Of a DNA stretch of 64,000 bases, positions 1 through 64,000 are shown piece by piece. Both the position numbers and the translations under genes were made by a program. How positions within the stretch are numbered: the first letter of the stretch is position 1; each line of letters begins with the position of its first letter. Origin of the DNA: Candidatus Micrarchaeia archaeon (lineage in GTDB: Archaea > Micrarchaeota > Micrarchaeia > Burarchaeales > Fermentimicrarchaeaceae). The DNA is taken from contig JAVZHX010000002.1 of assembly GCA_038871515.1 (NCBI GenBank), positions 141,815 to 205,814 on the forward strand. The letters are read 5' to 3'. The notes under the pieces were generated by a model. That model saw only the letters and a program-made list of their open reading frames with translations, was not told the DNA's origin and did no database searches.

Positions 1-643
1 CCAAGTTATCCTCAACAGCTTTGGAACGGCACTCGCAAGCCTTCCCAAGCTTTCTCAGTTCATTCACCTTCTCCTTCTCACAGCTGCATACGTATGCATC
101 TCCTTGGGTTATCAACTGCTTTGCGAACTTGTAGAATTCAGGCATCTTATCTGAGGAGTATAACTCCCTTTCAAACTTCATCCCAAGCCACTCCAAATCC
201 TCCTTTATTGAATCAACAAACTCCTGTCTTTCGGTTTCCGGGTTCGTGTCATCAAAGCGCAGGATGCATTTCCCTTCATACTCCCTTGCTGCCTCATAAG
301 AGAGAAAAGCTGCTTTTGCGTGTCCAAGATGCAGAAAGCCATTCGGCTCAGGAAGAAACCTTGTGATAACCTTTCCTTTCTCCGCATCCTCCAGAATAAT
401 TTTTCTCTCCTCCTCCTTTTTTTCTTCAAAACTGAATTTTGAAAGCTCCTTCTCAATTTGCTCCTTTTTCATTTTATTCACTTTCGCAACAACTTTCTCA
501 ATGAGCTGCATCGTGCTTTTCATATCTGCTTTTGCTTCAGGCGCCTCTGCTATAACCTTGCCGACAACTGCTTTAACCTGCGCTTCCCCGTATTCCGCAG
601 CATTCTTCAAAGCGTGCTTTAAAACAACCTCTTCAAGCTTCAT
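1..643 (-). CDS. gltX: glutamyl-tRNA synthetase, N-terminal portion (gene continues beyond window start)
   Basis: Reverse-strand reading frame from ATG at about 641-643 stays open to position 1 (not in ORF track because truncated). Translation MKLEEVVLKHALKNAAEYGEAQVKAVVGKV...KGKVITRFLPEPNGFLHLGHAKAAFLSYEAAREYEGKCILRFDDTNPE carries the class-I aaRS HIGH motif (HLGH) in a GluRS/GlnRS-like context. Archaea lack GlnRS, hence GluRS. Confidence 0.6.
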   Translation of the reverse strand, partial: MKLEEVVLKHALKNAAEYGEAQVKAVVGKVIAEAPEAKADMKSTMQLIEKVVAKVNKMKKEQIEKELSKFSFEEKKEEERKIILEDAEKGKVITRFLPEPNGFLHLGHAKAAFLSYEAAREYEGKCILRFDDTNPETERQEFVDSIKEDLEWLGMKFERELYSSDKMPEFYKFAKQLITQGDAYVCSCEKEKVNELRKLGKACECRSKAVEDNL

Positions 644-713
644 ACTTCACACCTATCGATATTTTATCATAATAAAGTAAATACTTTGTGCCGAGCAGTA
701 TAATAAATATTGG

Positions 714-1652
714 ATGTGTAATTTAAGCATGGAGAAACTGCGTGAGCCAAAGGATGAGGTGGAGGGAAAAATAAAGAAGTTTGTCAGAAGTTCTTTTGAT
801 GAGAAAGTTGCAAGCAAAGATGCTGTGAAGGATTTTTATGCAGAAGCTATTCGTATTTCTGGAATTGTGAGGGAAATCAATAGAAGCAACAAACCAATCA
901 AAATTGTTGATGTGGGCGGAGGAGGGGGTAGAATCGGAAAGATTTTGGATGAGTATGTGGAGAAGGGGATTGTCAAAAAGCAGTTTGATTACATTGTTGT
1001 TGATATAAGCAGAGCTGAGCTGGAAAAAGGAAGTAGCAAGTTCAGAATTGTTGGCGATATGATGGATATACCTCTCAGGGATGAACAGATGGATTTTGTG
1101 TTCTTGCTGAACATGCCAAGCGCGGCTGGGGTTATGAAAGATTACATAAGGAAACTTAAGCCTGTAAACCAAGCAGAAGCAGCAGAGAATAGAGAAGTGT
1201 TAAAAATGCTTGAAATAGCAACTGGGAATATCGATTTCTTGAATTACCTTGAAGGAGTTAGGGTGCTCAAGAAAAACGGGGTGTTCGTATCTGGTTTGCC
1301 AACTCACGGGGGTTTAGAAAAGAGTGGTTTGGAGGGGAGATTGAGGTTGATTAGGGATATGTTTATGGAGAGAGGTGTAAAACTTGGTGAAATTCCGCTG
1401 CGCAGAGTTGATTACGAAGTTCTGTGGATGGATTGGGGAGTTGTTAACTTATGGAGGGATTATGGTTTGGATATAAAGCAACCTGTTTTTTATATTGAAT
1501 CGCTTAGAAGGACTGGCGATATTGACGCGTGGGTGAAAGCTCTTCGCGAGAACCTTGATTTCGTTTTGAATGAACTTTCAAAAAACAAGAGATTCTGGGA
1601 AATTGTTAAGAGGATGGAAGAAGCTAATCAACTCCAGGAACACCAAGCTTAG
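714..1652 (+). CDS. class I SAM-dependent methyltransferase (probable)
   Basis: 312-aa ORF with glycine-rich SAM-binding motif I (IVDVGGGGGRIGKILD) followed by acidic motif-II-like VVDISRAEL. True start may be the internal Met at about 729 (MEKLREP). Confidence 0.5.
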   Translation: MCNLSMEKLREPKDEVEGKIKKFVRSSFDEKVASKDAVKDFYAEAIRISGIVREINRSNKPIKIVDVGGGGGRIGKILDEYVEKGIVKKQFDYIVVDISRAELEKGSSKFRIVGDMMDIPLRDEQMDFVFLLNMPSAAGVMKDYIRKLKPVNQAEAAENREVLKMLEIATGNIDFLNYLEGVRVLKKNGVFVSGLPTHGGLEKSGLEGRLRLIRDMFMERGVKLGEIPLRRVDYEVLWMDWGVVNLWRDYGLDIKQPVFYIESLRRTGDIDAWVKALRENLDFVLNELSKNKRFWEIVKRMEEANQLQEHQA

Positions 1653-2670
1653 TTTCAAACGCCTCACATCCCAATCTTTTGTATATTTGAATGAGAGAGG
1701 ATGGGTTTTTTGCAAGTATTATCACGCAACCTCCCCCTCCCGCGCCAGTTATTTTTGCACCAAGCGCTCCTTTCTTTCTGGCAGTTTCAATTATTCTATC
1801 TATTTGTGGGGTGGATAAACCAAGTTCAATAAAGCACTCCTGCGCAGCATTCATATTCCCCCCAAGCTTTTCAAGGTTGGATTCTCTCAATGCATCAATT
1901 CCATTCAAAGCAGTTTCCTCCATCCTGTCAAAAATCTTCTCTGTCCCTTCCCTATCTTTTTTATATCTTTCAGCAACCCTCTGAATCATCTCACCAGTAT
2001 CCTTAACCGAGCCTGTGTTCACAATTAGAATAGGAACTTCCGTTTTTATCTGAAGTAATTTCACCCCCTCGCTTCTTCTGAATGAAATGTAACCGCCAAA
2101 GGTGCACGTGTTTGCATCAAGCCCGCTTGGGTTGCCGTGCACAACCTTGTCGCCCAAATTCGTCAGCTCTGCTACCTGATTTTTGCTCAGCGCAGTATGA
2201 AAGAAGTTGTTGAGCTCTCCTACAAGGGAGCAGAAAACAGCCGCGCTTGAGCCGAGCCCTGAGTTGCGTGGCACATCTGAGTGAATTGAAACCTCAATTG
2301 GGGAGCAGCCAAACTCGGAGAAAAACTCCCCCAGAATCACCTTGTAGGGTGAGAAAATATCCCTTCTCTCCTTGCTCAAACCAGCCATATCTCCTTTTTC
2401 AATCATTCCCTTAACTCTCGCATGTGATGAGGTTATCTCGTTGAAGTTGAATTTCTCCTTCTTTTTGAAATCAATTAGATTAATTGTAACTCCATCATCT
2501 GCTTTTTTTATCTCACAAAAAGCCCTTCTGTCAAATGCAACTGAAAGGGCAAGCCTGTTGTAAACAACCGCATGCTCGCCGAAAAGCTTCAAACTGCCCG
2601 GAGCAGATGCCATAAGTGAATTATGCGATGAATTATTAATATTACTCTTGCTGAGTTTATACAAAGACAA
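1624..2670 (-). CDS. mvk: mevalonate kinase (GHMP kinase family)
   Basis: MASAPGSLKLFGEHAVVYN matches the MVK N-terminal motif. PRNSGLGSSAA is the GHMP ATP-binding motif. Real start probably the internal Met (MASAPG) near 2613. Confidence 0.85.
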   Translation of the reverse strand: MSLYKLSKSNINNSSHNSLMASAPGSLKLFGEHAVVYNRLALSVAFDRRAFCEIKKADDGVTINLIDFKKKEKFNFNEITSSHARVKGMIEKGDMAGLSKERRDIFSPYKVILGEFFSEFGCSPIEVSIHSDVPRNSGLGSSAAVFCSLVGELNNFFHTALSKNQVAELTNLGDKVVHGNPSGLDANTCTFGGYISFRRSEGVKLLQIKTEVPILIVNTGSVKDTGEMIQRVAERYKKDREGTEKIFDRMEETALNGIDALRESNLEKLGGNMNAAQECFIELGLSTPQIDRIIETARKKGALGAKITGAGGGGCVIILAKNPSSLIQIYKRLGCEAFETKLGVPGVD

Positions 2671-2720
2671 TCAGTATAAGTTTTTAAATGAAAAACGCGT
2701 AAATTATTTGGTGGTTTAGC

Positions 2721-3143
2721 ATGGGGAACGCAGAGAAGGTAAAACATGAAGTTTGCTGCGGTGGTACTTTTCTTTTTCAGGAGAAAGGGAAACTTGGAGT
2801 GTACAGTGGGATGAGGGAGAAAGAGGATGCTAAAATTAAGATAACTTTGAGCGTTGGTAAGATGGATGAGTGGCTAGTTGTTGATGTGACAGAGAAAGGG
2901 GAGAGGGGGCACTTCAGCATACACGCAAACAGAAGCGAAAGAGGGAAGGAAAGGTTGTTCGGGGAGAGAGTTGTTTCAGCAAATGTTAATGGGTTTGATC
3001 TGTTGAAGGAGTTGCCTGACCTGCAGGTGGCAGTTGATGAGATACGGAGAAGGGAGAAGGAGAGGCTGCCGCAGTATGCGATTTTCCCTGATGAGCATCC
3101 GGCGGTTGTTGGTTCAGATATAAAGTTTCGTCCGTTGAAGTAG
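2721..3143 (+). CDS. hypothetical protein (140 aa)
   Basis: ORF fills the gap between the divergent mvk and nitroreductase genes and is preceded by an AT-rich region. No recognisable motif. Confidence 0.3.
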   Translation: MGNAEKVKHEVCCGGTFLFQEKGKLGVYSGMREKEDAKIKITLSVGKMDEWLVVDVTEKGERGHFSIHANRSERGKERLFGERVVSANVNGFDLLKELPDLQVAVDEIRRREKERLPQYAIFPDEHPAVVGSDIKFRPLK

Positions 3144-3151
3144 GTGGTTTT

Positions 3152-3673
3152 GTGGAATTCTTTGAAGTTCTTAAAAACAGGCATTCAGTAAGAAAATTCA
3201 AGGATATGCCTGTTGAGGAGGAGAAGCTTCAAAAAATTCTGGAGGCTGCAAACTCAGCTCCCTCTGCTGGTGACTTACAAGCCTATGAGATAGTTGTTGT
3301 GAGGGATAAGGAAAGAAAGAATAAACTTGTGAGCGCAGCGTATGAGCAGGAGTTCATCGCAAAAGCACCTGTTGTTTTAGTTTTCGTAGCCCACCCAGAA
3401 AGGTCTTCAAGAAGGTATGGGAGGAGAGGCGCTGAGCTTTACTGCATTCAGGATGCGACAATCGCAACTGCGTATGCACAGCTTGCTGCAACCGCGCTCG
3501 GTTTGAGCTGTGTTTGGGTTGGTGCTTTTGATGAGAAGGAAGTTGCGAAAGTAATTAACGCAAAAGAAAACCTCAAACCAGTTTCCATGTTGCCAATTGG
3601 GTACGCAGATGAGCAACCAAGAGCAACACCGAGAAGAGGAGTTGAGGAGTTGGTTCACGAAGAGAAGTTATAA
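3152..3673 (+). CDS. nitroreductase-family flavoprotein
   Basis: NRHSVRKF near the N-terminus, SAGNLQ-like (SAGDLQAYE) and typical approximately 170-aa size of the NADH oxidase/nitroreductase fold. Confidence 0.8.
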   Translation: MEFFEVLKNRHSVRKFKDMPVEEEKLQKILEAANSAPSAGDLQAYEIVVVRDKERKNKLVSAAYEQEFIAKAPVVLVFVAHPERSSRRYGRRGAELYCIQDATIATAYAQLAATALGLSCVWVGAFDEKEVAKVINAKENLKPVSMLPIGYADEQPRATPRRGVEELVHEEKL

Positions 3674-4926
3674 TTCCAGCTCTCGCATAGTTTCACGATA
3701 GAGTTTGAAACAAACTCCAAATCCTTTACTCTCACAAACTCATCCTTTCCATGAACGTTGCTGTCATCCGCGATTGGTCCGAAGCAGATGGAGGGGATTC
3801 CTCTTTTTACGAAGAAATGCGCATCTGTTCCTCCAAGAGTTCCGTATGCTTTTCTCTCGCCTGTTGCTTTCTTCATCATTTCAACAAAAGGATGAGTTTC
3901 AGGCAAGGAGTAGCCTTCTGATTTTTCAATTAAATCAAATTTTGCTTTACTTTTATCTGCAAGGTATTTTCTGAGATCAGCAACAGCGGATTGGAGGGTT
4001 TCTTCTGGAATTGTCCTCAAGTCAAAGACAATCTCGCACCTCCCTTCGCCACCCATATTTCTCTTCAGCAAAGGAAGTGCTTTCTCTATTGGGTTGACTG
4101 CAAGATGAGGGTAACCCGCATGCCCTTGCCTGCCTTTTATGACTAACTGCTTCCTACCGCGCAACTTCACGCGAAGCTCTCCAGGTATTATGTTTGATTT
4201 CACTCCTGCTTTTGCGTATTCAACTGCACCGCAGGAGAGATTTAACATGGTGACTGAAATTCTTCCCCATATCCTTCTTTTTGTGGATGCGCTTATAAGG
4301 GAGGAAACAACTCTTCCTCTCACTTTTGAATAATTAATCACATCTGAAAGCAAAGATACAATTTCGGTGGATTTTCCTCTCATAGCTATTCTTCCAGCAA
4401 CTCTTCCGCTTGAGCCAATATAAACCCTTGGTCCTGCGTCTATGAGGATTGCTACATCTCCGTTAACAATAAACTCGCCTCTCTTTTTCAACTTCATCAA
4501 AAAACCAATCCCATCCTCCCCTCCAACCTCCTCATCGCATGTGACAAGAAGCTTGACATTCACTTTTGATGAGTTTCTTTTTTTTAGAGTTTCAAGAGCA
4601 GAAAGAGCAGAAAGAATCCCTCCCTTATCATCAGCAGCTCCCCTCCCATATAACTTTCCATTTTTAATTGTCAGCTTGAAAGGTGGGTATTTCCATCCCT
4701 CACCAGCTGGAACAACATCGTAGTGAGTTGCGAGAAGTAGAGTGGGTTTTTCTGGTGCTTGAAGCGAGATTATGAGGTTTGGTTTTCTGTTTGAACGATA
4801 CACATCCACTCCTAAACCAATTCTCTCAGCTTCTTTCTTTATCAGCTCAGCGCACTCCCCATAGTTGCTTTTCCTTTCGGAATTAGTGTTGAGCTCAACA
4901 AGCTCTGCAAGAAATTTAAGGTTCAT
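3655..4926 (-). CDS. M20-family metallopeptidase (ArgE/DapE/acetylornithine deacetylase-like)
   Basis: LLLATHYDVVPAGEGWKYPPF, GRGAADDKGG and LLVTCDEEVGGEDG are the metal-ligand/catalytic blocks of peptidase family M20. Confidence 0.75.
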   Translation of the reverse strand: MNLKFLAELVELNTNSERKSNYGECAELIKKEAERIGLGVDVYRSNRKPNLIISLQAPEKPTLLLATHYDVVPAGEGWKYPPFKLTIKNGKLYGRGAADDKGGILSALSALETLKKRNSSKVNVKLLVTCDEEVGGEDGIGFLMKLKKRGEFIVNGDVAILIDAGPRVYIGSSGRVAGRIAMRGKSTEIVSLLSDVINYSKVRGRVVSSLISASTKRRIWGRISVTMLNLSCGAVEYAKAGVKSNIIPGELRVKLRGRKQLVIKGRQGHAGYPHLAVNPIEKALPLLKRNMGGEGRCEIVFDLRTIPEETLQSAVADLRKYLADKSKAKFDLIEKSEGYSLPETHPFVEMMKKATGERKAYGTLGGTDAHFFVKRGIPSICFGPIADDSNVHGKDEFVRVKDLEFVSNSIVKLCESWNYNFSS

Positions 4927-6973
4927 TCTTCTCCTCCAGAACTTTTAGTGCTTCCTTCGCTTTCTCTATTTTTCTTTTGTTCTCCTCTATAGCTTTTGAA
5001 TCATCCCTTATGAATTCATTCAACACATCCTGGCTGGCTGAGCCGAAGTGGCGTGGTTCGTTGAGCTTCTTCCTCCACACCTGTATTCTGCTTGAAAGCT
5101 TTTCATTTGATTCAGTCATTTCAGCAATTTCCTCTTTTAAAGTGCGTTCAAGCACCTCGGGGTTTATTCTTCCTATCAGCTCCTTCTTTTCTGGAACTCC
5201 TTTCCCAACCCACTCATCAAGCATTTCTCTCACTTTTTTCTTTGTGCTCCTAAGCGCATCCACGTAATTGGCAACTTCCTCAGCTTCTTTCTGCATTCCC
5301 GCATTTTCCAGCTTAGCAACAAGCTCACTTGCTGGGAGGGTTTTTAGCATTTCATCAACAACCTCTGCAAAGTTTCTTCCCTCCTTTAACTTGTGGGAGA
5401 ATTGAGATGGTATGTCAAACTCTCTCCTTACTTTTTCTATATAGTAACCGGCATTATGAGTTACCGTTTTGAATGATGCACTTTTCACCCCGTGCTCCTT
5501 CAGAGCTTCTATCACCGAAAGGTAAGAAAGAAACCGCTTATCACCTTCAAGGAGCTGGGGGTATTTGAATGAAAGCAGATCGGTATCAGGGTAGAAAAAC
5601 TGCTGGGTTTTTTGTAGTGTTTCGAACTCCTTTCTGCTTCTAACATGCTCGCTCAGAATGGAGGAGAATTCTTTTGTTAGGAGGACTGATGCTCTATCTC
5701 CTTTCACTTTTATAACTGCGTCGTCCTTTACATTTATTGCAAAGAAACCAGCCATCCCAAGTATTTCTATTCCATCAACCTTTTCATCAACCATCCCAAA
5801 TTCAAGAAGGCGGAGTTTTTCAGAGATTTTTTTACTCAACTTCTCAGATGGCTCGTGAGTTTTTTTCTTTTGCTCAACAGCAATCTCTAACCCATATCTT
5901 GCGATGGTATCCTGCACCTTTTTCAAGCTTACAGATTCAAGAAGTTGTTCAAGCACCACTTGAGGCGCCTCTACCACTTTCAGCAACTGCGATGCAATCC
6001 AATTCTGCTCAACAAGCTTTTCGGCAGTTTCCTTCAGTTCACCAGTAGTTTTTCCACTCAGTTCACTTACACTGATTTTTGTTTCTGAAAGCGCAGCAAG
6101 CAGTGAGGGAAGGCTGCGTAGCTTCTCCTCACTGAGCTTTGGGTTATTTTGAACTTCCTCACAAATCTCCTTTACTGTTTTTCTACCCACGTGAGCTGAG
6201 AATTTTGAAAATTCGCTCTGCTCCAAAAAAACCTTCGCTTCATTTTTATCAATCTGCATAACCAAAAAAGGAGCAGCTACGACTCCAATTCCTCTGTTTC
6301 CATGAATGTTAACCCTTTCTCCGTTGGGTGTGGTGAGCACCTTGAAAACCTCGTATTCACTTATCTCTTTTAGCTGTTGAGCCAACTCCTTCTCAAAAAG
6401 CACCCACTCAAGCTGTGATCTGAAATCTAGTTGTTTTTTGACTTCGGGAGTGGGAAGTTTATTTTTCTCATATCTCTCGCGCGCTTCTGCAACAGCAACC
6501 GGCCCGTATTCACTTATCAAATATGCTTCATTGCGAAACGTGCTTTTGAGCGATGAGATAATATCATGCTGCGCTTCCAGATTCATTTTAACCTCAAGAA
6601 GTTTCTCAAGGGATGAGCGGTTTACCTCTTGTATTGAAATCCCGCAGTTTGATAATGCTTTGAAGATTGGTGTGTAATCGCCAAGAATTTTCTCATCTGG
6701 CTTGCGCAGCTCTTCCTTTATAAGATGTGGTTGTTTTGACTTTTCATATAAAGCAGAGTATAATCCCTCGGAGAGCCAAACCTCTGCTTTTCTTCCATCA
6801 ACTTTAACGCAAACTCTGTCTGAGATTATAGCGCCGACTCCGTTAATGCCAAAAACGTGAACAGAGTTATAAAAGTGAGCTTGCCTCCTTATATCATCTA
6901 CGGCAAGGGTAAGCTTCACAGTCATGAGCTCGCGTTCTGCTCTTTTTGCTTCCTCCTGCTTTTCAATTGCCAT
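4916..6973 (-). CDS. conserved hypothetical protein, 685 aa, coiled-coil rich
   Basis: Long uninterrupted ORF with strongly biased third positions. 11-nt overlap with the downstream M20 peptidase gene suggests an operon. No recognisable catalytic motif. Confidence 0.5.
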   Translation of the reverse strand: MAIEKQEEAKRAERELMTVKLTLAVDDIRRQAHFYNSVHVFGINGVGAIISDRVCVKVDGRKAEVWLSEGLYSALYEKSKQPHLIKEELRKPDEKILGDYTPIFKALSNCGISIQEVNRSSLEKLLEVKMNLEAQHDIISSLKSTFRNEAYLISEYGPVAVAEARERYEKNKLPTPEVKKQLDFRSQLEWVLFEKELAQQLKEISEYEVFKVLTTPNGERVNIHGNRGIGVVAAPFLVMQIDKNEAKVFLEQSEFSKFSAHVGRKTVKEICEEVQNNPKLSEEKLRSLPSLLAALSETKISVSELSGKTTGELKETAEKLVEQNWIASQLLKVVEAPQVVLEQLLESVSLKKVQDTIARYGLEIAVEQKKKTHEPSEKLSKKISEKLRLLEFGMVDEKVDGIEILGMAGFFAINVKDDAVIKVKGDRASVLLTKEFSSILSEHVRSRKEFETLQKTQQFFYPDTDLLSFKYPQLLEGDKRFLSYLSVIEALKEHGVKSASFKTVTHNAGYYIEKVRREFDIPSQFSHKLKEGRNFAEVVDEMLKTLPASELVAKLENAGMQKEAEEVANYVDALRSTKKKVREMLDEWVGKGVPEKKELIGRINPEVLERTLKEEIAEMTESNEKLSSRIQVWRKKLNEPRHFGSASQDVLNEFIRDDSKAIEENKRKIEKAKEALKVLEEKNEP

Positions 6974-7005
6974 AGGTGAATTTGCTCATTTTAAGTATAA
7001 AAACA

Positions 7006-7527
7006 TCAGTGTATGACAATCTCCCTCACTCCCTTAACATTCCTAAGTTTGTTTATGGTTGCTCCATCAAGCTTCTTCTCAAGTATTAAGGTGAGCTTTG
7101 GCTCAGGATAGATGTCTGGGTCGTCTGCAACAATCTGTCTTATCACTATTCCTCTATCTGCGATTATGCTTGCAACGCTGGCAACAATTCCCTTCTGGTG
7201 TGGCTCGGCGTGTATTTCTATGCTTTCAAAACCAAGTTTATCTGCAACTTTTCCTATAAAAGCAGTTGGGAGCAGCTGGGAGAATATGCCATAGAGCTTG
7301 TCATCCTCTGCAATCATCTTCCCCGTTTCAATCACAACTCTTCTGTCAACTCCAAGCGCGCGGGCGAATTTTGCAGGGGAAATTTCTATCTCAGCGCAGA
7401 ATATTCTTCCTTTTTCATCCACTCTTAACCCATACTTCAGCATTGTTTCCGCAACTTTTCTCTTGCCAGGTGACTCCTCAAACGCCTTCTCAAGCAAAGG
7501 GTACATAATGTATATTTTTATACACAA
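7006..7527 (-). CDS. ACT-domain regulatory protein (COG2150-like predicted regulator of amino-acid metabolism)
   Basis: About 170-aa protein whose C-terminal half (GIVASVASIIADRGIVIRQIVADD...LTLILEKKLDGATINKLRNVKGVREI) has the ACT beta-alpha-beta-beta-alpha-beta pattern. Divergent from trpB2. Probable start at MYPLLEKA (about 7506). Confidence 0.5.
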   Translation of the reverse strand: MCIKIYIMYPLLEKAFEESPGKRKVAETMLKYGLRVDEKGRIFCAEIEISPAKFARALGVDRRVVIETGKMIAEDDKLYGIFSQLLPTAFIGKVADKLGFESIEIHAEPHQKGIVASVASIIADRGIVIRQIVADDPDIYPEPKLTLILEKKLDGATINKLRNVKGVREIVIH

Positions 7528-7583
7528 AAGTTTAAAAATGTGTATTGCTCCAATCTACCTGCTTGGGGTGATTTGAATGAAAG
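7528..7583. promoter_or_regulatory. divergent intergenic promoter region (ACT regulator <-> trpB2)
   Basis: 56-nt AT-rich spacer (tatatttttatacacaaaagtttaaaaatgtg) between divergently transcribed genes, with TATA-like elements on both strands. Confidence 0.3.
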
Positions 7584-8885
7584 GTGGATGTCTTTGGGGA
7601 AGTGAAGCTTGTTCTTGAGCAGGAGGAGCTGCCGCGCTACTACTGCAACATACTGCCCTTTCTCCCAAAACCTCTGAAACCACCTCTGAACCCTGCGACA
7701 AAGCAACCTGTTAAGCCAGAGGAGCTGATGAGAATTTTCACAAAGGAGGGAGTGAGGCAGGAGATGTGCCTTGATGAGAGAGTTGCAATTCCAGAGGAGG
7801 TTAGAGAAGCGTACCTTCGGTTGGGAAGGCCAACTCCACTCTACAGAGCAAGAAGGCTTGAAAGATTTCTGAAAACAAAAGCAAGAATATATTACAAAAG
7901 GGAGGATGTGAATCCGTGTGGCTCACACAAACCAAATACTGCCGTTGCGCAGGCGTACTATGCCGCAAAAGAAGGAGTTGAGAAGCTTGCTACGGAAACA
8001 GGCGCGGGGCAGTGGGGCACAGCTCTGAGTTACGCGTGCATGCTGTTCGATTTGAAGTGCGAAGTTTTTATGACGAGAAGCAGTTACGACAGCAAGCCGT
8101 ACAGAAGAACTCTTATTGAGCTTTTTGGAGGGGAGGTTCATCCTTCACCAAGCAGTATAACTGAGACAGGAAGGAGTTTCCTCAAGCAGATGCCTGATCA
8201 CCCGGGAAGTTTGGGAGTTGCAATAAGCGAGGCAATTGAAGTAACTCTGAAGGAGGAGAGCACAAGGTATTCATTGGGCAGTGTGCTGAACCATGTGTTG
8301 CTTCACCAAACGATAATTGGAGAGGAAACAATGCTGCAGTTCAAGAAAATTGATACAATACCAGATTTGATGGTGGGTTGCATAGGTGGGGGGAGCAACT
8401 TCGCTGGGTTCGCCTATCCTTTTGTAAAAGAGAAGCTGATGGGAAAGTCGGAAACAAGCTTTCTTGCAGTTGAGCCAGAGGCAGTTCCATCAACAACGAA
8501 AGGAGAGTACAGATATGATTATGGGGATTCGGCTGAGCTGACTCCGCTTATAGAGATGTACACGCTTGGACATAAATTCATTCCACCAAAGATACATGCG
8601 GCTGGTTTAAGATATCACGGTAAAGCTCCATCTCTCAGTTTATTAATAAAGGAGGGAGTTGTAAGCTCTGTTGCATACAATCAAAATGAGGTTTTTGAGG
8701 CAGCGCGCATATTTGCAAAAACAGAGGGTATTGTTCCAGCTCCTGAAACTGCACATGCAATAAAAGCAGTTATTGATGAAGCAAGAAAGTGCAGGGAAGG
8801 AAAGATAATTGCGTTTAACTTCTCTGGGCATGGGTTGCTTGACTTGGGTGGCTATCACGAGTTTCTTTGGCGTGAGCGAGAATGA
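7584..8885 (+). CDS. trpB: tryptophan synthase beta-chain-like PLP enzyme, TrpB2 type
   Basis: [22 protein letters not shown] (PLP-lysine motif in the TrpB2 variant form), [17 protein letters not shown] glycine loop, approximately 430-aa length typical of stand-alone TrpB2. Confidence 0.85.
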
Positions 8886-8886
8886 A

Positions 8887-9291
8887 GTGAGAATACTTTT
8901 TATCTCTGAGCTGAAAGCACATGAGCTGCCAGATAAGAGAAGAGTTAAGGAGCTTGAGGAGGATATGAGGAGGAGAGGAATTTTGCTCAAGCCAATTATT
9001 GTGGATAGGAAAACAAAGATTATCATAGATGGGCATTGCAGATGTGATGCACTGAGAAGAGTTGGTTGCAGAAAAGTTGCCGTGAGGTTTGTTGACTATC
9101 TATCTGAAAAGATAGCTGTGGAGGGATGGAATGGGGAGAAAGTTAACAAAAAAGATGTTTTGGAAGCGGGGATGAGTGGTGTTCTTATGAAACCAAAAAC
9201 AACACGGCATATTGTCAGAGTTGGTGAAAAATTTTTGCACATATCCGAAATTTATGGGGAGGCGCCTGTTTCGCTGAGCAAGCTCATCTGA
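8887..9291 (+). CDS. ParB/sulfiredoxin-like nuclease-domain protein
   Basis: ISELKAHELP...KPIIVDRKTKIIIDGHCRCDAL resembles the ParB N-terminal/Srx fold signature ((I/V)DGHHR-like). Likely GTG start at about 8887 immediately after the trpB2 stop (ORF track frame opens at 8809), implying translational coupling. Confidence 0.45.
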   Translation: MRILFISELKAHELPDKRRVKELEEDMRRRGILLKPIIVDRKTKIIIDGHCRCDALRRVGCRKVAVRFVDYLSEKIAVEGWNGEKVNKKDVLEAGMSGVLMKPKTTRHIVRVGEKFLHISEIYGEAPVSLSKLI

Positions 9292-9880
9292 ATTTTGTGA
9301 ATGAGAACCAGGCTGCCCTTTCAAGCTCTCCCTCACCAAAGCAGAGCAGCACCATATCGCCATCCCTCAGTTGAAATTTTTCAATTATTGCGGAGGTTGC
9401 TTTGTGGTATTCGCTCTGCACCTCACCCCCAGAATCTACGAATAAAAATTTGCCTTTTCTGAAAGAGAGCAGCGTTATGCCGTCTGCTCCCATTTTCACC
9501 GCACAATCCCTCACCTCAAGAACGCGCGGTGATTTTATTCCCCTTATGAGAATCGCGAAGGTTTTTTTGTTCATTGTCAGAGAGGTGGGGGGGAGATAAC
9601 CAACATCAACAGCATGTTTTTTTAATTCCTTAAGAACTCTGAAACCATTCTCAGTTAACTTGTATCCCATAGGGGTGGTATCAACAAGCCCCTCATTCTT
9701 CAACAATTTCAAAATACTTCTTGTGCTCCACTCCCCTATTCCCAACTCCCTGCTGAGCCTTGCACGCCCTTTCCTTGTATCAAGCTTCCAGAGAGCTCGG
9801 AGTATGTCAATTGGAAGGAATGAGGGGTAAGGGCCGAACCTCTTTTTTTTCACTCTTTCAAGCAGTTTGAGTGGTTGCAT
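9284..9880 (-). CDS. winged-helix DNA-binding protein with C-terminal ligand-like domain
   Basis: ARLSRELGIGEWSTRSILKLLKNEGLVDTTPMGYKLTENG is a wHTH recognition unit. Followed by an approximately 110-aa uncharacterised domain. Confidence 0.4.
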   Translation of the reverse strand: MQPLKLLERVKKKRFGPYPSFLPIDILRALWKLDTRKGRARLSRELGIGEWSTRSILKLLKNEGLVDTTPMGYKLTENGFRVLKELKKHAVDVGYLPPTSLTMNKKTFAILIRGIKSPRVLEVRDCAVKMGADGITLLSFRKGKFLFVDSGGEVQSEYHKATSAIIEKFQLRDGDMVLLCFGEGELERAAWFSFTKFR

Positions 9881-9968
9881 ATCTCACCTCGTTTTATTTA
9901 AAAGGTTGGATGAATTCACCAACTTATATAAAGCTGGATGAATTAAAAGCTTTGCTTGAGGTGAGCTG

Positions 9969-11297
9969 ATGAAAAGGCTGCTGGTTATCCTGCTAGTATT
10001 GAACTTTGTTTTTGCCGGAAAAGTTGGTTTGGTGGTTCAGTTCAACGATAATGAGGTGATGACAAAATGCATCACAATTTCAATTGATAACTCAGTTCAG
10101 CCAGGCTGCAGCGTAAACCCAGCCACCTGGTGCAATGAGAACACAGGAAGCTCAACTGCAGAGAAGGTGCTCAGAAGCTCTGGTTTGAAATTAGTTTTGG
10201 CAGATGAATACATTGCTTTTCCTGGTTGCAGTTATGGAAGGTTGCTCTGCAGGATAGAGAATGTTGGGTGCGAGGCTTCTGGCTCAAGCTGTGTTGGCTG
10301 CGGCAGCAACTACTGGGGTTTCTTTTACCTTAAAGATGGTGGTTGGCAGTACTCAGAATGTGGGGTGAGCGGGTTTAATGTCAAAAATGGAGATGTGCTT
10401 GGTTTCAGGTGGGGGGGTTATGGGGATTTGCCAGCTGTTTATTCTTTCAATGAGATATGCGCCTCACCTTCTCAAAGCGGTGAAGTTCAACCGCTGAAAA
10501 AGTTAAGCATAGAAATTCAGGGGAACTGCACGGAGCAACCGGTAGTTATCAAAGTTAAAGAGGAAGGTGGGGAGGTTATTTGGGAGCCAACTAACTTTGT
10601 ATTCCCCTCCAGAAGTGGGTTGAATATAATTTTGGAAACAGGAGTTGGAGTTGAAGTTCTAAGAAAAGAAGTTTACTTTGGGAAGGATGCTGGCTATGAT
10701 AAGGTTGCATTTCTTTTCACAGATGAGAATGGGATTGCAAGCTTCACCTCAGAGAAAACTGGGAATTATAAACTGCAGTTCAGGAAGGATGGTTTCATAG
10801 ATGAGGAGAGAGAAGTTGAAGTGAATGAGTGCGTGAAGGAGGTGATAACACCAGCTGAGGAAACGAAGTTTGTGGGAGAGGAAAAACCAGCAACAAGAGT
10901 GCAGATTATTGCGCCAAAAACCGCGGTTGTGAACACAACAGTTGTTTTGAGAGTTGTTTCAGAAGAGGGAAAACCCCTCCCTTTTGAAAGCGTGTTTGTG
11001 AAATTCTCTGGGGGGGAGAAACAGCTCATCACAAACGAAAGCGGAGAGGCAAGTTTCACTGCTGAGGAGGAAGGAGTTTACAATTATTACTCACCAACGC
11101 ATCTTCTGACTTCCTATGAGGTTACAAATATAATGAAAGAAACACCTCCGATTGCCTTTCAAGAAACACCGGAAAAGGAAATTGAGCAACCTCCATCTGT
11201 TGGGATGGCAACAGCAGGTCCTTCCCCATTGCTTTTTGCAGGAGGAGCAATAATTATTTTAGTTTTGCTTTACTTATTTAGAGAGGTGAGAAAGTGA
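9969..11297 (+). CDS. secreted DUF4430 (transcobalamin-like) domain protein with Ig-like repeats and C-terminal TM anchor
   Basis: Signal peptide MKRLLVILLVLNFVFAG. SNYWGFFYLKDGGWQYSECGVSGFNVKNGDVLGFRWG matches the DUF4430 core pattern (yW.yyvNg...G...y.LkdGD.i.f.y). Two carboxypeptidase-regulatory/Ig-like repeats. C-terminal hydrophobic helix plus REVRK tail. Confidence 0.5.
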   Translation: MKRLLVILLVLNFVFAGKVGLVVQFNDNEVMTKCITISIDNSVQPGCSVNPATWCNENTGSSTAEKVLRSSGLKLVLADEYIAFPGCSYGRLLCRIENVGCEASGSSCVGCGSNYWGFFYLKDGGWQYSECGVSGFNVKNGDVLGFRWGGYGDLPAVYSFNEICASPSQSGEVQPLKKLSIEIQGNCTEQPVVIKVKEEGGEVIWEPTNFVFPSRSGLNIILETGVGVEVLRKEVYFGKDAGYDKVAFLFTDENGIASFTSEKTGNYKLQFRKDGFIDEEREVEVNECVKEVITPAEETKFVGEEKPATRVQIIAPKTAVVNTTVVLRVVSEEGKPLPFESVFVKFSGGEKQLITNESGEASFTAEEEGVYNYYSPTHLLTSYEVTNIMKETPPIAFQETPEKEIEQPPSVGMATAGPSPLLFAGGAIIILVLLYLFREVRK

Positions 11298-11812
11298 GGG
11301 AAATTAGAAATTCCGCGAAGTACGTTATTGCTTTGCTTTTCTGTGCTTTTTTTAGAATACTCCCAAGACCGCCGAATGTAGAGCCTGTGATGACTGCAAC
11401 GATGCCATTCGCAAAGGAATTCGGAGGTTGGGCTGGGTTCTTCTTCGCAGCATTTTCAATTGTTATATTTGATTTTCTCAGCGGGAGAGTTGGTTACTGG
11501 ACAGTTTACACATCTCTTGCTTATGGTTTGGTTGGCTATGCTGCATGGCTGTGGCTTTCAAAAAAGAAAGAGGTAAAGGGAAGGGATTATGCGAAGTTTG
11601 CATTCCTTTCAACAATTTTCTATGATGCGGTAACTGCTCTTGCTTTTGGAATTCAGTTTGGGCAGAGTTTGGAGGTTACTTTGCTAGGGCAGATTCCATT
11701 TACCTTTTACCATCTTCTTGGAAACGTGAGTATGGGGTACCTGATAAGCCCACTGCTGCACAAATGGGTTATCGCGAACCCAAAGCTGGAGCTGAATGTC
11801 TATTTGGGTTGA
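11294..11812 (+). CDS. small polytopic membrane protein (ECF-transporter S-component-like)
   Basis: About 170 aa with 5-6 predicted TM helices. GTG start overlaps the stop of the DUF4430 gene (GTGA), implying coupling. Size and topology fit an energy-coupling-factor substrate-capture subunit, but no diagnostic motif. Confidence 0.4.
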   Translation: MREIRNSAKYVIALLFCAFFRILPRPPNVEPVMTATMPFAKEFGGWAGFFFAAFSIVIFDFLSGRVGYWTVYTSLAYGLVGYAAWLWLSKKKEVKGRDYAKFAFLSTIFYDAVTALAFGIQFGQSLEVTLLGQIPFTFYHLLGNVSMGYLISPLLHKWVIANPKLELNVYLG

Positions 11813-12340
11813 TTACTTTTTTCTTTTCCCACTATTTGCGAACATAGCTCCTCTCACAACAAAGTATCCAACTGCTATTCCTATAACTGCTATTACAACA
11901 ATTGCAAGTGTCCAGATATTAGCCCCCAATCCTCCAATTGGTGAAACTAGGTAGTACCTTCCTCCCCCTCCGCCTCCTCCACCAGCCAGCACGGTATAAA
12001 CCTGTGGTGAGCCCATCTGGAATTGGTAACCCGCTTTGCCTGCAATGCAATACCAGTTGTGGTTGCCTGAATAAAGAGTTGTTCCACTATAATGGTATGC
12101 TCCATCGTAGTAACTTGCGGAGTAGTTGCCTGAGTCAATTACAACAAAAACTATTGCTCCAGTTACTGGTTGGGATGTCCCATTCAAATTCGCGTAATAC
12201 ATGCAGGAAAACGTTGGCTTCACCCCAGAACGAGCAGTTCCTGATTGGGGCGTTACAGATTGGTTGAGAGTTGTTGGAATCTGCGCTTGTGCAACGCCCA
12301 ACAGCACAAGCAAAACAAACACGTACCAAATTTTTTTCAT
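11813..12340 (-). CDS. small secreted protein with Gly8 tract and C-terminal TM anchor
   Basis: Signal peptide MKKIWYVFVLLVLLGVAQAQ, GGGGGGGG linker, C-terminal hydrophobic helix followed by GKRKK. Surface-anchored topology. Confidence 0.45.
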   Translation of the reverse strand: MKKIWYVFVLLVLLGVAQAQIPTTLNQSVTPQSGTARSGVKPTFSCMYYANLNGTSQPVTGAIVFVVIDSGNYSASYYDGAYHYSGTTLYSGNHNWYCIAGKAGYQFQMGSPQVYTVLAGGGGGGGGRYYLVSPIGGLGANIWTLAIVVIAVIGIAVGYFVVRGAMFANSGKRKK

Positions 12341-12352
12341 ATAATCCCTCCT

Positions 12353-13432
12353 TTATTTTTTAAAACTTCTGTTTGCGAACCCTTCGGGGCTTATTCCCCT
12401 TAACCTGAACAGTTCAGCAGTTCTCCCAGTTATGATAACTGGTGAGTTTGAAAGTGAGGAAAGCTCCCTTGAGCCTGTGAGAAACATGCATACCTTTAAC
12501 TGCTCCTTCCATCTCTCAAGCTCATTCACAACTGCCTTCTCTCCTTTTTTTGTTGCTTTCAAGAAAGGAAGGGCAGCGCCTGCATAATCTGCACCAAGCG
12601 CAACTGCTTTTGCAACGTCAACACCGGAGCGAATCCCACCGCTTGCTATAAGCGGAAGCTCACAAACGCTTGCAACTTCAACAATTGATAAAGCAGTGGG
12701 AATGCCCCACTCCCACAACCACTCCTCCTCACGCGAGCTTCTTATAAGCTCAACAGCTCCCCACGAGGTTCCTCCAGCTCCTGCAACATCTATTCCCTTA
12801 ACGCCAGTATTTTTTAATTCAACCGCAACCTCTCTTGAGATTCCTGCTCCTGTTTCCTTCACAATAACTGGCACGCTGATTTCTGCGGTGAGCTTTTGAA
12901 GCGCAGATAAACATCCTTTGAATTTTTTATTTCCTTCTGGCTGCACAACCTCCTGGAGCGGGTTGAGATGAACAAACAATGCATCTGCTTCAACCTTTTC
13001 AACTGCATCAGCTATTCTGTTTACATCGTGCTCCAAAAGTTGCGTTATGCCTATGTTACCAATCAAAGGAATATTTGGGGCAACATCTCTAACGCAATAC
13101 GTGTTTGCGAGGGATGGTTTCTCTATCATTGCCCTCTGGGAGCCAAGCCCCAACGCAACTCCTGAGCTTTCAGCAGCTGCAGCCAGCGTTTTATTTATTT
13201 TCTTTGCTTCATGCGAGCCTCCCGTGATGGGCTCAATTATAATCGGAGCTGAAAGCTTCTTTCCAAAAAACTCACAGCTTACATCAACTTCATCAAGGTT
13301 CAGCTCTGGAAGCGCGTTGTGAATTAGCTCAACATCCTCAAAACCAGTGCTCTTCCTTGAGAACTCCACTTTCCTCTCACAGCAAATTTTCAGATGATAT
13401 GCTTTTCTCTTCTCAGTAGTTGATTTTGCCAT
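12353..13432 (-). CDS. fni: isopentenyl-diphosphate delta-isomerase, type 2 (FMN-dependent)
   Basis: Full-length similarity pattern of IDI-2: EDVELIHNALPELNLDEVD, SAPIIIEPITGG, GIDVAGAGGTSWGAVE FMN/TIM-barrel motifs. Confidence 0.9.
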   Translation of the reverse strand: MAKSTTEKRKAYHLKICCERKVEFSRKSTGFEDVELIHNALPELNLDEVDVSCEFFGKKLSAPIIIEPITGGSHEAKKINKTLAAAAESSGVALGLGSQRAMIEKPSLANTYCVRDVAPNIPLIGNIGITQLLEHDVNRIADAVEKVEADALFVHLNPLQEVVQPEGNKKFKGCLSALQKLTAEISVPVIVKETGAGISREVAVELKNTGVKGIDVAGAGGTSWGAVELIRSSREEEWLWEWGIPTALSIVEVASVCELPLIASGGIRSGVDVAKAVALGADYAGAALPFLKATKKGEKAVVNELERWKEQLKVCMFLTGSRELSSLSNSPVIITGRTAELFRLRGISPEGFANRSFKK

Positions 13433-13459
13433 ACTATAAATACGGGGGGTTTATATAAA

Positions 13460-14251
13460 TTATTTATGAATAAGGGTTCCGCTTGGCTTGCCGAGCAGAG
13501 CTTCCTTTAGATTGCCCTCAATCAAACCGCATATCACTCTGCTTTCTATTCCAATTCTCGCAAGCCCAAGCAGTATTTCAACCTTGTGAAGCATTCCGCC
13601 GGTTACATCTATTCCTGCTGAGCCACCAAGAGAGTTTTTCACTTTGCTGAAATTCCCAGGGGTTATCTCAGGTATTTTTTGGGGGGAGGATGCGCGAGGG
13701 TTTGCAAGCACTCCGTTTGTGATACCTACAAGTATTATTCTTTTTGGCTTCAGCTTCCTTGCAAGGTAGTCAAATATCATCTCAGTTGACAGTATGGAGC
13801 AACCCCTCTCCAAATCAACTACCACATCACCGTAAGGAACAGGAAGTAAATTGTGGGATAGCATTCTTTGCAATGGTTTTATATCAAAGTGAACTATTCT
13901 TCCGTTTCTGGTGAGCACGCATGCGGATGGTTGCACTGAAACAGCATTCTCCCCTGCTTCAATTAGACACTCAACAACAATTCTGTTCAACCTAGAAGCA
14001 GCATCCTGAACCTCTGAAATTCCTCTGTATGTTTCAGGGCTAACAACTCCCTTGTGAACCTCGTATTTTTTCGCTGGCACATGAGGGAATGAACCTCCTC
14101 CGTGCCCAACAATAAGTTTTAGGTTGCCTTCCTCTCTTGCCTCATGAATCTCCCTTGCAACCCTCTTTATAATCTCCATCCTTGGGGTGAACGGCTTTGT
14201 TTTGTCAGTTATCAAACTTCCCCCAAGCTTCACAAACACAAGCTCTCTCAT
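13460..14251 (-). CDS. ipk: isopentenyl phosphate kinase (amino-acid-kinase fold)
   Basis: VKLGGSLITDK and LIVGHGGGSFPH match the IPK nucleotide/substrate motifs. C-terminal IDVTGGM. Confidence 0.85.
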   Translation of the reverse strand: MRELVFVKLGGSLITDKTKPFTPRMEIIKRVAREIHEAREEGNLKLIVGHGGGSFPHVPAKKYEVHKGVVSPETYRGISEVQDAASRLNRIVVECLIEAGENAVSVQPSACVLTRNGRIVHFDIKPLQRMLSHNLLPVPYGDVVVDLERGCSILSTEMIFDYLARKLKPKRIILVGITNGVLANPRASSPQKIPEITPGNFSKVKNSLGGSAGIDVTGGMLHKVEILLGLARIGIESRVICGLIEGNLKEALLGKPSGTLIHK

Positions 14252-14649
14252 CTCACCACTTCCACAACTCCCTCATTTCCATCTACAATAACTTTATCCC
14301 CATTCTTTATAAGCTTGAATACATTTTTTTCTGGTTTATCAACCATCGGAATTTCTGAGATTATTGCGCCAACCGCAACAATCACCTCCGCCTCCTCATT
14401 TACAATCCCTTTCGGCGCTTTTCCATTTCTTTTCAGCTGATAGATTACATATGAGCCAACTGTTGAGCCTCTCCCTCTCGGGAAGAGGAGTATTTTTCCT
14501 GCAACAGAGCTTTTGAAAAGAGGGTGTTTTGGGTTGATAATTCTTCCTGTTTTTGGGTCAACGTCACCAAGAAAACTTATCTCCTCTGTGCTTATAAGAG
14601 CTTCCCCCTCCGCCCTTCCTTTGGATATCGCTCTTCCTTTTATTTTCAT
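14248..14649 (-). CDS. phosphomevalonate dehydratase small subunit (AcnX-type, DUF126)
   Basis: 133-aa swivel-domain protein of the aconitase-X small-subunit type. 4-nt overlaps with both neighbours in a mevalonate-pathway operon. Confidence 0.75.
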   Translation of the reverse strand: MKIKGRAISKGRAEGEALISTEEISFLGDVDPKTGRIINPKHPLFKSSVAGKILLFPRGRGSTVGSYVIYQLKRNGKAPKGIVNEEAEVIVAVGAIISEIPMVDKPEKNVFKLIKNGDKVIVDGNEGVVEVVR

Positions 14650-15413
14650 TCCCTCACCCTCTCGACTGCATCAGCAAATTCAACAACCAACTCAGCAAGC
14701 TGTATAATTTTTTTCTCATCGCTTATCATTCCAGAGGTGTAAACTGCTGCGAGGTTGCTTCCTGCCTGCAGTGAAACCAGAAGTGGAGTTGAGAGTATCT
14801 TTCCTTGAATTGATTTAACCACTCTTTTCGCGTATTCCATATCCTTGCTTTTTACAGAATACCTTTTATCAAACTCTTTTGAAATAACCGGCTCGCCTCT
14901 TTTCAGAAAGGGAATGCCGATGGATGGAGTGATGAGTAGGGGTTCAGGCAAACCCTTCTGAAGTGGAGTTGTTGCCATCGTCTGCACATTCTCTCCCATT
15001 GAAAAGGTTGTTATGTTTATCAATCTACCCTTATACTTTCCAACCAAGCCAGGCATCCTCACTGATTTTCCGTTTGGCTCAACAAACTCCACATTCATGG
15101 AATACTGCCATCCCATTTTATCAGCAAGCGCGCTCCATCGCTCATCCATTTTCTTTGCAACGCGCATTGAAAAAAGAATTATCAGAAGAAATATGAAGTC
15201 AATAAAAATTATCAAAGCAATCAGCAGTGGTATTGTTTTCACAAAATCTTTTGGCGAGATGATGAAGAAAACTCCTGCCATCAATAAATCTACGAACAGA
15301 ACAACTGCAAGTAGCAGTTTCATATCCTTCTTTGTCTGTTCCTGATGAAGTGGTTTCATAAACATCACTCCAAAATTTCTTTCAAAGAGCCGAAAAGAAC
15401 CTTCTGTTTGCAA
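14646..15413 (-). CDS. membrane protein of unknown function embedded in mevalonate operon
   Basis: Two N-terminal TM helices then an approximately 170-aa soluble domain. Probable start at internal Met (MFMKPLH, about 15365) giving a TGATG stop/start overlap with the upstream AcnX large-subunit gene. Confidence 0.5.
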   Translation of the reverse strand: MQTEGSFRLFERNFGVMFMKPLHQEQTKKDMKLLLAVVLFVDLLMAGVFFIISPKDFVKTIPLLIALIIFIDFIFLLIILFSMRVAKKMDERWSALADKMGWQYSMNVEFVEPNGKSVRMPGLVGKYKGRLINITTFSMGENVQTMATTPLQKGLPEPLLITPSIGIPFLKRGEPVISKEFDKRYSVKSKDMEYAKRVVKSIQGKILSTPLLVSLQAGSNLAAVYTSGMISDEKKIIQLAELVVEFADAVERVRE

Positions 15414-16531
15414 AAGCCAGGGAGGTAATGAGCTGCCTTCCCTGAATTAACTGCTGTTGTGCTGAAACCCATCTCCTCAAGAGGGCAGACAACCATGCAC
15501 GTGTCACAAACAATCCTTCCCCCAGCTTCCTCAATTATTTTCGTCAAACCAAGCTTATCTGCTTTATTTTTTATTTTCCTTGCAGTGCAAACCCACAGCT
15601 TTCTTTTCAACTTCTTTCCCCTCACTCTCTCAGCTATCTCCCTTATCTCATCAAGCGAGCAGTGGGGGCATCCAACTGCCATTAGCTCGGCGTCATTTGA
15701 TGAATTTAAACTTTCTTTCGTTTCCTTTAACTCTTTCTCAGTGAACTCAACTTTCTCAGGTTTATCCACAACCTTCCATTCATCAGTTATATCTTTGATG
15801 AAAAACAGCGCAACTGCTCCTGAGGCAGCAAGCGCTGCGCCAAGCGACTTCACCTCATCAACAGTTACTGTTTCTATCCCCTGAAAAGCAACCACTCTCT
15901 GCTTTGCTATTCTTCCTGAGTAGATTCCAAGCGCACCAAAATCAGACATATCTTCAAGCTTTGTTTTCACATCAACAACAAGATGTGCAATTCTGTTCTC
16001 ATCAAGGTGATAACCAAAGCAAGGGGTTTTTCCAATAATTGCAGCTGCTAATGCGCTCATTCCACTTTCCCTGTTCGTCCTAGCCCCAAGCGCTGAGTTT
16101 GCAAAAACAACTGCTGAGCTTTCGCTCCACGCAACATGTTCATTTTTCTTTGGGAGGATGTTTATCAAATAAGGAGTGCAGGTGCATGTTGGCTCAACCC
16201 CCATCTTCTGGTATGCGCGTATTATCCTTATCTGCTTCCTTGCAAACTCTTTGGGAATTCCCATCTCCCTCCATCCCTCAACGTCCATTCCTGCTGGGTT
16301 CAGGTAGCTTGGTATTTTAACCCTTCCATCTTTTGCAAAACTTTCAAGAAACTCCAAACCAGCATCCCCAATTGTTTTGTAACTTACACCTGAAATCTGA
16401 GCTGAGGTGACTGGAATGAGCTTTTCTGCTTTGAATATTTTGCCTATAGCAAGAAGAATTTCCATTGCTTTAGCTGCAGCAGCTCCCTGCTCCCCGTTCA
16501 GAATTCCCTCCTCCTCCCTTGTGAGGTTCAT
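15365..16531 (-). CDS. phosphomevalonate dehydratase large subunit (AcnX-type, DUF521)
   Basis: 388-aa aconitase-X large-subunit-like protein with Cys-containing CTCTP and CDTC segments. Sits between AcnX small subunit and UbiD-like decarboxylase. Confidence 0.8.
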   Translation of the reverse strand: MNLTREEEGILNGEQGAAAAKAMEILLAIGKIFKAEKLIPVTSAQISGVSYKTIGDAGLEFLESFAKDGRVKIPSYLNPAGMDVEGWREMGIPKEFARKQIRIIRAYQKMGVEPTCTCTPYLINILPKKNEHVAWSESSAVVFANSALGARTNRESGMSALAAAIIGKTPCFGYHLDENRIAHLVVDVKTKLEDMSDFGALGIYSGRIAKQRVVAFQGIETVTVDEVKSLGAALAASGAVALFFIKDITDEWKVVDKPEKVEFTEKELKETKESLNSSNDAELMAVGCPHCSLDEIREIAERVRGKKLKRKLWVCTARKIKNKADKLGLTKIIEEAGGRIVCDTCMVVCPLEEMGFSTTAVNSGKAAHYLPGFCKQKVLFGSLKEILE

Positions 16532-17820
16532 CTGAGATACCTCCCAAGCTTAACTTTTGGGAATTTTGCTTTTTTAAACTCCTTCAGCTTCTTCTTAAGA
16601 GGTGCTGTTGCATCAACTCCCATCTTGCTTGTCTCTCTTGTGAATGGGTTTGCCGACGGATCAAGGGAAGAACCCTTCTCATGTTTTTTCACAACCAACC
16701 CATCCTTTGCCTGAAACCTTGTTGCAACAGCCCATTCAACTTCAAGCGGGTTGTGAATGTCAATATCATCATCAACCACAACAACGTGCTTCAAGGAGGA
16801 GTGCCCTCTGAAAGCAGCCTCAATTGCTTTCCTTCCATCCTCTTCATTTTTCTTCTTTATTTTCACAACTGCATGCAACCAGGAGCAACCACCAAGGGTG
16901 AGGGATACATCTTTGCACTCACAAACTTTGTTCACCTCTCGGAATATTGTTGGCTCTCTCGGCATACCCATAAGGAGCTTGTGCTCATTTCCACCTGGCA
17001 GAAGTGCATGATAGAATGCATCTTTTCTGTGAGTTATTTTCTTAATTTCAAGCACAGGCTGCTCCCTCACAACATCATACGTTTCAGTCAAATCAACAAA
17101 TGGACCCTCTGGGGCAAGCTCCTTTGTGATTCTCCCCTCAAGCACGAGCTCGCTGTGCGCTGGCACCTCAACATCAACTGTTTTGCACCGCACAATTGGC
17201 AGCTTTTCCAAAGAGTTCGCAATTTTCATCTCATCAAACCCAAGCTCAACAGAGGTTGCAGCTGCCAGAAGAAAGTTAGCTGAGTTTCCTATGCAAACAG
17301 CGACGTCAAGCTCCCCTCCATTTCTTTTTATGAACTCATTCAAATGCCTTGGGAGAATTCTCATCACAAACCTCCTTCTGTCAAGTTGCATCAGCCTATG
17401 AAATGAGCAGTTTCTCCCAAGCTCCTCGTCCTTCGCGACAACAACCCCGGAAGTTATGTAGGGGCCTCCATCCCTCTCGCAGTGAGTTAGAATTGGAAGT
17501 TTGTTCAAATCAACTTCCTCCTCAACTTCCTGGCATGGTGCTTTCTCAACAAGCACGGGTTCAGAAGGGTTGTCTATTGCATGCGCAATTCTCAAGAGAA
17601 GCTTCTCCTTCGGCACTCCAAGCGACTCCGCGATGAGCTCGCGGGATGAGAAAACGTTTCCAATCACCATGAATTTGCTTTCCTTAACTTTTTCAAAAAG
17701 AACAGGCTTCCCATCAAGCTGCTTCAATATTCCTGCTGCAACAAACCTCTTGCTCACGGGCTTCTTGATTAAAATAAGCTTTTTAGATAATTTGAGTTTT
17801 TTTATAAACTCCCTCAGCAT
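16528..17820 (-). CDS. UbiD-family decarboxylase, probable anhydromevalonate-phosphate decarboxylase
   Basis: 430-aa UbiD-fold protein (LPGGNEHKLLMG, TLGGCSWLHAVVKIKK). Operon context with AcnX subunits, IPK and UbiX. Confidence 0.75.
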   Translation of the reverse strand: MLREFIKKLKLSKKLILIKKPVSKRFVAAGILKQLDGKPVLFEKVKESKFMVIGNVFSSRELIAESLGVPKEKLLLRIAHAIDNPSEPVLVEKAPCQEVEEEVDLNKLPILTHCERDGGPYITSGVVVAKDEELGRNCSFHRLMQLDRRRFVMRILPRHLNEFIKRNGGELDVAVCIGNSANFLLAAATSVELGFDEMKIANSLEKLPIVRCKTVDVEVPAHSELVLEGRITKELAPEGPFVDLTETYDVVREQPVLEIKKITHRKDAFYHALLPGGNEHKLLMGMPREPTIFREVNKVCECKDVSLTLGGCSWLHAVVKIKKKNEEDGRKAIEAAFRGHSSLKHVVVVDDDIDIHNPLEVEWAVATRFQAKDGLVVKKHEKGSSLDPSANPFTRETSKMGVDATAPLKKKLKEFKKAKFPKVKLGRYLR

Positions 17821-17824
17821 ACGC

Positions 17825-18190
17825 TCACCTCTCAGAGATCCTCAGAACTTTTCTTGTATCGTAATACAAACCTGTGTTGAAAACTCCCCAGCCAATCAGA
17901 ACTGCATACGTGTTAACCTGCCCAAGCCAGAGCAGGAGAAATTTATTTATATTCAGAAGCAACCACAGGAAACTTAACGCAAATAATGGAAGGATGGTTA
18001 CAAGTATTCTCTCCTTTTTGAAAATTCCTTTATGAAATTTTAATGAAAGCGCAAGGAAACACCATACGTAGATAACTACAAATATGTCAGTCAATTCAAG
18101 CGAAGCATATGAGAGAAGAAAACCACCTGAAATGAGCAGGCAGCCCACAAGCATAAGTATCTGGCCAAAGGTTATCATTTCCTCTCCCAC
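17825..18190 (-). CDS. small membrane protein (4 TM), unknown function
   Basis: 121 aa, four hydrophobic helices. Lies between UbiD-like and UbiX genes with 16-nt overlap with ubiX. Confidence 0.4.
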   Translation of the reverse strand: MGEEMITFGQILMLVGCLLISGGFLLSYASLELTDIFVVIYVWCFLALSLKFHKGIFKKERILVTILPLFALSFLWLLLNINKFLLLWLGQVNTYAVLIGWGVFNTGLYYDTRKVLRISER

Positions 18191-18807
18191 CTCTTGTATA
18201 ATTTATTTTCAACTCTCAAAGAATCAAGAATTTTGCCAACTATGAAATCAATCACGTCATCAAGCTTTCTGGGTTTGTTGTAGAAAGCAAGTGAAGGTGG
18301 CAGTATAACAACACCTAACCTTGAAAGCTTCAACATGTTTTCAATGTGTATTGAACTGAAAGGAGTTTCTCTTGGCGTAAGTATCAGCTTTCTCCCCTCC
18401 TTTATCATAACATCCGCGCTTCTCGTTATCAAGTTATCCGAGTAGCCGTGAGCAATCGCTGAAAGAGTTTTCATTGAGCAAGGGCAGATAACCATCGCAT
18501 CAAAAAGCGATGAGCCAGAAGCAGGAGGTGCATCCACTTCCTCAGCTTCATAAACCTTCCCGTAGCTTTCAAGCTTCTTCATAACTTTTTTCACATCCCC
18601 AAGCTCATGCTGAATAACTCTCTTCGCATTCTCGCTAACAACTATGTGAAGCTCGTGCTTCCTCAAAACTTCACATAGACGAACTCCTATTGAAACTCCA
18701 GATGCACCTGTAAGTGCTATGAGTATTTTCACAAAGTAGTTAGGAAAAGTGAGGTATTTAAGTTTATATACGACAGAAGCAGAATCAGTCAAACTTCTTT
18801 TTTTCAA
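18175..18807 (-). CDS. ubiX: flavin prenyltransferase UbiX (prenyl-FMN synthase)
   Basis: ILIALTGASGVSIGVRLCEVL and PCSMKTLSAIAHGYSDNLITRSADVMIKEGRKLILTPRETP are the flavoprotein/UbiX signatures. Likely GTG start near 18732. Confidence 0.85.
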   Translation of the reverse strand: MKKRSLTDSASVVYKLKYLTFPNYFVKILIALTGASGVSIGVRLCEVLRKHELHIVVSENAKRVIQHELGDVKKVMKKLESYGKVYEAEEVDAPPASGSSLFDAMVICPCSMKTLSAIAHGYSDNLITRSADVMIKEGRKLILTPRETPFSSIHIENMLKLSRLGVVILPPSLAFYNKPRKLDDVIDFIVGKILDSLRVENKLYKRWERK

Positions 18808-19495
18808 TCATTCTTTTAAATTGATTTAGAGTTATTTGTACTGAGTGAATTTCATCAAGCTCACGCGCAGTTTGTGAGATTTTATCAAAAGTATCAACAA
18901 GCTTTTCAAACTCCCCAACCTCCTTTCTCATCCTTGCAACTCTGTTTTTAACAAACTCCTCCGGGTTTAACTCGGTTAAAACTACTCCGGAAAGTTTCAT
19001 GTATTCCCGCAACTGCTCCCCCTTAAGCTCCTCCAAACCTTTCACTATCTTCTTATCAACCTCAATAAGTAAACTTGCTCTTTCTTTGAAAACCCTGCTC
19101 AGCTCATCTCTTTCCCTCGCAGTAAAGTCACTCTGAACAAGTTTTTTCAGAAGTGCAATTGTCCCAACATTGAAAACAGCCCTCTCGCACTCCATATTCA
19201 CAATTCTCGCAGGAAGCTCCTCCTTCTCGTACTTTGAAATTCTCTCCCTCATCTCCTCTATTGCTTTTCTGTTATTTTTTATAAGTTGAGAAGCTTCGGT
19301 TTCAGTTTTATGCATATGTATTTTTTGCATTTCTTTCTTTATAATTATTCGGGAAAAGCAACAGAGCAGTACGCAACAACTTCTCCGTAATCCTTTGTCA
19401 CATCTCCGGAGTTTGCATACTTCAAAACTTTTGCTTCCTTCCCCCCATTCAGCTTTGAGTAGATTATCGTTGCCATTATCGGAGCGTAACCACAT
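18785..19495 (-). CDS. hypothetical coiled-coil protein
   Basis: ORF overlaps the upstream Memo-like gene in another frame. Real start probably internal Met MQKIHMHK at about 19330, giving about 181 aa. Confidence 0.35.
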   Translation of the reverse strand: MWLRSDNGNDNLLKAEWGEGSKSFEVCKLRRCDKGLRRSCCVLLCCFSRIIIKKEMQKIHMHKTETEASQLIKNNRKAIEEMRERISKYEKEELPARIVNMECERAVFNVGTIALLKKLVQSDFTARERDELSRVFKERASLLIEVDKKIVKGLEELKGEQLREYMKLSGVVLTELNPEEFVKNRVARMRKEVGEFEKLVDTFDKISQTARELDEIHSVQITLNQFKRMIEKKKFD

Positions 19496-20202
19496 ATGGA
19501 TATGTTGTTCATCCTCACCTCATTCAAAAACAATCTAGCATCAAGCTTCTCAATTGCTCTTATTGCAAGCTCATCCTTTTCTTTTGCGCTCTGCGCATCC
19601 TCAAAGTGAGTGAAATCTGAACTTGCGATTACCAAAACTTCTCTCTTTGCAGCTTGCGATGCTTTTATAATTGCCCTTGCGATATCATCTGCAACTTCAT
19701 AATCGCCCAAACCAATGCAGATTGGAACTGCTTTCACTTTTTTGTATAAAAACTGCAGGAAGGGAAGTTGAACCTCTGCTGAGTGCTCTCCATCATGCGC
19801 AACCTCATCAAAATCAACTACTCTGGAGTTTTTCTGAATTAACTTTCCAAGTTCAACATCATTCTCAACAACTCCAAGAGGAGTTTCCCAATCCTCTGTG
19901 GAAAGTGCAACCCCGCTTCCCCTTCCAGTGTGATTTGGGCAGAGTATGATGAAAGTTGGTGGTTTTGAGAAGTTTTCTGCGATTTCGCTGTAAGCGTAGG
20001 AAGCAACCCAGCCAGAATATACATAGCCGGCATGAGGTGATATGACTGCAAGTAGATTTTTCTTATCACCGAATTTTGGAAGTCCTGCTCCTCTCTTGAA
20101 ACACTCCTCAACCTCCTTTCTTAATCTCTCTTCTCCTGCTGGGTAGAAAGAACCTGCAACCGAAGGATAACGCATTTTACCACCATTAATTATACTGAGC
20201 AC
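19345..20202 (-). CDS. MEMO1-family protein (AmmeMemoRadiSam system protein B-like)
   Basis: MRYPSVAGSFYP N-terminus, ISPHAGYVYSG, and metal-site His/Asp pattern of the Memo/extradiol-dioxygenase-like fold. Probable start at MRYPS (about 20175). Confidence 0.75.
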   Translation of the reverse strand: MLSIINGGKMRYPSVAGSFYPAGEERLRKEVEECFKRGAGLPKFGDKKNLLAVISPHAGYVYSGWVASYAYSEIAENFSKPPTFIILCPNHTGRGSGVALSTEDWETPLGVVENDVELGKLIQKNSRVVDFDEVAHDGEHSAEVQLPFLQFLYKKVKAVPICIGLGDYEVADDIARAIIKASQAAKREVLVIASSDFTHFEDAQSAKEKDELAIRAIEKLDARLFLNEVRMNNISICGYAPIMATIIYSKLNGGKEAKVLKYANSGDVTKDYGEVVAYCSVAFPE

Positions 20203-20210
20203 TTATAAAT

Positions 20211-20660
20211 TCATTCACGAGGCTTGAACTGAGTTATTCTTTCAAAATCATCTTTCAATGGTTTCTGCTTGAGCAACTTCTTCATAGCTCTGCTTTGCTC
20301 ATCAAGATCAAATGCAAAATTTATAAACCAGCCCCCTCCATCATCAGATACTTTATCAGTTATCACGATTGACTTCTTCTCCTCAAGGAACGCGGAGTAA
20401 GAAGTTTTGGGAGTTTGAATTTCCTTAACCCTTAATGTTTTTGGGTTGAAGATAAGTTCAACTTTTCCCTCGTAATGAAGGGAATTGTCCTTATCTTTAA
20501 TTTCATTTGAGAATTTCTTCACAACCCTTATCTCATTCGGCGTTATGTGTATCTCGTGGATGGATGGGTTTCCTTCCCTTGCTTTGTACACTCCCGGAGC
20601 TTCCCTGAAAAGCACCCCTCCATTAACCCTTGCTCCCTCCTCCTTCATTTTGAGATGCAT
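20211..20660 (-). CDS. hypothetical protein (149 aa)
   Basis: Compact ORF with good coding periodicity. No motif. Confidence 0.4.
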   Translation of the reverse strand: MHLKMKEEGARVNGGVLFREAPGVYKAREGNPSIHEIHITPNEIRVVKKFSNEIKDKDNSLHYEGKVELIFNPKTLRVKEIQTPKTSYSAFLEEKKSIVITDKVSDDGGGWFINFAFDLDEQSRAMKKLLKQKPLKDDFERITQFKPRE

Positions 20661-20734
20661 AAGAGATTTATGTTGAAGGAGGTAAAAATAGTTATGGTTA
20701 AAAAGTTAAACCTCCACAATTTATTGGTGGTGAA

Positions 20735-21121
20735 ATGCAGAAAGAGATGGAACTGAACCTTGGGAGAACAGAGCCGTACGTGCTGCAGAAAATTCCAAAG
20801 GAAGTTCAAGGGAGGGTTCAGCATATAGAGAAAGTTGGGGAGATGCTGCTTGAGGAGCCGTTGAAAACGATAAGGGTTAAGGGGTATGCGGTGCTGTTCA
20901 ATTTGGAGGATGGGAGAGGGGCTGCCTCGCTTGTGATAATTGATGGGCTTGGGAGAAGGTTTCTTGGAAAGACACCCGTTCTGGAGGGATGCAACCCTGC
21001 GGAGGGGGTAAGGTTCTGCAGGGAGGAGTGGGAGAAGCTTCAGAAAAATCCAGAGAAGTTAAACACTGATTCAAGGTTTTGGGAAAGGGTGGGAAGCGGC
21101 TGGCCGGTGATAACGCGCTAG
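20735..21121 (+). CDS. hypothetical protein (128 aa)
   Basis: ORF immediately upstream of kinase gene. No motif. Confidence 0.35.
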   Translation: MQKEMELNLGRTEPYVLQKIPKEVQGRVQHIEKVGEMLLEEPLKTIRVKGYAVLFNLEDGRGAASLVIIDGLGRRFLGKTPVLEGCNPAEGVRFCREEWEKLQKNPEKLNTDSRFWERVGSGWPVITR

Positions 21122-21693
21122 TATTTATTTACTCCCTCCCTTATTCTTTTATGCGAGTTGTATTGACAGGAGTGCCAGGAACGGGTAAAACTGCAATTGC
21201 TTCTGCTTTATCCAAAAAAGGTTTTGAGGTTATCTCGCTTAATGAAGTTGTTGAAAAAAAGAAGCTTTGGAGAGAGGTTGATGAGTTTGGAAGCAGAATT
21301 GTGAATTTAAAGAAGCTTGAGAGAGAGACAAACAAAATTTTGAAGGGAAAAAAGAAATGTGTTGTTGAGGGGCATCTTGCATGCGAGATAAAGCTGAACT
21401 GCGATGTTGCGGTTGTGTGCAGGACAAAACCATCGTTGCTTGAAAAAAGATTGAGAGAGCGCGGTTACCCCGAAAGGAAGGTGAATGAAAACCTGATGTG
21501 CGAGCTGCTTGATTACTGCACTGTTCTAAGCTTAAAAAATTATAGGAGAGTTTATGAGATAAGAAGTGAGGGAAGGGTGGGGAAAAGTGTTAGAAAGATT
21601 ATGAGGATAATTGAGGGAAAAGGCGAGAGGTTCAGAGCTGGTTGGGTGAGGTGGAGGAGGGAATTGGAGAGAGCTGCAACGAAGACAAAGTAG
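21079..21693 (+). CDS. P-loop nucleoside/adenylate kinase (Fap7/AK6-like)
   Basis: MRVVLTGVPGTGKTAIASAL Walker A at the very N-terminus of an approximately 180-aa protein (start probably at 21151). Size and motif placement match archaeal AK6/Fap7-type kinases. Confidence 0.5.
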   Translation: MGKGGKRLAGDNALVFIYSLPYSFMRVVLTGVPGTGKTAIASALSKKGFEVISLNEVVEKKKLWREVDEFGSRIVNLKKLERETNKILKGKKKCVVEGHLACEIKLNCDVAVVCRTKPSLLEKRLRERGYPERKVNENLMCELLDYCTVLSLKNYRRVYEIRSEGRVGKSVRKIMRIIEGKGERFRAGWVRWRRELERAATKTK

Positions 21694-21728
21694 TGGGTTT
21701 AAAAAGTAAAAAATGCATAATTTAGTGG

Positions 21729-22661
21729 GTGATGCTTATGGCCGGAGCAGTTGTAGAGGCTAGACCAAGCCTTATTGGGTCAACAATCTGCGGAGAGAAA
21801 ATTGAGCCACGTGAGAGGATAAAGGAGGATGGGAGCAGGGAAACCGTAAGCCCGATTTTCATGACGGGTAAGGAACTTGTTGTGAAAACAACCTTTTTCA
21901 CAGCGGTGTTCTCTCTGGATGGCAAAAGAAGTCTGGAGGGACCAGCTATAATGAAGGATAAATTTTCTGCCCAGTCAACATTTGCCCTGTTTAAAGCTGG
22001 TGATGAGTTGGGAGTGAAAATCACCTCAGAGAAGCCCAGAAAAGAGAGGTTGTTTGTTGAGGTGGATGGCAACAACGTGAATTACCGGCTTGGAGGACAC
22101 CCTAACGTTATATTCACCAACAACGGTGAAAAAGGCAGACTCGGTGATCCGTACATCAAGATAATCCCTACTCTCATTCCGAAACTTGGCGGGGAGCTGG
22201 GAGATGAAATAAGGAAGGAGCATAAAAACGCAAGCGAAATGTACTTGGCAGTGGCGAAGAAGCTTCAGGAGAAAAACCCTGATAAGGGGTATGCTGAAGG
22301 TTCTGGTGCGGATGTGGGAATGAACTTTATGAAAGAAAAAATTTTTGTGAAGATGGATGCGAATGGAAGAATAAGTGAGTTTGGGAGAGTAGATCAGAAG
22401 GATAGATTTTCTTTCTATATAACGGATAATGGTGGTGTCGGTGTTATGATAAAGCCACAGGATATCAAGAACCTCACTAGAGAGCTTGGGGATACGGAAA
22501 CAGGAGTTGGGGTAGGGATGGCGTATGGTAACATTCCGTATTATTTGCCGAAGGTGCAGTACTTCATAACTGAACTTGAAAGGTTGAGCGGGCACAGAGA
22601 GGTAGTTGAATTCATCGAAAGCGGAGGTAAACCTCCATTCCCAAAACAGACTCTCGCATAG
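21729..22661 (+). CDS. hypothetical protein (310 aa)
   Basis: Long ORF with good coding statistics. The antisense 22026..22691 ORF is rejected as its shadow. Confidence 0.45.
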   Translation: MMLMAGAVVEARPSLIGSTICGEKIEPRERIKEDGSRETVSPIFMTGKELVVKTTFFTAVFSLDGKRSLEGPAIMKDKFSAQSTFALFKAGDELGVKITSEKPRKERLFVEVDGNNVNYRLGGHPNVIFTNNGEKGRLGDPYIKIIPTLIPKLGGELGDEIRKEHKNASEMYLAVAKKLQEKNPDKGYAEGSGADVGMNFMKEKIFVKMDANGRISEFGRVDQKDRFSFYITDNGGVGVMIKPQDIKNLTRELGDTETGVGVGMAYGNIPYYLPKVQYFITELERLSGHREVVEFIESGGKPPFPKQTLA

Positions 22662-22731
22662 TTCAAATGAACTTTTATCGGTAAAGCACACGATAATCTA
22701 GCTTGAGCAACTTTCTTATAAATCCGAAAGG

Positions 22732-22739
22732 TATATAAA
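22732..22739 (+). promoter_or_regulatory. TATA box (tatataaa) with purine-rich BRE-like upstream (ccgaaagg)
   Basis: Canonical archaeal TATA sequence about 26 nt upstream of an ATG at 22758, consistent with a leaderless transcript start. Confidence 0.3.
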
Positions 22740-22876
22740 CTTTTATCAGTTAATCAAATGCAATTAACCTCACGAGGTGATTTTCTTGGACGAGGAGGAA
22801 GAAGAGGAGGAAGAGGAGGAGTGGGACGAGGAGGACCTTGAGGAGGAAGAGGAAGAGGAGGAAGAGGAGTAACTGA

Positions 22877-22895
22877 TTCTATTTTTTTCTTTTCT
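22877..22895 (+). terminator. oligo-T tract (ctattttttcttttctg)
   Basis: T-rich run directly after the stop of the small poly-Glu ORF. Archaeal terminators are oligo-T tracts. Confidence 0.25.
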
Positions 22896-24049
22896 GCTTT
22901 GCACATAAATTCACCTTCACTGGAAAGTTACTCTCCTTCCAGACATTTATAAAGGCAAACACGGACCTTGTATTATGCTTGTCTCAAAAACGTTGAAATG
23001 CGAGGTTTTCAATCCAACAAAAAAGAAACTTTCACTGCTTACTCAGGAATACCAGAACTTCCAGATTTACGTGAGAAGTGGAAAGAACTTTGGGGTCTAC
23101 TCTTTGACAAAGGCAACATTTGACTTCAAGTACGAAAAGAAAGCAAAGAAGAAAAAGCAACCAATGCCACTCCATAACCGATCAACAAAGTTCAAAATCA
23201 CAAACAACAAGCTCACTCCTTACTGGTTCCGAGTTCCTGTTTATGGAAAAAGAGGTGGGATCTGGCTTCCAATAAAACTACATGAAAACATAGATTCTTC
23301 CTGGGAAGTAAGGGAAGCAAAAGTATTCAAAAGAAAGAAGGACTTCTGGATTTACATAACAATAAGAAAGGAAGTTCATCTCAAGACTTCATACTCCTCC
23401 ATCCTTGCCTTGGATGTTGGTGAAAAAGTGATAGCGACAGCCGTGCTGTCCAGCAAACGTAAGCCAATTTTCCTGGGCAGGGAGGTGAGAGGGATTAGGA
23501 GGCATCACGCCTGGTTGAGAAAAAGATTGCAGAAAAGAAAGATATTCAAGAAACTAAAGGAGATGAGAGGGAAGGAAAGAAGAAGAGTTGAGTTGGTTCT
23601 GCATGAAGTGTCAAAATACGTTGTGGAGCTGGCAGAAAGGAATAATTCAATAATTGTTTTGGGTGAGTTGAACGGAATAAGAAAAAAGAATAAGGGAAAG
23701 AGGTTGAACAGGATAATCAACTCATTTCCATTCAAAAAACTCTCCTTCTTCATTGAATACAAAGCACATGTGAAGGGAATTGCGGTTATAAAAGTTAAAG
23801 AGGATTATACAAGCAAGACATGCAGCAGATGTGGGGAGGAAGGAAAAAGAATAAAACAGGGTTTGTTCAAATGCTCTCATTGTAAATACCAGGTGAATGC
23901 AGATTATAATGGTGCGATGAATATCCTGAAGAGGTCCAGAAGCTACATGCTTCCGGACGGGGCTGTTGCTTTCAGCCCAGAACCGCCGATGACTGAGAAG
24001 ACGAGGGCGGAAGCATATAATATTTAAATTTATGTGCAAAGCATCAGAA
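22891..24049 (+). mobile_element. stand-alone tnpB insertion element bracketed by about 22-bp inverted repeats
   Basis: Left tttctGCTTTGCACATAAATT (about 22891-22911) and right AATTTATGTGCAAAGCatcagaaa (about 24028-24049) are reverse complements (16-bp perfect core plus flanks with one indel). Only one gene (tnpB) inside, no tnpA. Confidence 0.5.
22975..24027 (+). CDS. tnpB: TnpB-family RNA-guided endonuclease (IS200/IS605 OrfB-like)
   Basis: RuvC-I ILALDVGEK, RuvC-II VLGELNGIRK, zinc finger CSRCGEEG...CSHCKYQ, RuvC-III NADYNGAMNI. Confidence 0.85.
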   Translation: MLVSKTLKCEVFNPTKKKLSLLTQEYQNFQIYVRSGKNFGVYSLTKATFDFKYEKKAKKKKQPMPLHNRSTKFKITNNKLTPYWFRVPVYGKRGGIWLPIKLHENIDSSWEVREAKVFKRKKDFWIYITIRKEVHLKTSYSSILALDVGEKVIATAVLSSKRKPIFLGREVRGIRRHHAWLRKRLQKRKIFKKLKEMRGKERRRVELVLHEVSKYVVELAERNNSIIVLGELNGIRKKNKGKRLNRIINSFPFKKLSFFIEYKAHVKGIAVIKVKEDYTSKTCSRCGEEGKRIKQGLFKCSHCKYQVNADYNGAMNILKRSRSYMLPDGAVAFSPEPPMTEKTRAEAYNI

Positions 24050-24286
24050 AAGTTTAAATATTCCGTTAACTAATCTAGTTTCACTGAAAAGAAATCAGCA
24101 TCTGTTGCAGAACAGGTGCAAGCCTGCGCTGGGCTTATCTTCAGGGCGTCATTGCTCTGGGATGAATGCAGCGTGAGTGGGTGAGGATAGTTTTTATGTT
24201 AGCGTAGCTTCTTTTACTTTTGAAGTTTTTTTTCTCTTTCTCCATCATTTTTTTCCTAGCGGTTTTTCCGCAAGTGAGGTGGTAGT

Positions 24287-24568
24287 ATGGCAGAACCACC
24301 GGAGTGCGGAGCCAGAGCGCACCTTGAGTTCCACTGCTTGGAGTGCGGGAGGAAAGTTGAGCAGTATGAAACTGCATTCTTCAACAGAAAGGTATGCAGC
24401 GACTGCTACAGAAGAAAAGAGGAGAGGAGGTGCGCGCGTTGCTTCAGGAAGCTTGAGAGCTGGCAGGTGAAACTGCTTGATGGATGGGAGTACTGCGAGC
24501 TCTGCTTCCTGATTCTCGAGCGCTCCGCGAGCAGGGGCGCTTGGGGAGAGCAGTTCGCGTTCAACTGA
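24287..24568 (+). CDS. small zinc-ribbon protein with four CxxC pairs
   Basis: CLECG, CSDC, CARC, CELC form two Zn-ribbon knuckle pairs in 93 aa. Local GC about 58% versus about 43% background. Confidence 0.4.
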   Translation: MAEPPECGARAHLEFHCLECGRKVEQYETAFFNRKVCSDCYRRKEERRCARCFRKLESWQVKLLDGWEYCELCFLILERSASRGAWGEQFAFN

Positions 24569-24662
24569 TTTTTCACGAGCTAAATTCCCCTAGCGTGAGC
24601 CCTGCAAGAAAGGAGGTGCAGAGCAGTTGCGATGACGCGCCCCTTAAAAAAGAGGTGATTGG

Positions 24663-24863
24663 ATGAGAAGGAGAAGTTTGGAGGAGGAAGAGGAGCTGTT
24701 GAGGAAGCACTGGGAGCATATGCAGGAGGAGGAAGAGGAGGTTGAGTACAGCGCAGCAGATGATGAGTACGGGGAGGACTGGGATGACGAGCTGTGGGAA
24801 GAGGAGGAAGAGCTGTGGGTTGAGGAGGAGGAAGTTGAGAGGAGGAAGCCGAAGAAGGAGTGA
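24663..24863 (+). CDS. small highly acidic Glu/Trp-rich protein
   Basis: 66-aa ORF, more than 50% Glu/Asp with interspersed Trp (EDWDDELWEEEEELWVEEEE) and basic tail RRKPKKE. Low-complexity, could be non-coding. Confidence 0.3.
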   Translation: MRRRSLEEEEELLRKHWEHMQEEEEEVEYSAADDEYGEDWDDELWEEEEELWVEEEEVERRKPKKE

Positions 24864-24917
24864 GGAAAAGGGGCGGGGTTACCAAGGTGTGCCTGAAATC
24901 CGAAGATTTCTTATACC

Positions 24918-26147
24918 TTGTGCCCCGCCCATCCTTCTTTGCTTCCCATCCTTTTTAAACTTTGGGGTGGGAGGATGTGGTTTGCAAACTTGTTTGGAAA
25001 AGAGGGGGTGAAAATTGGGGAGAGAAGAAGCGAGCTTTCCCTGACAAACAAATCGTACATAACAGAATACCATCCTCATGTTAGGGTGAAGCCAGTGATG
25101 AAATGGGAGTGGAGGAAAGCGAATGGCAAATACACAATTGACTTCAGCAAGGAAGCGAACCCACATGTGAATATAAGTGGGATGAGCGGGTTTGGGAAGT
25201 CAACTCTCTGCAAGAAGTTGATTGATGAAATAAGAGGGAAGCTGAAGCTGCCTGTTGCAATCTTTGATGTCCACTCGGAATACGTTGAGCTCACAAAACA
25301 GCTTAACGGTGAAGTTCACTCAGCAAAGGAGTCAAGCATAAACATGTGGGAGCTTGATGGAATGGCTCCTGCTGAGAGAATTGCGGAGAACGTTGGAATG
25401 CTGAAGAGAATTTTGAAGTTGGGTGACATACAGGCATACAGCTTGCTTGTATCAGCTGAGAAAGCATACGAAAGAAAGGGAATAATTCAAAGTGAAAAAA
25501 GCAGTTGGAGTAGAGAAGCGCCAACAATGCAGGATGTTTATGAGTGCGTGCTTGAGCACAATAAAAAGCAGGGATACGCTGGGCTGAGCAAGAGGCTTTA
25601 CCCTCTGCTGATGAGCAGTGTTTTTTCAGCAGAAACGTCTGTTTCATTCAAAAAAGTTTTGGATGGGTTGAATGACTTCAGCATGGCTGAGCTGAGAAGC
25701 AGCGAAGCGCAGGCAGTTTTCATAGAAACTTTTCTCAGAAAGCTCTACTCATACATGTTAAGCCAGAAGCTGGCGGATGAGACGAGATTATTTGTTGTGA
25801 TTGATGAGGCGCACAGGGTTTGCATAGCAGACGGAAGCGAGCTCTCCCTTCCAGGAAGGATTGTTTCAGAAGGAAGAAAGTATGGGGTGGGAGTGATAAC
25901 AAGCAACCAGATGGTTAAAAGTATAGACAGGGCGATTGTTGCAAACTCCGCTGTCACGTTTGCGTTCTACCAGAGGGAGCCAGAGGAGTTTGACTACGTG
26001 GCGAAACTGCTTGCAGGTGGAGAGGAGTATGAAAGAGAGGAAGCAGTGAGAAGTATGCTCAGAAACCTCAAGCAGTTCCAGTGCATTGCTTTAACTTCAA
26101 GAGAGAGAGAACCAACGGTTGTTGAAATTCCCTCCTGGAAAAATTAG
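24918..26147 (+). CDS. P-loop ATPase of the VirB4/VirD4/HerA (DUF87, AAA-like) superfamily
   Basis: Walker A ISGMSGFGKST followed by AIFDVHSEY (cf. iDpkGEY of T4SS ATPases). Walker B RLFVVIDEAHR. Probable start at MWFANLF (about 24975). Confidence 0.65.
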   Translation: MCPAHPSLLPILFKLWGGRMWFANLFGKEGVKIGERRSELSLTNKSYITEYHPHVRVKPVMKWEWRKANGKYTIDFSKEANPHVNISGMSGFGKSTLCKKLIDEIRGKLKLPVAIFDVHSEYVELTKQLNGEVHSAKESSINMWELDGMAPAERIAENVGMLKRILKLGDIQAYSLLVSAEKAYERKGIIQSEKSSWSREAPTMQDVYECVLEHNKKQGYAGLSKRLYPLLMSSVFSAETSVSFKKVLDGLNDFSMAELRSSEAQAVFIETFLRKLYSYMLSQKLADETRLFVVIDEAHRVCIADGSELSLPGRIVSEGRKYGVGVITSNQMVKSIDRAIVANSAVTFAFYQREPEEFDYVAKLLAGGEEYEREEAVRSMLRNLKQFQCIALTSREREPTVVEIPSWKN

Positions 26148-26638
26148 GCGAGCTTCCTCGCAGAAAGCTCTTTTTTTATTTTTTCAATTTCCTCCTGAAT
26201 TTCTGAGTGGTGATTTGAAATTATATTCTCAGCAAAATTCAAACCTTCCATTATCTCAGCATGCATCACTCTTTCTTCTTCCCTTCTGCTTCCCATCATC
26301 CTTGAGTGGGTTCTCATACCTTCTATGTAGAGATATGCTTTTGTGTCAACAATTGCTTTCACCTCATTTTCCTTCTGCTCAGGAGGAAGCTGCTTTCTTA
26401 ACTCCCTTATCTCTTTGGATGTTTTCTCAAGTTTATCATAAAGCTCAAGCACCCTGTCCATATCTTTTTTCAAAAGTTGAACTTCAAAAGGAGAGATTCT
26501 TCCCTCATTGAGTTTATTCTCATACTTCAGAACTTTCTTTTCAAGTGGAACAAGCTCCTTGCATACGTCAACTATTGATTTGTAGTGCTGAATGAATTTT
26601 TGATACGATTCCTCTTTTTCAAGTGTTTGAACGCTCAT
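26144..26638 (-). CDS. hypothetical coiled-coil protein (164 aa)
   Basis: Last gene of the long minus-strand array. Heptad-rich. Confidence 0.4.
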   Translation of the reverse strand: MSVQTLEKEESYQKFIQHYKSIVDVCKELVPLEKKVLKYENKLNEGRISPFEVQLLKKDMDRVLELYDKLEKTSKEIRELRKQLPPEQKENEVKAIVDTKAYLYIEGMRTHSRMMGSRREEERVMHAEIMEGLNFAENIISNHHSEIQEEIEKIKKELSARKLA

Positions 26639-26695
26639 GGAGGCACCATAGTGTATATAATCAGATAATATGAATAAACAAACATAAATACCTTT

Positions 26696-27094
26696 CTAAG
26701 AGGATGCGCCTGTGAGTTCAAGCAGTTCGCTCTCCCTTGCTGCTCTCAGAACTAAAAGCTCATCTGCTTTATCATTCAAGCCAAGCTGTTTAAAATCTGG
26801 TATAAGAATGTCAAGTATCTCAATTCCATTCCTTAATTCATCCGCAAGCATATTCTGGAGTTTTTTTCTTTCCTCCTCAAGTTTCTTTCTTTCCTCTCCG
26901 TCTTTTGTTTCCTCAAGCAGCAAGGAGTTCAGCTGAAGTTGGAATTTTAGTTTATTCAGTCTCAGCTCAGATATCTCAAATGCTTCGGCAGGTGAAGAAG
27001 GTGTTTTGAAAAAGAGAAGCATATCCGTATTTCTTATCAGCTTTCTCAGCTTTCTTTTCATAAGTTTGCGAATTGCTTCCTTTTGCATAGCCAC
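26696..27094 (-). CDS. hypothetical coiled-coil protein (132 aa)
   Basis: K/E/L-rich helical protein, 5 nt downstream of the giant coiled-coil gene. Confidence 0.4.
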   Translation of the reverse strand: MAMQKEAIRKLMKRKLRKLIRNTDMLLFFKTPSSPAEAFEISELRLNKLKFQLQLNSLLLEETKDGEERKKLEEERKKLQNMLADELRNGIEILDILIPDFKQLGLNDKADELLVLRAARESELLELTGASS

Positions 27095-27099
27095 TACCT

Positions 27100-30000
27100 T
27101 TAGTACCTAGCTCTACTAATACTACCATAACTCATTTGCGTTGTTACAAGTTGATCGATTCTTTTAATGGCTTGATCAGCTGCTATTGAGAATCCTCTTT
27201 CTTCGCGGAAGCTTCTTGGGATTAAACCATATCTAATACCCGCTGGGTTGTAAGCAAACTTTCTTATTGCAATCACATCCTTAGCTGGCTCGTAGAATGC
27301 AACTGTTGTTCCTAGTTCGGAACCCAGCATCTCCCTAACCTGCTTTGGGTATGGGATTGGGATAATTGAGCCGTACATCTGCATCATTTGGTACTGAATT
27401 ACCTTTTGAACTTCTGGCGGCACTCTTGGGTTCTCAGCCATTGTTAACTTGAGCTCATCCCATCCTCCAGGCCACTCAGCGCTTATTGCAAGTCTTTTTC
27501 CCCAGTATGAGAGATATGTGGATGGGCCCTCAAAGATACTTTTGAAAGCGCGTATATGCCAAGGCAATCCCACATCGGGCAGTTCAAGTGCCTCCTGCCA
27601 TGGTTCTATATCCCAGTATCTGTTAAGCCTCAAACCCTTCCATACATAGGCAGTTCCATAAACCTGGCTTTCCCAAACTGACTGCATAGTTCTTGCAGGT
27701 CCACCTGAACCTCTGCCTGTCAGATGGGAGCTCCACTCTATTATTTTATTCATTGTTCTACGAACCCCCTCCTCTCCTGTTGAGGTGGGGTACCCTGTCA
27801 TTTCCCACTCGCCAACCTTTCTTGTACCTGTCTTTGCCCCGTATATTCCGTAAGCACCAGCAGTTATCACAGCTGCCGCTCCCACTCCTATAAATGGCAT
27901 TGCGAACGGCGCAGCAACTGTTGCTGCAAAGAGAAGTGTTTTTCCATGCTGAACCGCAAACTTCTCAATATTTTCAACTGCTTTTGAAGCGAAACCGGTT
28001 GCACGTTCGGATGAAACTCCGTGTATGCCAAGCCTTATTCTCAAATCTTTATCAACGGATTCCTCTATAAACTTGTGGATGCGCTCCTCGCTTCCTGGGC
28101 CTGCCCATTGAGTCATCTTTCTATAAGGCGCATACATGTATGTCGCATCGTAAGTATCCTTGAAGCTCTTCCAATCCTTGCAAACCTCAATTAACTCTTT
28201 CTGTTTCTCCCTTCTCTCTTCAAGCTTCTCTTGCAGTTCGCTGTTTAGTTCAACTGCCTCAGCATCAATTTTACCTTTTTTCTCCTTCAGCTTCTTCTCA
28301 AGTTCGCTAATTTCAGATGAAATTCCTTTTATTTCATTTCGGAGCTTGACGGCTGTTGCTTCGTACTTTGCAAGTGCATTCTCAGATACACTTCTGTCGA
28401 GCTGGCCGGCCCACCATCTGGCTTCCTCCCAGAATCCTCTTCCCTTCCTTTTATCCTCAGGGTACTCCTCCCTTAATTTCTTGAGTATTTCTGCTGTCTG
28501 TGATTGCATAAGCCCTCCGCTTGCTGCCTCTCTCTGCAGTAGTTCTGCTGCCTGCATAACAAGCGCAAATCTCTCCAATTTATCCTCCATTCTCTTAAGT
28601 CTCTCATACCTCTTTTCTCTCTCGGGTTGTGTTAAAGGCAGTTCCCCAAACTCCAAAACGTTTGTCAGCTTATCCCTCTCTGCCTCCAGCTCCTTCTTGC
28701 GGTTCTCCAGCATCTCAATTCTCTCTCTCCACCCCGCTTTCCTGGCTGACTCCAACTCAGCTTCTACCGCCCTTATTCTTAAATTAACTTCTTGCAGCTC
28801 ATATTTTGCAGTTTCAGGCAGAGTTTTGCGAGCTTCTTCAATCTCGCGATACAACTTCACGTATTTATCCATAGTAGTCGGGTCTAAGAACTGCCCATAG
28901 GTGAGATTCGTTAGGTATAACATGCTGCTTAAAGTTCTCTCCTTTTTCTTCAAGTGAGCGTCCAGCTCCTTTGTAACTTTTTCGTATTCCTCTATATTCT
29001 TAGCTCCAAACTCCTTCAGTTTGGATCTATCTATAACTCCAATTCCTGCTTTTTCTTTAAGTTCTTCCTTATCCTTCTCAAGCTTTGTGATTATCGCCTG
29101 CACCTCTATTAAATCTCGGTGCATCCCTGTTTCACTTCCCCCAAGGCTTGTCCCAGCTTCTTCCATTCTCCTGCGAGTCCACTCGGCAAGATTGATTGTT
29201 TCAAGTTTGTCCCATTTGTTCTTAAGTTTGCTGTATGTCGCCCTCAGAGCTTTTTCATACTGGGATTTAACTCGCTCCCTCTCTTCCCCCTCAAGCTTAT
29301 CTGTATTATTATACTTTTTCACCTCGCTTGCTTTTTCCACCCCAAGCGTTTTTATCAAACCCAAAACATATGGGTTTGGTTTTTCAAGCGCATCAGCTCT
29401 CAATATGCTCATCTCAGAGAGAACAGCCTCCCTATCGCGCAGTATTTTCTGCCCACCGACTCGTATGATAGTTCTCTCAGCAGTTTCGTCCACTGCTCGT
29501 TGTAAGTCAAAGCGGCGCCTATCAATTGCTCTGCGAAGATCGTTTATATCATTCTCCTTTTTCAGTATTGATAGTTCAAGCTTATGCAATCTGTCCTCAA
29601 GTTTTTTATAATCATTAGTGTTCTTCTTCCCTGCTTTTTCAAGTTTCATCATTCTATCCTCAATTTTCTTTTTATTTTCCTCATCCTTCCTCAATTTCTC
29701 CTCAATTGTATTTATTCCACGCTCTAGATTTCTTTTTACTTCATCCCTATCTCTGTCGAATGCTTCCAAACGTCTCTGGGCAAGCAAAGCTTGATTCAGC
29801 ATAAGATGTGTTGTTATCAGTTCAACATTTCTCTCCGCCTTAGCCAACTCCTTTTTGGCATCTCTTATCTGCAGGTTTGTTCTAGCAAGCTCTTCCATCT
29901 TCGCCTGTAACTCCTTTTCCTTTGCCTTATACTCTTTTGTGTTTGGATTTAATTTTTCAAGCTGTGATTTGAGATTTTCGCATTCCTCCTTCAACTCAGC

Positions 30001-32463
30001 TCTTTTTGCGTAGAGAGGTTTCTTCTCAAATATTCCCTTAAGTTTCTTCTGCTTTTCTTCAACTTCCATTTGCTGCTTTCCAAGCAATCTCATAAAGTGT
30101 TGTTTCTTCATCTCCTCTTCCGAAAGTTTGGATATTGTAGGGCCAATAATATTCTCAAACTCTGATGCAATCTGCCTTAAATTCTGGGTTTTCTGAAAAC
30201 CGCTTGCCGCAAATGCAACCCCCCTTATTGCAAGCGCTTCCGGCGTATAGTGCCCTTTTGCTGCCTCTGCTCTTTGACCCCACATATCAAACAAGCGCTC
30301 CACGCCAAGCCATGTTGCTCGGTCATGTTCCGGAGTTAAATAGGGTTTTACAGTATGGCGATAGTACGAATCCTCTAGCTTTCTGTAACCGGACATAACT
30401 TTAAGCGCTTTCTCAAGTGGTTTTACTCGGGCTTGGTGCTCCTTCCAAGTGATGTTATGTTTGTTGTAATATAGGTCATCCAGATTGCTTATTTTTTCTT
30501 TTATAGCTGATATTGCCTCCCTTGTCATATTCACTTTGTCACTCCTATACTGCCCCATCAAAGATGCTCCAATTATGCTTGGTGCAATTTTTGACAACTC
30601 ACTCATTTTCTTATCAAGTTCCTTTGTTTTTTTCTTGTACTCCTCAACTGAAATTTGCCCAGCGACTAACTTCGTGTTCAGATCTTTCAGCTGAGTGCGT
30701 ACTTCATTTAATTTATCCCTAGCATCTGGAGGAAGCAGGATGTTGTTAACTTCCCCAATTTTCTTTTGGAATTGATTTATTTTATCAGTCAGCTCATCGC
30801 TTCGGCCTTTCTTACTGAGCTTTTCGATATCTTTCGCCAGCCCCTTTATCTCCTTTTTTAATATGTTGAGTTCTCTCTTCTGCGTTTTGGTAAGTCCTCT
30901 CTTCGATTTTGTATCTCTCAAAACTCTATCGATAATCCCTCCCCTCATATCTTCCATCAGTCTTTTCTGATGCTCAACAGTGTCTCTCAGCAACCCTGCA
31001 ACTTGTGCAGGAGTGAGGGTTGGGTCCTTGAGCATTGCAAGGTTTTTCTCAATATGCTCTCTTCTTCTTTCTGCAATAGTAACTCTTGCAATGATATTTG
31101 GCTTGAATCTCGCTCTTTCATAGCGCACCCTTGCAACTCTGTATGGAACATTCTGCAGTAAAGATGAAACAAACCCAGTTGTGCTTGAGATGAACCAACC
31201 CTTTAGGGTTGCTTTCAGAACTTCCTTTCTGCTCAACTGCTCAGGGTTGAAGACTCTTACGAGCATTCCCCTCTGGCTGAGCCGATCATATCTTTCTTTT
31301 AACCCTTTCAGTTTTTTTTCATCCTCCTTGCTGAATTGTGATGGGTTCTTATTCTTTTTCTCTTCAAGTTTTCGGATTTCTCTTCTAAGTTTCCATCTTT
31401 GAGATGGTTTTACTATAATTGTTGATATTGGGTATTTCACTCCTAGGTAGGCAAAGCTCGCGGCAGCAGCAGGTGCATATGCCATCATCTTAATTCTTCC
31501 AATCACCCCCCCAACATCCGCAAGCTGTTTTCTGTATTCATCCATCTGCTTGATTAAACCATCATAAACTGCAACTTTCTTTTCGGCTTCTCTTATTTTC
31601 TTATTCAGAGTTGCAACATCCTTCCCCAACTTAGTTCTGTAAAGTCTTTTTTCAAGGTTTCCAATTTCCTTGCTGAGAGCAGCAAGACGCGCCATATCCT
31701 TGTCACTAAGTTTCTCTCCTCTCAGCTGCTTTAACTTTAGATTAGCATGCTCTCTCTTCTTCTCTCTTATGGCTTCCCTTAGACTGACAAAATTTTTCAG
31801 GTTTTTCAGCTCTCTTTTTTCTTGGGCAGTTAATCCTTTATCCTTTTTCTTCTCCTCAAGCTCTGTTATTCTATTCCTTGCCCCTTGTAGGTTCATTACA
31901 CTAGCAAGACTGGTTGCCAACATACTACGTAAGCTCTTCACTTCGCTTTCTTTCCTAGTCTTCTCTCTTTCAATTCTGCCTTCATAACCGCCACCCCTTT
32001 TTCCCTTTGATAACGCGTATAAAGCACCCCTATCTGCCATTGTTTTTAGTGTTTTCACACCTTCCTTTGCTACCTTTGAACCGTACTTCCCACCACTCGC
32101 CTTTGAAACAACTGTTGCAGCACCCTTTGCCATCTTGTTAGCAACCCATCCAAAACCTCTTGTTAGGTAATTTCCTCCTCCGAGCTGATCCCTCTTCTTC
32201 GCAACAGTGTCAAATCCACCAGAGGTGAACGATTTAAAGTGGTAGGAAGTCGACTTTATTTCAGCAGGTGGTTTTGAGATGGATATGTCAAACCCAACAA
32301 GGGGGCTTCTTCCCTGAGCAATCATACCCGCCATAAGCAGAGCAAGAAGGAGGAAGAAGGGGAAGCAGATTGATATGTCGCCCATGCTCGCGTATGAAGC
32401 ATTTGCAAGCATTATGAGCAATAACAAAACGAATGGAACTCGGAGTAGTGGTTGGTTAACCAT
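27100..32463 (-). CDS. giant (1787 aa) coiled-coil membrane protein
   Basis: N-terminal pair of hydrophobic helices, about 1300 aa of K/E/R-rich heptad coiled coil, central TM hairpin (LLFAATVAAPFAMPFIGVGAAAVITAGAYGIYGA), then an approximately 350-aa Trp/Tyr-rich C-terminal globular domain. Confidence 0.6.
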   Translation of the reverse strand: MVNQPLLRVPFVLLLLIMLANASYASMGDISICFPFFLLLALLMAGMIAQGRSPLVGFDISISKPPAEIKSTSYHFKSFTSGGFDTVAKKRDQLGGGNYLTRGFGWVANKMAKGAATVVSKASGGKYGSKVAKEGVKTLKTMADRGALYALSKGKRGGGYEGRIEREKTRKESEVKSLRSMLATSLASVMNLQGARNRITELEEKKKDKGLTAQEKRELKNLKNFVSLREAIREKKREHANLKLKQLRGEKLSDKDMARLAALSKEIGNLEKRLYRTKLGKDVATLNKKIREAEKKVAVYDGLIKQMDEYRKQLADVGGVIGRIKMMAYAPAAAASFAYLGVKYPISTIIVKPSQRWKLRREIRKLEEKKNKNPSQFSKEDEKKLKGLKERYDRLSQRGMLVRVFNPEQLSRKEVLKATLKGWFISSTTGFVSSLLQNVPYRVARVRYERARFKPNIIARVTIAERRREHIEKNLAMLKDPTLTPAQVAGLLRDTVEHQKRLMEDMRGGIIDRVLRDTKSKRGLTKTQKRELNILKKEIKGLAKDIEKLSKKGRSDELTDKINQFQKKIGEVNNILLPPDARDKLNEVRTQLKDLNTKLVAGQISVEEYKKKTKELDKKMSELSKIAPSIIGASLMGQYRSDKVNMTREAISAIKEKISNLDDLYYNKHNITWKEHQARVKPLEKALKVMSGYRKLEDSYYRHTVKPYLTPEHDRATWLGVERLFDMWGQRAEAAKGHYTPEALAIRGVAFAASGFQKTQNLRQIASEFENIIGPTISKLSEEEMKKQHFMRLLGKQQMEVEEKQKKLKGIFEKKPLYAKRAELKEECENLKSQLEKLNPNTKEYKAKEKELQAKMEELARTNLQIRDAKKELAKAERNVELITTHLMLNQALLAQRRLEAFDRDRDEVKRNLERGINTIEEKLRKDEENKKKIEDRMMKLEKAGKKNTNDYKKLEDRLHKLELSILKKENDINDLRRAIDRRRFDLQRAVDETAERTIIRVGGQKILRDREAVLSEMSILRADALEKPNPYVLGLIKTLGVEKASEVKKYNNTDKLEGEERERVKSQYEKALRATYSKLKNKWDKLETINLAEWTRRRMEEAGTSLGGSETGMHRDLIEVQAIITKLEKDKEELKEKAGIGVIDRSKLKEFGAKNIEEYEKVTKELDAHLKKKERTLSSMLYLTNLTYGQFLDPTTMDKYVKLYREIEEARKTLPETAKYELQEVNLRIRAVEAELESARKAGWRERIEMLENRKKELEAERDKLTNVLEFGELPLTQPEREKRYERLKRMEDKLERFALVMQAAELLQREAASGGLMQSQTAEILKKLREEYPEDKRKGRGFWEEARWWAGQLDRSVSENALAKYEATAVKLRNEIKGISSEISELEKKLKEKKGKIDAEAVELNSELQEKLEERREKQKELIEVCKDWKSFKDTYDATYMYAPYRKMTQWAGPGSEERIHKFIEESVDKDLRIRLGIHGVSSERATGFASKAVENIEKFAVQHGKTLLFAATVAAPFAMPFIGVGAAAVITAGAYGIYGAKTGTRKVGEWEMTGYPTSTGEEGVRRTMNKIIEWSSHLTGRGSGGPARTMQSVWESQVYGTAYVWKGLRLNRYWDIEPWQEALELPDVGLPWHIRAFKSIFEGPSTYLSYWGKRLAISAEWPGGWDELKLTMAENPRVPPEVQKVIQYQMMQMYGSIIPIPYPKQVREMLGSELGTTVAFYEPAKDVIAIRKFAYNPAGIRYGLIPRSFREERGFSIAADQAIKRIDQLVTTQMSYGSISRARY

Positions 32464-32484
32464 CGTTATATACTATCTCTTTTT

Positions 32485-35400
32485 TTACTTATTAAACTTT
32501 CGTTTTTTCATCAAAAGCAGCAAAGCAACAATCAGTATAAGCGGTTCAAGCACAGGGAAGCTGCCGATTGCAACAGATACGCCACCTGCGTAGAATGGTT
32601 TGATTTCTATGGAGGGAGCATAAATATCTGTTCCCCAGAAAACTCCAAATAGTAACCTTCTTCCAAACCCATAGATTTTGAAGGTTGTGTTCACGTGCCC
32701 TGTTGCATTTGTTATGAAGTACGGGTTGCCGGTTTCCAAGTGAGAGAGTATTCCGTACTGATGACAGACTGGGTTAGGCAGACAGTCACCAGTGCCTCCA
32801 GGTTCATCTATCCAGTCTGGGCAGGAGCAGTTGCTCTCCTCAGGTGCAATTGGGCAGACGCCTGAAACAGCTGGGTTGCAGTTAACTGGGTCAAGCTGGC
32901 TTCCATCCCCGTACAGAGTTCTGCTTGAGTTCTGAACGTACAGCTCCATTACTTGACCTGGAAGGGGTGTATTGGGCTTCTCCTCAGGCTTATCCCATCT
33001 CTGGTATAACAGCTGCGCAGTCACATACACAATTGTCCTGTTTATGTTTTGTGGGTCTCTGACTGTTTGGACTTGCATTATTATGGCAGTTGGCTGTCTC
33101 AACCAGATTGTGTATGGAACAATGAATGTATTGTTGAACCTATCAAAGAATCTGTAATGGAAGTTGTGCAAGCCCAATGAGTCATTATCCGGTATATTCA
33201 ATACAACTGAATCCTGCTGTGAGTAGATGAAGGTGCCTGATTTGTTCTGGTAGAAACCAAGCACAAAGTCGTTTGGAACAACGTTAATAACACCTATCTG
33301 CTCCGGAGTAACCGCAGTTGATAACCCATCCAGATAAAGAGGAGCAGTTGTTACATTGAAATGCTCGCCTTCGTTCCCTTCAATTTCTATAGAGAGCACA
33401 TGTGTAAATGTTTCGTTTGTCTCAAATGAAACAAGGGAAACGCCTGTGGAGGTGGTGACATTGAACGAGTTGCTGAAGCCAACTGTCACGTCGTTTTCTG
33501 CTTTCAGCATCTCATTGGTAATCCCCTCACCAAGCATCACATAACCGCTCCAAACTCCATTGTAGAATGGGCCAATCTGCCTTGGGCAGATGTTGTTTCG
33601 TGTGTAGGCACCGCCAGTATCAGATAGAGTTGCATTGCCGTTGAATTGGCAGATATTGCCAGGTGGGTAAATTCCAAGCGCATCAACACTACATCCATAA
33701 TGATACTGCTCGTTCCACGGCGGTTTAGTTTCGTCTGTTATATCTTTAAACCAGAAGCATACCGCATCAACTGTCCCGTTTGATAAACTTATCTCGTGCA
33801 GGGGGCCCGAACCGGGAGCTGTTCGGGCGTAGAATACGTAGCTTGAATTATCCTTATATGGGGGCAGTATCTTCTCCCAGCAGTCAGTAGCATTTGATAC
33901 ATAAAGCTCTATTTCGGTGTAATCCTTTGAACATGTTATGTTAAACCTGAATTCCTTAACTGATAGTGATCGGCCGAACGTTCCAAAGATGCCGGGGACG
34001 AAACCGCCATAGGAGCTTGACTCCCAGAAACATGCTGTTTTTCCATCTGGCGTACCAAGCATATTTGTGGGTGGAGCATCACTTCTGGAGGGGTTTAGAC
34101 AACCGCTTGACTCAGCGTTGATAACTGGGTAGGTTGTCCCCAAAGGAACAGTGCGGATTCTTACTTGGAAAGGAACTCCTGCGGTTTGGGGACTTGTAAT
34201 TGGGTCAAACTGAAAACCACATCCTAGTAGAACTGAATCTGGTTGCACTACTGCTGGGCTTGGAAGGGCACATGTGAGTGCAGGTGTGCCAACTGAACTC
34301 TCTTCAACAATTACGTTGTTGTTGCGCGTTCCCTTTATTGTATACCCAATTGTCCTGTCAACTGATATCATATTGGAGTTTATTCTCAACCTTCTTGGGT
34401 TTGGGAGTATTGTTGCAATTGAGGAGTACGCAGTGTAATTTGAACTTGGCAAGGATATTCTTGCCAGCTCATTTTTTGTAGTTGCAGTTCTGAATATCAG
34501 GGTTTCACCTTTAATTCCATCCTTCACCTCAATTATATAGACTGCGCTGTATGGGCCACCTAAACCAAGATAGTCCATTGAGCTGTAACTGCTAAGTTCA
34601 ACCGAGCCATTTATCAAATTGTAATTGCCGCTTGTGTCTGTCCCAACAATCGTTATCCTTGTTTTGTTATTTGAATCATGGTCCCTTGTTGATGCAACTT
34701 CAATTGATTCATTGAAGAGAGAGACATCGATTCTTGGGCATACAAAGGAAGGCGCGCATGGCGGACCACTTGGGTGCATCCCAACACCACATTTTAAATA
34801 ATCAGATTGGCAGAAACCACCGATGCATTTTCCCTCAGAACAGTTGATGTCCGCGGTGCATGGAATACAACTTCCAACTGTGAAATTATCAACGCGCAGT
34901 ATCACGTCAGGGTCGGTATAAACCTCAAACTGATCACCAAGATAGCCCTTCCCGCTGACAGAGCTTATGAACATGAAGTTTCTGTTCCTTGGGTCGTCTG
35001 GAACAACCTGCACCATTCCTCGTGGAGGCATATATGTGAATGATGGAACCGCTGTGTAGGTATTTACATCGTAGTAGGCATACTGCCCTTTCCATAGGAA
35101 AAGCTCGCCTATTATGCTTGAACCGAATGGGTCTTTGGAGAATTGGATAAGACAGCCATTTTCACATCCACCCCAAACTTCCACAAGTAGAACATCTGTT
35201 TCGCTAGCAGCGTGAGGGGCAGCGGATACCCAACCGTCGGAGGTTTGGTATGAAATTATACTCCAATCCATCGGAGGCCAGGAGAAAATACGGAATGTGC
35301 CGTTGCCATCAGAGCGGAGATAAAGGCTGGTGGAGGTTATACCTCTGAATGGAAGTGGGTTAGGCAGATCTTTACCCATGAAATCTGCAGCTCCAGATAT

Positions 35401-38400
35401 TTTGCTTTCATTATCATTTTCAGGTGGGATGTCAATTCTTCTGCTTGCGTTGAATCCATGAATTGCGAGCAGGGTTGGGCCGCTTATCTTAACTGGTTTG
35501 ATAAGGAGGGATGAGGGGAACGGAGCGTAAGGTTCACCAAGGAGCGGGTACCTAGTGGGTGAGTCTATATATTCATCATACCCGGTTTGCGATACAACTG
35601 TATTTGGCGGTATAGACTTTTTGAACCAAGCGCGCGTGTTGTGGCACATACTGCTATTCCTTCCAAAAATATCCTCAAAGCATATTCCATTATCAGTTGA
35701 GAGGTTTGCGGGCATTATGAAGAGGGATGCTTCCTCAGGTGCTCCTGTTATGGATATTGCGTGGATTATGTAGCAGTAACCAAATGGAGTGTAGCTTGAA
35801 TTTGTTACTGTTATTGAGTAAGTTACATTAACCCTTGCGCTTGTCTCGCACAGTATTGAAACAAGCAAGGAGGAGACGTTTGTTATTGCTTGGTAGTAAT
35901 AATCTGAAGCACCATCAGGTGGTGGATCCTGTGGAGCGAATGGCAGTGGGTTTGGCTCCTTGTGCACTGGACTGAACACATATGCAAAAGGATAGCTCCA
36001 GTTCATTGTGTTATTGAATGGAATTGTTTTGTTTTTTACCACACCACCTTCAACTACAGTTAAAACGTACGGGTTTTTGTTAGGATCGTTTCCAAACATG
36101 TTCGTAGTTGGATACTCAAAAATATAGAGTGGATTTTGGTGCCCGTACTGATCAACAGTTGGTGTTGTTGAGATGTATTGATAACCGTAATACTGATTCT
36201 GCATTATGTTGAATGTTTTTCTGTAGCTTGCGTTAAGTATCCACTGGTGGTCATCTGGCGGAGCCATGTAGTTGCTTACTCTGTCCATCATAACGAAATG
36301 CTTGTAGAAGAATCTGTTTGTAAGGTAGTTGTAAGCAAGATAAGGAAGGGTGCTTGGTGTTTTCTTTGGTGGGGTTAGGTAGGCTGGCCTTGTGAGAGAG
36401 AAGTGGGAGCCGCCTCCCTCAACAAGCCTCTCAAGGTGGTTGCTGTAGCTAGTTATATTGAGCTGTTTGTTTATCACGGAGGTGCCGGAGAGGGAGCCTC
36501 CGCTTGGGCAGCCGTTGGAGTATTTTCTTATTGTAAACGTGTAATCAAACCTCAGGAACGCAGTGATGTTTGTTGCAAGGAAGTTTCTTCTGTAAATAGG
36601 GCTGAGCGGGGCGGAGAGCTTAACCACTGGACTTCCTGGAGCAATACTCCCAGAAGTGAGTAATCCCTCTATGTTGGAGTATTCTGTTGTTTTTGTTTTC
36701 TCAACCTCTCCCTCGCATACGGAGGGCTCAACTGCTCCTTCCTGAGAGCAACCCTCGCATGAAACTCCTGCCATCATTGACTCCTTTATTAAATCCGGAT
36801 ACCCTATTACATCATCTGGGTGGTCAACCGCTGGTGACTCCACCATTGAGCCAGAATAAACAAAGGAGTATGAGCCACCTGGGAAATTATAGCTTTGGTC
36901 TTGAATTCCTGGTTGGAATTTGTACTTGACTACCATGTTGCGTTCTCCTTTCAATGCAATGTATACGTTAAACTTGTTGTCAACATCTATTCCATGGGTT
37001 TCGGATGATTTACCTTGCACATACTGCAAGCCTGCTGAGAGTAGGCCCCATGGGTCGTACCATGCTTTCCAGAGAGTAACGTATTCTTTTGGCTCAATCA
37101 CAACTTTCGCTCTGTACTGCTTCCCAGGAGTTTCAATTGTGTCAAATGCAAGAATTCTAGTCATCTCATATTCTTGCGTGTCGTACCAAAGGCATGCATT
37201 GCAGTTATTTGGATCGGGGCACCAGAGGCATCCCCCATCCTGAGTGCAGCCAGTGCCTGGGTTTCTGTAACAACCAATTTTAAATCCGAATATATCTAAA
37301 CAGCCCGGCATACAGCAACCCAAACACTCCATTGGGAAGCCACTACAGCCAAAGTAACCAGTTCTAACTGGAAATGCCATATAGTCGATCACAAACAAGT
37401 AACCCTTTCTGTATTTAATCCCCCTCAGATAGTGATACCCTCCTTCCTCACCCCAAAAGCTCTGAGTTTCATTTACATTATCAACATATGTTTTAGTTCC
37501 TGCTTCATTTGTGCATGGCGGATCTAAAATAACTCCTAGTGGGTTCAGCTCTTGTAATTCAATTCCACCATCACCCCCAAAGATGCTGATTTTAGAAACT
37601 TCCTGGGCTGGGTTGGATGCGTTGTACTGATGTATAAACGGATAACCAACCCAGAAGCACCCCCACCACTCGCAGTGGCGTTTCTTATCCCTCACTACAA
37701 ACAGACTTGCACCATCCTCGGTAACCGCTATATCTCGCGCTGTTCCCTCCCAGGCTTCTGTGCAGTTGTTGCTTGCATTCAGCTTGAACTCCTTATCGTA
37801 TTTGTTTATGCAGATGTGGTTGAATACTGTATCGGGGTAGGTGTTGCCAAGCACGTACAAATTGCCCCAGCTATCCGTGTCTAAACCATACGGGAAGAAG
37901 TACTGGCCATCCTCAGTAATTGTATCAATTTCAGTTACAAAGTGAATTGTTGGTGGGTAACTTCTAACTATTTTCACAACTTGCACTTTGGGTGAGTTAG
38001 TTAATGCAATGAATATATTGCCTCTGTTATCATACGCAATTGCCTGTGCATTCGAATCAATTAGGGGTGTGGCGCCAGGTATTGGCTTGCCGTTTATCAA
38101 CCCATTATAATCCTCCAGCCATGAGGAGGGTACCCTTAAAGTGAACTTTCCAAGCCTCCCTCCATCTTTGTGGTCAACAACAAGCAGTGCTTCTGGGGAG
38201 CGCAACTCGTGTGGGTTGAGAATTGAATCGTTTGTTATGTTGTATGGCTCAAGCGCAGTTAAAGGAAGAGTTACTGTTATGTTGAAGTAATCAGTATATA
38301 CATTTCCTGGTGCGAACTGAACGTCATATCTATCACTGCCAACGCACACGCTTGATGTTCCGCTGAATGGGTAGTAACCCCAACCCCAGAGGACTTCTGG

Positions 38401-40587
38401 ATGCTTGAAAGTATCCTCCAAATCCTCCAAACCACCAGTCCCTTCGTAGTTTAGGTGATCTGAGATTCTCAAATCCGCCTCTGGGTTGTATACGAATTCC
38501 TTAACGCATACTGCAACAGGCGCTTTGTCAAACTGAATGGCACTCATGTTGAAGCATGCCTTGCCGGAATGGTAGCTTTCCAAGCATATGCTGTAGTTCC
38601 CTTTAATTTTACGCGTTGCAGGATCGTAACCTATCAACAAATTTCCGATATCATAGTTGTGCTTCATCACGTAGCTTACCGGCGGGGCAACTGAGGAGTC
38701 AACAATTGTATCAACTGGTGGAGTGAGAGTTGGTGTTGGTGGAATTGTGTAGTTAACACAACCAAGCGGTTTTATCATAACAACTGTGAACTCCTTGGAT
38801 TTCAGGACACTAGTTGATGGGTCAAATGCAGTTATATTGCATTTTACGTTTCCACTGCTGTTTGCGATAATATCTGAAAAAACTGCAACTCCGCGGTTTG
38901 CGATGGGAGTTATATTCAAACTTACATTGCTGGGAATTGTTTTTAGAGGTGGGCAGGTTAGATTAACCTCACCTGCGAAGTCAGTTACTGTGTTATTCGC
39001 AGAGTCCTTCATAGTTGCGATTACTGTGAATGGGATTTCTGTAAACACAGCTGGTGGGTCAACTTCTATGTAAATATCAGCTATCCCAGCGCTGCTCACA
39101 CTCAGAGAAGCAGAGCCCTTTAAAGTGTCTGATGTTGTAACTGATAATCTATAGATGCCGGTGATGTTGAAGAATTTAAGCGAATCAGCAGAAGAAACAG
39201 TATAGGTTCCAACTCCATTTGTCACTGGAACATTTTGTGCTATAGTTTCGGTCGCAAGTTGCACCTCCGGACGCGCTTCTCGTATAATATTGACATTTCC
39301 GTTATAACTTGTATCAACCTGACCGTTTGGAAAGACAGCTTGAATAGTTATGTCAAAGGATTGACCAACCTTTATGCTTGGAGGGGTGATTACAACTACA
39401 AAACTAGTTGCTTTTGGAACTGGAGGGGCAGGGTAGTTAACTGTCACCCGAGTAGAACTATCATCCAAAACGCCAGTCTGAGAGAAGGAGTAATCATCAA
39501 ATTTAGAAGCTGTTTGAATGGTTACCTCCTTCACGAAACTATCCAGCTTGGTATATATATTGCCCTCCGCATAGCCATAAGCTAGAAGATTGAATGTGTA
39601 CTTGCCTCCTTCAGTTCCGTTGAATACGTAGAAGCACATAGAAGCGCTTTCAAAGGTGCATCGCTTCGGATCGTATGAAGCAACCAAACCTGTTGAGTTG
39701 TATATATCCTGGTAGATTCCAACTGCTTTTGAAAACTTTCCGCCTCCGTCATCTTGTGATTTGAACGGCTCGCCGTCATATGAGGAGTCACAGATGTTTC
39801 CGTACTGATCCCTGATTTCTATTGTGATATCAAAATGCTCATTTGGATTTTTTGTCAGAACTGTTGGGGACGTAACAACAATTTGATATGGGTCAGCGTG
39901 GGATACATTGACGCTTGTTGTTATCGTGTTCTGCGTGCTAATTCCGTTTAAGCATTTTGGGGCAACTGCCTTAAGGTTTGAGTAGGTGCCAGGTGAGGTT
40001 GTTATTCCAGAGAAAGTTGTTGAAGCAATCCCACTCCCATCTGAGGTGGGTGTTTGAGTTGCTCCCCATGGAGAGGTTATGCTAACGCTCCTTCCAGATA
40101 CTGCGCTGCCTCCTGAATCTGTGAGCTTCACCGCAACATCCAAATTTCCTCCTGCCTTCTCCTTATAGTAACCATTTTTATAATCAGATGTTGATTCCCA
40201 CGCTATCTTGCAGTAGAGCGGGTTTATGACATAGTTGGTATCGGTAAGCTCCTTATCATCATAGAAACCATGCTCTGCTTTGCAATGCCACGTATGTGTT
40301 CCATCATCATCCACCCCGAAATAATGTGAGTATTGATAATCAGAGCCCGTCCAACCTGCTGGATGCGGAGTTCCATCAATTATAACACTCACAGTAGCCC
40401 CAGTTATATCATTTCCCGAGGAGTTCGTGTAATCGCATTTGAAAGTAACAGTCGTTCCTATATTTCGTGGTGAGCCAGGGCTTGCGGACTGAGTTAGACT
40501 AGACGCTGGGTCAAGCGAAAAAGAGAAGGGAAGGAGGAGTATTAGCGATAGGAAGCAGAGGAATTTTTTAAAGACAACTCTCCCCAT
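32485..40587 (-). CDS. giant (2700 aa) Cys-rich, sequon-rich cell-surface protein with C-terminal TM anchor
   Basis: Signal peptide MGRVVFKKFLCFLSLILLLPFSFS, many beta-rich Ig-like segments and Cys clusters (CIPCTADINCSEGKCIGGFCQSDYLKCG), dozens of N-x-S/T sequons, C-terminal LILIVALLLLMKKRKFNK membrane anchor. Confidence 0.65.
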   Translation of the reverse strand: MGRVVFKKFLCFLSLILLLPFSFSLDPASSLTQSASPGSPRNIGTTVTFKCDYTNSSGNDITGATVSVIIDGTPHPAGWTGSDYQYSHYFGVDDDGTHTWHCKAEHGFYDDKELTDTNYVINPLYCKIAWESTSDYKNGYYKEKAGGNLDVAVKLTDSGGSAVSGRSVSITSPWGATQTPTSDGSGIASTTFSGITTSPGTYSNLKAVAPKCLNGISTQNTITTSVNVSHADPYQIVVTSPTVLTKNPNEHFDITIEIRDQYGNICDSSYDGEPFKSQDDGGGKFSKAVGIYQDIYNSTGLVASYDPKRCTFESASMCFYVFNGTEGGKYTFNLLAYGYAEGNIYTKLDSFVKEVTIQTASKFDDYSFSQTGVLDDSSTRVTVNYPAPPVPKATSFVVVITPPSIKVGQSFDITIQAVFPNGQVDTSYNGNVNIIREARPEVQLATETIAQNVPVTNGVGTYTVSSADSLKFFNITGIYRLSVTTSDTLKGSASLSVSSAGIADIYIEVDPPAVFTEIPFTVIATMKDSANNTVTDFAGEVNLTCPPLKTIPSNVSLNITPIANRGVAVFSDIIANSSGNVKCNITAFDPSTSVLKSKEFTVVMIKPLGCVNYTIPPTPTLTPPVDTIVDSSVAPPVSYVMKHNYDIGNLLIGYDPATRKIKGNYSICLESYHSGKACFNMSAIQFDKAPVAVCVKEFVYNPEADLRISDHLNYEGTGGLEDLEDTFKHPEVLWGWGYYPFSGTSSVCVGSDRYDVQFAPGNVYTDYFNITVTLPLTALEPYNITNDSILNPHELRSPEALLVVDHKDGGRLGKFTLRVPSSWLEDYNGLINGKPIPGATPLIDSNAQAIAYDNRGNIFIALTNSPKVQVVKIVRSYPPTIHFVTEIDTITEDGQYFFPYGLDTDSWGNLYVLGNTYPDTVFNHICINKYDKEFKLNASNNCTEAWEGTARDIAVTEDGASLFVVRDKKRHCEWWGCFWVGYPFIHQYNASNPAQEVSKISIFGGDGGIELQELNPLGVILDPPCTNEAGTKTYVDNVNETQSFWGEEGGYHYLRGIKYRKGYLFVIDYMAFPVRTGYFGCSGFPMECLGCCMPGCLDIFGFKIGCYRNPGTGCTQDGGCLWCPDPNNCNACLWYDTQEYEMTRILAFDTIETPGKQYRAKVVIEPKEYVTLWKAWYDPWGLLSAGLQYVQGKSSETHGIDVDNKFNVYIALKGERNMVVKYKFQPGIQDQSYNFPGGSYSFVYSGSMVESPAVDHPDDVIGYPDLIKESMMAGVSCEGCSQEGAVEPSVCEGEVEKTKTTEYSNIEGLLTSGSIAPGSPVVKLSAPLSPIYRRNFLATNITAFLRFDYTFTIRKYSNGCPSGGSLSGTSVINKQLNITSYSNHLERLVEGGGSHFSLTRPAYLTPPKKTPSTLPYLAYNYLTNRFFYKHFVMMDRVSNYMAPPDDHQWILNASYRKTFNIMQNQYYGYQYISTTPTVDQYGHQNPLYIFEYPTTNMFGNDPNKNPYVLTVVEGGVVKNKTIPFNNTMNWSYPFAYVFSPVHKEPNPLPFAPQDPPPDGASDYYYQAITNVSSLLVSILCETSARVNVTYSITVTNSSYTPFGYCYIIHAISITGAPEEASLFIMPANLSTDNGICFEDIFGRNSSMCHNTRAWFKKSIPPNTVVSQTGYDEYIDSPTRYPLLGEPYAPFPSSLLIKPVKISGPTLLAIHGFNASRRIDIPPENDNESKISGAADFMGKDLPNPLPFRGITSTSLYLRSDGNGTFRIFSWPPMDWSIISYQTSDGWVSAAPHAASETDVLLVEVWGGCENGCLIQFSKDPFGSSIIGELFLWKGQYAYYDVNTYTAVPSFTYMPPRGMVQVVPDDPRNRNFMFISSVSGKGYLGDQFEVYTDPDVILRVDNFTVGSCIPCTADINCSEGKCIGGFCQSDYLKCGVGMHPSGPPCAPSFVCPRIDVSLFNESIEVASTRDHDSNNKTRITIVGTDTSGNYNLINGSVELSSYSSMDYLGLGGPYSAVYIIEVKDGIKGETLIFRTATTKNELARISLPSSNYTAYSSIATILPNPRRLRINSNMISVDRTIGYTIKGTRNNNVIVEESSVGTPALTCALPSPAVVQPDSVLLGCGFQFDPITSPQTAGVPFQVRIRTVPLGTTYPVINAESSGCLNPSRSDAPPTNMLGTPDGKTACFWESSSYGGFVPGIFGTFGRSLSVKEFRFNITCSKDYTEIELYVSNATDCWEKILPPYKDNSSYVFYARTAPGSGPLHEISLSNGTVDAVCFWFKDITDETKPPWNEQYHYGCSVDALGIYPPGNICQFNGNATLSDTGGAYTRNNICPRQIGPFYNGVWSGYVMLGEGITNEMLKAENDVTVGFSNSFNVTTSTGVSLVSFETNETFTHVLSIEIEGNEGEHFNVTTAPLYLDGLSTAVTPEQIGVINVVPNDFVLGFYQNKSGTFIYSQQDSVVLNIPDNDSLGLHNFHYRFFDRFNNTFIVPYTIWLRQPTAIIMQVQTVRDPQNINRTIVYVTAQLLYQRWDKPEEKPNTPLPGQVMELYVQNSSRTLYGDGSQLDPVNCNPAVSGVCPIAPEESNCSCPDWIDEPGGTGDCLPNPVCHQYGILSHLETGNPYFITNATGHVNTTFKIYGFGRRLLFGVFWGTDIYAPSIEIKPFYAGGVSVAIGSFPVLEPLILIVALLLLMKKRKFNK

Positions 40588-40643
40588 TCCACCACGTCTT
40601 ACATTTTTATTATATTATAATATGGATTAATTAATAACTTTTG

Positions 40644-43064
40644 TTATCTCCCGAGCATCACCCCAAAGTTTCCAGGGTGCACGGGCGTTATTCTCCCATT
40701 GCTTATCTCGGATTTTACTATAACCGCAAGGGAACTGTATGACAGCTCAAGCTTTTTAAGAACTTCCTCCATCTCTCTTCTATTTTCAAATACAATGAAA
40801 TTCTTGCCTAAGTCAATAAGCGCAAGTGCTCTCTTAAATGCGCTTTCATCCGTGTATATATGAATGTATATCCCTTCTCCTTTCACAGTTGCGAGCATAT
40901 CGCAGTCCTTCCTGCTGTTCAGATCAGTGAATGGAATTGCATTGTTCACAAAGAAGCTCCTTAGTAACCTGAAAAGCGCAAGGTATTTCATGCTTCTCCC
41001 GCTCTTTTCCTCCCATAGTTTTAAACCATATAGGTTAACTGCTTTCACAACATCCCCGCTTTCAATCAGCTCATTCAGAATTTTTTCTAAGTTGTAGTCA
41101 GTTATCATTATTGGAACTCCTTTATGAGTTATCTTTCTCCTCATCTCATTCTTCAGCTCCTGTGCGCTCAGAGGCATAAAACTCCATTTGTATTCTCTGT
41201 TGACAGAATCAAACAAGCTGAGCAGGGAGAATTTGGAAAGCGGAATCACAACTTTCTCCATAGGTGGAAAATCGGGCACATCAATTGTGTATACTGGTTT
41301 TTCAGGTCTTCTGAGCGCAACTGCCGCCCCTCCCACCACAAGAGTTAAAACTACAATTGCCACGTTAATTGGGTTGTCAAACCAGCCGGGTGGTTTTGCT
41401 CTTTTCACATTCACCGAAATTAACTCACCACCAACATTGAACTTGAATGTGTATTCCCCAAATCCCAAGTATATATCTGGGCGCGAGTAGTTGAAGTTCC
41501 CTTCTGAGTCTGTTGTTGATGGAAGTGGCTCTCTGAATAAATCCTTTCCAGGTGTGTTGTTCACAGTTATCAAAATTAATCTGTTTTTTAACGGCTCGGC
41601 TATCTCTTCCCCAAAACGATTATCTGGGGGCAGAACTGCTCTGAAAGTTATGAACTGTGGCTCATCCCAAAACTGCAAGGTGGGGGTGATGAGAATTTGG
41701 GGCACAATGAGCAGGGATTGGGCGTATACGTAACCATCATCGTCCTCTGCCCTCAGTATATAAACTCCTCTCTCAAAATCAACCACAAAATTGCTTGAGA
41801 AGGAATACTCGCCCTGTATGAGCCTTATTCCTCTCTGTGCAAGTTGCTTGCCAACAAGCTGCATATCCTCATCATACACCGCAACGCTTATGTTTATGTC
41901 TTTTGGTTGCGAGAAGTTTGCGAGGAGTTTGAAGTCTATCGTGAAGTCCGCCTCTCCCCTTGCAACCTTTGATTTGTGGAGCATGTTGCCAGAGACAGTT
42001 TTTGTTATTCTTCGCTCAACGACGGAGTGGAAAGGAAGGTTGTTTGTTGTGTTTGTTGTCAGGTATATTCTAGCCCATCCTTCGGGGTAGCTGGAGGGAA
42101 GGAAGAAAATCATTGTTTTATTCGAGTTTGATTCATTGATTTTTGATGATGGAACCAGGAGAGTGGCGGTTGTGAGTGGAGATTGCCATTCAACCTCGTA
42201 TATTGCTCTCGCCACATCCTCGCCTGCCTGAGTTCCATTGTAGCTCCAACCAATGTCAATGCTGCGTGGGAATGCCAGCAGATAACCATTCTCATTTTTC
42301 ACAACGGACAAAGAACCGCTAACAATGGTTTCTGAGATGCTGAAAGCTGGTTTTTTCAGCCTGTATGGTGGTTTTGTTAACAAATCCGTTCTTGGCTTGT
42401 AGTTTATACCGTACTGGCGAAGCTGCGATGGCGAAACTGGCTGAACCGAACCATCTTTATTAAGCGATGAGGAGAGCTCACTTCCAATGAATATAACAAC
42501 AAACCCCTTTTTCATAAGTGCGCCCAAATCAGTTCCACTTTCAACTCCGACAAGCTGACTTGGTATTTTGCCTGTTGGAACAATGAGTATCGAGGGGCGG
42601 GTGAGAGCGTCAAGCTGGTATAGTTTAATCTGATTCAGAGTTGATTCAGGTTCTATTAAACCATACTGTTTCAAATTTTTCTCCAGTGAGTCTTTGAAAT
42701 CGCTCAATCCATCGCACTCAACACAACCGCGGAAATCACCTGAGGAATAGTCAAGCAGGTATATGTCTTTTGGCACCTGATCCGCAAGAAGCTCTGCTCT
42801 TATTTCTACATTTCGTATATCTTTTCCATTAAGCTGGGAGAGGATGTAAACAATGCTTTTCTGCTCTATTCTGGAACCACCGGGAGTTGCTTTTACAGCT
42901 CCGTAATCCAAAACGCCGGAATCAAAGATTATGAGTTCCATTTGGGGGGTGACATTGAGGGGAGGGGGGCGGTAAGGCGGAAGCATTAACAGAACGAAAT
43001 AGAGAGCAACCACCCCTATAATTAGAAGTATGAGCAACAGCAGTAGAATCTTTTTCTTGTTCAT
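40644..43064 (-). CDS. bitopic/tritopic membrane protein (806 aa) with large extracytoplasmic and C-terminal cytoplasmic domains
   Basis: N-terminal TM (ILLLLLILLIIGVVALYFVLLML), about 540-aa outside domain, second TM (VAIVVLTLVVGGAAVAL), about 210-aa C-terminal domain. Confidence 0.55.
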   Translation of the reverse strand: MNKKKILLLLLILLIIGVVALYFVLLMLPPYRPPPLNVTPQMELIIFDSGVLDYGAVKATPGGSRIEQKSIVYILSQLNGKDIRNVEIRAELLADQVPKDIYLLDYSSGDFRGCVECDGLSDFKDSLEKNLKQYGLIEPESTLNQIKLYQLDALTRPSILIVPTGKIPSQLVGVESGTDLGALMKKGFVVIFIGSELSSSLNKDGSVQPVSPSQLRQYGINYKPRTDLLTKPPYRLKKPAFSISETIVSGSLSVVKNENGYLLAFPRSIDIGWSYNGTQAGEDVARAIYEVEWQSPLTTATLLVPSSKINESNSNKTMIFFLPSSYPEGWARIYLTTNTTNNLPFHSVVERRITKTVSGNMLHKSKVARGEADFTIDFKLLANFSQPKDINISVAVYDEDMQLVGKQLAQRGIRLIQGEYSFSSNFVVDFERGVYILRAEDDDGYVYAQSLLIVPQILITPTLQFWDEPQFITFRAVLPPDNRFGEEIAEPLKNRLILITVNNTPGKDLFREPLPSTTDSEGNFNYSRPDIYLGFGEYTFKFNVGGELISVNVKRAKPPGWFDNPINVAIVVLTLVVGGAAVALRRPEKPVYTIDVPDFPPMEKVVIPLSKFSLLSLFDSVNREYKWSFMPLSAQELKNEMRRKITHKGVPIMITDYNLEKILNELIESGDVVKAVNLYGLKLWEEKSGRSMKYLALFRLLRSFFVNNAIPFTDLNSRKDCDMLATVKGEGIYIHIYTDESAFKRALALIDLGKNFIVFENRREMEEVLKKLELSYSSLAVIVKSEISNGRITPVHPGNFGVMLGR

Positions 43065-43255
43065 TTAGCACCCTCTACTTTTAATCCAAATTTCTGCAGC
43101 AAGGATATCACTTTCTTCCTGAACTCACTTTCCTCTTCCTTGTATTTTTTCACAATTCTGAAACGCTTTATGTTCTGAAACCTCTTTCTGGTGCGCAGCA
43201 GATACGTCTCCTTTTTAACTTGAGACTCCAGTATGCTTGGGGTTTCCTCCATCAC
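43061..43255 (-). CDS. small basic protein (64 aa)
   Basis: Short ORF with stop/start overlaps to both neighbours in the array. Confidence 0.3.
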   Translation of the reverse strand: MMEETPSILESQVKKETYLLRTRKRFQNIKRFRIVKKYKEEESEFRKKVISLLQKFGLKVEGAK

Positions 43256-43256
43256 T

Positions 43257-44060
43257 TCACCCTATAGCCTCAAGATACCCCTGCATAACCATTGAGTTGA
43301 GCAGGTGCTCCACTCTTGATTCTAATACGTTATATGTTTTGGCAAACTCGCTTATGTTTATCTCGTTATGATGGAGCTCAAGCCACTCCTGTATTTTCAC
43401 CTTCAGCACATCATCAGAGGGAGATTCAACCTGCTTCAACCTGAGAGTGAGCTCATCGTTCTTTGCTTTTAATTCAATTGCCTCGTTTGTCATCTTTGTG
43501 ATTGCTGCGTTGAGAGCTTCCACCTTCTTCTGCAAGGAGAGGAATTCGTTATTGAGTATGTCGTATTTTGAGAATATTTCATCATACGTTGATGCAGCAA
43601 ATTCAGTTATCTCTGTTAGCGCATTGCGCAGTATTTGGTAGAACTGCTTGTGATTCGTTTCATATTCATCTTCTATAAGAGTCATAACATTTAGGAAGTG
43701 CTTCAGCACATCTATCTTCCTTTTTCTTATGCTTATGCCAGGAACAACTGAGTAAACAACCTCAATCTCATTCGGGCGCAGGTAGATTAGTGAAAAGAGG
43801 TAGGGGTTCTTTTTTATATCCCTGCTCTCAACATTCAGCGCAGCAACGTAGTCTGATTCAACAGTTAGCATAAGGGAGCTTATTGATGAGAGGGATTCGG
43901 CAAGCTTTCTTAAATCGCCTTTTCTACTTGCAGGTAATTTGAAGCCGTAGATTTGAGGCGCGGGAGTTTCATCCTTAACCTCCTTCTTCTGCTCCTTTTT
44001 TTCAACTGGTTTTTCAGGTTTCTTTTCCATGTTTCTCAACCTTTGGGTAATATGATACAA
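43257..44060 (-). CDS. hypothetical protein with Lys/Glu-rich N-terminus and coiled coil
   Basis: 267-aa ORF (possible start at internal MEKKPEKP about 44030). Co-directional in array. Confidence 0.45.
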   Translation of the reverse strand: MYHITQRLRNMEKKPEKPVEKKEQKKEVKDETPAPQIYGFKLPASRKGDLRKLAESLSSISSLMLTVESDYVAALNVESRDIKKNPYLFSLIYLRPNEIEVVYSVVPGISIRKRKIDVLKHFLNVMTLIEDEYETNHKQFYQILRNALTEITEFAASTYDEIFSKYDILNNEFLSLQKKVEALNAAITKMTNEAIELKAKNDELTLRLKQVESPSDDVLKVKIQEWLELHHNEINISEFAKTYNVLESRVEHLLNSMVMQGYLEAIG

Positions 44061-44367
44061 GAGCGAGTAGCATGAATACCACTCCCATCACAATAGCGAG
44101 GAGTAATGATTGAATTGAGAAGGAAATGAGGAGGAGTAGCACTGCCATAAGAACTGCAAGCACTCCCCACGTCATAGCAGTTCTCTCAAACCTCCTTCTC
44201 TTCTCCTCAGCTTTTGGCAGACACTCCTTACAGACAACTAGAGTGTTTCCTGTGGAAGCGTGAAGTTTTTCCTTAATTTTTCTTATCGTATCTATAACTG
44301 GGTCATCCTCAACCCTCAATCCTTTCTTCTCCTTCTGGCATACAATGCAGACTGTTTTTCTTTTCAT
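44014..44367 (-). CDS. zinc-ribbon (CxxC...CxxC) protein with two C-terminal TM helices
   Basis: CIVCQKEKKG...CKEC followed by hydrophobic VLAVLMAVLLLLISFSIQSLLLAIVMGVVFMLLALV. Confidence 0.4.
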   Translation of the reverse strand: MKRKTVCIVCQKEKKGLRVEDDPVIDTIRKIKEKLHASTGNTLVVCKECLPKAEEKRRRFERTAMTWGVLAVLMAVLLLLISFSIQSLLLAIVMGVVFMLLALVSYYPKVEKHGKET

Positions 44368-44369
44368 AT

Positions 44370-44669
44370 CTATCCCTTCAGAACAACCTCCTGAATCTTC
44401 TTATCATCCAACCCCACTTTCTTCGCATCTGCTTTTGAGAAAATTGTTATGAGGGTTGTCTTCTCCACCCCAATATCCTCAAGAAAGTTTGAAATCTGAG
44501 TTCTGCTTGCCCCAAACCTCTCAAGCGTGATAACAAATGTGACAACATCCATTCGCTTATTTCTCTTGTCAAACATGCTCATAACTTCCTCAAGGTGGGC
44601 ATCGCTTAAACCAAATAGCTTCAGCCGCTTTCTCAGCTCGCTTTTATCAAACGTGTATGCCTTCGCCAT
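44370..44669 (-). CDS. small protein paralogous to the C-terminal domain of the adjacent ATPase
   Basis: YTFDKSELRKRLKLFGLSDAHLEEVMSMFDKRNKRMDVVTFVITLERFGASRTQISNFLEDIGVEKTTLITIFSKAD aligns colinearly with the last about 85 aa of the upstream ATPase (YSFEKNELKNKLTEFGMDDIKASELINIFSKGNKHMDILEFVKFLDKNDLARSNITSFLKVIGMEDAMIIDIFNRID). Confidence 0.5.
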   Translation of the reverse strand: MAKAYTFDKSELRKRLKLFGLSDAHLEEVMSMFDKRNKRMDVVTFVITLERFGASRTQISNFLEDIGVEKTTLITIFSKADAKKVGLDDKKIQEVVLKG

Positions 44670-47600
44670 CTACCCACCGGAATCTATTCTGTTGAATATA
44701 TCAATTATCATCGCATCCTCCATACCAATCACTTTAAGAAAAGAGGTTATATTTGATCTGGCCAAATCGTTTTTATCAAGAAACTTCACAAACTCAAGTA
44801 TATCCATATGTTTATTTCCTTTGCTGAAAATGTTTATCAATTCAGAAGCTTTTATGTCATCCATTCCAAACTCAGTTAACTTATTCTTCAGCTCATTCTT
44901 CTCAAATGAGTAATTCTTTGGAATTGTTTCATCCGCAAGCTGCGCCTGAGTTAGGATTGATTCAACGTCAAGGAAGTATTCCTCAAGAGGCTCCTCTCCA
45001 TGAACTCTCTCAAGCAGAAAAGTTTCAGGGAACTTTGTGCTTGTCTGGAATGCCATGTTAACCGCGCACTGCCCAACTCCAAACTTGCTTATCTCCTCCC
45101 TCATGTAATCACTGAAGTTCAACGAACCCTGTATGTAATCTAAGAATTTCTGGAATTTCACTCTGAGGATGAAGTTTGTTCCAACGTTTGAGAAGATTGC
45201 TTCGTGTATGTCTGTTGGGTTCTGCGAGGCGACTATGAGACCGAAGTTGTATTTTCTACCCTCTCTCACAATCATGATTGCATCAGACCTTTCATCCTTC
45301 GCAATCTTCCACGCCTCATCAAGAACAACAAGCACTCTCAAACCCTTTGTTGCAGCCCATCCGGCAGCCCTCATTTTTTCTTTTAGGAATTGGAGGATGA
45401 ACAAGCCGGCAAGCCCTCTCATTACCTCGTCAGGCAAACCGCTCATATCAACGTCAACCAGCCCAACTTCAGTAAGCTCCTCAAGCTTCACAGTGCTCTG
45501 CTGCGCGAAGTAATCCTCACCTGGCCTGCAGAAGTTTCTTAATCTGTAGATTGCATTCTCAAGCTCCGCAGGAAACTCATATGTTCCTGATTTAAGCTTA
45601 TCTTCAAGTATTTTCACAACATCTTTTAAAGTTGGTGGGGTGAGTGGTTTACCATCTGCTCCTTTCTGCTCAACTTCATTCAATTTGAAACCAGCTTCCT
45701 TATACGTTTCCTCAAGCGCTTCCTCGGTAAGCCTCTTCTGCTCCGGGTATTGCCCAATATCTGTAAGTATCTCCAACGTTCGTATAATTTGCTTAACCCT
45801 GTCAAGTGGTTTCATTCCTCCCAAATCCATTAAATTGATGAAATCCCCTTTTCCCAGTGCAATTATCCTTCCTCCTGCCTGCTTAACCCATGCCCTGTAT
45901 TCGCCTGCCCAGTCAATTATTATCGCGTTGCTCCCCCAAACGAAAGCAGCGCGTGAGAGGAAAGTTTTGACGAAGTAGGAGTTATGCACAAATACTCCGC
46001 CAAAGCCTGCAAGGAAAACTTCCTCATCAACCTCCAAATCATAAACGTAAGGTGAGTTGCTGTTTATTTTCTCTATGTTGCTTATTCTATCCCAAACTAT
46101 ATCCGAGTTGGAAAGTAGTTTCAGAAATTCAACATCATCCCAAATTGTTGGCTCAGATTCATCTAATGAAAGTTGATGGGATAACTGCGGTGCGTAACCT
46201 GCAAAATTGCTTTCAACCTCATTGAGCATACCCGCGAGGTATTCTCTTGAAGGAGTTCTGAGCCCAGCAGCTATTGAATAAGTCATCTGAGTTCGTCTTA
46301 ACACTCCGTTTTTGACAAGTCTATTCACTACTGAGCCTATCTCTGGGATGAGGTCAACATTGCTGTGTGCTTTTGTTTTTGCAAGCAGTTTCGCAAGCTT
46401 TTCGTTTTTTGTTTTAAATGCAAAACCTATCTCCGCAAATTTCTCCAAGTTTTTCTTTCCAGAAATGGTAATTCTGTAGTAATAAGAGCCTGAATGGGAT
46501 GAGTTGGTGGCACGTTTCCAATGAGAGTGAACACGGGCATTCACTCCAAATTTTAGGAGTAGGTAGAGTAGATCATTGGCGAGTTCCCTGGATTTTGTGG
46601 TTGCGCAGACAGCGTGATGCTCCACGCTTCCATCTCCTTCGAAATAACCTCTTAGATACTCGGATATAATTTTTCTTGAGCAGGAGAATATGAAGGAGGG
46701 AACTGCTCTCTCCCCAGATTTTTTGTGCAGCAGAAGAGATTTGATGAGCTGTATGAATGGCTCTGAAGCAATTCTTACTCCTTTTCTAACTCTAAAGGAA
46801 CTGCTTCCAACAGAACTAGCACACCTCTCTACTTCTGCAAGAAATTCCTTGTTGCAGTTGCTCACATGGATGAAGTCCTTTGCTGTGTTTCCCTCAGCAG
46901 TTATGAAGCCAAGCAACCTTGCCAGTTCTGGCGTTATTGGGAGTATTGCTGGCAAGTTTATTCTTCCGTTGCGTGCCCGTATTCTAAGTTTTTTCATCTC
47001 CTCCTTCTCCAGCGGGGAGGTTCTGAGCAGCTTTCTGAAGTAGCGAAGCGGAACTGCTCTCCCATGCTTGTAGAAGCGTATGTATTTATCATACTGCTCG
47101 TCTATTGGTAGGTTGGATTCTATTTTCTCCCAACTAAATCTCACAAAGTTCAACCCCGTTACATACAGCTTGCTTTCACCAAGCAAATCCAGGAGGTTTA
47201 GCTCATCAAGGTTTGAATTGGAGTTTATTGAACGAGGTGTTGGGACGAAATCGCCTGGCTGAACTTCACTGCTTTTCACGACTCTGATGTATCCATCCCT
47301 GAAAACAACTATATTGTGATCGCCAGTTGTCTTAACCTCCCTCCCACTGCTTGTTGTGAATTTATACATCTGCTCGGGAGCTTCCTTCCTGGCAGCAGTG
47401 ACAACCCTGCTCCATTTTGCTTTTAGTGTGCTGTCAAAAGTATAAACTTCAACATTTGGGTTTCTCACGCAGGTGCAACCATCAATTTCCTCCGCCCCCT
47501 CTTGCTCAATCAATGAGTCCACAAGCTCCCCTATTCTGACAAGCTTTTCATTTCCATCAACTCTCACCAGAACTTTTTCATCTGGTGATATCGACTTGCC

Positions 47601-47813
47601 CGCGCCGGTTATCCCAACTATGCAGATATGTGGGTTTGTTAAATACTGATAGGACCAGTTAAAAGGAACGTGAAATATTTTTGTTTTTCCAATGTAGATT
47701 GAGTTGGATGGGTCAAGCGCGATGAACTCTGCTGGCGGTTCAGGAGGCCTTACAAACAACGGCCTCTTTGCAAGCTCCTTGCTCATTATGGATTGAACGC
47801 GTATTTTTCCCAT
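44670..47813 (-). CDS. VirB4/TraC/CedB-like P-loop ATPase interrupted by an intein
   Basis: Extein: Walker A CIVGITGAGK|S split by the intein. After splicing SYFVKTFLSRAAFVWGSNAIIIDWAGEYRAWVKQAGGRII (cf. iDpkGEY...gG motif of VirB4/TraG ATPases). Walker B LRVLVVLDEAWKI (DEAW is the VirB4-type Walker B). Confidence 0.75.
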   Translation of the reverse strand: MGKIRVQSIMSKELAKRPLFVRPPEPPAEFIALDPSNSIYIGKTKIFHVPFNWSYQYLTNPHICIVGITGAGKSISPDEKVLVRVDGNEKLVRIGELVDSLIEQEGAEEIDGCTCVRNPNVEVYTFDSTLKAKWSRVVTAARKEAPEQMYKFTTSSGREVKTTGDHNIVVFRDGYIRVVKSSEVQPGDFVPTPRSINSNSNLDELNLLDLLGESKLYVTGLNFVRFSWEKIESNLPIDEQYDKYIRFYKHGRAVPLRYFRKLLRTSPLEKEEMKKLRIRARNGRINLPAILPITPELARLLGFITAEGNTAKDFIHVSNCNKEFLAEVERCASSVGSSSFRVRKGVRIASEPFIQLIKSLLLHKKSGERAVPSFIFSCSRKIISEYLRGYFEGDGSVEHHAVCATTKSRELANDLLYLLLKFGVNARVHSHWKRATNSSHSGSYYYRITISGKKNLEKFAEIGFAFKTKNEKLAKLLAKTKAHSNVDLIPEIGSVVNRLVKNGVLRRTQMTYSIAAGLRTPSREYLAGMLNEVESNFAGYAPQLSHQLSLDESEPTIWDDVEFLKLLSNSDIVWDRISNIEKINSNSPYVYDLEVDEEVFLAGFGGVFVHNSYFVKTFLSRAAFVWGSNAIIIDWAGEYRAWVKQAGGRIIALGKGDFINLMDLGGMKPLDRVKQIIRTLEILTDIGQYPEQKRLTEEALEETYKEAGFKLNEVEQKGADGKPLTPPTLKDVVKILEDKLKSGTYEFPAELENAIYRLRNFCRPGEDYFAQQSTVKLEELTEVGLVDVDMSGLPDEVMRGLAGLFILQFLKEKMRAAGWAATKGLRVLVVLDEAWKIAKDERSDAIMIVREGRKYNFGLIVASQNPTDIHEAIFSNVGTNFILRVKFQKFLDYIQGSLNFSDYMREEISKFGVGQCAVNMAFQTSTKFPETFLLERVHGEEPLEEYFLDVESILTQAQLADETIPKNYSFEKNELKNKLTEFGMDDIKASELINIFSKGNKHMDILEFVKFLDKNDLARSNITSFLKVIGMEDAMIIDIFNRIDSGG
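45981..47594 (-). other. intein (about 538 aa) with LAGLIDADG homing-endonuclease domain inserted in the ATPase P-loop
   Basis: Block A S-ISPDEKVLVRVDGNEKLVRIGELVD right after GAGK. Block B VKTTGDHNIVV (TxxH). Two LAGLIDADG-type motifs LLGFITAEGNT and YLRGYFEGDGSV. Blocks F/G VYDLEVDEEVFLAGFGGVFVHN followed by +1 Ser that completes the Walker A (GAGK-S). Confidence 0.7.
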
Positions 47814-47822
47814 AAATATAAA

Positions 47823-48662
47823 TTATATTGCTCCCTTTAAATCTTTAGGTGTTGGCGGGAATGCAACCTCCCATTCAAAGCATCTTTTCATATCCTCTCC
47901 TGTGAGAGTTGTTATCTCTATATTCAGCGTGTTTGAGAAGTTCGCTTTGAGTTCATTTGCCTGTGCTTTTACAGTTGCTATTGCAGCTTCTGGGCTTACA
48001 CCAAGCGCGGTGGTTGTTATGTACATAATTGTTCCCATAGGCTTCTCTCCGGATGATAATCTGGCGAGCATCTCGTTCTGCCTTGCAACTTCCCTCTCCC
48101 ATTTGTCTATCATTATTGGGTCAGGGCGCGGTTTCTCCCTCTCCCTCCCGAGCCTCAGCTGTGCTGCAGCTCTTTTTGTTTCAATATCCTCCCTGAATTT
48201 AAGAATGTCTTCTATGTATGTCATTATGCAAAACTTAAATGGGAATTTTATGCTTGCAACTGCCCTCTCCCATAGATCCATATAGGAAGCCTGCTCCTCC
48301 TGAACGCCAACAGCTGCGGATTCATAGAACCTGGCGTAGAGGAACATTGTTGCGTAATACAAACCACCAACGTTTTTTATAATCACATCCTGCGAAGGAG
48401 GTATTTCAAACCCACCTGCACGTATTTCGGTTACCTTTAAAATTTTTGTTATTAACGGTAGAACCATAAAGCCAACTTTGTAGATTAAAACATCCAGCAC
48501 TGCGAAGAATATGCTGGCAAGCACTGCGATAATTCTGAAATCGCCTAAACCAGGTGAGGTTAAGCCAATCATCAAACATAGGAAGCAGATTCCGAGCGCT
48601 AGAGCTGTGAAAGTCTTTTCGTTCATTCCTATTGGGATTCCTCCAACTGGCATTTCAATCAC
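47823..48662 (-). CDS. membrane protein, family B (2 TM + soluble domain), paralog 1
   Basis: Two N-terminal TM helices then conserved domain (MFLYARFYES...MDLWERAV...TGEDMKRCFEWEV). Clear paralog of the next gene. Confidence 0.5.
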   Translation of the reverse strand: MIEMPVGGIPIGMNEKTFTALALGICFLCLMIGLTSPGLGDFRIIAVLASIFFAVLDVLIYKVGFMVLPLITKILKVTEIRAGGFEIPPSQDVIIKNVGGLYYATMFLYARFYESAAVGVQEEQASYMDLWERAVASIKFPFKFCIMTYIEDILKFREDIETKRAAAQLRLGREREKPRPDPIMIDKWEREVARQNEMLARLSSGEKPMGTIMYITTTALGVSPEAAIATVKAQANELKANFSNTLNIEITTLTGEDMKRCFEWEVAFPPTPKDLKGAI

Positions 48663-49630
48663 ACCGATGGAGCTTCCTCCCTTATTAGGGGTGGCGCCAC
48701 ATACTCAACCTCAAAACATCTCTTCATATCCTCTCCAGTAAGAACTGCAACCTCGGCGTTTAGCGTTGTTGCAATTGTTGATTTTATCTCGTTTGCCTGG
48801 TTCTTCACAGTTGCAAGTGCCATTTCTGGTGTAGGGCCGGAAGCAGTTGTCATAACATACGTCATCTGCGCGATTGGGTTTTCCCCTGTTGATAGTTTTG
48901 AGAGCAAGTTATCCCACATCGCAACTTCTCTCTCAAGCGTTTCAATTTTCTGCTTATCTTCCTGGGGCTTTCCTCTCTCATCTGCAAGCTTCAGCTGAGC
49001 CTCTGCTTTTTTGTTCTCAACTATCGCTCTGTATTTTGATAAATCCTTAACATAGGAGATTAAAACGAATTTTGTAACCAGCTTCATGCTTGAAACTGCT
49101 CTCTCCCAAAGCTCCATAAAAGCAAACTTCTCCTCCTCACTTTTCTCTGTTGTTGATTCGTATATTTTAACTTGCAGAAACATGGATGCATAATACGTGT
49201 TGCCAATTTTTTTGATAACTGCGTCCTGTGTTGGTGTTATCTCATATGGCTCCTCAATTACATCTATCACCCTAACCTTTTTTGTTAAGAGAGGAACAAT
49301 CCAGTAACCATATTTGAATGTTATAAGCCCAACTGTTGATAGGGCAGCTGCAAGCGCTACAACAATTGGGGTGAGCCCACCGAATAAAGCACCACCTACA
49401 AATACTAGCACTACTAATGCTCCTGAAACGGCAAAGCAGATTAGTGCGATGTTTCTCTCAGCTGGCATAACACCACTTACAGAAGCCTTACTATTCCCTG
49501 CCCTATCTCGGTTATGTCTGCACCGAGTAATGGGGAGATTGTTCTTATAAATGTGAATGTCACAATGAGAACGAGCATTGGGTAATAGAATATTTTTAAC
49601 CAGACAGAGGATAACCAGCCCAGTATCCAT
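48659..49630 (-). CDS. membrane protein, family B, paralog 2
   Basis: Shares MFLQVKIYES...MELWERAV...TGEDMKRCFEVEY with the previous gene. Probable start at MPAERN (about 49468) directly after the upstream stop. Confidence 0.5.
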   Translation of the reverse strand: MDTGLVILCLVKNILLPNARSHCDIHIYKNNLPITRCRHNRDRAGNSKASVSGVMPAERNIALICFAVSGALVVLVFVGGALFGGLTPIVVALAAALSTVGLITFKYGYWIVPLLTKKVRVIDVIEEPYEITPTQDAVIKKIGNTYYASMFLQVKIYESTTEKSEEEKFAFMELWERAVSSMKLVTKFVLISYVKDLSKYRAIVENKKAEAQLKLADERGKPQEDKQKIETLEREVAMWDNLLSKLSTGENPIAQMTYVMTTASGPTPEMALATVKNQANEIKSTIATTLNAEVAVLTGEDMKRCFEVEYVAPPLIREEAPSV

Positions 49631-50481
49631 GCAGAAGCAGCTCTCAGCTGGGGTGAGAGAGCTCTTTCGGTTGCAACATCAGATGCGCTTTCAAAATCGC
49701 TTTTGCATGCGCCAAACTCATCAAGATTGAACCCACCAATGCTGTTTCCAAGTTCATTTGCTTTATTTCTAACTTCAGATGGGTTTTCTGACATCATGGC
49801 AACAAACGTGAACATAATTGGATAGACGATTGACAACCCTATTCCAATTGCAATGAGCAAACCACCTGCACCTCTTGTCCATGGGAATATTCTCAATAAT
49901 ACTCCTGCGGGTATGAAAACTGTGAAGCCGGTGTTGTAGAAAAGGTGTATGAGAGCTCTCTGAAAAGCTGTGAGGATGGCTGCCATAGTCACAACATACG
50001 CTTGGAAGTGGAAGTGCTCGCTTACTGGTGATAGAATTAGCTCGAAGGGAGAGAAGTCTAACCCAGCTGCATTGAAGTAAAATGTGAATGTTGTGAGAAA
50101 CTCTATGATGAAGTTTATTCTGTAAACGTTGATATATATTGAATAAAGCGAGCTCATAACCCCGTCTAAGTAAACATATGCTTTTTTGTACGGGTTCATC
50201 CCACCGATCATTGTCTGAAATCCTTCGTTCAGCATGACATCCATCATAAAGATTAAACCACCAACAATCACTGCGCTTGCCAGCGCTTGATAAAATTCTG
50301 ATTTTGCCCATTTTCTCAATCCATCCAAATTCAGGGCAATGCCAAGCATATAAGCTAATGCGACAACAAGGAAAGCGGTTACAACTGCAGTTAATGCAAC
50401 TGGCTGCCAAACATTCCAAACTCCTTCAACTGCAACTGGAGTTGCACCCCAGGGTTCCGTCCACCAAATTATCTGCATCAT
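49477..50481 (-). CDS. polytopic membrane protein, family A paralog (334 aa)
   Basis: N-terminal LAYMLG...WAKSEFYQALASA motif. Core LLRIFPWTRGAGGLLIAIGIGLSIVYP. C-terminal GADITEIGQGIVRLL. Confidence 0.55.
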   Translation of the reverse strand: MMQIIWWTEPWGATPVAVEGVWNVWQPVALTAVVTAFLVVALAYMLGIALNLDGLRKWAKSEFYQALASAVIVGGLIFMMDVMLNEGFQTMIGGMNPYKKAYVYLDGVMSSLYSIYINVYRINFIIEFLTTFTFYFNAAGLDFSPFELILSPVSEHFHFQAYVVTMAAILTAFQRALIHLFYNTGFTVFIPAGVLLRIFPWTRGAGGLLIAIGIGLSIVYPIMFTFVAMMSENPSEVRNKANELGNSIGGFNLDEFGACKSDFESASDVATERALSPQLRAASAWILGWLSSVWLKIFYYPMLVLIVTFTFIRTISPLLGADITEIGQGIVRLL

Positions 50482-50489
50482 TTTTTCAC

Positions 50490-51521
50490 CTATATCAATC
50501 TTGTGAGGTTGCTCACATCTACCTCCTCACCCAACGCATACGAAAGTCCTTTCACAAAAGATATTAAGATCATGAACATAACAAGTGGCATAAAGATTGC
50601 ACCAACAATTGTTTTTCCTATGAAGCCAACGAAGAACTCGGAAAGGGGATTACCTGTGAACCAGCTTGGGTCGGTTGGACTGAGACCTGATTCCTTGAAT
50701 GAGTCTGACATACCTTCATAGCTCATCTGCACATCTCCGAGCACTGCGCCGTAGAAGAGAACTGCAAGAAGAGGGTAAAAGAAAAAGAAGCCAATTGCTA
50801 ATGCTATCAAACCTCCTCCAAACCCTCTTGTTGCACCAAAAGATCTTAGAAGAACACCTATTGGGAAGAGGATGACGAATAAGCTTTCCATCATTTTCAG
50901 CAGAACCATCTGGGTTAGCACCATTATTGCTGATGTCATGAGAACAATCATTGCCATGGTGAGGCTGCTTGATATGTCGCTGAAAACCGCCAGCGGGCTG
51001 ATCATCACGCCGACTCCTCCAGGTGCTTTTCCAATCGTCATTGTTGCAACGGACGACATAACTGCATTCAACCCAGCTACTGTCACGTAGCCAGTCATTA
51101 TTGTTGAGTAGAAGTCACTCAAATAACCGAATGCAACGTTTATCATGTTGCAGTTATCCCCTGTACAGCCCGTGTCTATCCCCAAAGTGTTCAAATCAAG
51201 CGAGCAGAGGAAGGAAACAAACCCAATTACAAAAATAGTTATTGCCATAGCGAGTATTGCCTCCTCCATCTGCTCCTTTGCCCACAGCGTAACTTTTCGG
51301 TGAACAAGCACGTGCCCCAACGTATAAACAAACGCTGCAACTAGGAAAACAGTTGAGGCAGCAAGGATGGATAAACTCTGCCAATTCCCCCAGTAGGTTT
51401 CGAACTCGGAGCTCACTGCTCCTGAACTGCATGCTGGCTTTACTGTTAATGTCCCTCCAGTAGCGGTACAGCCAAACCACATCAGCGAGAGCAGTAACAA
51501 ACCAATTATGTATTTTTTCAT
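50490..51521 (-). CDS. polytopic membrane protein, family A paralog (343 aa) with signal peptide
   Basis: WAKEQMEEA, LLRSFGATRGFGGGLIALAIGFFFFYP, C-terminal EEVDVSNLTRLI. Confidence 0.55.
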   Translation of the reverse strand: MKKYIIGLLLLSLMWFGCTATGGTLTVKPACSSGAVSSEFETYWGNWQSLSILAASTVFLVAAFVYTLGHVLVHRKVTLWAKEQMEEAILAMAITIFVIGFVSFLCSLDLNTLGIDTGCTGDNCNMINVAFGYLSDFYSTIMTGYVTVAGLNAVMSSVATMTIGKAPGGVGVMISPLAVFSDISSSLTMAMIVLMTSAIMVLTQMVLLKMMESLFVILFPIGVLLRSFGATRGFGGGLIALAIGFFFFYPLLAVLFYGAVLGDVQMSYEGMSDSFKESGLSPTDPSWFTGNPLSEFFVGFIGKTIVGAIFMPLVMFMILISFVKGLSYALGEEVDVSNLTRLI

Positions 51522-52450
51522 ATCAACCCACTCAGTCCACCTAAATCTATTTCGGCACCGAATATTTTTGCAAGCTCATTTATCAACACCAATGTGACTA
51601 TGAGGTTGAACATTGGCATGAATATAACAAATATGAATAAATAAAGAATTGCTGGATAGGCAACAAACTTTATAAGAGAGAGGAACATATTCCCACCAAA
51701 GTCAGGTGTGTTTGTTGTGCAGCTCATAGGATCATCACGACAGCTGCTTCCCAACCCAAGCGCATTGGCGAAGTTACGAGCACCTCCGACAAGTGCCAAT
51801 GGTTTTATTGTTTCGTCGTATATTGCCTTGTCAAACACCCAGAGGAAGGGATAGAAAATGTAGAAACCAAGGAAAACTGCTATGATTGCGCCTCCTGCAG
51901 GTCTGCTGAATGGAAATGCTCTGAGTGCTATTCCTATTGGAAGGAGGATTTGGAACTGTGTTTTTATGAATGTGAGAAAGGAACCCTGGCCGAGCAGAAG
52001 CCCAATCCCACCGAGCACTGCTTCCATTCCAAGCGACAGCATTGAGGTGACTGGAGCCAAACCAACAAATGGGTTTATGTTGAAACCTGTTTGAGTGGGC
52101 ATTGCTTTGAAGACAAGACTCTGTAGCATCCCAAAAAATGCATCCATCTCAACAATTGCAATGAAGAAACTCATCATCGAAGTGGTGAGCATGCTTATGT
52201 AATTTGATACAATTCCAAATGGATCCGCTCCATATAGACTTACCATAGTAGCGTCAATTGTTGATATAAAGGAGAGAAGCAGAACTGCAAGCAAACCACT
52301 GGCTATTGCTTGGTAAAGCTCATCCTTTGCCCAAGCCTGAAGCTTTGGCAGATGGAAGCCCATCCCAACCATATAAGCAAGCGCAACAAAACCAAACATC
52401 AGTGAGATAACCGCAAAGGTTATTCCATACCATTCAGCCCAGCTTACCAT
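51518..52450 (-). CDS. polytopic membrane protein, family A paralog (310 aa)
   Basis: WAKDELYQAIASG, ALRAFPFSRPAGGAIIAVFLGFYIFYP, C-terminal GAEIDLGGLSGLI. Confidence 0.55.
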   Translation of the reverse strand: MVSWAEWYGITFAVISLMFGFVALAYMVGMGFHLPKLQAWAKDELYQAIASGLLAVLLLSFISTIDATMVSLYGADPFGIVSNYISMLTTSMMSFFIAIVEMDAFFGMLQSLVFKAMPTQTGFNINPFVGLAPVTSMLSLGMEAVLGGIGLLLGQGSFLTFIKTQFQILLPIGIALRAFPFSRPAGGAIIAVFLGFYIFYPFLWVFDKAIYDETIKPLALVGGARNFANALGLGSSCRDDPMSCTTNTPDFGGNMFLSLIKFVAYPAILYLFIFVIFMPMFNLIVTLVLINELAKIFGAEIDLGGLSGLI

Positions 52451-52458
52451 TTTTTCAC

Positions 52459-53634
52459 CTACAATATTCTTGTAAGACCGGCAATTTCAACATCTCCTCC
52501 AAGCTGCGGGGAGAGAACTTTGATGAACGAAATTGTGACAAGAATTATAAGCAGTGGCAGGAATGTGCCTGGCACCATGAGGTAACCTACTGTTGGGAGA
52601 ACGCCATTGTAAGGAGTCATCATCCCCGCGTATACGTCTGAGCCGTATCCGCCACACAAATGTTTGCTCTCTCCACTTTCAACGATTGTTGTGCAAGAGG
52701 AACCAGGGCAGTCTGCATTACTAACGCACCCATTTTTGAAAAGGAATGATGGATCCCAGTAGTTTGCAACTGCTTGAGGAAGCCCTGGGATTACGTAAAC
52801 TACTAAACCTGCTACTCCAGTGCAGAAGGGTCTGGTTCCATCTCCTTCAGGAAGAAAGTTGCCAGTGCAAGCCCACGTGTTTGGGTCGTTACCTGTGTAA
52901 TAGAAAGTGTGCGCATTGAAAGTGAAGTAGCTTTCAAGCATCACGTAAAGTAATGGGTAGATTGTGTAAAGAGCAAGCGCTATTGCTATAAGTAAACCGC
53001 CAACTCTCCTTGAGAAAAAGAAAGTTCTCAAGATGATACCCATCGCAAGCAAGCTTGGGAAGAGGGCTTGCTTTATGAAAGTTAACATGTACCACTGTGC
53101 TATGATGCTTGAGAGCATTGGAAGCAGAACTGAGAAAGTGTATTCAAGCGAGTCAAGCACCATACTTCCCCCTTTCCAAAGATACCATGAGAAACCGAAT
53201 GCGGTTCTGCATTGCCCTATGATGCACAAACCACCTTCTGGGCCAACAGTGAAATCATAGAATTTTCCCATATTTGTTATCATACCCACTCTTATACTCA
53301 AATTGAATATGTGCTCAACTTGCTTTGTTACATTTAGTTTCAGTTTGTTGAGTATTCCAATTGCAACATCAACATGGTCTTGCCCAGGAGTGCATTTTCC
53401 AGTAACAGTACAGGAGAAGTTGGCGATTGCAGTTACTATTATAATGGCTGCTCCAACAATAAATGCGCTTGCAAGTGCTTGGTAAAGCTCATCCTTTGCC
53501 CAAACTTCCAACCTGCGTATACCAAAAACGTGGGAGAGCGCATAGGCGAGAGCAGCAAAAAGAATGGAAAGCACTGCTGCAGCTACTGCAACTGACTGCC
53601 AACTGCTCCATAAAGTTGCAAATGCACTACTCAT
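52459..53634 (-). CDS. polytopic membrane protein, family A paralog (391 aa) with Cys-rich extracytoplasmic insert
   Basis: WAKDELYQALASA, ILRTFFFSRRVGGLLIAIALALYTIYP, insert NGCVSNADCPGSSCTTIVESGESKHLCGG, C-terminal GGDVEIAGLTRIL. Confidence 0.55.
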   Translation of the reverse strand: MSSAFATLWSSWQSVAVAAAVLSILFAALAYALSHVFGIRRLEVWAKDELYQALASAFIVGAAIIIVTAIANFSCTVTGKCTPGQDHVDVAIGILNKLKLNVTKQVEHIFNLSIRVGMITNMGKFYDFTVGPEGGLCIIGQCRTAFGFSWYLWKGGSMVLDSLEYTFSVLLPMLSSIIAQWYMLTFIKQALFPSLLAMGIILRTFFFSRRVGGLLIAIALALYTIYPLLYVMLESYFTFNAHTFYYTGNDPNTWACTGNFLPEGDGTRPFCTGVAGLVVYVIPGLPQAVANYWDPSFLFKNGCVSNADCPGSSCTTIVESGESKHLCGGYGSDVYAGMMTPYNGVLPTVGYLMVPGTFLPLLIILVTISFIKVLSPQLGGDVEIAGLTRIL

Positions 53635-55526
53635 TGAAATACCTCTTCAAAATTCTGGCTTAAAATCCTTGCTGCATTCTTTACGAACGTGAGAGTTATA
53701 ACTAAATTTAGAGTTGGGAGGAATACTGCTTGTGGGATGAGAAAAGCTGCCTCCTTCATAAGGTGGTACAATGCTATCAGTGCAAGCGGTATAAATGGTG
53801 AAACTACGCCCGTGAGGAAGGATGGGACAAACGCTTCAACAAGAGGTAGTGAAATTTGGGGTATCACGGTGTCAACAATCATCTTATTCATAACAAAACA
53901 GAGCGGATACACAATATACAAACCAAGCGCTAGAGCGATAAGCATTGCACCTGCTTTTCTTAGGAATGGAAATATTCTGAACAGAATCCCAAGCGGGAGC
54001 ATTATTCTGAAAGCAAATGCTTGTATAATTGATAAACCTATATCTTGAACCATAAGGCTTGCTGAAATGCCCGCAAAGAAAGAGTAGATGTAGTCAAAAC
54101 AAACTGCAACTGCTCTCAAACCTGCGTTTGGCATGAAACCAGTTCCAAGTCCTCCTGGCCCAACCATCATCTTATAACCCGCAACCATCTGGCAGATGAT
54201 GCTGTACTGGAAAGCAGTTGTTGCGAGGTTGAGTGTTTTATCCCATACCAAACCATTGAGGTAGGTATGGGCTATATTGAATGGGTCATCTCCTGCCAGA
54301 GTTATGAAAACATTGCAAATAACGCTGAGCACAAGTATTAACAGTATCATAATCGCAACAGAGATTATTATTTGGTAAAATTCGTCCTTCACCCAAACTT
54401 CCCACTCTTTCTTCACAAGTATTTTTGACACCATATACACAACTGCAAGCAAAAGCAGAATTGTTCCCAACCCCATAAACGCAAGGTAGATCCACCCCCC
54501 GCTCCACCACTCATCGCTGATGCAGCAGGGGGGGTAAGGTGGTGTTGGAGGGCATGCGATGCTTGTTGAAGGAGGGGCTGCCGGTGCAACAACCGTATAT
54601 GTAACAGAGACGCTTCTGACATTCCCCTGGCTGTCTGTTGCTGTCACTACCATTGTGTGGGTACCGACAGAGGTGGAGTAACCTGTATGAGAGACGGTTG
54701 GGTTCGGATCGCAGTTATCCGTTGCTGAGTAGGATGGGAGAGGCACCATACCTGCCATATATGTTGCACCATCTGTAGGGGAGAGTATAGTTATTGTTGG
54801 AGCCTGAGAGTCTTGGGATTGAATTTCAAGTTTATACGTCACTCCTGTTGGGTTCTGCGTGAGAGTTGGGTCGTCTGGTTCATCCAAATCATAATTTCTT
54901 ACCAGGATGTCCAGTTCATTCTGTCCGTCATGTATGAAATTTTTGACATCAAATGTGTAGATTGTTGTCCAGGGTTGGTCTCCGGGTCCCCAGGTGGCAA
55001 CTCCGGTTATTTCATCAACAGTCGCGACTAATGCACCGTTTATTCTTATCTGAAATGCATCATCTCCAGTTATTTTCAAAGTTGCAGATGTTACGGAGCA
55101 GACATCAAAACATTTCTTGAACTCCCTCCACGTATCTCTGTGGAAGTCAAGGGAGTTGTTGTATTCATATGATATCCAATGTATTGTTGGGTCGTTGTCG
55201 ATATGAGGCCTTGTTGCTTCGGTATCACAAGCGGCAACAACCGCATCCTTCCACGGAGTCCAAGTTGATGGGTCGGACACATTTTGATTGTCAAGCTCCT
55301 CAGCATGTCTCACTATATCTTTAGTATCACTTACCATCGCAGCTGAAGGAAGGCGCATATCCGCAACTCTACATGTTCCAACTCCACCACCACCGCCTCC
55401 TCCTCCACCACCGCCATTTGCAGCTATCCAGGAGAAAACAGGTGTTTGCATTAAAAGTAATACAAGAAGGCATTTCCAATAACTTACTCTGAATGCTCCC
55501 CCCAAGTATTTTTTTCTGAGTTTCAT
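53631..55526 (-). CDS. family A paralog (631 aa) fused to N-terminal secreted Ig-like module via Gly11 and Pro-rich linkers
   Basis: Signal peptide, GGGGGGGGGGG, Ig/HYR-like segment (DNCDPNPTVSHTGYSTSVGTHTMVVTATDSQGNV), Pro-rich APAAPPSTSIACPPTPPYPPCC, then WVKDEFYQIIISVA and ILFRIFPFLRKAGAMLIALALGLYIVYP core. Confidence 0.55.
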   Translation of the reverse strand: MKLRKKYLGGAFRVSYWKCLLVLLLMQTPVFSWIAANGGGGGGGGGGGVGTCRVADMRLPSAAMVSDTKDIVRHAEELDNQNVSDPSTWTPWKDAVVAACDTEATRPHIDNDPTIHWISYEYNNSLDFHRDTWREFKKCFDVCSVTSATLKITGDDAFQIRINGALVATVDEITGVATWGPGDQPWTTIYTFDVKNFIHDGQNELDILVRNYDLDEPDDPTLTQNPTGVTYKLEIQSQDSQAPTITILSPTDGATYMAGMVPLPSYSATDNCDPNPTVSHTGYSTSVGTHTMVVTATDSQGNVRSVSVTYTVVAPAAPPSTSIACPPTPPYPPCCISDEWWSGGWIYLAFMGLGTILLLLAVVYMVSKILVKKEWEVWVKDEFYQIIISVAIMILLILVLSVICNVFITLAGDDPFNIAHTYLNGLVWDKTLNLATTAFQYSIICQMVAGYKMMVGPGGLGTGFMPNAGLRAVAVCFDYIYSFFAGISASLMVQDIGLSIIQAFAFRIMLPLGILFRIFPFLRKAGAMLIALALGLYIVYPLCFVMNKMIVDTVIPQISLPLVEAFVPSFLTGVVSPFIPLALIALYHLMKEAAFLIPQAVFLPTLNLVITLTFVKNAARILSQNFEEVFQ

Positions 55527-56503
55527 ACCAATCTAGCCAGCCCAAACAAATCCGGATCCCCTCCAAGCGCACCTGCAAGGGAACGGATTGATGATAGAGT
55601 GATTATAACAACTATCACGAATAATGCTGAGATTATCACAAAGTTTTGCATGAGCGCAGTTATTAGATTGATTATAGAGGTAATATCCCAAGAGACAGCT
55701 CCAAAAGTTGCGTTTCCTGCGAAATCAAATACGTTGCCCGGGTCTCCCGGTGCAGTAACTGCTCTGTAGCCTAAGTAAACATTCCAGCTATAGATTATTG
55801 CAAGTGGGTATATAATGTAAGCACCAATTGCAATTGCAATTATTGTCCCACCAGCAACTCTTGTTGTTGGGAATGTTCTCATCAAAACTCCAAGAGGAAG
55901 GAAATACTTCAGCATTGTGTATCTGAAGAAATCAAGAAGCACCTGCTCTGCTAGAAGCACAGCAAGCATTGCGGATATAACATTGAAAACAGTGTTTATT
56001 CCAGTTGTCACTGGTCCAAGCCCAGCCCAAGGTGAAACAAACGAGCCGAAGCGAATGGTAACGATTGTTGGGAGAGGAGGCGGTAGAATTGGTATCGGGA
56101 TGAAAAAACTGAACATAAGAGTTGAAATGGCGCTTATTAGGAAGTTTGCAAGGAAAATTGAGAGCCATATGCTCATTGTCTCAAGCAGCATCATATCGAG
56201 AGCATTATGCGCCACCTCAAATGGGTTGCCTCCCGCCAGGTTTATTGAAATTCCAAAAAGAATGTTAACAAGTAGGATAAGAACACCGACAATCACTCCA
56301 CTTATGAATATCTCATACATCTCCGTCTTCGCCCACTCCTCAAGCTCCCTGTAGTGAAACCCAATTGCAACAGCATAAGCTAAACCAATTATTCCAAAAG
56401 AAACAGCCAATGCAGTTAAAGCAGTTGTCTCCCACCCACCTAGGAATATGCCACCGCTTAACTGTGCTTGAGTTATCTGAAGAATTGCCAAAGGGAGAGG
56501 CAT
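55523..56503 (-). CDS. polytopic membrane protein, family A paralog (326 aa)
   Basis: WAKTEMYEIFISG, VLMRTFPTTRVAGGTIIAIAIGAYIIYP, C-terminal GGDPDLFGLARLV. Confidence 0.55.
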   Translation of the reverse strand: MPLPLAILQITQAQLSGGIFLGGWETTALTALAVSFGIIGLAYAVAIGFHYRELEEWAKTEMYEIFISGVIVGVLILLVNILFGISINLAGGNPFEVAHNALDMMLLETMSIWLSIFLANFLISAISTLMFSFFIPIPILPPPLPTIVTIRFGSFVSPWAGLGPVTTGINTVFNVISAMLAVLLAEQVLLDFFRYTMLKYFLPLGVLMRTFPTTRVAGGTIIAIAIGAYIIYPLAIIYSWNVYLGYRAVTAPGDPGNVFDFAGNATFGAVSWDITSIINLITALMQNFVIISALFVIVVIITLSSIRSLAGALGGDPDLFGLARLV

Positions 56504-56567
56504 ATTATCTATTTTGTGATCTGGTTGTTTTTAAAACTAACTGAAAGTTGAAAAAAGAAAAAGGAGT

Positions 56568-56987
56568 TCAGCAGGGGGTATAAGCCATTGTTCCCCCAGA
56601 CATCCGTGTGAATATATCTACTAGAATTGGCGCTAGAACTGCAATGAATATACCTAAAATCCCTCCGACAAGGAGAGACATTGCCCAGCCCTGTGCCTTT
56701 GCTCTCATCTCAGCACCAAATACCTGGCCTGCTGCGTATGCCAACCCTGCGAACAGGAACATTATCAGCGCAAGCGTTGGCAGCACTGTATAAACCAGCA
56801 CTTGGAAGTCACATAGTGCTTTTCTTATGGTTGAAGCCATACCTGTGGTGCTTGTTGCCGAAACTAATGGTAGCAATAGAAGGAGGAGCACAATTGTTTT
56901 GTTTTTCATTCCAACCACCAATAATTTATGGAAAATAAAAAATAAAAAGGGAGATGGTCGTTTAGCAGGCTGCTTCTGCCATTTCAC
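56568..56987 (-). CDS. VirB2/TrbC-like pilin candidate (paralog 1)
   Basis: Probable start at MKNKTIVLLLLLLPLVSA (about 56909). Long signal peptide, helix 1 (VLVYTVLPTLALIMFLFAGLAYAAG), short charged loop (QVFGAEMRAKAQGW), helix 2 (AMSLLVGGILGIFIAVLAPILV). Two-helix hairpin topology of conjugative pilins. Confidence 0.5.
   Translation of the reverse strand: MKWQKQPAKRPSPFLFFIFHKLLVVGMKNKTIVLLLLLLPLVSATSTTGMASTIRKALCDFQVLVYTVLPTLALIMFLFAGLAYAAGQVFGAEMRAKAQGWAMSLLVGGILGIFIAVLAPILVDIFTRMSGGTMAYTPC
56661..56760. repeat. approximately 100-bp near-identical repeat, copy 1 (core of pilin paralog 1)
   Basis: ccctccgacaaggagagacattgcccagccctgtgcctttgc...gcctgctgcgtatgccaaccctgcgaacaggaac recurs at about 57054-57153 with only a few mismatches. 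Confidence 0.6.
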
Positions 56988-57312
56988 CCATTGACATGCT
57001 TATGAAGATGCCAACGAGCACTGGCGCAAGCACTGCAAGCACAATGCCGATTATCCCTCCGACAAGGAGAGACATTGCCCAGCCCTGTGCCTTTGCCTTT
57101 GTCTCAGCACCAAATGCCTGGCCTGCTGCGTATGCCAACCCTGCGAACAGGAACAGAATCAGGGATAGGGTTGGAAGCACTCCAGTCACTAGCACCTTGA
57201 AGTAGCATAGACCGGATGCTATTGCTGCTGCCATTGAACCAACTCTGGTTGCTGAAACCACTCCCATGGCTAACAAAGCCAGCAAAGTCGTGTACTTTGC
57301 TTTCATTTTCAA
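56962..57312 (-). CDS. VirB2/TrbC-like pilin candidate (paralog 2)
   Basis: MKMKAKYTTLLALLAMGVVSA signal peptide, FKVLVTGVLPTLSLILFLFAGLAYAAG, QAFGAETKAKAQGW loop, AMSLLVGGIIGIVLAVLAPVLV. First gene of the 31-kb minus-strand array. Confidence 0.5.
   Translation of the reverse strand: MKMKAKYTTLLALLAMGVVSATRVGSMAAAIASGLCYFKVLVTGVLPTLSLILFLFAGLAYAAGQAFGAETKAKAQGWAMSLLVGGIIGIVLAVLAPVLVGIFISMSMGEMAEAAC
57054..57153. repeat. approximately 100-bp near-identical repeat, copy 2 (core of pilin paralog 2)
   Basis: Same sequence as 56661-56760 (about 95% identity by eye). Flanks diverge. Confidence 0.6.
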
Positions 57313-57334
57313 TCACCTCAACGCCCGAGAGGGC

Positions 57335-57411
57335 TTAGAATATTATTTCATATGTTATATTTAAACCTTTCTATAAGTGTACTAGAACAGAAGGCGAATA
57401 CTTGCTAGAAA
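57335..57411. promoter_or_regulatory. divergent promoter region upstream of the pilin/secretion array and of the plus-strand small membrane gene
   Basis: AT-rich spacer with TATA-like tttaaatat on the minus strand about 35-45 nt upstream of the pilin start and GGAGG Shine-Dalgarno before the ATG at 57412. Confidence 0.25.
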
Positions 57412-57813
57412 ATGATAAATATACAAAAAGATAAATATGTTAGGAGGAGTATGAAAACTTTTGAGGGACGTGCAGTTTCAGGTTCAGAAGTTGAGAGCAG
57501 AGCAGTTGTTTTTCTTATGTATCTGCTCAGGGCAGTTTCACTAATCCTTATCTTCTCTATGCTTTTTTACATACCCGCCAGAATACTTGGAGGATATGAA
57601 GCTACCTTCAGGGAGTTCATCCTTGCAAATCTCGTACTCCTCATATGCTTCGTCGCATTTCTCTTTGCAATTCAGCTTCTGTTTTACTTCTACAGGTTGA
57701 GAAAGGGAGTAAAGATGAAAAGGAGCATAGCCGGCATTATTGTTGGGTATGCACTTCCACTTATAGGAATCGCAGCTGTGCTGTGGGTTGTTTACGCAAT
57801 TGGGGCTATTTAG
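57412..57813 (+). CDS. small membrane protein (133 aa, 4 TM)
   Basis: Preceded by gttaggaggagtATG. Hydrophobic helices. Confidence 0.35.
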   Translation: MINIQKDKYVRRSMKTFEGRAVSGSEVESRAVVFLMYLLRAVSLILIFSMLFYIPARILGGYEATFREFILANLVLLICFVAFLFAIQLLFYFYRLRKGVKMKRSIAGIIVGYALPLIGIAAVLWVVYAIGAI

Positions 57814-59317
57814 TTTTTTCCAGTATAACATAACTCCCTTGGGAGGAGTTGAGAATAAGTGAATAATTATGCGAAGGAGAGGAGGAGTAGATTCCATATA
57901 CTTTTGAGTCCATCACCACGTATTTTGAGTTGTTTATCAACAGCTTCACCTCGCCGGCATCTGTGAGATTGCGCTTGTGAACTCTGCCCATAGCTATCTC
58001 GGATAGAGTGGGGTAAGCAGTATAGCTTGCTATGCCAAACGGGTCGAGCACAATCATCTGAAAACCAGAATAATTTGGCTTGTTCTCTCCGTGGAATTTG
58101 TAAAAAACAACTTCTGGTATGCCGTTTTCTGTGATTGAGAGGACATCGTATCTGTCTCTTAGGAAAACTCCTGTTTCCATTTTCTCAGCATTGATTTGGA
58201 AGGGGTAGAGGTAGGAGTTCATAAAATCTGAATTCGCAATGGAGGGGAAAGAGAGCAGCAGCAAAAGCAGGAAAGCAGGTATGAAAAAACGCTTGTTCTT
58301 TACTTCCACAAGAGGCTTTGCGCAAACAACTGAAAAAGGCGGAAGCGCCTGAAGGTAATACCAGCTGTAGAACTGGCCGGCACCAAGAAATACCAGGGTG
58401 AGAAGAAGCCATATGAAAATAAACCTATCCTCCCTTTTATTGAACTTCATCAGCATAACTCCCGAAAAAAAGAGAATGCACCATGGGGCAGTTAGCTTGA
58501 GAAATTCTATCGTGTTTTGGAGAAGGTGAGGTTCGAAGTTTGTGTGCGCGTAGACTCTGAAGAAGATGTCGTAAACATATGAAACAGTTATATCCGCGCC
58601 TTTGCCAAGCGGAGCATGCAGGAAAAAAAGAAGGGCGTAGAGCAGCATTGCAAGCGGAACTGCGGAGAGGGAGAGGAGGAATGCTTTCCCCCTGCTAACC
58701 TCTCTGCCAATTCTCCTATCGCCAACGTAGTACGAGATGGCAAGTGCTGGGAGCAGGAGCGCAATGATGGATTTGGTGAGAAAGAGAAGCGCCCCAGCCA
58801 AGCCTCCGTAATAAAAGTATTTTTTATTTCTCTCTCCTTCTGCATAGAAGAGAACGCCTGAGATGAGGAGGAAAAGCACGAGGGTGTCAAGCAGTAATGC
58901 CTCGCTGATTGCAATGGAAATGCAGTTGGTTGTGAAAATAAGGGAGGAGAGAAAGGCAAGCTCCTCTCCATAAAGCTTTCTCACAAGGAAGTAGAGAGCA
59001 AGCGTGGAGAGCACTCCAAAAATGATTGAGGGAAATCTGTATGCAACCTCAAGCGGTATTCTCGGGTTGAGCATCCAGATTATGTTTATTATCGCGGAGT
59101 ACACTGCAAACCCAAAAGTTGGCTTCCATGATACAATGTGCCCCATAAAATGGGGCAGGAGGGAGGGGGTGCGGTTGAGCTCATCTATAATTTCAGCATA
59201 CGCAGCCTCATCTCCGTAGATTGGAATTGAGGGCAGGTAGTACAATCTGATTGCGTATGAGATGAAGAAGAGCAGAAAAATAAAAATTGAATTCCTGTTC
59301 CTCTTGTAAAATTCCAT
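57806..59317 (-). CDS. GT-C glycosyltransferase, PMT/ArnT-like (GT39/GT83 family)
   Basis: Approximately 12 TM protein with YLPSIPIYGDEAAYAE first-loop DE motif characteristic of dolichyl/undecaprenyl-phosphate-sugar-dependent GT-C transferases. Confidence 0.6.
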   Translation of the reverse strand: MEFYKRNRNSIFIFLLFFISYAIRLYYLPSIPIYGDEAAYAEIIDELNRTPSLLPHFMGHIVSWKPTFGFAVYSAIINIIWMLNPRIPLEVAYRFPSIIFGVLSTLALYFLVRKLYGEELAFLSSLIFTTNCISIAISEALLLDTLVLFLLISGVLFYAEGERNKKYFYYGGLAGALLFLTKSIIALLLPALAISYYVGDRRIGREVSRGKAFLLSLSAVPLAMLLYALLFFLHAPLGKGADITVSYVYDIFFRVYAHTNFEPHLLQNTIEFLKLTAPWCILFFSGVMLMKFNKREDRFIFIWLLLTLVFLGAGQFYSWYYLQALPPFSVVCAKPLVEVKNKRFFIPAFLLLLLLSFPSIANSDFMNSYLYPFQINAEKMETGVFLRDRYDVLSITENGIPEVVFYKFHGENKPNYSGFQMIVLDPFGIASYTAYPTLSEIAMGRVHKRNLTDAGEVKLLINNSKYVVMDSKVYGIYSSSPSHNYSLILNSSQGSYVILEKTK

Positions 59318-59326
59318 ACCTTCCCC

Positions 59327-60061
59327 TTACTTGAGTATTGTGTATTTTGTGAGGTACATCTGCGTTTGAAGTATTATGAGGAAGGGCATTATGAATAATG
59401 AGTTAAGAACGAGCACTACGTATCTTCCCCATGGGATAGCTCCTGAAAGAATGATGAAAACGATGTCAACTGCTGTGAGGAGTATGAAACCAATCACAAG
59501 CCAGAGGAGGAATAAAGCGAATTTGTTTTTTATCATGTATAAGCTCATTCTCATTGCTTCAGTTGGTTTCAGCTCATCAATCACTATTCCTGCTGGCACA
59601 TAAAAAAGTAGCAAGGAGACAAAGAATGAAAACAATGGTGTTGCAAGTCCCTCAACTCCGTACTCGTACGAGAGAAGCAGCACAATTAATGAAAGAAGAA
59701 GGAAAAGGGTGTAGAGGAAGAAGATGGTTATTGTGTACTTTTCAATTCCCTCAATAACCTCTGTGCGTATGTTCGTCAGTGTTCTTTGGGATTTTATCAC
59801 GAGGTTTATTGCAACTGTTGCGAATGAGATTAGGAATAATGAGGCAAGGGAGCTGAGGAAGATGAGCGCAATGTCAAAGTAGGTTAAATCAATGAACATG
59901 CTTCCTGTTCTCAGGAAGGTTGCTCCTATTGAAACATACGTTGGCATTGGCGAGAGGAGAGGGATTGCAAAAGCAAGCAAGAATGGAATTGAGAAGAAAA
60001 GCACTATTCTGAAGTTTTTTTTGAATGCATCAATGCTGTAATCTATAACCTCTGTCTCCAA
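59327..60061 (-). CDS. polytopic membrane protein, unknown function (244 aa)
   Basis: Six or more hydrophobic helices. 9 nt upstream of the GT gene. Confidence 0.45.
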   Translation of the reverse strand: METEVIDYSIDAFKKNFRIVLFFSIPFLLAFAIPLLSPMPTYVSIGATFLRTGSMFIDLTYFDIALIFLSSLASLFLISFATVAINLVIKSQRTLTNIRTEVIEGIEKYTITIFFLYTLFLLLSLIVLLLSYEYGVEGLATPLFSFFVSLLLFYVPAGIVIDELKPTEAMRMSLYMIKNKFALFLLWLVIGFILLTAVDIVFIILSGAIPWGRYVVLVLNSLFIMPFLIILQTQMYLTKYTILK

Positions 60062-60100
60062 TCTACCACCATATTGAATTGTATTTTGTTATTATATATT

Positions 60101-61396
60101 TTATGGTGTTATCCTTGTTCTATCCCTTGGGAAGAGGGAGCACTCCCGTATGTTGTTTCTGTTGCAGAGCACCATCACAAGCCTTTCAGCCCCAATTGCC
60201 CAGCCAGCATGCGGCGGAGCGCCCATCCTGAATGCGTTCACGTAAAACTCAAATTCCTCTGGGTTCAACCCTCTTGACTTCAGCTGCTTTATCAAAAGCT
60301 CAGGAAGGTGTATTCTCTGCGCACCAGAAGCAATTTCTATTCCGCCGTACATCAAATCAAACGCATTGCAAACCTCTGGGTTTTTCTCGTTTGGCATTGA
60401 GTAGAAAGCCCTGCTTTTTGTTGGCCATTCTGTTATGAAGAAAAGCTCCTCTCCAAGCAGCTCAGCTGCCTTCATCTCACCCTCTCTTGTGAAATCCTCC
60501 CCCCACTTCATTTTCACTCCATTTTTATTGAGGAGTTCAACCACCTCAGCGTAGGTATGTTTTTTGATGTTTTTTGGAACTTTCAGCTCTGCCCCAAGAA
60601 CCTTAAGCTCCTCGCTGCAGTTTTTCACAACACTTGAAATTATGTGCTTCATCACTTCCTCAAGCACGTCCATCGCATCCTCATGGTCAGCAAACCCCAT
60701 CTCAACGTCTAGGGAAATTAATTCATTGAGGTGGGTTGTTGTGTTGTGCTTCTCAGCTCGGAATATTGGGGTTGTCATAAAAACTTTATCCATCCCACCA
60801 ACAACCGCAAGCTGCTTGTACAGCTGTGGGGACTGAGCAAGGAAGGCTTGCTTCTCAAAGTACTGAACGGGAAACAGCTCTGTTCCGCCTTCTGTTGCAG
60901 CTGAAACAATGCATGGTGGGTTTATCTCCTGAAAGCCAAGCTGGTGAAGCTTCTCTCGGAAAGAATACAGCATCTGGCTTTTCACCTTGAAAACAGCGCT
61001 TGTCTCAATTCTTCTCAAATCAATCTGCCTGTGGTTCAACCTCACATCCAAATCGGCTGGAACCTTGCCGGTAACTTCAAAAGGAATTTTCACCTTCACC
61101 GGGTTTAAATCAACAATCTCTGTTGGGTTTATCTCAACCCCTCCCCTTGCCTGCTTCTCCTCCTTCACAACACCAGTTATTTTAACAACACTTTCCTTCA
61201 CAAGGCTCATCTTCTCAAGCACCGCGTCATCGGTTACCCCTTTCTTCCCAGTTATTTGAACAATGCCGCTTCTGTCTCTCAGAAGGATGAATTTCACCTT
61301 TCCAATGTCTCTTACCTCGTGCACCCACCCAGCCAGTGTAACTTTCTGTCCATTCATCTCAGGCTTCACTTCTGCTGCGTAATGCGTTCTCAACAC
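60101..61396 (-). CDS. aspS: aspartyl-tRNA synthetase, archaeal type
   Basis: MLRTHYAAEV N-terminus with OB anticodon-binding domain, QSPQLYKQ, class-II motif 2 FRAEKHNTTTHLNE, motif 3 GAPPHAGWAIGAERLVM. Confidence 0.85.
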   Translation of the reverse strand: MLRTHYAAEVKPEMNGQKVTLAGWVHEVRDIGKVKFILLRDRSGIVQITGKKGVTDDAVLEKMSLVKESVVKITGVVKEEKQARGGVEINPTEIVDLNPVKVKIPFEVTGKVPADLDVRLNHRQIDLRRIETSAVFKVKSQMLYSFREKLHQLGFQEINPPCIVSAATEGGTELFPVQYFEKQAFLAQSPQLYKQLAVVGGMDKVFMTTPIFRAEKHNTTTHLNELISLDVEMGFADHEDAMDVLEEVMKHIISSVVKNCSEELKVLGAELKVPKNIKKHTYAEVVELLNKNGVKMKWGEDFTREGEMKAAELLGEELFFITEWPTKSRAFYSMPNEKNPEVCNAFDLMYGGIEIASGAQRIHLPELLIKQLKSRGLNPEEFEFYVNAFRMGAPPHAGWAIGAERLVMVLCNRNNIRECSLFPRDRTRITP

Positions 61397-61400
61397 GAAG

Positions 61401-63260
61401 TCACCTCTTCCTAAACTCCTTTGGGATTCTTGATGGATAACGAATTCTGCTTATTATCAGAGCGAGCAGAATTATAATTATAACTGCGCCTGCAAGCCCA
61501 AGTTTAACCGATTCAACCTTTCTTCCCTGCTCAATTGCAAGTACCCTTGCCTGCCTCGCCAGCTCATACGCTCTTTGTGGTTCAGAGTAGAGTAATACAT
61601 TTGCGCGGAAAAGGGCGCTTTCGGCTTCGCCCATGTCTGGTGAGAAAACAAGAAAGCTCTGCTTGGAAATTTCGGTTATTGTTTTATCTGCAACGCTTAT
61701 CGCATTCTTTGCTTCCTCAATTTTCAGAATTTTGTTGCTGAGTTCCTTTTCAATTTCAGCCAGCTGCAATTCAGCTTGATGCGTTAAATTTAATGAGGAG
61801 TTGAAGTCAGCTTCTGAAAGAGCTTTCACGGAAAGCTGGAGAAGGGTTTCAATTTCGGTGAGATTCAGCTGCTGCTTGTAAGCATTTCCAATTTTTTTCA
61901 ATTCCTGAAACTTTCCAATTGAGCTGTTCAGCTCAGAATAAACTGAAGCAGTTTCATTAAGCATAGACTCTGTTGCAAACGCCATGTCAATGTAAAGCAG
62001 ATAATCTGTGAGCGTGCCGTTCTTTATGTTTCTGCTGTAGTAAATAAGTTTTTCAATTGTTGCGTTTGAGAAGTTGGAGGAGAAGTTTCCCAGCTGGCTT
62101 CTTGTTTTTGTTAAATTCTGAGCGTATGCGTTAAAAAGCTCGGCAAGCCTGTTTCTGACAAGTGGTTCAAGAACCCCTTTTGCAAGCTTGGATTTGTCTA
62201 TAACTGAATCGAGTGAAGAGGAAACAACATTGTATTCTCCATCCGCGCAGGCTCTCTCTGTTCTGTTTATATACTCAAAAGCAAGTGAGATGAGGGAGCT
62301 TGCTTCGTGGGATTGAACTCCAATAGAGCTTGCTTTCTCCTCAAGAGTTTTTGCGTAGGTTGATGACAGGTTTGCCTCGTTTAGTTTATCAGAGAGCGCT
62401 TCAACTCTTTGTATCTCTCCCTGTATAATTGTTATTGCAATGCCTGCCTCGCTTTTTGCGGATATTGCAAGCTGTTTTGAGATTGTTGCGTTGTATTTTG
62501 CTGTTTCATAATCCTTGCTGGCGTATGCTGACTGGGCTGCCCTGAGCTCAGAAAGAGCTGCGGAGTAGTTGCCCAGAGCAGTTGAGATGCGCTGGGAAGC
62601 TCTCACGGCTGAAACACAGTGAGTTTCCAAAGCAAGCGCGATTGAGCTGTTCGCCTGCTCAATTTCGTTGAACGCGCCAGAAACTTCCTCCTGGGCTTCC
62701 CCAATTGCAGCTGTGGCAAGCTGCTGAGGAGAGGTGCCTGTCTGCGCTGCGAATATCTGGCTTTGGGTTAAACCATATACGTATACATAATCGGAGTAGG
62801 ATTCCTGCTGGGGGTTTTCAAACCAGCACCCTATCTTGCAGTTCACAAACTTGTAGGTGTATTGAACTGTGTATTTATGAGGAACACCTGGGTAGAAAAG
62901 CGAGGAGGTTGGGTTGGGGTCAATACGAATGTTAATCAACAACTCGTATGTATTTGATGGCGCATAACTGTATCCATAGGATTGGGCGTATGCTTTCCCA
63001 GCTGTTGCATAGCTAAGGCATGTGCTGTTCTTTGATGGAGGGCAGACGCAAACCTTTGGATAGACTGGCATGAGGGTGGTTATCTCAATATCACCAACGT
63101 AATCTGTGAACTGGACGAGCACGCTGTCCACGCAGAACTCATACTGCCCCCCTGGGTTGGAGAGGGAGAAGCGGATTGTTGTTGACTCGCCTGGAGAGAC
63201 AACCTTTGCTGAGTTTGCTGCAAGCATGAGGAAGATTAATGGGAGAAGAAATTTTCTCAT
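61401..63260 (-). CDS. secreted, heavily sequon-rich surface protein with C-terminal TM anchor
   Basis: Signal peptide MRKFLLPLIFLMLAANSA, 14 or more N-x-S/T sequons (NSTCL, NSSIAL, NYSAAL, NATISK, NLSSTY, NRTERA, NLTKTR, NFSSNFSNATIE, NGTLTD, NETASV, NSSIGK, NLTEIE, NSSLNLTHQ), C-terminal GLAGAVIIIILLALIISRIRYPSRIPKEFRKR. Confidence 0.5.
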   Translation of the reverse strand: MRKFLLPLIFLMLAANSAKVVSPGESTTIRFSLSNPGGQYEFCVDSVLVQFTDYVGDIEITTLMPVYPKVCVCPPSKNSTCLSYATAGKAYAQSYGYSYAPSNTYELLINIRIDPNPTSSLFYPGVPHKYTVQYTYKFVNCKIGCWFENPQQESYSDYVYVYGLTQSQIFAAQTGTSPQQLATAAIGEAQEEVSGAFNEIEQANSSIALALETHCVSAVRASQRISTALGNYSAALSELRAAQSAYASKDYETAKYNATISKQLAISAKSEAGIAITIIQGEIQRVEALSDKLNEANLSSTYAKTLEEKASSIGVQSHEASSLISLAFEYINRTERACADGEYNVVSSSLDSVIDKSKLAKGVLEPLVRNRLAELFNAYAQNLTKTRSQLGNFSSNFSNATIEKLIYYSRNIKNGTLTDYLLYIDMAFATESMLNETASVYSELNSSIGKFQELKKIGNAYKQQLNLTEIETLLQLSVKALSEADFNSSLNLTHQAELQLAEIEKELSNKILKIEEAKNAISVADKTITEISKQSFLVFSPDMGEAESALFRANVLLYSEPQRAYELARQARVLAIEQGRKVESVKLGLAGAVIIIILLALIISRIRYPSRIPKEFRKR

Positions 63261-63284
63261 CAGTATAGATTTATTTGGAGGATA

Positions 63285-64000
63285 TTAAAATATGCCTTTC
63301 AGATAGCAGGAAGTTGCATCAACGATGGTTGCATTTACAAACTCACCAAGCTTCCCCTCCATGAGAATAACTTGTTTGTATGAGTGATTTCTCCCAGCCA
63401 CTCCCCCCTCTCTTCTTTCAGTTATCAAAACTTCAAAGGTTTTTCCAACAAGCTGTTTGTTTTTTTCAAGCGCAATTTCTCTGCATAGCTCGCTAACCTT
63501 TCTGCTTCTCTCAGAGACAAGCTTGCCTGGAAGCTGCTTCATTCTTGCTGCCCTTGTTCCCGGCCTTGGGAAGAACTTTGAGTTGTTCACAACGTCTGGC
63601 TGAATTTTTTTGATAACCTCAAGGGTTCTCTCAAAAGAATCATCTGTTTCTGTTGGAAAGCCCACAATTATATCGGTTGCAAGAGTCAACTCGGGTATGT
63701 GCTTTCTGAACTCCGAAAGGACTTTCAAAAAATCATCAACAGAGTAAGTTCTGTTCATTTCTTTTAAAACTCCATCATCGCCGGATTGCAATGGAAGGTG
63801 GAGGAATTTGTAAATTTTATTGCTTTTGAATGCATCAATCAACTCAGGCAACATCCTTAAGGCGTGCTGGGGGTTCATCATCCCAACTCTCACGAGAAAG
63901 TTCCCATCGATTTCATCTATTTTTCTCAGCAGTGAAACCAAGTTTGTGTTTTTATCAACTCCATATGCTCCAACATCCATTGAGGTAAGCTGTATCTCCT
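63285..64000 (-). CDS. radical-SAM methylthiotransferase (MiaB/MtaB-like), C-terminal part. Gene continues beyond window end
   Basis: C-terminal TRAM domain (GKTFEVLITERREGGVAGRNHSYKQV) and radical-SAM barrel remnants (FLHLPLQSGDDGVLKEMNR). Frame remains open upstream of the listed Met to position 64000 (EIQLTS-MDVGAYG resembles the conserved xLTGxDxxxYG region). Confidence 0.6.
   Translation of the reverse strand, partial: EIQLTSMDVGAYGVDKNTNLVSLLRKIDEIDGNFLVRVGMMNPQHALRMLPELIDAFKSNKIYKFLHLPLQSGDDGVLKEMNRTYSVDDFLKVLSEFRKHIPELTLATDIIVGFPTETDDSFERTLEVIKKIQPDVVNNSKFFPRPGTRAARMKQLPGKLVSERSRKVSELCREIALEKNKQLVGKTFEVLITERREGGVAGRNHSYKQVILMEGKLGEFVNATIVDATSCYLKGIF

Follow-up and report, generated by a model that had tools for sequence, protein, structure and literature searches.

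The minus-strand gene described in Table 1 lies in a 64,000-nucleotide stretch of DNA from a Micrarchaeia (DPANN) archaeon (hereafter the window). Its product is identical to NCBI MEM3555916.1, which is labelled 'LAGLIDADG family homing endonuclease [Ca. Micrarchaeia archaeon]', and is in all probability the precursor of an ATPase whose Walker A is interrupted by an intein. In the latter, a double-motif LAGLIDADG homing endonuclease divides the HINT splicing domain. The protein junctions read ...HICIVGITGAGK/SISPDEKVLV...GFGGVFVHN/SYFVKTF... (the slash marks, here and below, the borders between extein and intein). The Ser/Ser ambiguity of the boundary was settled because UvrB relatives read GK/S...HN/T. 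Excision in silico of residues 74–611 leaves a 509-aa extein in which GITGAGKS is contiguous.

Table 1. Elements of the ATPase precursor gene and of its intein (positions are those of the window).
Feature	Coordinates	Strand	Characteristics
Precursor gene	44670..47813	(-)	1047 aa, 118.5 kDa; intein-containing VirB4-CTD-like ATPase
N-extein, aa 1-73	47595..47813	(-)	ends in the first part of Walker A, GITGAGK (47595..47615)
Intein, residues 74-611	45981..47594	(-)	538 aa, 1614 nt, 60.8 kDa
Block A, SISPDEKVLVRVD	47556..47594	(-)	Ser1, predicted N-terminal nucleophile
Block B, GREVKTTGDHNIVV	47304..47345	(-)	T90-G-D-H93 (TxxH)
LAGLIDADG motif 1 (block C), LARLLGFITAEGN	46887..46925	(-)	Glu234 at catalytic position
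LAGLIDADG motif 2 (block E), ISEYLRGYFEGDGSV	46623..46667	(-)	Asp321 at catalytic position
Block F, PYVYDLEVDEEVFLA	46008..46052	(-)	V517-Y518-D519; aligned to the PI-PkoII C-splice region
Block G, GFGGVFVHN	45981..46007	(-)	penultimate His537, terminal Asn538
+1 Ser codon (TCC)	45978..45980	(-)	predicted C-extein nucleophile; Ser of GAGKS once ligated
C-extein, aa 612-1047 and stop codon	44670..45980	(-)	remainder of the RecA-like ATPase core
Walker B, LRVLVVLDEAW	45309..45341	(-)	within the C-extein
C-terminal helical domain, ~85 aa	44679..44918	(-)	within the C-extein

The inserted segment matches intein profiles of Pfam and NCBIfam. Intein_splicing (PF14890) was found with an E-value of 1.7e-20 over a span from residue 86 to residue 611 and LAGLIDADG_3 (PF14528) in two stretches (E=8.7e-24), and the NCBIfam profiles for the two ends scored above their cut-offs (intein_Nterm, TIGR01445, 55 bits for a cut-off of 24.5; intein_Cterm, TIGR01443, 17.0 bits for a cut-off of 15.6). 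The closest solved structure by sequence is PI-PkoII, the DNA polymerase intein 2 of Thermococcus kodakarensis (PDB 2cw7), matched at E=1.3e-30 over N-splice, endonuclease and C-splice parts that align as three separate stretches only, the middle and post-endonuclease regions being unaligned. The two inteins resemble each other in length (538 and 537 aa), in their Ser-Ile start and His-Asn end and in the order of their parts, but PI-PkoII resides at another insertion site in a family B DNA polymerase. Alignment A1 shows no variation at S1, T90 and H93, nor at G229, E234 and G235 of the first LAGLIDADG motif (LLGFITAE234G), G320, D321 and G322 of the second (YFEGD321G) or V517, Y518 and D519 of block F. 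The intein C-terminus reads ...VFVH537-N538/S, that is His-Asn followed by the +1 Ser. All motifs claimed in an earlier note on this DNA (a Ser start, block A, TGDH, two LAGLIDADG motifs, VHN and the +1 Ser) were located, and such a complete set lies far beyond chance. The GC content is 0.432 in intein and extein alike and agrees with that of the neighbouring genes, and the codon usage of the intein falls inside the spread shown by these genes, ruling out an intein of foreign composition.

Close relatives carry the same gene with an empty site. Neither P0001 (98% identical) nor the 92% identical protein of Ca. Fermentimicrarchaeum limneticum contains the intein, and alignment of the window DNA with loci L001 and L002 shows one clean gap of 1614 nt at Walker A. 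Together with the blocks and the catalytic residues, this gap bears out the claim of the earlier note that the Walker A of a VirB4-like ATPase is the exact insertion point of a full-length LAGLIDADG intein. None of 46 orthologues deviates at G67, G70, G72, K73 or S74, so the insertion site can be considered essential. The best 120 of more than 1000 extein homologues are all intein-free cluster representatives of 424–568 aa (the 424-aa entry is a fragment), and those among them that are named all belong to archaea of the Micrarchaeota lineage. Occupied alleles were recovered only by listing the members of clusters. At 90% identity these mix both states, with one occupied member of five in the window cluster and 1/8, 1/8, 1/3 and 5/16 in others. 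Since cluster representatives hide the occupied alleles, a word-indexed protein search gave just 5 relatives. Scans for exact 8-mers detected no near-identical copy of the intein in GTDB species genomes or in JGI metagenome contigs, and the inteins closest to the window copy are 70% identical to it. The resulting allele set comprises four alleles whose inteins are 70–86% identical, two allele families at greater distance and numerous empty sites.

The extein spliced in silico scores better against ATPase families than the precursor does. Its AF2 model (pLDDT 74) has as top PDB fold matches the VirB4 C-terminal domain structures 4ag5 and 4ag6 (target-normalised TM 0.70–0.73; 20–23% identity), with DndH-C and HerA close behind, and phmmer against 4ag5 gave 2e-9 over residues 59–332. 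The best NCBIfam matches are CedD (1e-19) and CedB (5e-18), but thresholds were missed for both (70.6 bits vs 600 and 65 vs 700), for HerA (56.5 vs 800) and for the VirB4 families NF045971 (56 vs 325), TIGR00929 (27.5 vs 643) and TIGR02746 (42.5 vs 567). PADLOC matches to mad8, HerA and DndH are equally weak. Walker A is preceded by only ~60 residues, which gave no Pfam match, whereas a VirB4 has its N-terminal domain there (CagE_TrbE_VirB, which interacts with the membrane and VirB3). The host protein is a VirB4-C-terminal-domain-like ATPase. The designation 'VirB4-like' holds for this domain only, by its fold, and VirB2-like pilins are encoded in the same operon; it does not extend to the N-terminal domain, which is absent, nor to the curated VirB4, HerA and Ced families, whose thresholds are failed.

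Synteny with the 1.18-Mb chromosome of Ca. Fermentimicrarchaeum limneticum extends over the entire operon, of which the ATPase gene is the best-conserved member. The ORF found downstream of this gene (44370..44669) is paralogous to the C-terminal domain of the ATPase. In the pilin family of the operon 25 of the 31 members match T4SS_pilin and 19 match TrbC/VirB2; the profile of the family gave nothing significant against PDB sequences. Six polytopic membrane paralogues, among which a VirB6/CedA-like channel was sought, had no significant fold match, R388 VirB6 coming just at rank 22 (E=5.5) with the AF2 model of one paralogue (pLDDT 66). Beyond the operon lie a class II aminoacyl-tRNA synthetase gene (Asp/Lys/Asn type according to Pfam) and a radical-SAM/TRAM gene. 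Scans of the window for tRNAs and Rfam families gave nothing, and a promoter/terminator scan gave nothing notable, its models being bacterial and not meaningful for an archaeal host. Chromosomal synteny, the flanking genes and the homologues (of Micrarchaeota lineage wherever named among the best 120) rule out that the host gene is carried by a plasmid, a virus or an integrated element. The operon is reminiscent of the Ced/Ted DNA import systems of Crenarchaeota (CedB/TedB, CedA1/TedC, CedA/TedA; Beltran et al. 2023, PMC9905601), which are likewise chromosomal archaeal T4SS derivatives combining a VirB4/HerA-like ATPase with VirB2-like pilins and polytopic membrane proteins; the window ATPase differs by scores far under the Ced cut-offs (see above). 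No intein was seen in the Ced/Ted ATPases, and the literature searched contains no mention of a T4SS-like operon in Micrarchaeota.

We are confident that the window carries a canonical class-1 intein with a nested double-motif LAGLIDADG endonuclease, inserted at GITGAGK/S in a VirB4-CTD-like ATPase of a conserved chromosomal T4SS/Ced-like operon of Micrarchaeia. Following established intein chemistry, the split P-loop would leave the 118.5-kDa precursor unable to bind ATP. Splicing is expected to be autocatalytic: Ser1 would undergo an N-O acyl shift, the resulting ester would be attacked by the +1 Ser, and cyclisation of Asn538, assisted by His537, would free the 60.8-kDa intein. An O-N shift would then restore the peptide bond, yielding a 57.7-kDa ATPase with an intact GITGAGKS and the expected junction peptide GITGAGKSYFVK. 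The free intein would act as an endonuclease, predicted to cut intein-free alleles at GGCAAG/TC(N)TAYTTCGT, and repair from an occupied allele would copy the intein into the cut one (homing). The intein would thus be a selfish passenger, and we propose that it persists because its invariant site is intolerant of imprecise deletion and because empty Micrarchaeia alleles are repeatedly re-invaded.

The sister alleles L004, L005 and L006 differ at silent sites by 0.34–0.43 in the intein vs 0.59–0.65 in the extein (z=3.2–5.9), with a step that falls at the intein borders. This lower silent divergence of the inteins than of their host gene points to homing, and horizontal movement is shown among these sister alleles only. 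The mobile part is the intein and not the gene, because the latter is the best-conserved one of a chromosomal syntenic operon. The idea that the endonuclease marks the gene itself as horizontally mobile has to be abandoned: this is a conserved syntenic core gene of the Micrarchaeia chromosome, in which only the intein moves. The dN/dS of the endonuclease core, 0.06–0.11, is similar to that of the splicing domains, showing purifying selection on the core, although a structural need for splicing or a host-beneficial role could be the source of that selection.

The window intein might alternatively be a resident one with a dead or dying endonuclease, which splices but does not home, is inherited vertically and is kept since imprecise deletion would destroy Walker A. 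We hold this for rather unlikely, though several observations on the window allele agree with it. No close copy was found in the scans, the window intein is the outgroup to three 70%-identical alleles (200/200 bootstraps) and the closest host relative (L001, pN 0.013) is intein-free. The silent sites of the window allele are saturated relative to all relatives, in the intein as in the extein, and divergence from the three alleles is equal in intein and extein, giving no sign of recent transfer. A dead endonuclease is however at odds with the intact state and invariance of both LAGLIDADG motifs and of E234 and D321, with a core dN/dS of 0.06–0.08 where the comparison includes the window allele, as low as in the splicing domains, and with the silent divergence of the sister alleles.

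Conditional splicing (in response to redox state, temperature, substrate or a partner) that switches on the T4SS-like ATPase to the benefit of the host, as in a domesticated regulatory intein, is quite improbable. The P-loop position would make activity strictly dependent on splicing, purifying selection acts across the whole intein, VirB4 ATPases from bacteria and archaea alike carry an intein at this position, and selective retention of P-loop inteins has been argued for in general (Novikova et al. 2016, PMC4760082). Nevertheless, most alleles are empty, even inside 90% clusters, whereas fixation would be expected of a beneficial switch. Selfish mobility accords with the intact homing endonuclease and with a silent divergence that is lower in the inteins than in the exteins, and redox control has no evident handle in a Ser1/Ser+1 pair, a Cys1/Cys+1 pair being absent. 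That the segment is instead an integral lineage-specific domain, or a free-standing homing-endonuclease gene inserted in frame and not spliced, is refuted by the 98% and 92% identical orthologues, which lack exactly these residues (1614 nt at the DNA level) and have a contiguous GAGKS, by the intein profile matches and the full series of HINT blocks (A, B, F, G) including Ser1, the TxxH and the HN+Ser end, and by the invariance of the P-loop that an unspliced insert would break, so that this reading retains virtually no probability.

The nearest relatives of the window intein (36–44% identity) occupy the same GK/S..HN/SYxVK site in true VirB4/TraC ATPases of Patescibacteria and in other Micrarchaeia. 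In the tree, inteins of this VirB4 site from the two groups fall into a single clade (200/200), separate from P-loop inteins of the VirB11 and UvrB sites; the VirB11-site ones come next. Outside its own lineage the window intein is closest to the Patescibacteria ones (for example P0127, from the 'TraC' Parcubacteria cluster, P0134, P0129, P0139 (Gottesmanbacteria) and P0132 (Uhrbacteria)), with identities of 32–36% in BLASTP and, for P0127 and P0129, 39% in phmmer. They share with it the insertion at GxGK/S...HN/S(Y/F)xVK, Ser1 (rarely Cys1 in theirs), the double LAGLIDADG and the HN followed by Ser, but are mostly longer (529–673 aa). Their hosts, in contrast to the archaeal one, are VirB4 proteins of the monoderm type in full length, N-terminal domain included, and pass NF045971 (371–382 bits for a cut-off of 325). 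The true VirB4 hosts P0126, P0127 and P0134 have ~260–280 residues ahead of Walker A. The literature searched makes no mention of inteins in VirB4 ATPases of Patescibacteria or DPANN. The VirB11/KlbA-type inteins of archaeal secretion ATPases likewise sit between Lys and Ser/Thr of Walker A (GGTASGK/S...HN/TTTLNAL in P0133, P0161, P0167 and P0170), in hosts that belong to the VirB11/GspE superfamily and not to HerA/VirB4. The Mja KlbA intein (PDB 2jmz, 186-aa chain), a mini-intein without endonuclease, was matched at E=1.3e-7. The earlier note held that inteins of the P-loop are normally those of replication and repair ATPases, a view at variance with the 5 bacterial VirB4 and 21 archaeal VirB11 inteins that have been listed (Novikova et al. 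2016, PMC4760082, Table 3).

A speculative extension, to which we give only a small chance, is that the window intein is a branch of a VirB4-specific lineage that crossed between Patescibacteria and DPANN Micrarchaeia, members of the two radiations of ultra-small symbionts, its homing aided by the host DNA-transfer machine. If this were true, the crossing would have occurred through recognition of the nearly identical DNA encoding GxGK/SYxVK, and by residing in the gene of a DNA-transfer motor the intein would have the machine supply the cell-to-cell DNA contact that homing needs. The association of this selfish element with a conjugation-like system would then be self-reinforcing, and would mark inter-domain DNA traffic.

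The window intein is an ordinary, well-preserved case of a known type of selfish element (VirB4 inteins were catalogued in 2016) and leaves the current understanding of inteins unchanged. As a Ser1/Ser+1 P-loop intein of a mesophilic DPANN archaeon it is a candidate for protein-engineering toolkits. The consequences for Micrarchaeia concern annotation, as the NCBI label 'LAGLIDADG family homing endonuclease' conceals that the protein is the motor ATPase in a T4SS/Ced-like operon that these archaea conserve, whereas splicing in silico gives a 509-aa protein that is comparable across DPANN. Intein biology gains a further host among the archaea, with good sampling of its alleles, both occupied and empty. 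Because their site is common to the Patescibacteria VirB4 ATPases, these alleles could help in following the homing cycle, and spread between domains, in populations that are uncultivated.

The minus-strand ORF 44670..47813 codes for a 1047-aa protein whose sequence around the splice junctions is ...NPHICIVGITGAGK|SISPDEKVLV...FLAGFGGVFVHN|SYFVKTFLSR... The intein corresponds exactly to residues 74-611 (45981..47594; 538 aa, 1614 nt) and its in-silico removal leaves 509 aa with an unbroken Walker A GITGAGKS. The main reading of the earlier note, an intein lodged in the Walker A of an ATPase, is correct, and every intein motif listed there was found at the mapped coordinates. The Ser|Ser boundary has a one-codon ambiguity that is settled because the chemistry requires the intein to end in Asn followed by a nucleophile, and because related UvrB inteins read GK|S...HN|T. 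The precursor matches Pfam Intein_splicing (E=1.7e-20) and, over two stretches, LAGLIDADG_3 (E=8.7e-24). It also exceeds the NCBIfam cut-offs of 24.5 bits for intein_Nterm, scoring 55, and of 15.6 bits for intein_Cterm, scoring 17.0. Further NCBIfam models that include an intein, those of RpoA'', Tes, IF-2, PolII and RFC, gave strong partial matches. Judged on sequence, the intein-family match is far beyond chance. The two LAGLIDADG helices each end in an acidic residue, Glu234 and Asp321. The nearest solved structure by sequence, the 537-aa intein PI-PkoII (2cw7; E=1.3e-30), aligns over three stretches that take in the N-splice, endonuclease and C-splice parts; like the window intein, it starts with Ser-Ile and ends with His-Asn.

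The spliced 509-aa extein used as query retrieved 1170 homologues. The best 120 of these, all cluster representatives, are 424-568 aa long (one is a 424-aa fragment) and are therefore all intein-free; they include P0001 (514 aa) at 98% identity and, at 92%, a 512-aa protein from Ca. Fermentimicrarchaeum limneticum. Among the matches listed, those with a named organism come in every case from Micrarchaeota-lineage archaea. Empty sites were found in the related ATPases, which carry a contiguous GAGKS: DNA alignment of the window gene with the intein-free alleles L001 and L002 has a single clean gap of exactly 1614 nt at the Walker A. Residues G67, G70, G72, K73 and S74 are invariant (46/46 orthologues), therefore an essential P-loop is disrupted in the unspliced precursor. 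In line with the earlier claim that the host ATPase must be spliced to function, we infer from established Walker A biochemistry that ATPase activity requires splicing.

Splicing would follow the steps of established intein chemistry. An N-O acyl shift at Ser1 would be succeeded by transesterification by the +1 Ser and by cyclisation of Asn538, helped by His537 and block F, the peptide bond being finally restored through an O-N shift. The predicted products of the 118.5-kDa precursor are a 57.7-kDa ATPase and a 60.8-kDa intein-endonuclease. The predicted endonuclease (Glu234, Asp321) would cleave empty alleles, whose sequence around GGCAAG|TCATAYTTCGT is nearly identical to the window's own flanks, and the intein would then be copied into the cut allele by repair from an occupied one.

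Presence/absence polymorphism of the intein is found inside 90%-identity clusters, in which occupied and empty alleles are listed together: one occupied member out of five in the window cluster, 1/8 in the F. limneticum cluster (P0304), 1/8 in the P0003 cluster (P0312), 1/3 in the P0006 cluster (P0318) and 5/16 in the P0128 cluster. Note that cluster representatives can conceal intein-containing members, so that counting occupied alleles on representatives alone gives a biased figure. Several occupied alleles already bear the JGI label 'intein/homing endonuclease'. Identity to the window allele is 70% for the inteins of P0304, P0312 and P0318 and 89-92% for their exteins. Nei-Gojobori estimates of dN/dS, obtained with the DNA of these three sister alleles (L004-L006), are 0.03-0.04 for the extein, 0.07-0.13 for the whole intein, 0.06-0.11 for the endonuclease core, 0.04-0.11 for the splicing domains and 0.15-0.30 for the post-endonuclease region, the fastest-evolving part in the window clade. 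The low value of the endonuclease core indicates that the endonuclease is maintained by selection. At four-fold degenerate sites L004, L005 and L006 differ from one another by 0.34-0.43 in the intein and by 0.59-0.65 in the extein (z=3.2-5.9), with a step that coincides with the intein borders. Lower silent divergence of the intein is the expected trace of its horizontal movement after host divergence, which this sequence signature demonstrates in the sister alleles L004-L006 only. Silent sites between the window allele and all others are equally saturated in intein and extein, and are uninformative for its recent mobility. The window intein is the outgroup to the L004-L006 inteins (200/200 bootstraps), has the GC content and codon usage of the host genome, and had no near-identical copy in the collections of genomes and metagenomes that were scanned. 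The nearest host relative of the window allele is an empty allele (pN 0.013).

The exact protein is deposited as MEM3555916.1 ('LAGLIDADG family homing endonuclease [Candidatus Micrarchaeia archaeon]' at NCBI), on a 272-kb contig. Its extein matches DUF87/HerA-central, AAA_10 and the TraG P-loop in Pfam, and, in NCBIfam, CedD, CedB, HerA and a number of VirB4 models, each of these NCBIfam matches scoring far under its cut-off; matches to the PADLOC defence ATPases mad8, HerA and DndH are equally weak. The top PDB fold match of its AlphaFold model (pLDDT 74, pTM 0.67) is the C-terminal domain of Thermoanaerobacter VirB4 (4ag5/4ag6; target-normalised TM-score 0.70-0.73, identity 20-23%), closely followed by DndH-C and HerA. 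With just ~60 residues ahead of the Walker A, the protein lacks the VirB4 N-terminal domain. The designation 'VirB4-like' therefore suits the ATPase domain and its genomic context, whereas the protein is outside every curated VirB4, HerA and Ced family.

The host gene is part of a long minus-strand operon (~30 kb) that shows full synteny with the chromosome of F. limneticum and in which the ATPase is the best-conserved member (92% versus 60-84% for its neighbours). The host gene is a chromosomal core gene; contrary to the earlier note, what the endonuclease marks as mobile is the intein and not this gene.

Features in and around the operon of the intein-containing ATPase (window coordinates)
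Feature	Coordinates	Strand	Remarks
TnpB-like ORF	22975..24027	+	Cas12f1-like TNB domain, E=3.8e-22
Second DUF87 ATPase, 409 aa	24918..26147	+	intein-free; at operon end, divergent orientation
Operon	27100..57312	-	VirB2/TrbC-like pilins, VirB4-CTD-like ATPase, many polytopic membrane proteins, two giant proteins
Giant ORF, 1787 aa	27100..32463	-	distal operon end; no significant Pfam match
Giant ORF, 2700 aa	32485..40587	-	distal operon end; no significant Pfam match
99-aa ORF	44370..44669	-	directly downstream of ATPase; paralogue of its C-terminal domain
Two paralogous membrane-anchored proteins	47823..48662, 48659..49630	-	directly upstream of ATPase; ~40-45% identity across genomes
Six consecutive paralogous polytopic membrane proteins	49477..56503	-	27-33% identity to first (49477..50481)
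Two tandem paralogous small membrane proteins	56568..56987, 56962..57312	-	upstream of ATPase; pilin-like family

The operon has the look of a T4SS/Ced-like apparatus encoded on the chromosome, and our literature search found no description of such an operon in Micrarchaeota. Pfam T4SS_pilin is matched by 25 and TrbC/VirB2 by 19 of the 31 members of the pilin-like family (best E ~1e-8), whose profile had no match among PDB sequences; NCBI calls the 56568..56987 gene as 113 aa (QXF56_04375). The six polytopic paralogues share the motifs WAKDExYQ and GVLLRxFPFTRxAGGxLIAIAIGLYIxYP, and in one of them, 53631..55526, the N-terminus is extended by a long extracellular segment. An AF2 model of one paralogue (pLDDT 66) gave no significant fold match in the PDB (R388 VirB6 at rank 22, E=5.5). 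The mechanical ORF 48659..49630 (323 aa) overlaps the adjoining gene and its start is probably ~55 residues too far out, because the F. limneticum orthologue has 268 aa. The 99-aa ORF is 38% identical (E=4e-21) to the C-terminal ~85-aa helical domain of the ATPase (44679..44918); both are kept in F. limneticum, and no Pfam match was found. The two giant ORFs are reminiscent of the giant proteins reported beside VirB4/TraG-like ATPases in nanohaloarchaea (PMC10266531). Past the operon come genes for a class II aminoacyl-tRNA synthetase, of the Asp/Lys/Asn type according to Pfam, and for a radical-SAM/TRAM protein. The second DUF87 ATPase best matches the DndH C-domain (PADLOC 5e-25) and CedD (2e-13), and the TnpB-like ORF is suggestive of an element of the IS200/IS605 type close to the end of the operon. 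tRNA and Rfam scans of the window had no matches, and a bacterial promoter scan was uninformative on this archaeal DNA.

Relatives of the intein were sought with HMMER over the full set of 1.84 billion cluster representatives, and 5279 proteins were retrieved at E<=0.001. Junction analysis located the intein at the same site, GxGK|S(C)...HN|S(Y/F)xVK, in 11 of the 14 best relatives. Their hosts are of two kinds: bona fide VirB4/TraC ATPases, of which P0127 and P0134 pass NCBIfam NF045971 (371 and 382 bits; cut-off 325) and the source-named ones are Patescibacteria (Parcubacteria, Gottesmanbacteria, Uhrbacteria, Woesebacteria, 'Patescibacteria group'), and further orthologues of the window host from Micrarchaeia (P0128, P0121/P0301). 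Most VirB4-site inteins of other lineages (P0126, P0127, P0128) have 614-673 aa, their extra ~80-135 residues sitting after the endonuclease core (equivalent to window 46140..46394). In P0121 (843 aa), a database representative, the C-terminus is rich in Arg and apparently frameshifted; P0301 (1011 aa), from the same cluster, is intact. Neighbour-joining places all VirB4-site inteins in a single clade with 200/200 bootstraps, and the P-loop inteins of UvrB and of VirB11-type ATPases lie outside it. Inside the clade, support is 160/200 for a group of Micrarchaeia with P0126, which has no taxon assigned, and 115/200 for one of Patescibacteria.

Inteins in the P-loops of VirB4 and VirB11 are already known: in the catalogue of Novikova et al. 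2016 (PMC4760082), VirB4 accounts for five inteins, from Firmicutes and Proteobacteria, and VirB11 for 21, from archaea. The earlier view that P-loop inteins normally reside in replication or repair ATPases is not sustained. Inteins go unmentioned in the Patescibacteria T4SS paper (PMC12102498). What is mildly new is the occurrence of one intein lineage at the same Walker A site in VirB4 of Patescibacteria and in VirB4-like ATPases of Micrarchaeia, together with a good set of alleles, with and without the intein, for this VirB4-site lineage.

Follow-up and report, generated by a model that had tools for sequence, protein, structure and literature searches.

What do six adjacent, related membrane protein genes encode in a Micrarchaeota genome, and are they copies of one protein or parts of one machine? 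DPANN archaea such as Micrarchaeota need physical contact with a host, and the genes of the machinery for this contact and exchange are essentially unknown. Cryo-ET of a cultured Micrarchaeon showed tubes between cells and, in the envelope of the symbiont, a docking structure, neither of them with genes assigned (PMC11329633). We analyzed a 64,000 nucleotide stretch of a Candidatus Micrarchaeia archaeon contig (the window), in which the six-gene array is placed between genes for VirB2-like pilins upstream and genes for two bitopic proteins and a VirB4/HerA-class ATPase downstream.

The six-gene array

The initial annotation described six consecutive paralogous polytopic membrane proteins, and this was confirmed at 49477-56503 of the window, where six co-oriented and closely packed ORFs lie on the minus strand. 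Each of the six proteins matched the family HMM well past chance (E 1e-75 to 1e-86). Adjacent genes either overlap by 4 nt or are separated by 8 nt, and the proteins are 23-31% identical to one another in full-length pairwise comparisons. At 50% identity the family comprises at least 3,123 clusters, and every named carrier belongs to the Micrarchaeota.

When the array was compared with seven related Micrarchaeota loci, each position best matched the window gene at the same position (42 of 42 comparisons) and gene order was kept. The positional match persisted even where orthologues were just 29-41% identical and the ATPase 75% identical. Every complete array examined (window, L001, L002, L005-L007, L009, L020, L023, L024 and L025) had exactly six members, including three loci with a different arrangement. 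C-terminal tails and core variants were specific to array position and conserved across genera. The array had been described as a tandem amplification, a term that the 42 positional matches make misleading. Judged by sequence comparison, the six genes are ancient, positionally fixed orthologous groups and not the product of recent amplification, and therefore encode distinct subunits, not expanded copies.

All six genes are on the minus strand. Paralogue 1 (55523..56503, 326 aa) carries the conserved C-terminal tail (GGDPDLFGLARLV) and is 31-77% identical to its positional orthologues in the seven loci. Paralogue 2 (53631..55526, 631 aa) is built from a signal/anchor, a Gly run of exactly 11 residues (38-48), about 290 aa of secreted beta-rich modules, a Pro-rich linker ahead of TM1 and the family core. 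Its N-terminal extension was found only in the window and in Sv326 (882-902 aa), the protein being 302-375 aa elsewhere. Both linkers noted in the initial annotation were confirmed, while the label Ig-like for the secreted module comes solely from weak matches (Big_13 at E 0.078, Bac_rhamnosid_N at E 0.035, the NCBIfam rhamnosidase N-terminal region at E 7.6e-5 and a bacterial Ig domain in PDB at E 0.41). Paralogue 3 (52459..53634, 391 aa) has Cys-rich insertions in its outside loops and contains ten Cys (residues 75, 81, 137, 142, 256, 271, 303, 309, 314 and 327), six of them in the long loop preceding the last TM helix, which bears out the Cys-rich loop reported for one member. Ten Cys were also present in five of six close orthologues and 11 in Sv326, with 13 and 7 in two divergent loci. 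Paralogue 4 (51518..52450, 310 aa) is the minimal member and the one that was modelled. Paralogue 5 (50490..51521, 343 aa) carries a lipoprotein-like signal at its N-terminus (…LMWFGC); members of the family commonly have an N-terminal Cys, as the consensus shows, with a mean of 1.34 Cys in the N-terminal segment. Paralogue 6 (49477..50481, 334 aa) is the most conserved member, 74-84% identical to close orthologues.

Three shared motifs had been proposed. The N-terminal LAY...WAKxExYQ motif is present in most members but not in all six as claimed (LAY in 4/6, WAK in 5/6). The core motif L-R-x-F-x3-R-x2-G-G...Y-P held up, with G205, R209, F211, R215, G218, Y232 and P233 invariant across the window proteins and G173, R183 and P201 (numbering of the 310-aa protein) invariant across 127 family members. 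The tail, said to be lacking in the 631-aa member only, was indeed found in the other five as G-[GAE]-[DE]-h-[DE]-h-x-x-L-x-[RG]-[LI]-[ILV], and it is also absent from the position-2 orthologues of all seven other loci.

From N- to C-terminus each subunit consists of a two-helix hairpin, a weakly hydrophobic central region, a cytoplasmic loop of fixed length with invariant Arg and Gly (LRxFxxxRxxGG), a TM helix, an outside loop, the last TM helix and a short cytoplasmic tail that differs by array position. The outside loop before the last TM helix is variable, contains Cys and tolerates large insertions, ranging from 38 to 163 aa across the family with a 950-aa insertion in L023. The predicted topology has the N-terminus outside, the C-terminus inside and a sizeable outside loop. 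This prediction draws on family-wide hydropathy and charge (K+R enriched in loop 1, loop 3 and the C-tail), on the confinement of Cys to the N-terminus, loop 2a and loop 4, and on signal peptides or secreted domains ahead of TM1.

Pilins, the N-terminal hairpin and the ATPase module

The proximity to pilin genes noted earlier was upheld, as the two small upstream genes encode pilin-like proteins with VirB2/TrbC-type architecture and weak sequence matches. Pilin 1 (56962..57312, minus strand, 116 aa), a signal peptide plus VirB2/TrbC-like two-TM hairpin, matched Pfam T4SS_pilin at E 0.028. A profile of ten pilin 1 orthologues had R388 TrwL/VirB2 as its best PDB match (E 0.048, the only one below E 1), and hhalign of this profile against TrwL gave 29.5% (P 5.7e-4). 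Pilin 2 (56568..56909, minus strand) is 113 aa from the probable start Met27 at 56909, in an ORF listed from 56987. It matched T4SS_pilin (E 4.5e-4) and TrbC (E 8.9e-4) with 20.7 and 19.9 bits, both below cut-off, is a paralogue of pilin 1 (65% identical) and has orthologues in all group-A loci. In both pilins the two-helix hairpin comes after an ordinary cleavable signal peptide, and neither is a pilin with a class III signal peptide.

The pilins were then compared with the array family by hhalign. The two profiles aligned with a probability of 91.1% (P 1e-6) over 51 columns corresponding to TM1-loop-TM2 of both. Reversed profiles reached at most 0.5% and 30 block-shuffles at most 1.2%, with a maximum score of 17.5 as compared to 43.8. 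The pilin profile did not match the other TM hairpins of the family, and control comparisons gave 0.5% for the TM hairpin of the bitopic family and 0.3% for TrwI. All six positional groups aligned to the pilin at the same N-terminal site, and the pilin HMM directly matched one family member (E 8e-4). The signal depends on the deep 127-sequence profile, the probability being just 11-13% with 6 or 18 sequences. Taken at the level of sequence profiles, the family shares homology with the neighboring pilins in its N-terminal two-helix hairpin. The same homology between membrane protein and pilin has been published for CedA and CedA1, and for A. tumefaciens VirB2 and VirB6 (probability 66.6%, E 0.001, VirB6 residues 24-90) (PMC9905601). 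If the six are VirB6-type subunits, the array would strengthen the proposal that VirB2 and VirB6 share an origin and would bear on pilin extraction from the membrane and nucleation.

Downstream of the array, also on the minus strand, bitopic protein A (48659..49468) is 269 aa from Met55 of a listed 323-aa ORF and has two N-terminal TM helices and an alpha/beta cytoplasmic domain. Its orthologues are 264-275 aa, and the internal Met start abolishes the overlap with paralogue 6. Bitopic protein B (47823..48662, minus strand, 279 aa) is a paralogue of A (39% identical) and may be the counterpart of VirB3 plus the VirB4 N-terminal domain. The ATPase gene (44670..47813, minus strand) encodes a 509-aa extein interrupted by an intein. 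With the intein removed, the extein scored above Pfam cut-offs for AAA_10 (50.4 bits, cut-off 27.5), P-loop_TraG (42 bits, cut-off 25.8) and DUF87 (50.5 bits). PDB matches were HerA and, over residues 59-332, the C-terminal domain of VirB4 (4ag5), and plasmid relatives include VirB4-like CD1110 and TraC. We assigned the ATPase to the VirB4/HerA class because DUF87/HerA scores as well as AAA_10. The LAGLIDADG intein (45981..47594, minus strand, 538 aa; Intein_splicing E 1.7e-20, LAGLIDADG_3 E 8.7e-24), with boundaries set by alignment to an intein-free orthologue, sits within Walker A between GAGK and S.

Further genes follow on the same strand. A 99-aa protein (44370..44669, minus strand) is a stand-alone copy of the ATPase C-terminal domain (BLASTP 38% identity, E 4e-21), and a gene of 98-99 aa follows the ATPase in most loci. 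The 117-aa protein (44014..44367, minus strand) has two CxxC pairs and, by sequence and hydropathy, a C-terminal TM segment; at its position the other loci examined encode a TM protein that is 119-183 aa long, mostly 125-170. A coiled-coil protein of about 260 aa with an uncertain start (43257..44060, minus strand) corresponds to a 245-276 aa gene in other loci, and an 806-aa protein with two TM segments (40644..43064, minus strand) is conserved at the module end with counterparts of 773-913 aa. Two giant proteins (27100..40587, minus strand) come next, one of 2700 aa with a signal peptide and C-terminal TM anchor and one of 1787 aa that is K/E/L-rich. In L010, L023 and L025, too, the module is followed by giant ORFs, and the giant proteins may be part of the system.

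Linkage between array and ATPase was assessed across loci. The array shares one operon with the VirB4-class ATPase in ten loci (the window and nine others) and lies 5 kb from the ATPase module in L023. Ten loci have an ATPase module with no array within 10 kb, and in L024 the array adjoins a PF00437 T2SSE ATPase instead. Physical linkage of array and ATPase is therefore not obligatory. Synteny with the complete Sv326 chromosome takes in aspS and a PMT gene, and housekeeping genes flank L023 and L024. No relatives were found in IMG/VR, no integrase or relaxase was present among the ORFs scanned, and neither a relaxase nor a clear coupling protein was identified in the window. The system is chromosomal, vertically inherited and T4SS-derived.

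Since pilin genes and a motor ATPase, both of conjugation type, lie on either side of the array, it most likely encodes the membrane channel or platform of a previously undescribed machine for transfer between cells. Our main reading, to which we give a probability of roughly 60%, is that the six genes encode distinct, non-interchangeable platform/channel subunits of a chromosomal T4SS-derived apparatus and are the functional counterpart of VirB6, CedA and TedA.

Family searches and alternative explanations

Searches of Pfam, NCBIfam and PDB sequences produced no significant family match for the array proteins, in line with the earlier statement that the motif could not be assigned to a known family. 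PF04610 (TrbL/VirB6) matched neither the six window proteins (E up to 1) nor the 127 members (E up to 0.1), and hhalign of the 127-sequence family profile against a narrow R388 TrwI profile (20 relatives) gave a probability of 0.2%. These two results do not support VirB6/TrbL family membership by sequence, and in fold searches TrwI/VirB6 was the longest match only, without significance. The likeness to a VirB6 expansion that had been suggested thus stands for the T4SS-type context, the VirB6/CedA slot and the pilin-like hairpin but not for family membership. The failure to detect VirB6 homology would also fit a Micrarchaeota-specific membrane complex unrelated to VirB6 or CedA that was recruited to the pilin/ATPase module, its T4SS link being the N-terminal hairpin only; a pilin gene might, for instance, have become fused to that of an unrelated membrane protein. 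Such a complex could serve another purpose, such as anchoring the envelope or S-layer or inserting pilins. The non-significant fold matches, the invariant LRxFxxxRxxGG...YP core, which had no counterpart in any library searched, and the ability of the array to stand apart from the ATPase module are consistent with this explanation. We nevertheless regard it as unlikely, though deserving of serious attention. By sequence, the VirB6 proteins of Ced, Ted and bacteria can themselves hardly be recognised as relatives of one another (PMC9905601), so undetected similarity to VirB6 is expected. CedA and VirB6 have the same published architecture, in which further TM helices come after a pilin-like N-terminus, and the conserved module offers no other polytopic candidate for the VirB6 role.

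The L024 locus (Micrarchaeia), where the array is directly followed by the T2SSE ATPase, raises the question of whether the array is the platform of an archaeal type IV filament (TFF) machine, with PilC/FlaJ/TadC analogues working with a PilB/FlaI-class ATPase. This is improbable, as L024 was the only locus with T2SSE adjacency, PF00437 also covers VirB11 of T4SS, and the ten operons described above pair the array with a VirB4-class ATPase. In addition, Pfam gave no T2SSF/FlaJ signal in the 127 family members and the adjacent pilins are VirB2/TrwL-like. A family of solute transporters or permeases that merely neighbors secretion genes is very improbable. The sole PDB sequence match of the deep profile was an ABC-transporter TM region (E 0.021, about 100 residues), but this match falls short of significance and is confined to the variable loop and last helix. 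No ABC-2 or other permease model in Pfam or NCBIfam matched the family; a well-characterised transporter class with unrelated genomic context, the scenario that the initial annotation itself named as its refutation, was looked for by these searches and not found. The count of six, the gene order and the linkage to pilin and ATPase are all conserved, and the N-terminal hairpin is pilin-like. The length variation of the outside loops and N-terminal extensions, including the L023 insertion and the Ig-like modules of the window, could suggest that the six are redundant copies, amplified recently, whose role is to vary an exposed surface (antigenic or host-range variation). This is hardly credible given the complete positional orthology, the position-specific tails conserved across genera, a copy number that is always six and the low identity of the paralogues.

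Proposed mechanism and comparison with known systems

If the six genes do encode subunits of a T4SS-derived platform, they would assemble into one hetero-oligomeric structure. The pilin-like hairpins would accept pilins from the membrane and start the pilus, and the Arg-rich loops and C-terminal tails would serve as docking sites for the hexameric ATPase and both bitopic proteins. The lineage-variable outside loops and domains would be turned towards the cell envelope or the host. Such a machine would move macromolecules, most likely DNA as in Ced and Ted, between the symbiont and another cell. A more specific and distinctly speculative version is that the paralogues, one copy each and perhaps in gene order, form a pseudo-sixfold hetero-hexameric ring matching the hexameric ATPase, with the hairpins templating a lipid-bound VirB2-type tube of two pilins that serves as a conduit for uptake of DNA or other macromolecules from host archaea. 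Were this true, the locus would be the genetic basis of the symbiont-side structures seen by cryo-ET in the cultured Micrarchaeon. It would also parallel, among archaea, the Patescibacteria T4SS, of which some components are reported essential for epibiotic growth. The locus is a concrete, conserved candidate for a third archaeal T4SS-derived system, after Ced and Ted, and six different VirB6-type subunits, each with a pilin-like module, would be an unusual design for a T4SS inner-membrane platform.

CedA (Sulfolobales Ced) and TedA (Thermoproteales Ted) are VirB6-like proteins of chromosomal T4SS-derived archaeal DNA-import machines (Beltran et al. 2023, PMC9905601). Set beside published descriptions of these, the Micrarchaeota system is likewise archaeal, chromosomal and not on a mobile element, with a polytopic membrane protein encoded together with a VirB2-like pilin and a VirB4-like ATPase, an N-terminal region homologous to the cognate pilin and components that escape ordinary sequence search. 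It differs in having six fixed paralogues as opposed to one gene, two pilins, two bitopic partner proteins, an ATPase apparently lacking the VirB4-type N-terminal domain, linked giant surface proteins and a host lineage of ultra-small DPANN symbionts. The chromosomal T4SS of Patescibacteria (CPR) is MPF_FATA-related, vertically inherited in ultra-small epibionts and equipped with VirB2-like pilins and VirB4, and in some classes its VirB6 homologues have diverged extremely or escape detection (PMC12102498). The window ATPase too finds MPF_FATA-type VirB4 (CD1110 family) among its plasmid relatives, whereas the Patescibacteria system is bacterial, has a single-copy VirB6 where one is found and has no six-paralogue array reported.

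VirB6/TrbL proteins (PF04610; TrwI of R388, PDB 7o3v, 8rt9) resemble the array proteins in being polytopic, N-out/C-in and encoded between pilin and ATPase genes, and a VirB2-like N-terminal segment is reported for A. tumefaciens VirB6. They are set apart by the Pfam and profile-profile results given above and by the absence of the invariant LRxFxxxRxxGG...YP core from VirB6, and the fold scores stayed short of significance. TrwI is reported to form a homopentamer, whereas the Micrarchaeota system has six different subunits. The Rickettsiales vir homologue (rvh) T4SS has four to five tandem VirB6 paralogues with large extensions. As in the Micrarchaeota, divergent VirB6-type genes form a conserved tandem array and bear large extra domains specific to lineages, in an obligate host-associated organism of reduced genome, and other components are duplicated as well. 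The rvh proteins, however, are bacterial, bona fide members of PF04610 and differ in copy number, while every Micrarchaeota copy retains a minimal core of about 300 aa in an order that was fixed in the seven loci compared.

Six tandem paralogues with a shared core

The initial annotation had placed six consecutive open reading frames at 49477-56503, and all six were found exactly there on the minus strand. Counted from the 56503 end, paralogue 1 spans 55523-56503 (326 aa), paralogue 2 53631-55526 (631 aa), paralogue 3 52459-53634 (391 aa), paralogue 4 51518-52450 (310 aa), paralogue 5 50490-51521 (343 aa) and paralogue 6 49477-50481 (334 aa). Successive genes either overlap by 4 nt or are separated by 8 nt, and the array was therefore read as one operon. 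Their proposed paralogy was upheld, with pairwise identities of 23-31% over the full length and a family HMM scoring each of the six at E 1e-75 to 1e-86. Two of the window proteins have identical or near-identical database entries (P0001 and P0002) from a 272-kb contig of a Candidatus Micrarchaeia MAG (QXF56_04350 and QXF56_04370).

The motif blocks described initially were all recovered. The core LRxFxxxRxxGG…IA…YxxYP has invariant residues across all six proteins, the C-terminal tail is carried by five of the six as claimed, and the proteins also contain the run of 11 Gly residues, the Pro-rich linker and the Cys-rich loop. The N-terminal LAY…WAKxExYQ motif, attributed to all six, is real but is carried by most members rather than all. 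Similarly, the 631-aa protein does have the additional N-terminal module reported for it, but domain scans of this module yielded weak beta-sandwich or Ig hints at most, so that the label of a secreted Ig-like domain is only weakly matched. Across 127 diverse family members G173, R183 and P201 (numbering of the 310-aa protein) are invariant and Q155, R177, G186 and A191 are at least 90% conserved. An internal repeat within the family was looked for and was absent.

Hydropathy across the family picked out four strong TM helices, with a centre of weak hydrophobicity. Three segments are enriched in Lys and Arg: the WAKxE loop (loop 1), the LRxFxxxRxxGG loop, which has a fixed length of 25-26 aa, and the C-terminal tail. 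Cys is restricted to the N-terminus, loop 2a and the final long loop, and several members have a signal peptide or secreted domain at their start. From these distributions we infer a topology with the N-terminus outside, the Arg-rich loop inside, the variable loop outside and the C-terminal tail inside. An AF2 model of the 310-aa member (pLDDT 75) was an all-helical bundle with one beta-hairpin, and its fold matches were below significance.

The statement that the motif fits no known family held up. Scans of the six proteins and the 127 family members against Pfam, NCBIfam and PHROGs assigned no family, and a deep family profile run against PDB sequences gave a single, partial match (E 0.021), to the TM region of an ABC transporter. 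A well-characterised transporter class such as ABC-2 permeases had been named initially as the refuting outcome, and TadC and FlaJ among the proteins to compare; models for permeases, T2SSF and TrbL gave not even weak matches to any of these proteins. Comparison with VirB6 was also negative at the profile level, as hhalign of the family against TrwI, the VirB6 of R388, returned a probability of 0.2% using a narrow TrwI profile in which all homologues are at least 50% identical. With no Pfam match (0 of 127 members) and this negative alignment, membership in PF04610 (VirB6/TrbL) was rejected.

Operon partners and chromosomal setting

Transcription runs from the pilins through the six paralogues to the bitopic pair, the ATPase, a 99-aa protein, a TM protein, a coiled-coil protein, an 806-aa protein and two giants. 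The pilin genes said to lie beside the array are two paralogous small genes that open the operon, each encoding a signal peptide and a two-helix hairpin with sub-threshold Pfam matches to T4SS_pilin and TrbC/VirB2. When a profile of ten pilin orthologues was searched against PDB sequences, TrwL, the VirB2 of R388, was the sole match below E 1 (0.048), and hhalign of the pilin profile against TrwL gave P 5.7e-4. The pilins (56568-57312, minus) have a conserved Cys about 10 residues past the predicted signal-peptide cleavage site and a second at or beside the very C-terminus. This pairing suggests a predicted head-to-tail disulfide, reminiscent of the cyclisation that TrbC/VirB2 pilins undergo.

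Downstream of the array, bitopic protein A was listed as a 323-aa ORF (48659-49630, minus) overlapping paralogue 6 by 154 nt. Based on orthologue lengths its true start is Met55, giving a 269-aa protein (48659-49468) that begins 8 nt past the paralogue 6 stop. Bitopic protein B is a 279-aa paralogue of A. The ATPase ORF encodes 1047 aa, consisting of a 509-aa extein and a 538-aa LAGLIDADG homing-endonuclease intein (45981-47594, minus) that splits the Walker A motif at GAGK|S. The intein is absent from the orthologue at the related locus L002 by direct alignment, and at the other orthologous loci the lengths of the ATPase genes or matches leave no space for it. The extein scored above the Pfam cut-offs for AAA_10, DUF87/HerA and P-loop_TraG, its residues 59-332 align with the VirB4 C-terminal domain 4ag5, and its plasmid relatives are VirB4-like (CD1110 family) and TraC ATPases. 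No VirB4-type N-terminal domain is apparent in the ATPase, which makes it reasonable, though unproven, to read the bitopic partners as a split 'VirB3 plus VirB4-NTD'.

The next gene (44370-44669, minus) encodes a separate 99-aa protein paralogous to the final ~90 residues of the ATPase (38% identity, E 4e-21), and in most related loci the ATPase is followed by a 98-99-aa gene. It is followed by a 117-aa zinc-ribbon-like TM protein (44014-44367, minus) with two CxxC pairs ahead of a hydrophobic C-terminal segment; the other loci examined also have a small TM protein at this position. After the coiled-coil gene, three large genes within 27100-43064 extend the run on the minus strand, immediately past the module: an 806-aa protein with two TM segments, a 2700-aa S/G/T/P-rich giant with a signal peptide and a C-terminal TM anchor, and a 1787-aa K/E/L-rich giant with N-terminal TM segments. 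None of the three matched Pfam, and comparable large genes come after the module in three related loci (L010, L023 and L025).

The flanks look like ordinary chromosome, with genes for aspartyl-tRNA synthetase, a PMT-family glycosyltransferase and the archaeal mevalonate pathway. Both gene content and gene order, flanks included, are shared with the complete chromosome of Ca. Fermentimicrarchaeum limneticum Sv326. No tRNA or Rfam element was detected within the 64-kb window, and no relatives of the ATPase were found in IMG/VR viral contigs, on which basis a viral or mobile-element origin was rejected. Together these data establish that the locus is chromosomal and vertically inherited and not an obvious mobile element.

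The mevalonate-pathway genes, noteworthy in a DPANN genome, lie at 1624-2670 and 12353-17820 (minus) and encode GHMP/mevalonate kinase, Aconitase X, a UbiD-like decarboxylase, an amino-acid-kinase-fold (IPK-like) protein and an FMN-dependent dehydrogenase. Separately, a second DUF87/HerA-type ATPase (409 aa; 24918-26147, plus) has a sub-threshold match to TrwB_AAD_bind, a coupling-protein domain, and adjoins a TnpB-like protein (22975-24027, plus) with a Cas12f1-like TNB domain (E 3.8e-22).

A fixed set of six and a pilin-like N-terminus

A family profile retrieved 3,123 representative clusters at 50% identity (E <=1e-3), 543 of them at E <=1e-30. Few clusters carry organism names, and every named member is from Micrarchaeota or Micrarchaeia, as are all named homologues of the neighbouring bitopic protein. 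A genome scan with ATPase patterns, whose reach was limited to Micrarchaeota, found 18 loci.

Positional orthology was assessed in seven array-bearing loci, five of them from close relatives (Sv326 among these) and two divergent. The gene at each position matched the window paralogue of the same position best in 42 of 42 cases, with the best bit score ~1.2 to 10 times that of the runner-up. This correspondence was kept even where orthologues were 29-41% identical and the ATPase 75% identical. Positions 1, 3, 4, 5 and 6 each have their own conserved C-terminal tail (GGDPDLFGLARLV, LGGDVEIAGLTRIL, FGAEIDLGGLSGLI, LGEEVDVSNLTRLI and LGADITEIGQGIVRLL, respectively), and the canonical tail was never present at position 2 in the loci compared. 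Members at two MAG loci are split or truncated (position 6 in L005, 7333-8341; position 5 in L009, 6260-7335), which may be due to frameshifts or misassembly and not to loss of the gene.

Exactly six tandem members were also found in three further loci. L025 is arranged as in the window. The L023 array is on the opposite strand from its pilin-bitopic-ATPase module and 5 kb away, with ribosomal and transcription genes in the gap. In L024 (10001-18641), assigned to Micrarchaeia via its FtsZ, the array is directly 5' of a PF00437 (T2SSE; VirB11/PilB-class) ATPase, which takes the place of the bitopic-VirB4 module. Ten GTDB loci with ATPases 62-69% identical have no array within their flanks (up to 10 kb, with several contigs ending sooner); they have one bitopic gene and, where upstream sequence suffices, one pilin gene. 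L023, which has a module of this type and a separate array, shows that such genomes can carry the array at another place. The family's large extra domains are lineage-specific, and their insertion site is always either the N-terminus or the last long loop. L023 (10001-16092) also has a ~950-aa insertion in the last outside loop of one member (a 1281-aa protein) and a ~400-aa N-terminal extension in another (749 aa), such giant insertions always falling at sites predicted to be outside the cell.

Alignment of the pilin profile with the family by hhalign identified the N-terminal TM1-loop-TM2 hairpin with a probability of 91.1% (P 1e-6, 51 columns). Reversed profiles reached at most 0.5% and thirty block-shuffled pilin profiles at most 1.2%, with a maximum score of 17.5 as compared to 43.8. 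The other TM helix pairs of the family did not match the pilin, the bitopic family of these organisms reached 0.5% with its TM hairpin and TrwI reached 0.3%. Each of the six positional groups alone aligned with the pilin at the same N-terminal place (scores 14.8-31.8), shallower family profiles matched in the same region at 11-13%, and the pilin HMM directly matched one family member at E 8e-4. Homology of the same kind has been reported between the membrane protein CedA and the pilin CedA1 by Beltran et al. and, more weakly, between A. tumefaciens VirB2 and VirB6 (probability 66.6%, E 0.001, 63 columns, VirB6 residues 24-90) (PMC9905601). The match of our hairpin homology to this relation argues that the six proteins share the defining VirB6/CedA-class architecture, in which further TM helices come after a pilin-like N-terminus, and occupy the genomic position that defines the class.

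A proposed machine and its known relatives

By profile comparison and gene order, the locus encodes six distinct conserved subunits with a pilin-homologous N-terminus, linked to VirB2-like pilins and a VirB4-class ATPase and chromosomally inherited. We propose that the six would assemble into a single hetero-oligomeric platform or channel in the inner membrane. The pilin-like hairpins may take in pilins and seed the filament, and the invariant Arg/Gly loop and position-specific tails may be where the hexameric ATPase and the bitopic proteins dock, with the outside loops and domains facing the envelope or a host. That the six subunits may match a hexameric ATPase in number is an attractive idea. 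Such a machine would transfer macromolecules, DNA being the default guess by analogy with Ced and Ted, the archaeal chromosomal DNA-import machines derived from T4SS; no relaxase or clear coupling protein was identified in the window.

Literature searches returned no description of the six-paralogue family or locus, nor any account of T4SS-like systems in Micrarchaeota; for Nanohaloarchaeota, published work has considered giant proteins together with VirB4-like ATPases (PMC10266531). We rate the locus as a probable T4SS-derived system, found so far only in Micrarchaeota, in which the VirB6-type component is a fixed set of six. As a pattern the array can be likened to the tandem VirB6 paralogues of Rickettsiales, and the module to the chromosomal T4SS of Patescibacteria. 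Among known systems the nearest are archaeal Ced and Ted, with the likeness to CedA and TedA drawn from published descriptions, and bacterial VirB6.

Follow-up and report, generated by a model that had tools for sequence, protein, structure and literature searches.

Two small genes at the head of a long minus-strand operon, here called A and B, are probably old paralogs encoding VirB2/TrbC-type pilins, i.e. pilins of type IV secretion and conjugation systems, in a Micrarchaeia archaeon, and the core that they share has very probably been kept alike by selection together with gene conversion. We describe below the gene pair and its operon, the evidence that identifies the two products as pilins, and the comparisons that bear on the origin of the core.

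The window, meaning the whole stretch of 64,000 nucleotides that was analysed, comes from a Micrarchaeia (DPANN) genome. In the ORF listing, the minus strand of positions 56568-57312 carries the two small ORFs A and B (Table 1). Gene A has its likely start at ATG 57306 and its stop at TAA 56962-56964, and gene B its likely start at ATG 56909 and its stop at TGA 56568-56570; the starts taken from the ORF listing, TTG 57312 for A and GTG 56987 for B, are probably too long. A Shine-Dalgarno-like GGTGAT or GGTGGT is found 5' of both ATGs, as GAGGTGAT, 8 nt upstream of the ATG, for gene A, and as TGGTGGTTGG, 5' of ATG 56909, for gene B. The TATA-like element upstream of gene A is a putative archaeal promoter of the operon. 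The oligo-T tracts 3' of both genes are kept in the loci L001-L005 and are likely to be archaeal terminator or attenuator signals, judging from their sequence.

Table 1. Features of the gene pair and of the operon that it heads, with positions in the window.
Feature	Position	Strand	Description
TATA-like TTTAAATA	57359..57366	-	~53 nt upstream of gene A start; read from sequence
Gene A, candidate pilin	56962..57306	-	114-aa precursor; predicted signal peptide 1-19 (MKAKYTTLLALLAMGVVSA); predicted 95-aa mature helical hairpin; A-type orthogroup, loop AFGAETK
Core of gene A	57055..57153	-	codons 52-84, FLFAGLAYAAGQAFGAETKAKAQGWAMSLLVGG; putative conversion patches 57118-57153 (codons 52-63) and 57055-57096 (codons 71-84); paralog-specific loop segment 57097-57117
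Oligo-T tract (TTTTTATTTTTTATTTT)	56932..56948	-	immediately 3' of gene A; read from sequence
Gene B, candidate pilin	56568..56909	-	113-aa precursor; predicted signal peptide 1-18 (MKNKTIVLLLLLLPLVSA); B-type orthogroup, loop VFGAEMR
Core of gene B	56661..56759	-	codons 51-83; putative conversion patches 56724-56759 and 56661-56702; paralog-specific loop segment 56703-56723 (VFGAEMR)
Oligo-T tract, similar to that of gene A	56551-56562	-	immediately 3' of gene B
VirB6-like polytopic membrane protein, first of six paralogs	55523..56503	-	326 aa; 7 hydrophobic segments; no Pfam match
Five more VirB6-like paralogs	49477..55526	-	631 aa (53631-55526; surface domain and C-terminal VirB6-like half), 391, 310, 343 and 334 aa
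Two paralogous proteins, role unassigned	47823..49630	-	323 aa and 279 aa; 43% identical to each other; kept in operon
VirB4/HerA-superfamily ATPase	44670..47813	-	1047 aa; 509-aa extein; 538-aa LAGLIDADG intein (45981-47594) inside P-loop GITGAGK|S

Both precursors have a Lys-rich n-region, a hydrophobic h-region, V-S-A and then a polar stretch, after which two hydrophobic helices, the first of them long, are joined by a charged loop of 10 aa; a short tail with a terminal Cys closes the protein. The signal is of the Sec type, and we infer its cleavage from the succession of n-, h- and c-regions together with the motif V-S-A or V-F-A. Three hydrophobic segments are visible in the Kyte-Doolittle profile (the signal h-region, ~32-63 and ~73-105), with the loop FGAE[TK/MR]AKAQG lying between the helices (FGAETKAKAQG in A, FGAEMRAKAQG in B). 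The AlphaFold2 model, for which a 28-sequence alignment was used as input, is a helix-turn-helix with a helix at 4-64, a turn at residues 65-66 and a helix at 67-105 (mean pLDDT 75; 82-89 for the helices around the core). Hydrophobicity profile, alignment and model all agree with the succession of signal peptide, helix, charged loop and helix that had been proposed in the initial annotation. Such an N-terminal signal peptide, two hydrophobic helices, a short charged loop and a small mature protein form the layout of VirB2/TrbC-type pilins.

The operon context points in the same direction, as it places a VirB4-type ATPase and VirB6-type membrane proteins in the same operon as the two genes. The six VirB6-like proteins (for the 631-aa protein, its C-terminal half) are mutually similar in an all-against-all BLASTP comparison, with E values of 1e-6 to 1e-25, and have 5-8 hydrophobic segments each. 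The ATPase gene is interrupted by an intein in which Pfam intein and LAGLIDADG domains were recognised. Intein-less ATPase orthologs from six other loci align across the junction with 80-90% identity, which confirms the splice boundaries. Once spliced, the 509-aa extein exceeds the Pfam gathering scores of AAA_10, DUF87 and P-loop_TraG, and its residues 59-332 align with the VirB4 ATPase domain 4ag5 (E=2e-9); the best non-intein NCBIfam match of the ATPase is CedB (1.8e-14), at 53 bits against an equivalog cut-off of 700. A second DUF87 ATPase lies at 24918-26147 of the window. No relaxase, clear coupling protein or VirB3/B8-like component was identified.

The order of these genes is conserved. 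From a gene for a 244-aa membrane protein through both pilin genes to the array of membrane proteins, it is kept across nine related loci, most of which also keep the upstream AspRS and PMT-type glycosyltransferase genes, and the ATPase is present 3' in every related locus whose fetched DNA extends far enough. Since gene order is kept across related loci, the system is read as chromosomal and inherited and not as a mobile element. At the level of this comparison, the operon belongs to the chromosome, is vertically inherited in Micrarchaeota and does not sit on a plasmid or an integrative element.

Are the two products pilins? Pilin B matches the Pfam families T4SS_pilin (PF18895; 21.1 bits, 3e-4) and TrbC (PF04956, TrbC/VirB2; 21.0 bits, 4e-4), for which the gathering scores are 26.6 and 27.9, respectively, and pilin A matches T4SS_pilin, also below the gathering score (14.9 bits, E=0.028). 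Among 28 close family members, T4SS_pilin is matched by 20 (best 5e-6) and TrbC by 13 (best 3e-6), and the precomputed annotation of orthologs with 77-94% identity lists PF18895 and/or PF04956. When 1.84 billion representative proteins were searched with a profile, 522 matches came back, a number that is not a family size because low-complexity false positives, a spider spidroin among them, contribute to it. From these matches, 123 small distant relatives were retained, in which T4SS_pilin was found 32 times (best 6.5e-9) and TrbC 27 times (best 1.3e-7), the next commonest Pfam family being found 4 times. When the profile of these 123 sequences was compared with all PDB sequences, the top match was the R388 conjugative pilin TrwL/VirB2 (8s6h), with a marginal E value of 0.075; PDB searches with pilin B alone (phmmer) and with the close-family alignment (profile) returned nothing relevant. 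An hhalign comparison of the pilin family with A. tumefaciens VirB2, whose sequence agreed with 8cue/8exh, gave an alignment that is in register and weak, not significant alone (E=0.024, probability 2%). The same program aligned the pilin family with the VirB6-like family at E=0.068, a hint of a pilin-like N-terminal hairpin that proves nothing; such a hairpin has been reported in CedA and VirB6 (PMC9905601). NCBIfam gave no match for the pilins or for the membrane proteins. Fold searches with the pilin model returned generic hairpins only and were uninformative, as the signal peptide of the model forms one continuous helix and two-helix hairpins are non-discriminating, so that the pilin call stands without fold-level support. 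The two genes most likely encode pilins, on the basis of the family-level Pfam matches, the marginal TrwL/VirB2 top match in the PDB and the context. We hold with good confidence that A and B are VirB2-type pilin homologs within a T4SS-like system, and the VirB2-like nature suggested in the initial annotation is supported insofar as family-level Pfam matches and operon context are best explained by VirB2/TrbC-type (T4SS) pilin precursors.

Another explanation could be that A and B are small membrane hairpin subunits of a HerA/FtsK-type transporter unrelated to pili, or generic membrane proteins, and we consider it unlikely. It would fit the sub-threshold Pfam scores of A and B, the generic hairpins returned by the fold searches, the labels 'uncharacterized membrane protein' or 'YacL' in some JGI annotations, and the fact that the ATPase of the operon matches HerA-type helicases too. 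However, across 150 relatives the two T4SS pilin families are by far the commonest matches, and TrwL is the top PDB match of the profile. Moreover, a cleavable-type signal peptide on a hairpin, a position at the head of the operon with terminator-like T-tracts of their own, and VirB6-like neighbours fit the TedC/TedA pilin pattern (PMC9905601).

The core shared by the two genes is a separate matter. In an ungapped comparison, the DNA of A and B is 70% identical overall, and the proteins are 69% identical over 98 aa. The best stretch is identical at 98/103 nt, i.e. 95% (A 57053-57155), with exact runs of 39, 14 and 44 nt, and the DNA outside this stretch is 59% identical. The initial annotation had described tandem genes with a core of ~100 bp that is ~95% identical between diverged ends, and these values agree with it; that the genes are paired and that their core is near-identical is real and practically beyond doubt. 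The 33-codon core reads FLFAGLAYAAGQ[A/V]FGAE[TK/MR]AKAQGWAMSLLVGG. All five nucleotide differences within it sit in three replaced codons, and synonymous differences are found in 0/30 of its same-amino-acid codons as against 19/34 in the flanks, indicating that the identity of the core exceeds what chance and protein constraint would give.

The relatives of the two genes inform on their age. Gene B is an exact match to the NCBI MAG protein QXF56_04375 of Candidatus Micrarchaeia archaeon, and every one of 67 close homologs comes from Micrarchaeota or metagenomes, the named homologs all being Micrarchaeota except that of locus L009, labelled 'Candidatus ainarchaeum sp.'. We recovered 13 loci from reference genomes, including the complete genome of Ca. 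Fermentimicrarchaeum limneticum Sv326, and 25 from metagenomes. A-type and B-type genes form two orthologous groups, in tandem with A first and then B, in at least nine non-redundant Micrarchaeota genomes, which indicates that the duplication is old. Eight diagnostic residues distinguish the two orthogroups, among them A/V64, T/M69 and K/R70 in the loop. Three copies are present in some of the genomes, and more distant genomes have one A/B-like copy and a divergent third type. Mosaic 'x-type' pilins, found in L006, L020 and L024, were dropped as direct evidence of conversion, since the states that they show may just as well be ancestral, retained in lineages that branched off early.

To assess gene conversion, we took the fraction of codons for the same amino acid that differ synonymously, in nine non-redundant genomes, whose A genes are 68-87% identical in DNA, and ~7,300 derangements (mis-pairings of A and B across genomes) served as the null. 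In codons 52-63, this fraction is 0.17 between A and B within a genome and 0.37 between genomes, and in codons 71-84 it is 0.06 within a genome and 0.23-0.25 between genomes; in both patches, 0/~7,300 mis-pairings reached the observed value. There is no signal in the loop, codons 64-70 (0.39 within, 0.24-0.42 between genomes; reached by 2863/7286 mis-pairings), nor in the flanks (0.46 within, 0.47-0.49 between genomes; 3275/7355). An earlier six-genome form of the test had the same outcome. Thus, paralogs older than the species split that are more alike within a genome at silent sites, as expected under concerted evolution, are seen in codons 52-63 and 71-84 only. Individual codons illustrate this pattern. 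Both copies of this window, and no other genome compared, have GTC at codon 82. At codon 81, the two copies here read CTT and those of the closest relative, L014, read CTC. GGA at codon 75 is confined to L004, where both copies have it, and AAA at codon 72 is likewise confined to the two copies of L015.

At the protein level, the core has 99% amino-acid identity among orthologs and a dN/dS of 0.01, and the N-terminal end and the C-terminal tail have ~50% identity and a dN/dS of 0.24-0.42. As read from these alignments, two causes account for the near-identical core, extreme purifying selection on the protein and recurrent short-tract gene conversion between the tandem copies. A and B are very probably old paralogs with gene conversion in their core, and conversion, one of the two origins put forward in the initial annotation, is borne out by the two patches together with flanks that show no signal. 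The seven codons between the patches retain paralog-specific residues (A/V, T/M, K/R), which selection or tract ends would preserve. Some of the shared synonymous states may have arisen in a small number of old conversions and then been passed on to several genomes, and the number of events is uncertain.

It is highly unlikely that conversion played no part and that the identity of the core results from selection acting on the nucleotide sequence itself, through codon preference, an mRNA structure or a regulatory site, in addition to protein constraint. The dS among orthologs is indeed somewhat lower in the core (0.57-0.75) than in the flanks (0.9-1.7), so that some extra constraint on the core, or less saturation there, is possible. 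However, synonymous sites of the core vary among genomes and yet have one state per genome in both copies, which none of the mis-pairings equals. Genome-specific codon usage should also touch the flanks, where the values within and between genomes are nearly the same, and since the flanks carry no signal, genome-wide codon preference cannot explain the shared synonymous states.

The other origin put forward in the initial annotation, a recent tandem duplication whose young copies would explain the core, is extremely improbable and, as far as the sequences tell, already refuted by the orthogroup structure: the tandem layout and 95% identity over 103 nt are what it would produce, but the flanks of the same genes are just 59% identical and the two tandem orthogroups have fixed diagnostic residues in at least nine non-redundant genomes with A genes as divergent as given above. 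Hardly any probability attaches either to archaeal type IV pilins, with a class III signal peptide that is processed by PibD/FlaK, which are suggested by small, secreted, hydrophobic products in an archaeal host and which we rejected as already inconsistent with the sequence, i.e. with an N-terminus that is a classical Sec signal (n-h-c, with V-S-A or V-F-A at its end) instead of a short charged leader and a single conserved hydrophobic N-terminal helix, and with two hydrophobic helices and a charged loop, there being no type IV pilin/flagellin-type Pfam match among the window proteins or the 28 close family members.

If A and B are VirB2/TrbC-type pilins as we propose, their precursors would be exported by Sec, the signal peptide of ~19 aa would be removed by signal peptidase I, and the mature helical hairpin of ~95 aa would be placed in the membrane. 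The six VirB6-like proteins and the VirB4-like ATPase encoded directly downstream would then extract and polymerise the pilins, probably with lipid. The basic inter-helix loop would face the lumen, and the N- and C-terminal ends would point outwards. It is the loop arginine, together with the head groups of the lipid, that faces the lumen in solved conjugative pili (PMC9905601), and both termini of the H-pilin are surface-exposed (PMC13031515). By analogy, the converted codons 52-63 and 71-84 would form the inner helix ends next to the loop and are probably buried or lumen-facing, and the N- and C-terminal ends, presumably exposed, diverge without concerted evolution. It had been suggested in the initial annotation that recombination could vary the exposed part of the subunit. 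This is not supported: conversion homogenises the inner helix ends, and it is the presumed exposed ends that diverge. With pilus geometry taken by analogy, conversion would thus keep the pilins compatible with one machine or one filament and would not serve surface variation. The most likely consequence would be that the two pilins remain compatible in their packing and in their lumen core, which would let one machine handle them or let them co-assemble, with outer surfaces that differ. It is only the analogy with Ced/Ted and the Patescibacteria T4SS (PMC12102498, PMC12857230) that suggests what the apparatus may do, for instance make contact with the host cell, or take up or transfer DNA or other molecules.

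None of the separate elements is a new idea, be it pilin genes in tandem arrays, the proliferation of VirB6 in symbionts or gene conversion among copies of a pilin. Their combination in a DPANN archaeon is new, and so is a sharply patchwise conversion that spares the paralog-specific loop. In the literature searched, which was not exhaustive, we found no description of a conjugation-type pilus system in Micrarchaeota or other DPANN; the archaeal section of a late-2025 T4SS review (PMC12857230) contains no such DPANN system, and a Micrarchaeota cultivation paper (PMC8784108) does not mention the locus. We tentatively raise a broader hypothesis, although we see it as rather doubtful: Micrarchaeota and at least some relatives, such as L009 ('Candidatus ainarchaeum'), may have a conjugation-type pilus machine that is fixed in the chromosome and inherited vertically. 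Its parts would be two pilins that co-evolve, the six VirB6-like paralogs and the VirB4-like motor, and it would be an organelle for host interaction or uptake, equivalent in archaea to the T4SS of Patescibacteria epibionts. Conversion limited to the core would keep the two pilins compatible for co-assembly while their outer surfaces diverge, giving a heteropolymeric or switchable pilus. If this were true, the operon would be a concrete and testable candidate for the means by which DPANN archaea, which are without most biosynthesis, connect physically to a host and take up material from it. It would also parallel the T4SS essential for epibiotic growth in the bacterial CPR radiation, and the archaeal systems derived from T4SS would no longer be limited to Ced and Ted of the Crenarchaeota. 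Patchwise concerted evolution, as seen here, is in itself a clean natural experiment that separates the pilin parts that must match between two subunits from the parts that are free to vary.

Among known systems, Ted (TedC/TedA/TedB, Thermoproteales) and Ced (CedA1/CedA/CedB, Sulfolobales) resemble the present locus in being archaeal, chromosomal, domesticated T4SS-like sets in which a VirB2-like hairpin pilin is followed directly downstream by a VirB6-like gene, with a VirB4-like ATPase a few genes away (PMC9905601). A and B resemble TedC in carrying a Sec-type signal peptide, unlike CedA1, a pilin that has none and is left unprocessed. PDB profile searches returned no similarity to CedA1 or TedC (TedC at E<=10). 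The signal peptide, the lack of a CedA1 match and an ATPase score far below the CedB cut-off place the system outside Ced, and by sequence it does not belong to Ted either, its likeness to Ted being one of architecture and gene order only (PMC9905601). In contrast with Ced and Ted, the Micrarchaeota locus encodes a pair of paralogous pilins and six paralogous VirB6-like proteins, its ATPase contains an intein, and its host is a DPANN symbiont whereas theirs are free-living crenarchaea. Ced is a DNA-import system.

The T4SS of Patescibacteria (CPR) is similar in that it is chromosomal, lacks a relaxase and is found in ultra-small, host-dependent organisms (PMC12102498). The VirB2-like genes of CPR match the same Pfam models (PF18895, PF04956), are often near virB4 and form tandem arrays of 2-11 (PMC12102498). 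Members of these arrays average 25% identity, with a maximum of 54% (PMC12102498), whereas the A and B copies here are 66-69% identical with a core that was very probably gene-converted. The CPR T4SS is bacterial, with a VirB4 in the MPF-FATA clade (PMC12102498), and the system described here is archaeal.

With the bacterial conjugative pilins VirB2 (T-pilus), TrwL (R388), TrbC (RP4) and TraA (F), A and B share a signal peptide, two hydrophobic helices and a short basic loop, and their mature size, ~95 aa as compared to the 69-aa PDB chains of VirB2 (8exh) and TrwL (8s6h), is similar; the profile matches that link them to these pilins are weak but in register. They differ in that their Pfam matches are below threshold, and in that they show no sign of cyclisation and have instead two conserved cysteines, Cys34 and the C-terminal one, as a pair. 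Here, an archaeal membrane and a monoderm cell envelope would be involved. The rvh T4SS of Rickettsiales, with its proliferated VirB6, also belongs to obligate symbionts and is chromosomal, with tandem amplification of VirB6-like and VirB2-like genes (PMC2653234), and a similar amplification is seen in the VirB2 paralog families of Anaplasma and Bartonella, as cited in PMC12102498. The rvh-type systems differ in being those of diderm bacteria with a full VirB8-11 scaffold, and homology does not extend beyond the superfamily level. In organisation, the nearest counterparts of the Micrarchaeota operon are Ted, where a VirB6-like gene comes after that of a pilin with a signal peptide, and the CPR T4SS, where VirB2 genes form tandem arrays, neither being detectably similar in sequence beyond the Pfam superfamily.

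Both tandem pilins carry a pair of cysteines, Cys34 and the C-terminal Cys114 in pilin A, and Cys33 and Cys113 in pilin B. The pair is conserved in relatives, one residue lying close to where helix 1 begins and the other at the extreme C-terminus, and exactly two cysteines are present in 59 of the 123 small distant relatives retrieved by profile search. Neither conserved cysteine is found in the divergent third-type paralogs L008_2, L009_3, and L010_2. TrbC and TrhA pilins undergo head-to-tail cyclisation. Speculatively, the cysteine pair could form a disulfide joining both exposed ends of the pilin, and such a bond might then be functionally akin to this cyclisation.

The B-like pilin copies of three related loci (L006, L020, and L024) show A-type states at several of the eight diagnostic positions that separate the two orthogroups (pattern BAABABBA). 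Conversion could have made these copies mosaic, or they could belong to lineages that branched early and kept ancestral states.

The search of representative proteins also returned 'polypilin' proteins, single ORFs that fuse several pilin-like hairpin modules: P0093 (1071 aa, 7 matched stretches), P0095 (632 aa, 4 matched stretches, encoded on a 488-kb NCBI contig), and P0099 (342 aa, 4 matched stretches). P0099 consists of hairpin repeats only, both P0093 and P0095 possess a large, apparently extracellular N-terminal region, and in all three proteins cysteines bracket each hairpin module. They may be polyproteins that undergo processing, polytopic membrane proteins, or fusions produced by gene calling.

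The intein of the VirB4-like ATPase splits the P-loop (Walker A) between GITGAGK and S. At six other loci (L002, L004, L005, L006, L009, and L010) the orthologous ATPases lack it and span the junction contiguously in the alignment. The small ORF 3' of the ATPase gene encodes a second copy of the ATPase C-terminal domain of ~80 aa, at about 38% identity; this domain is likewise repeated downstream of the ATPase in L004 and L006. The second ATPase is 27% identical to that of the operon and weakly matches the TrwB coupling protein. The two adjacent paralogs of the operon are 43% identical to each other (E=7e-70), and neither is assigned to a protein family.

Other features in and beside the pilin operon
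Feature	Position	Strand	Remark
TnpB-like gene	22975-24027	+	Cas12f1-like TNB domain
Second DUF87/HerA-type ATPase	24918-26147	+	
Giant protein, 1787 aa	27100-32463	-	directly downstream of operon
Giant protein, 2700 aa	32485-40587	-	directly downstream of operon
Small ORF	44424-44669	-	3' of operon ATPase
LAGLIDADG intein, 538 aa	45981-47594	-	within VirB4-like ATPase gene (44670-47813)
Adjacent paralog pair (323 aa, 279 aa)	47823-49630	-	kept in operon

No Pfam match was obtained for either giant protein; the larger carries a signal-like segment at its N-terminus and a membrane anchor at its C-terminus. This is reminiscent of the situation in Nanohaloarchaeota, where giant surface proteins adjoin VirB4-like ATPases (PMC10266531).
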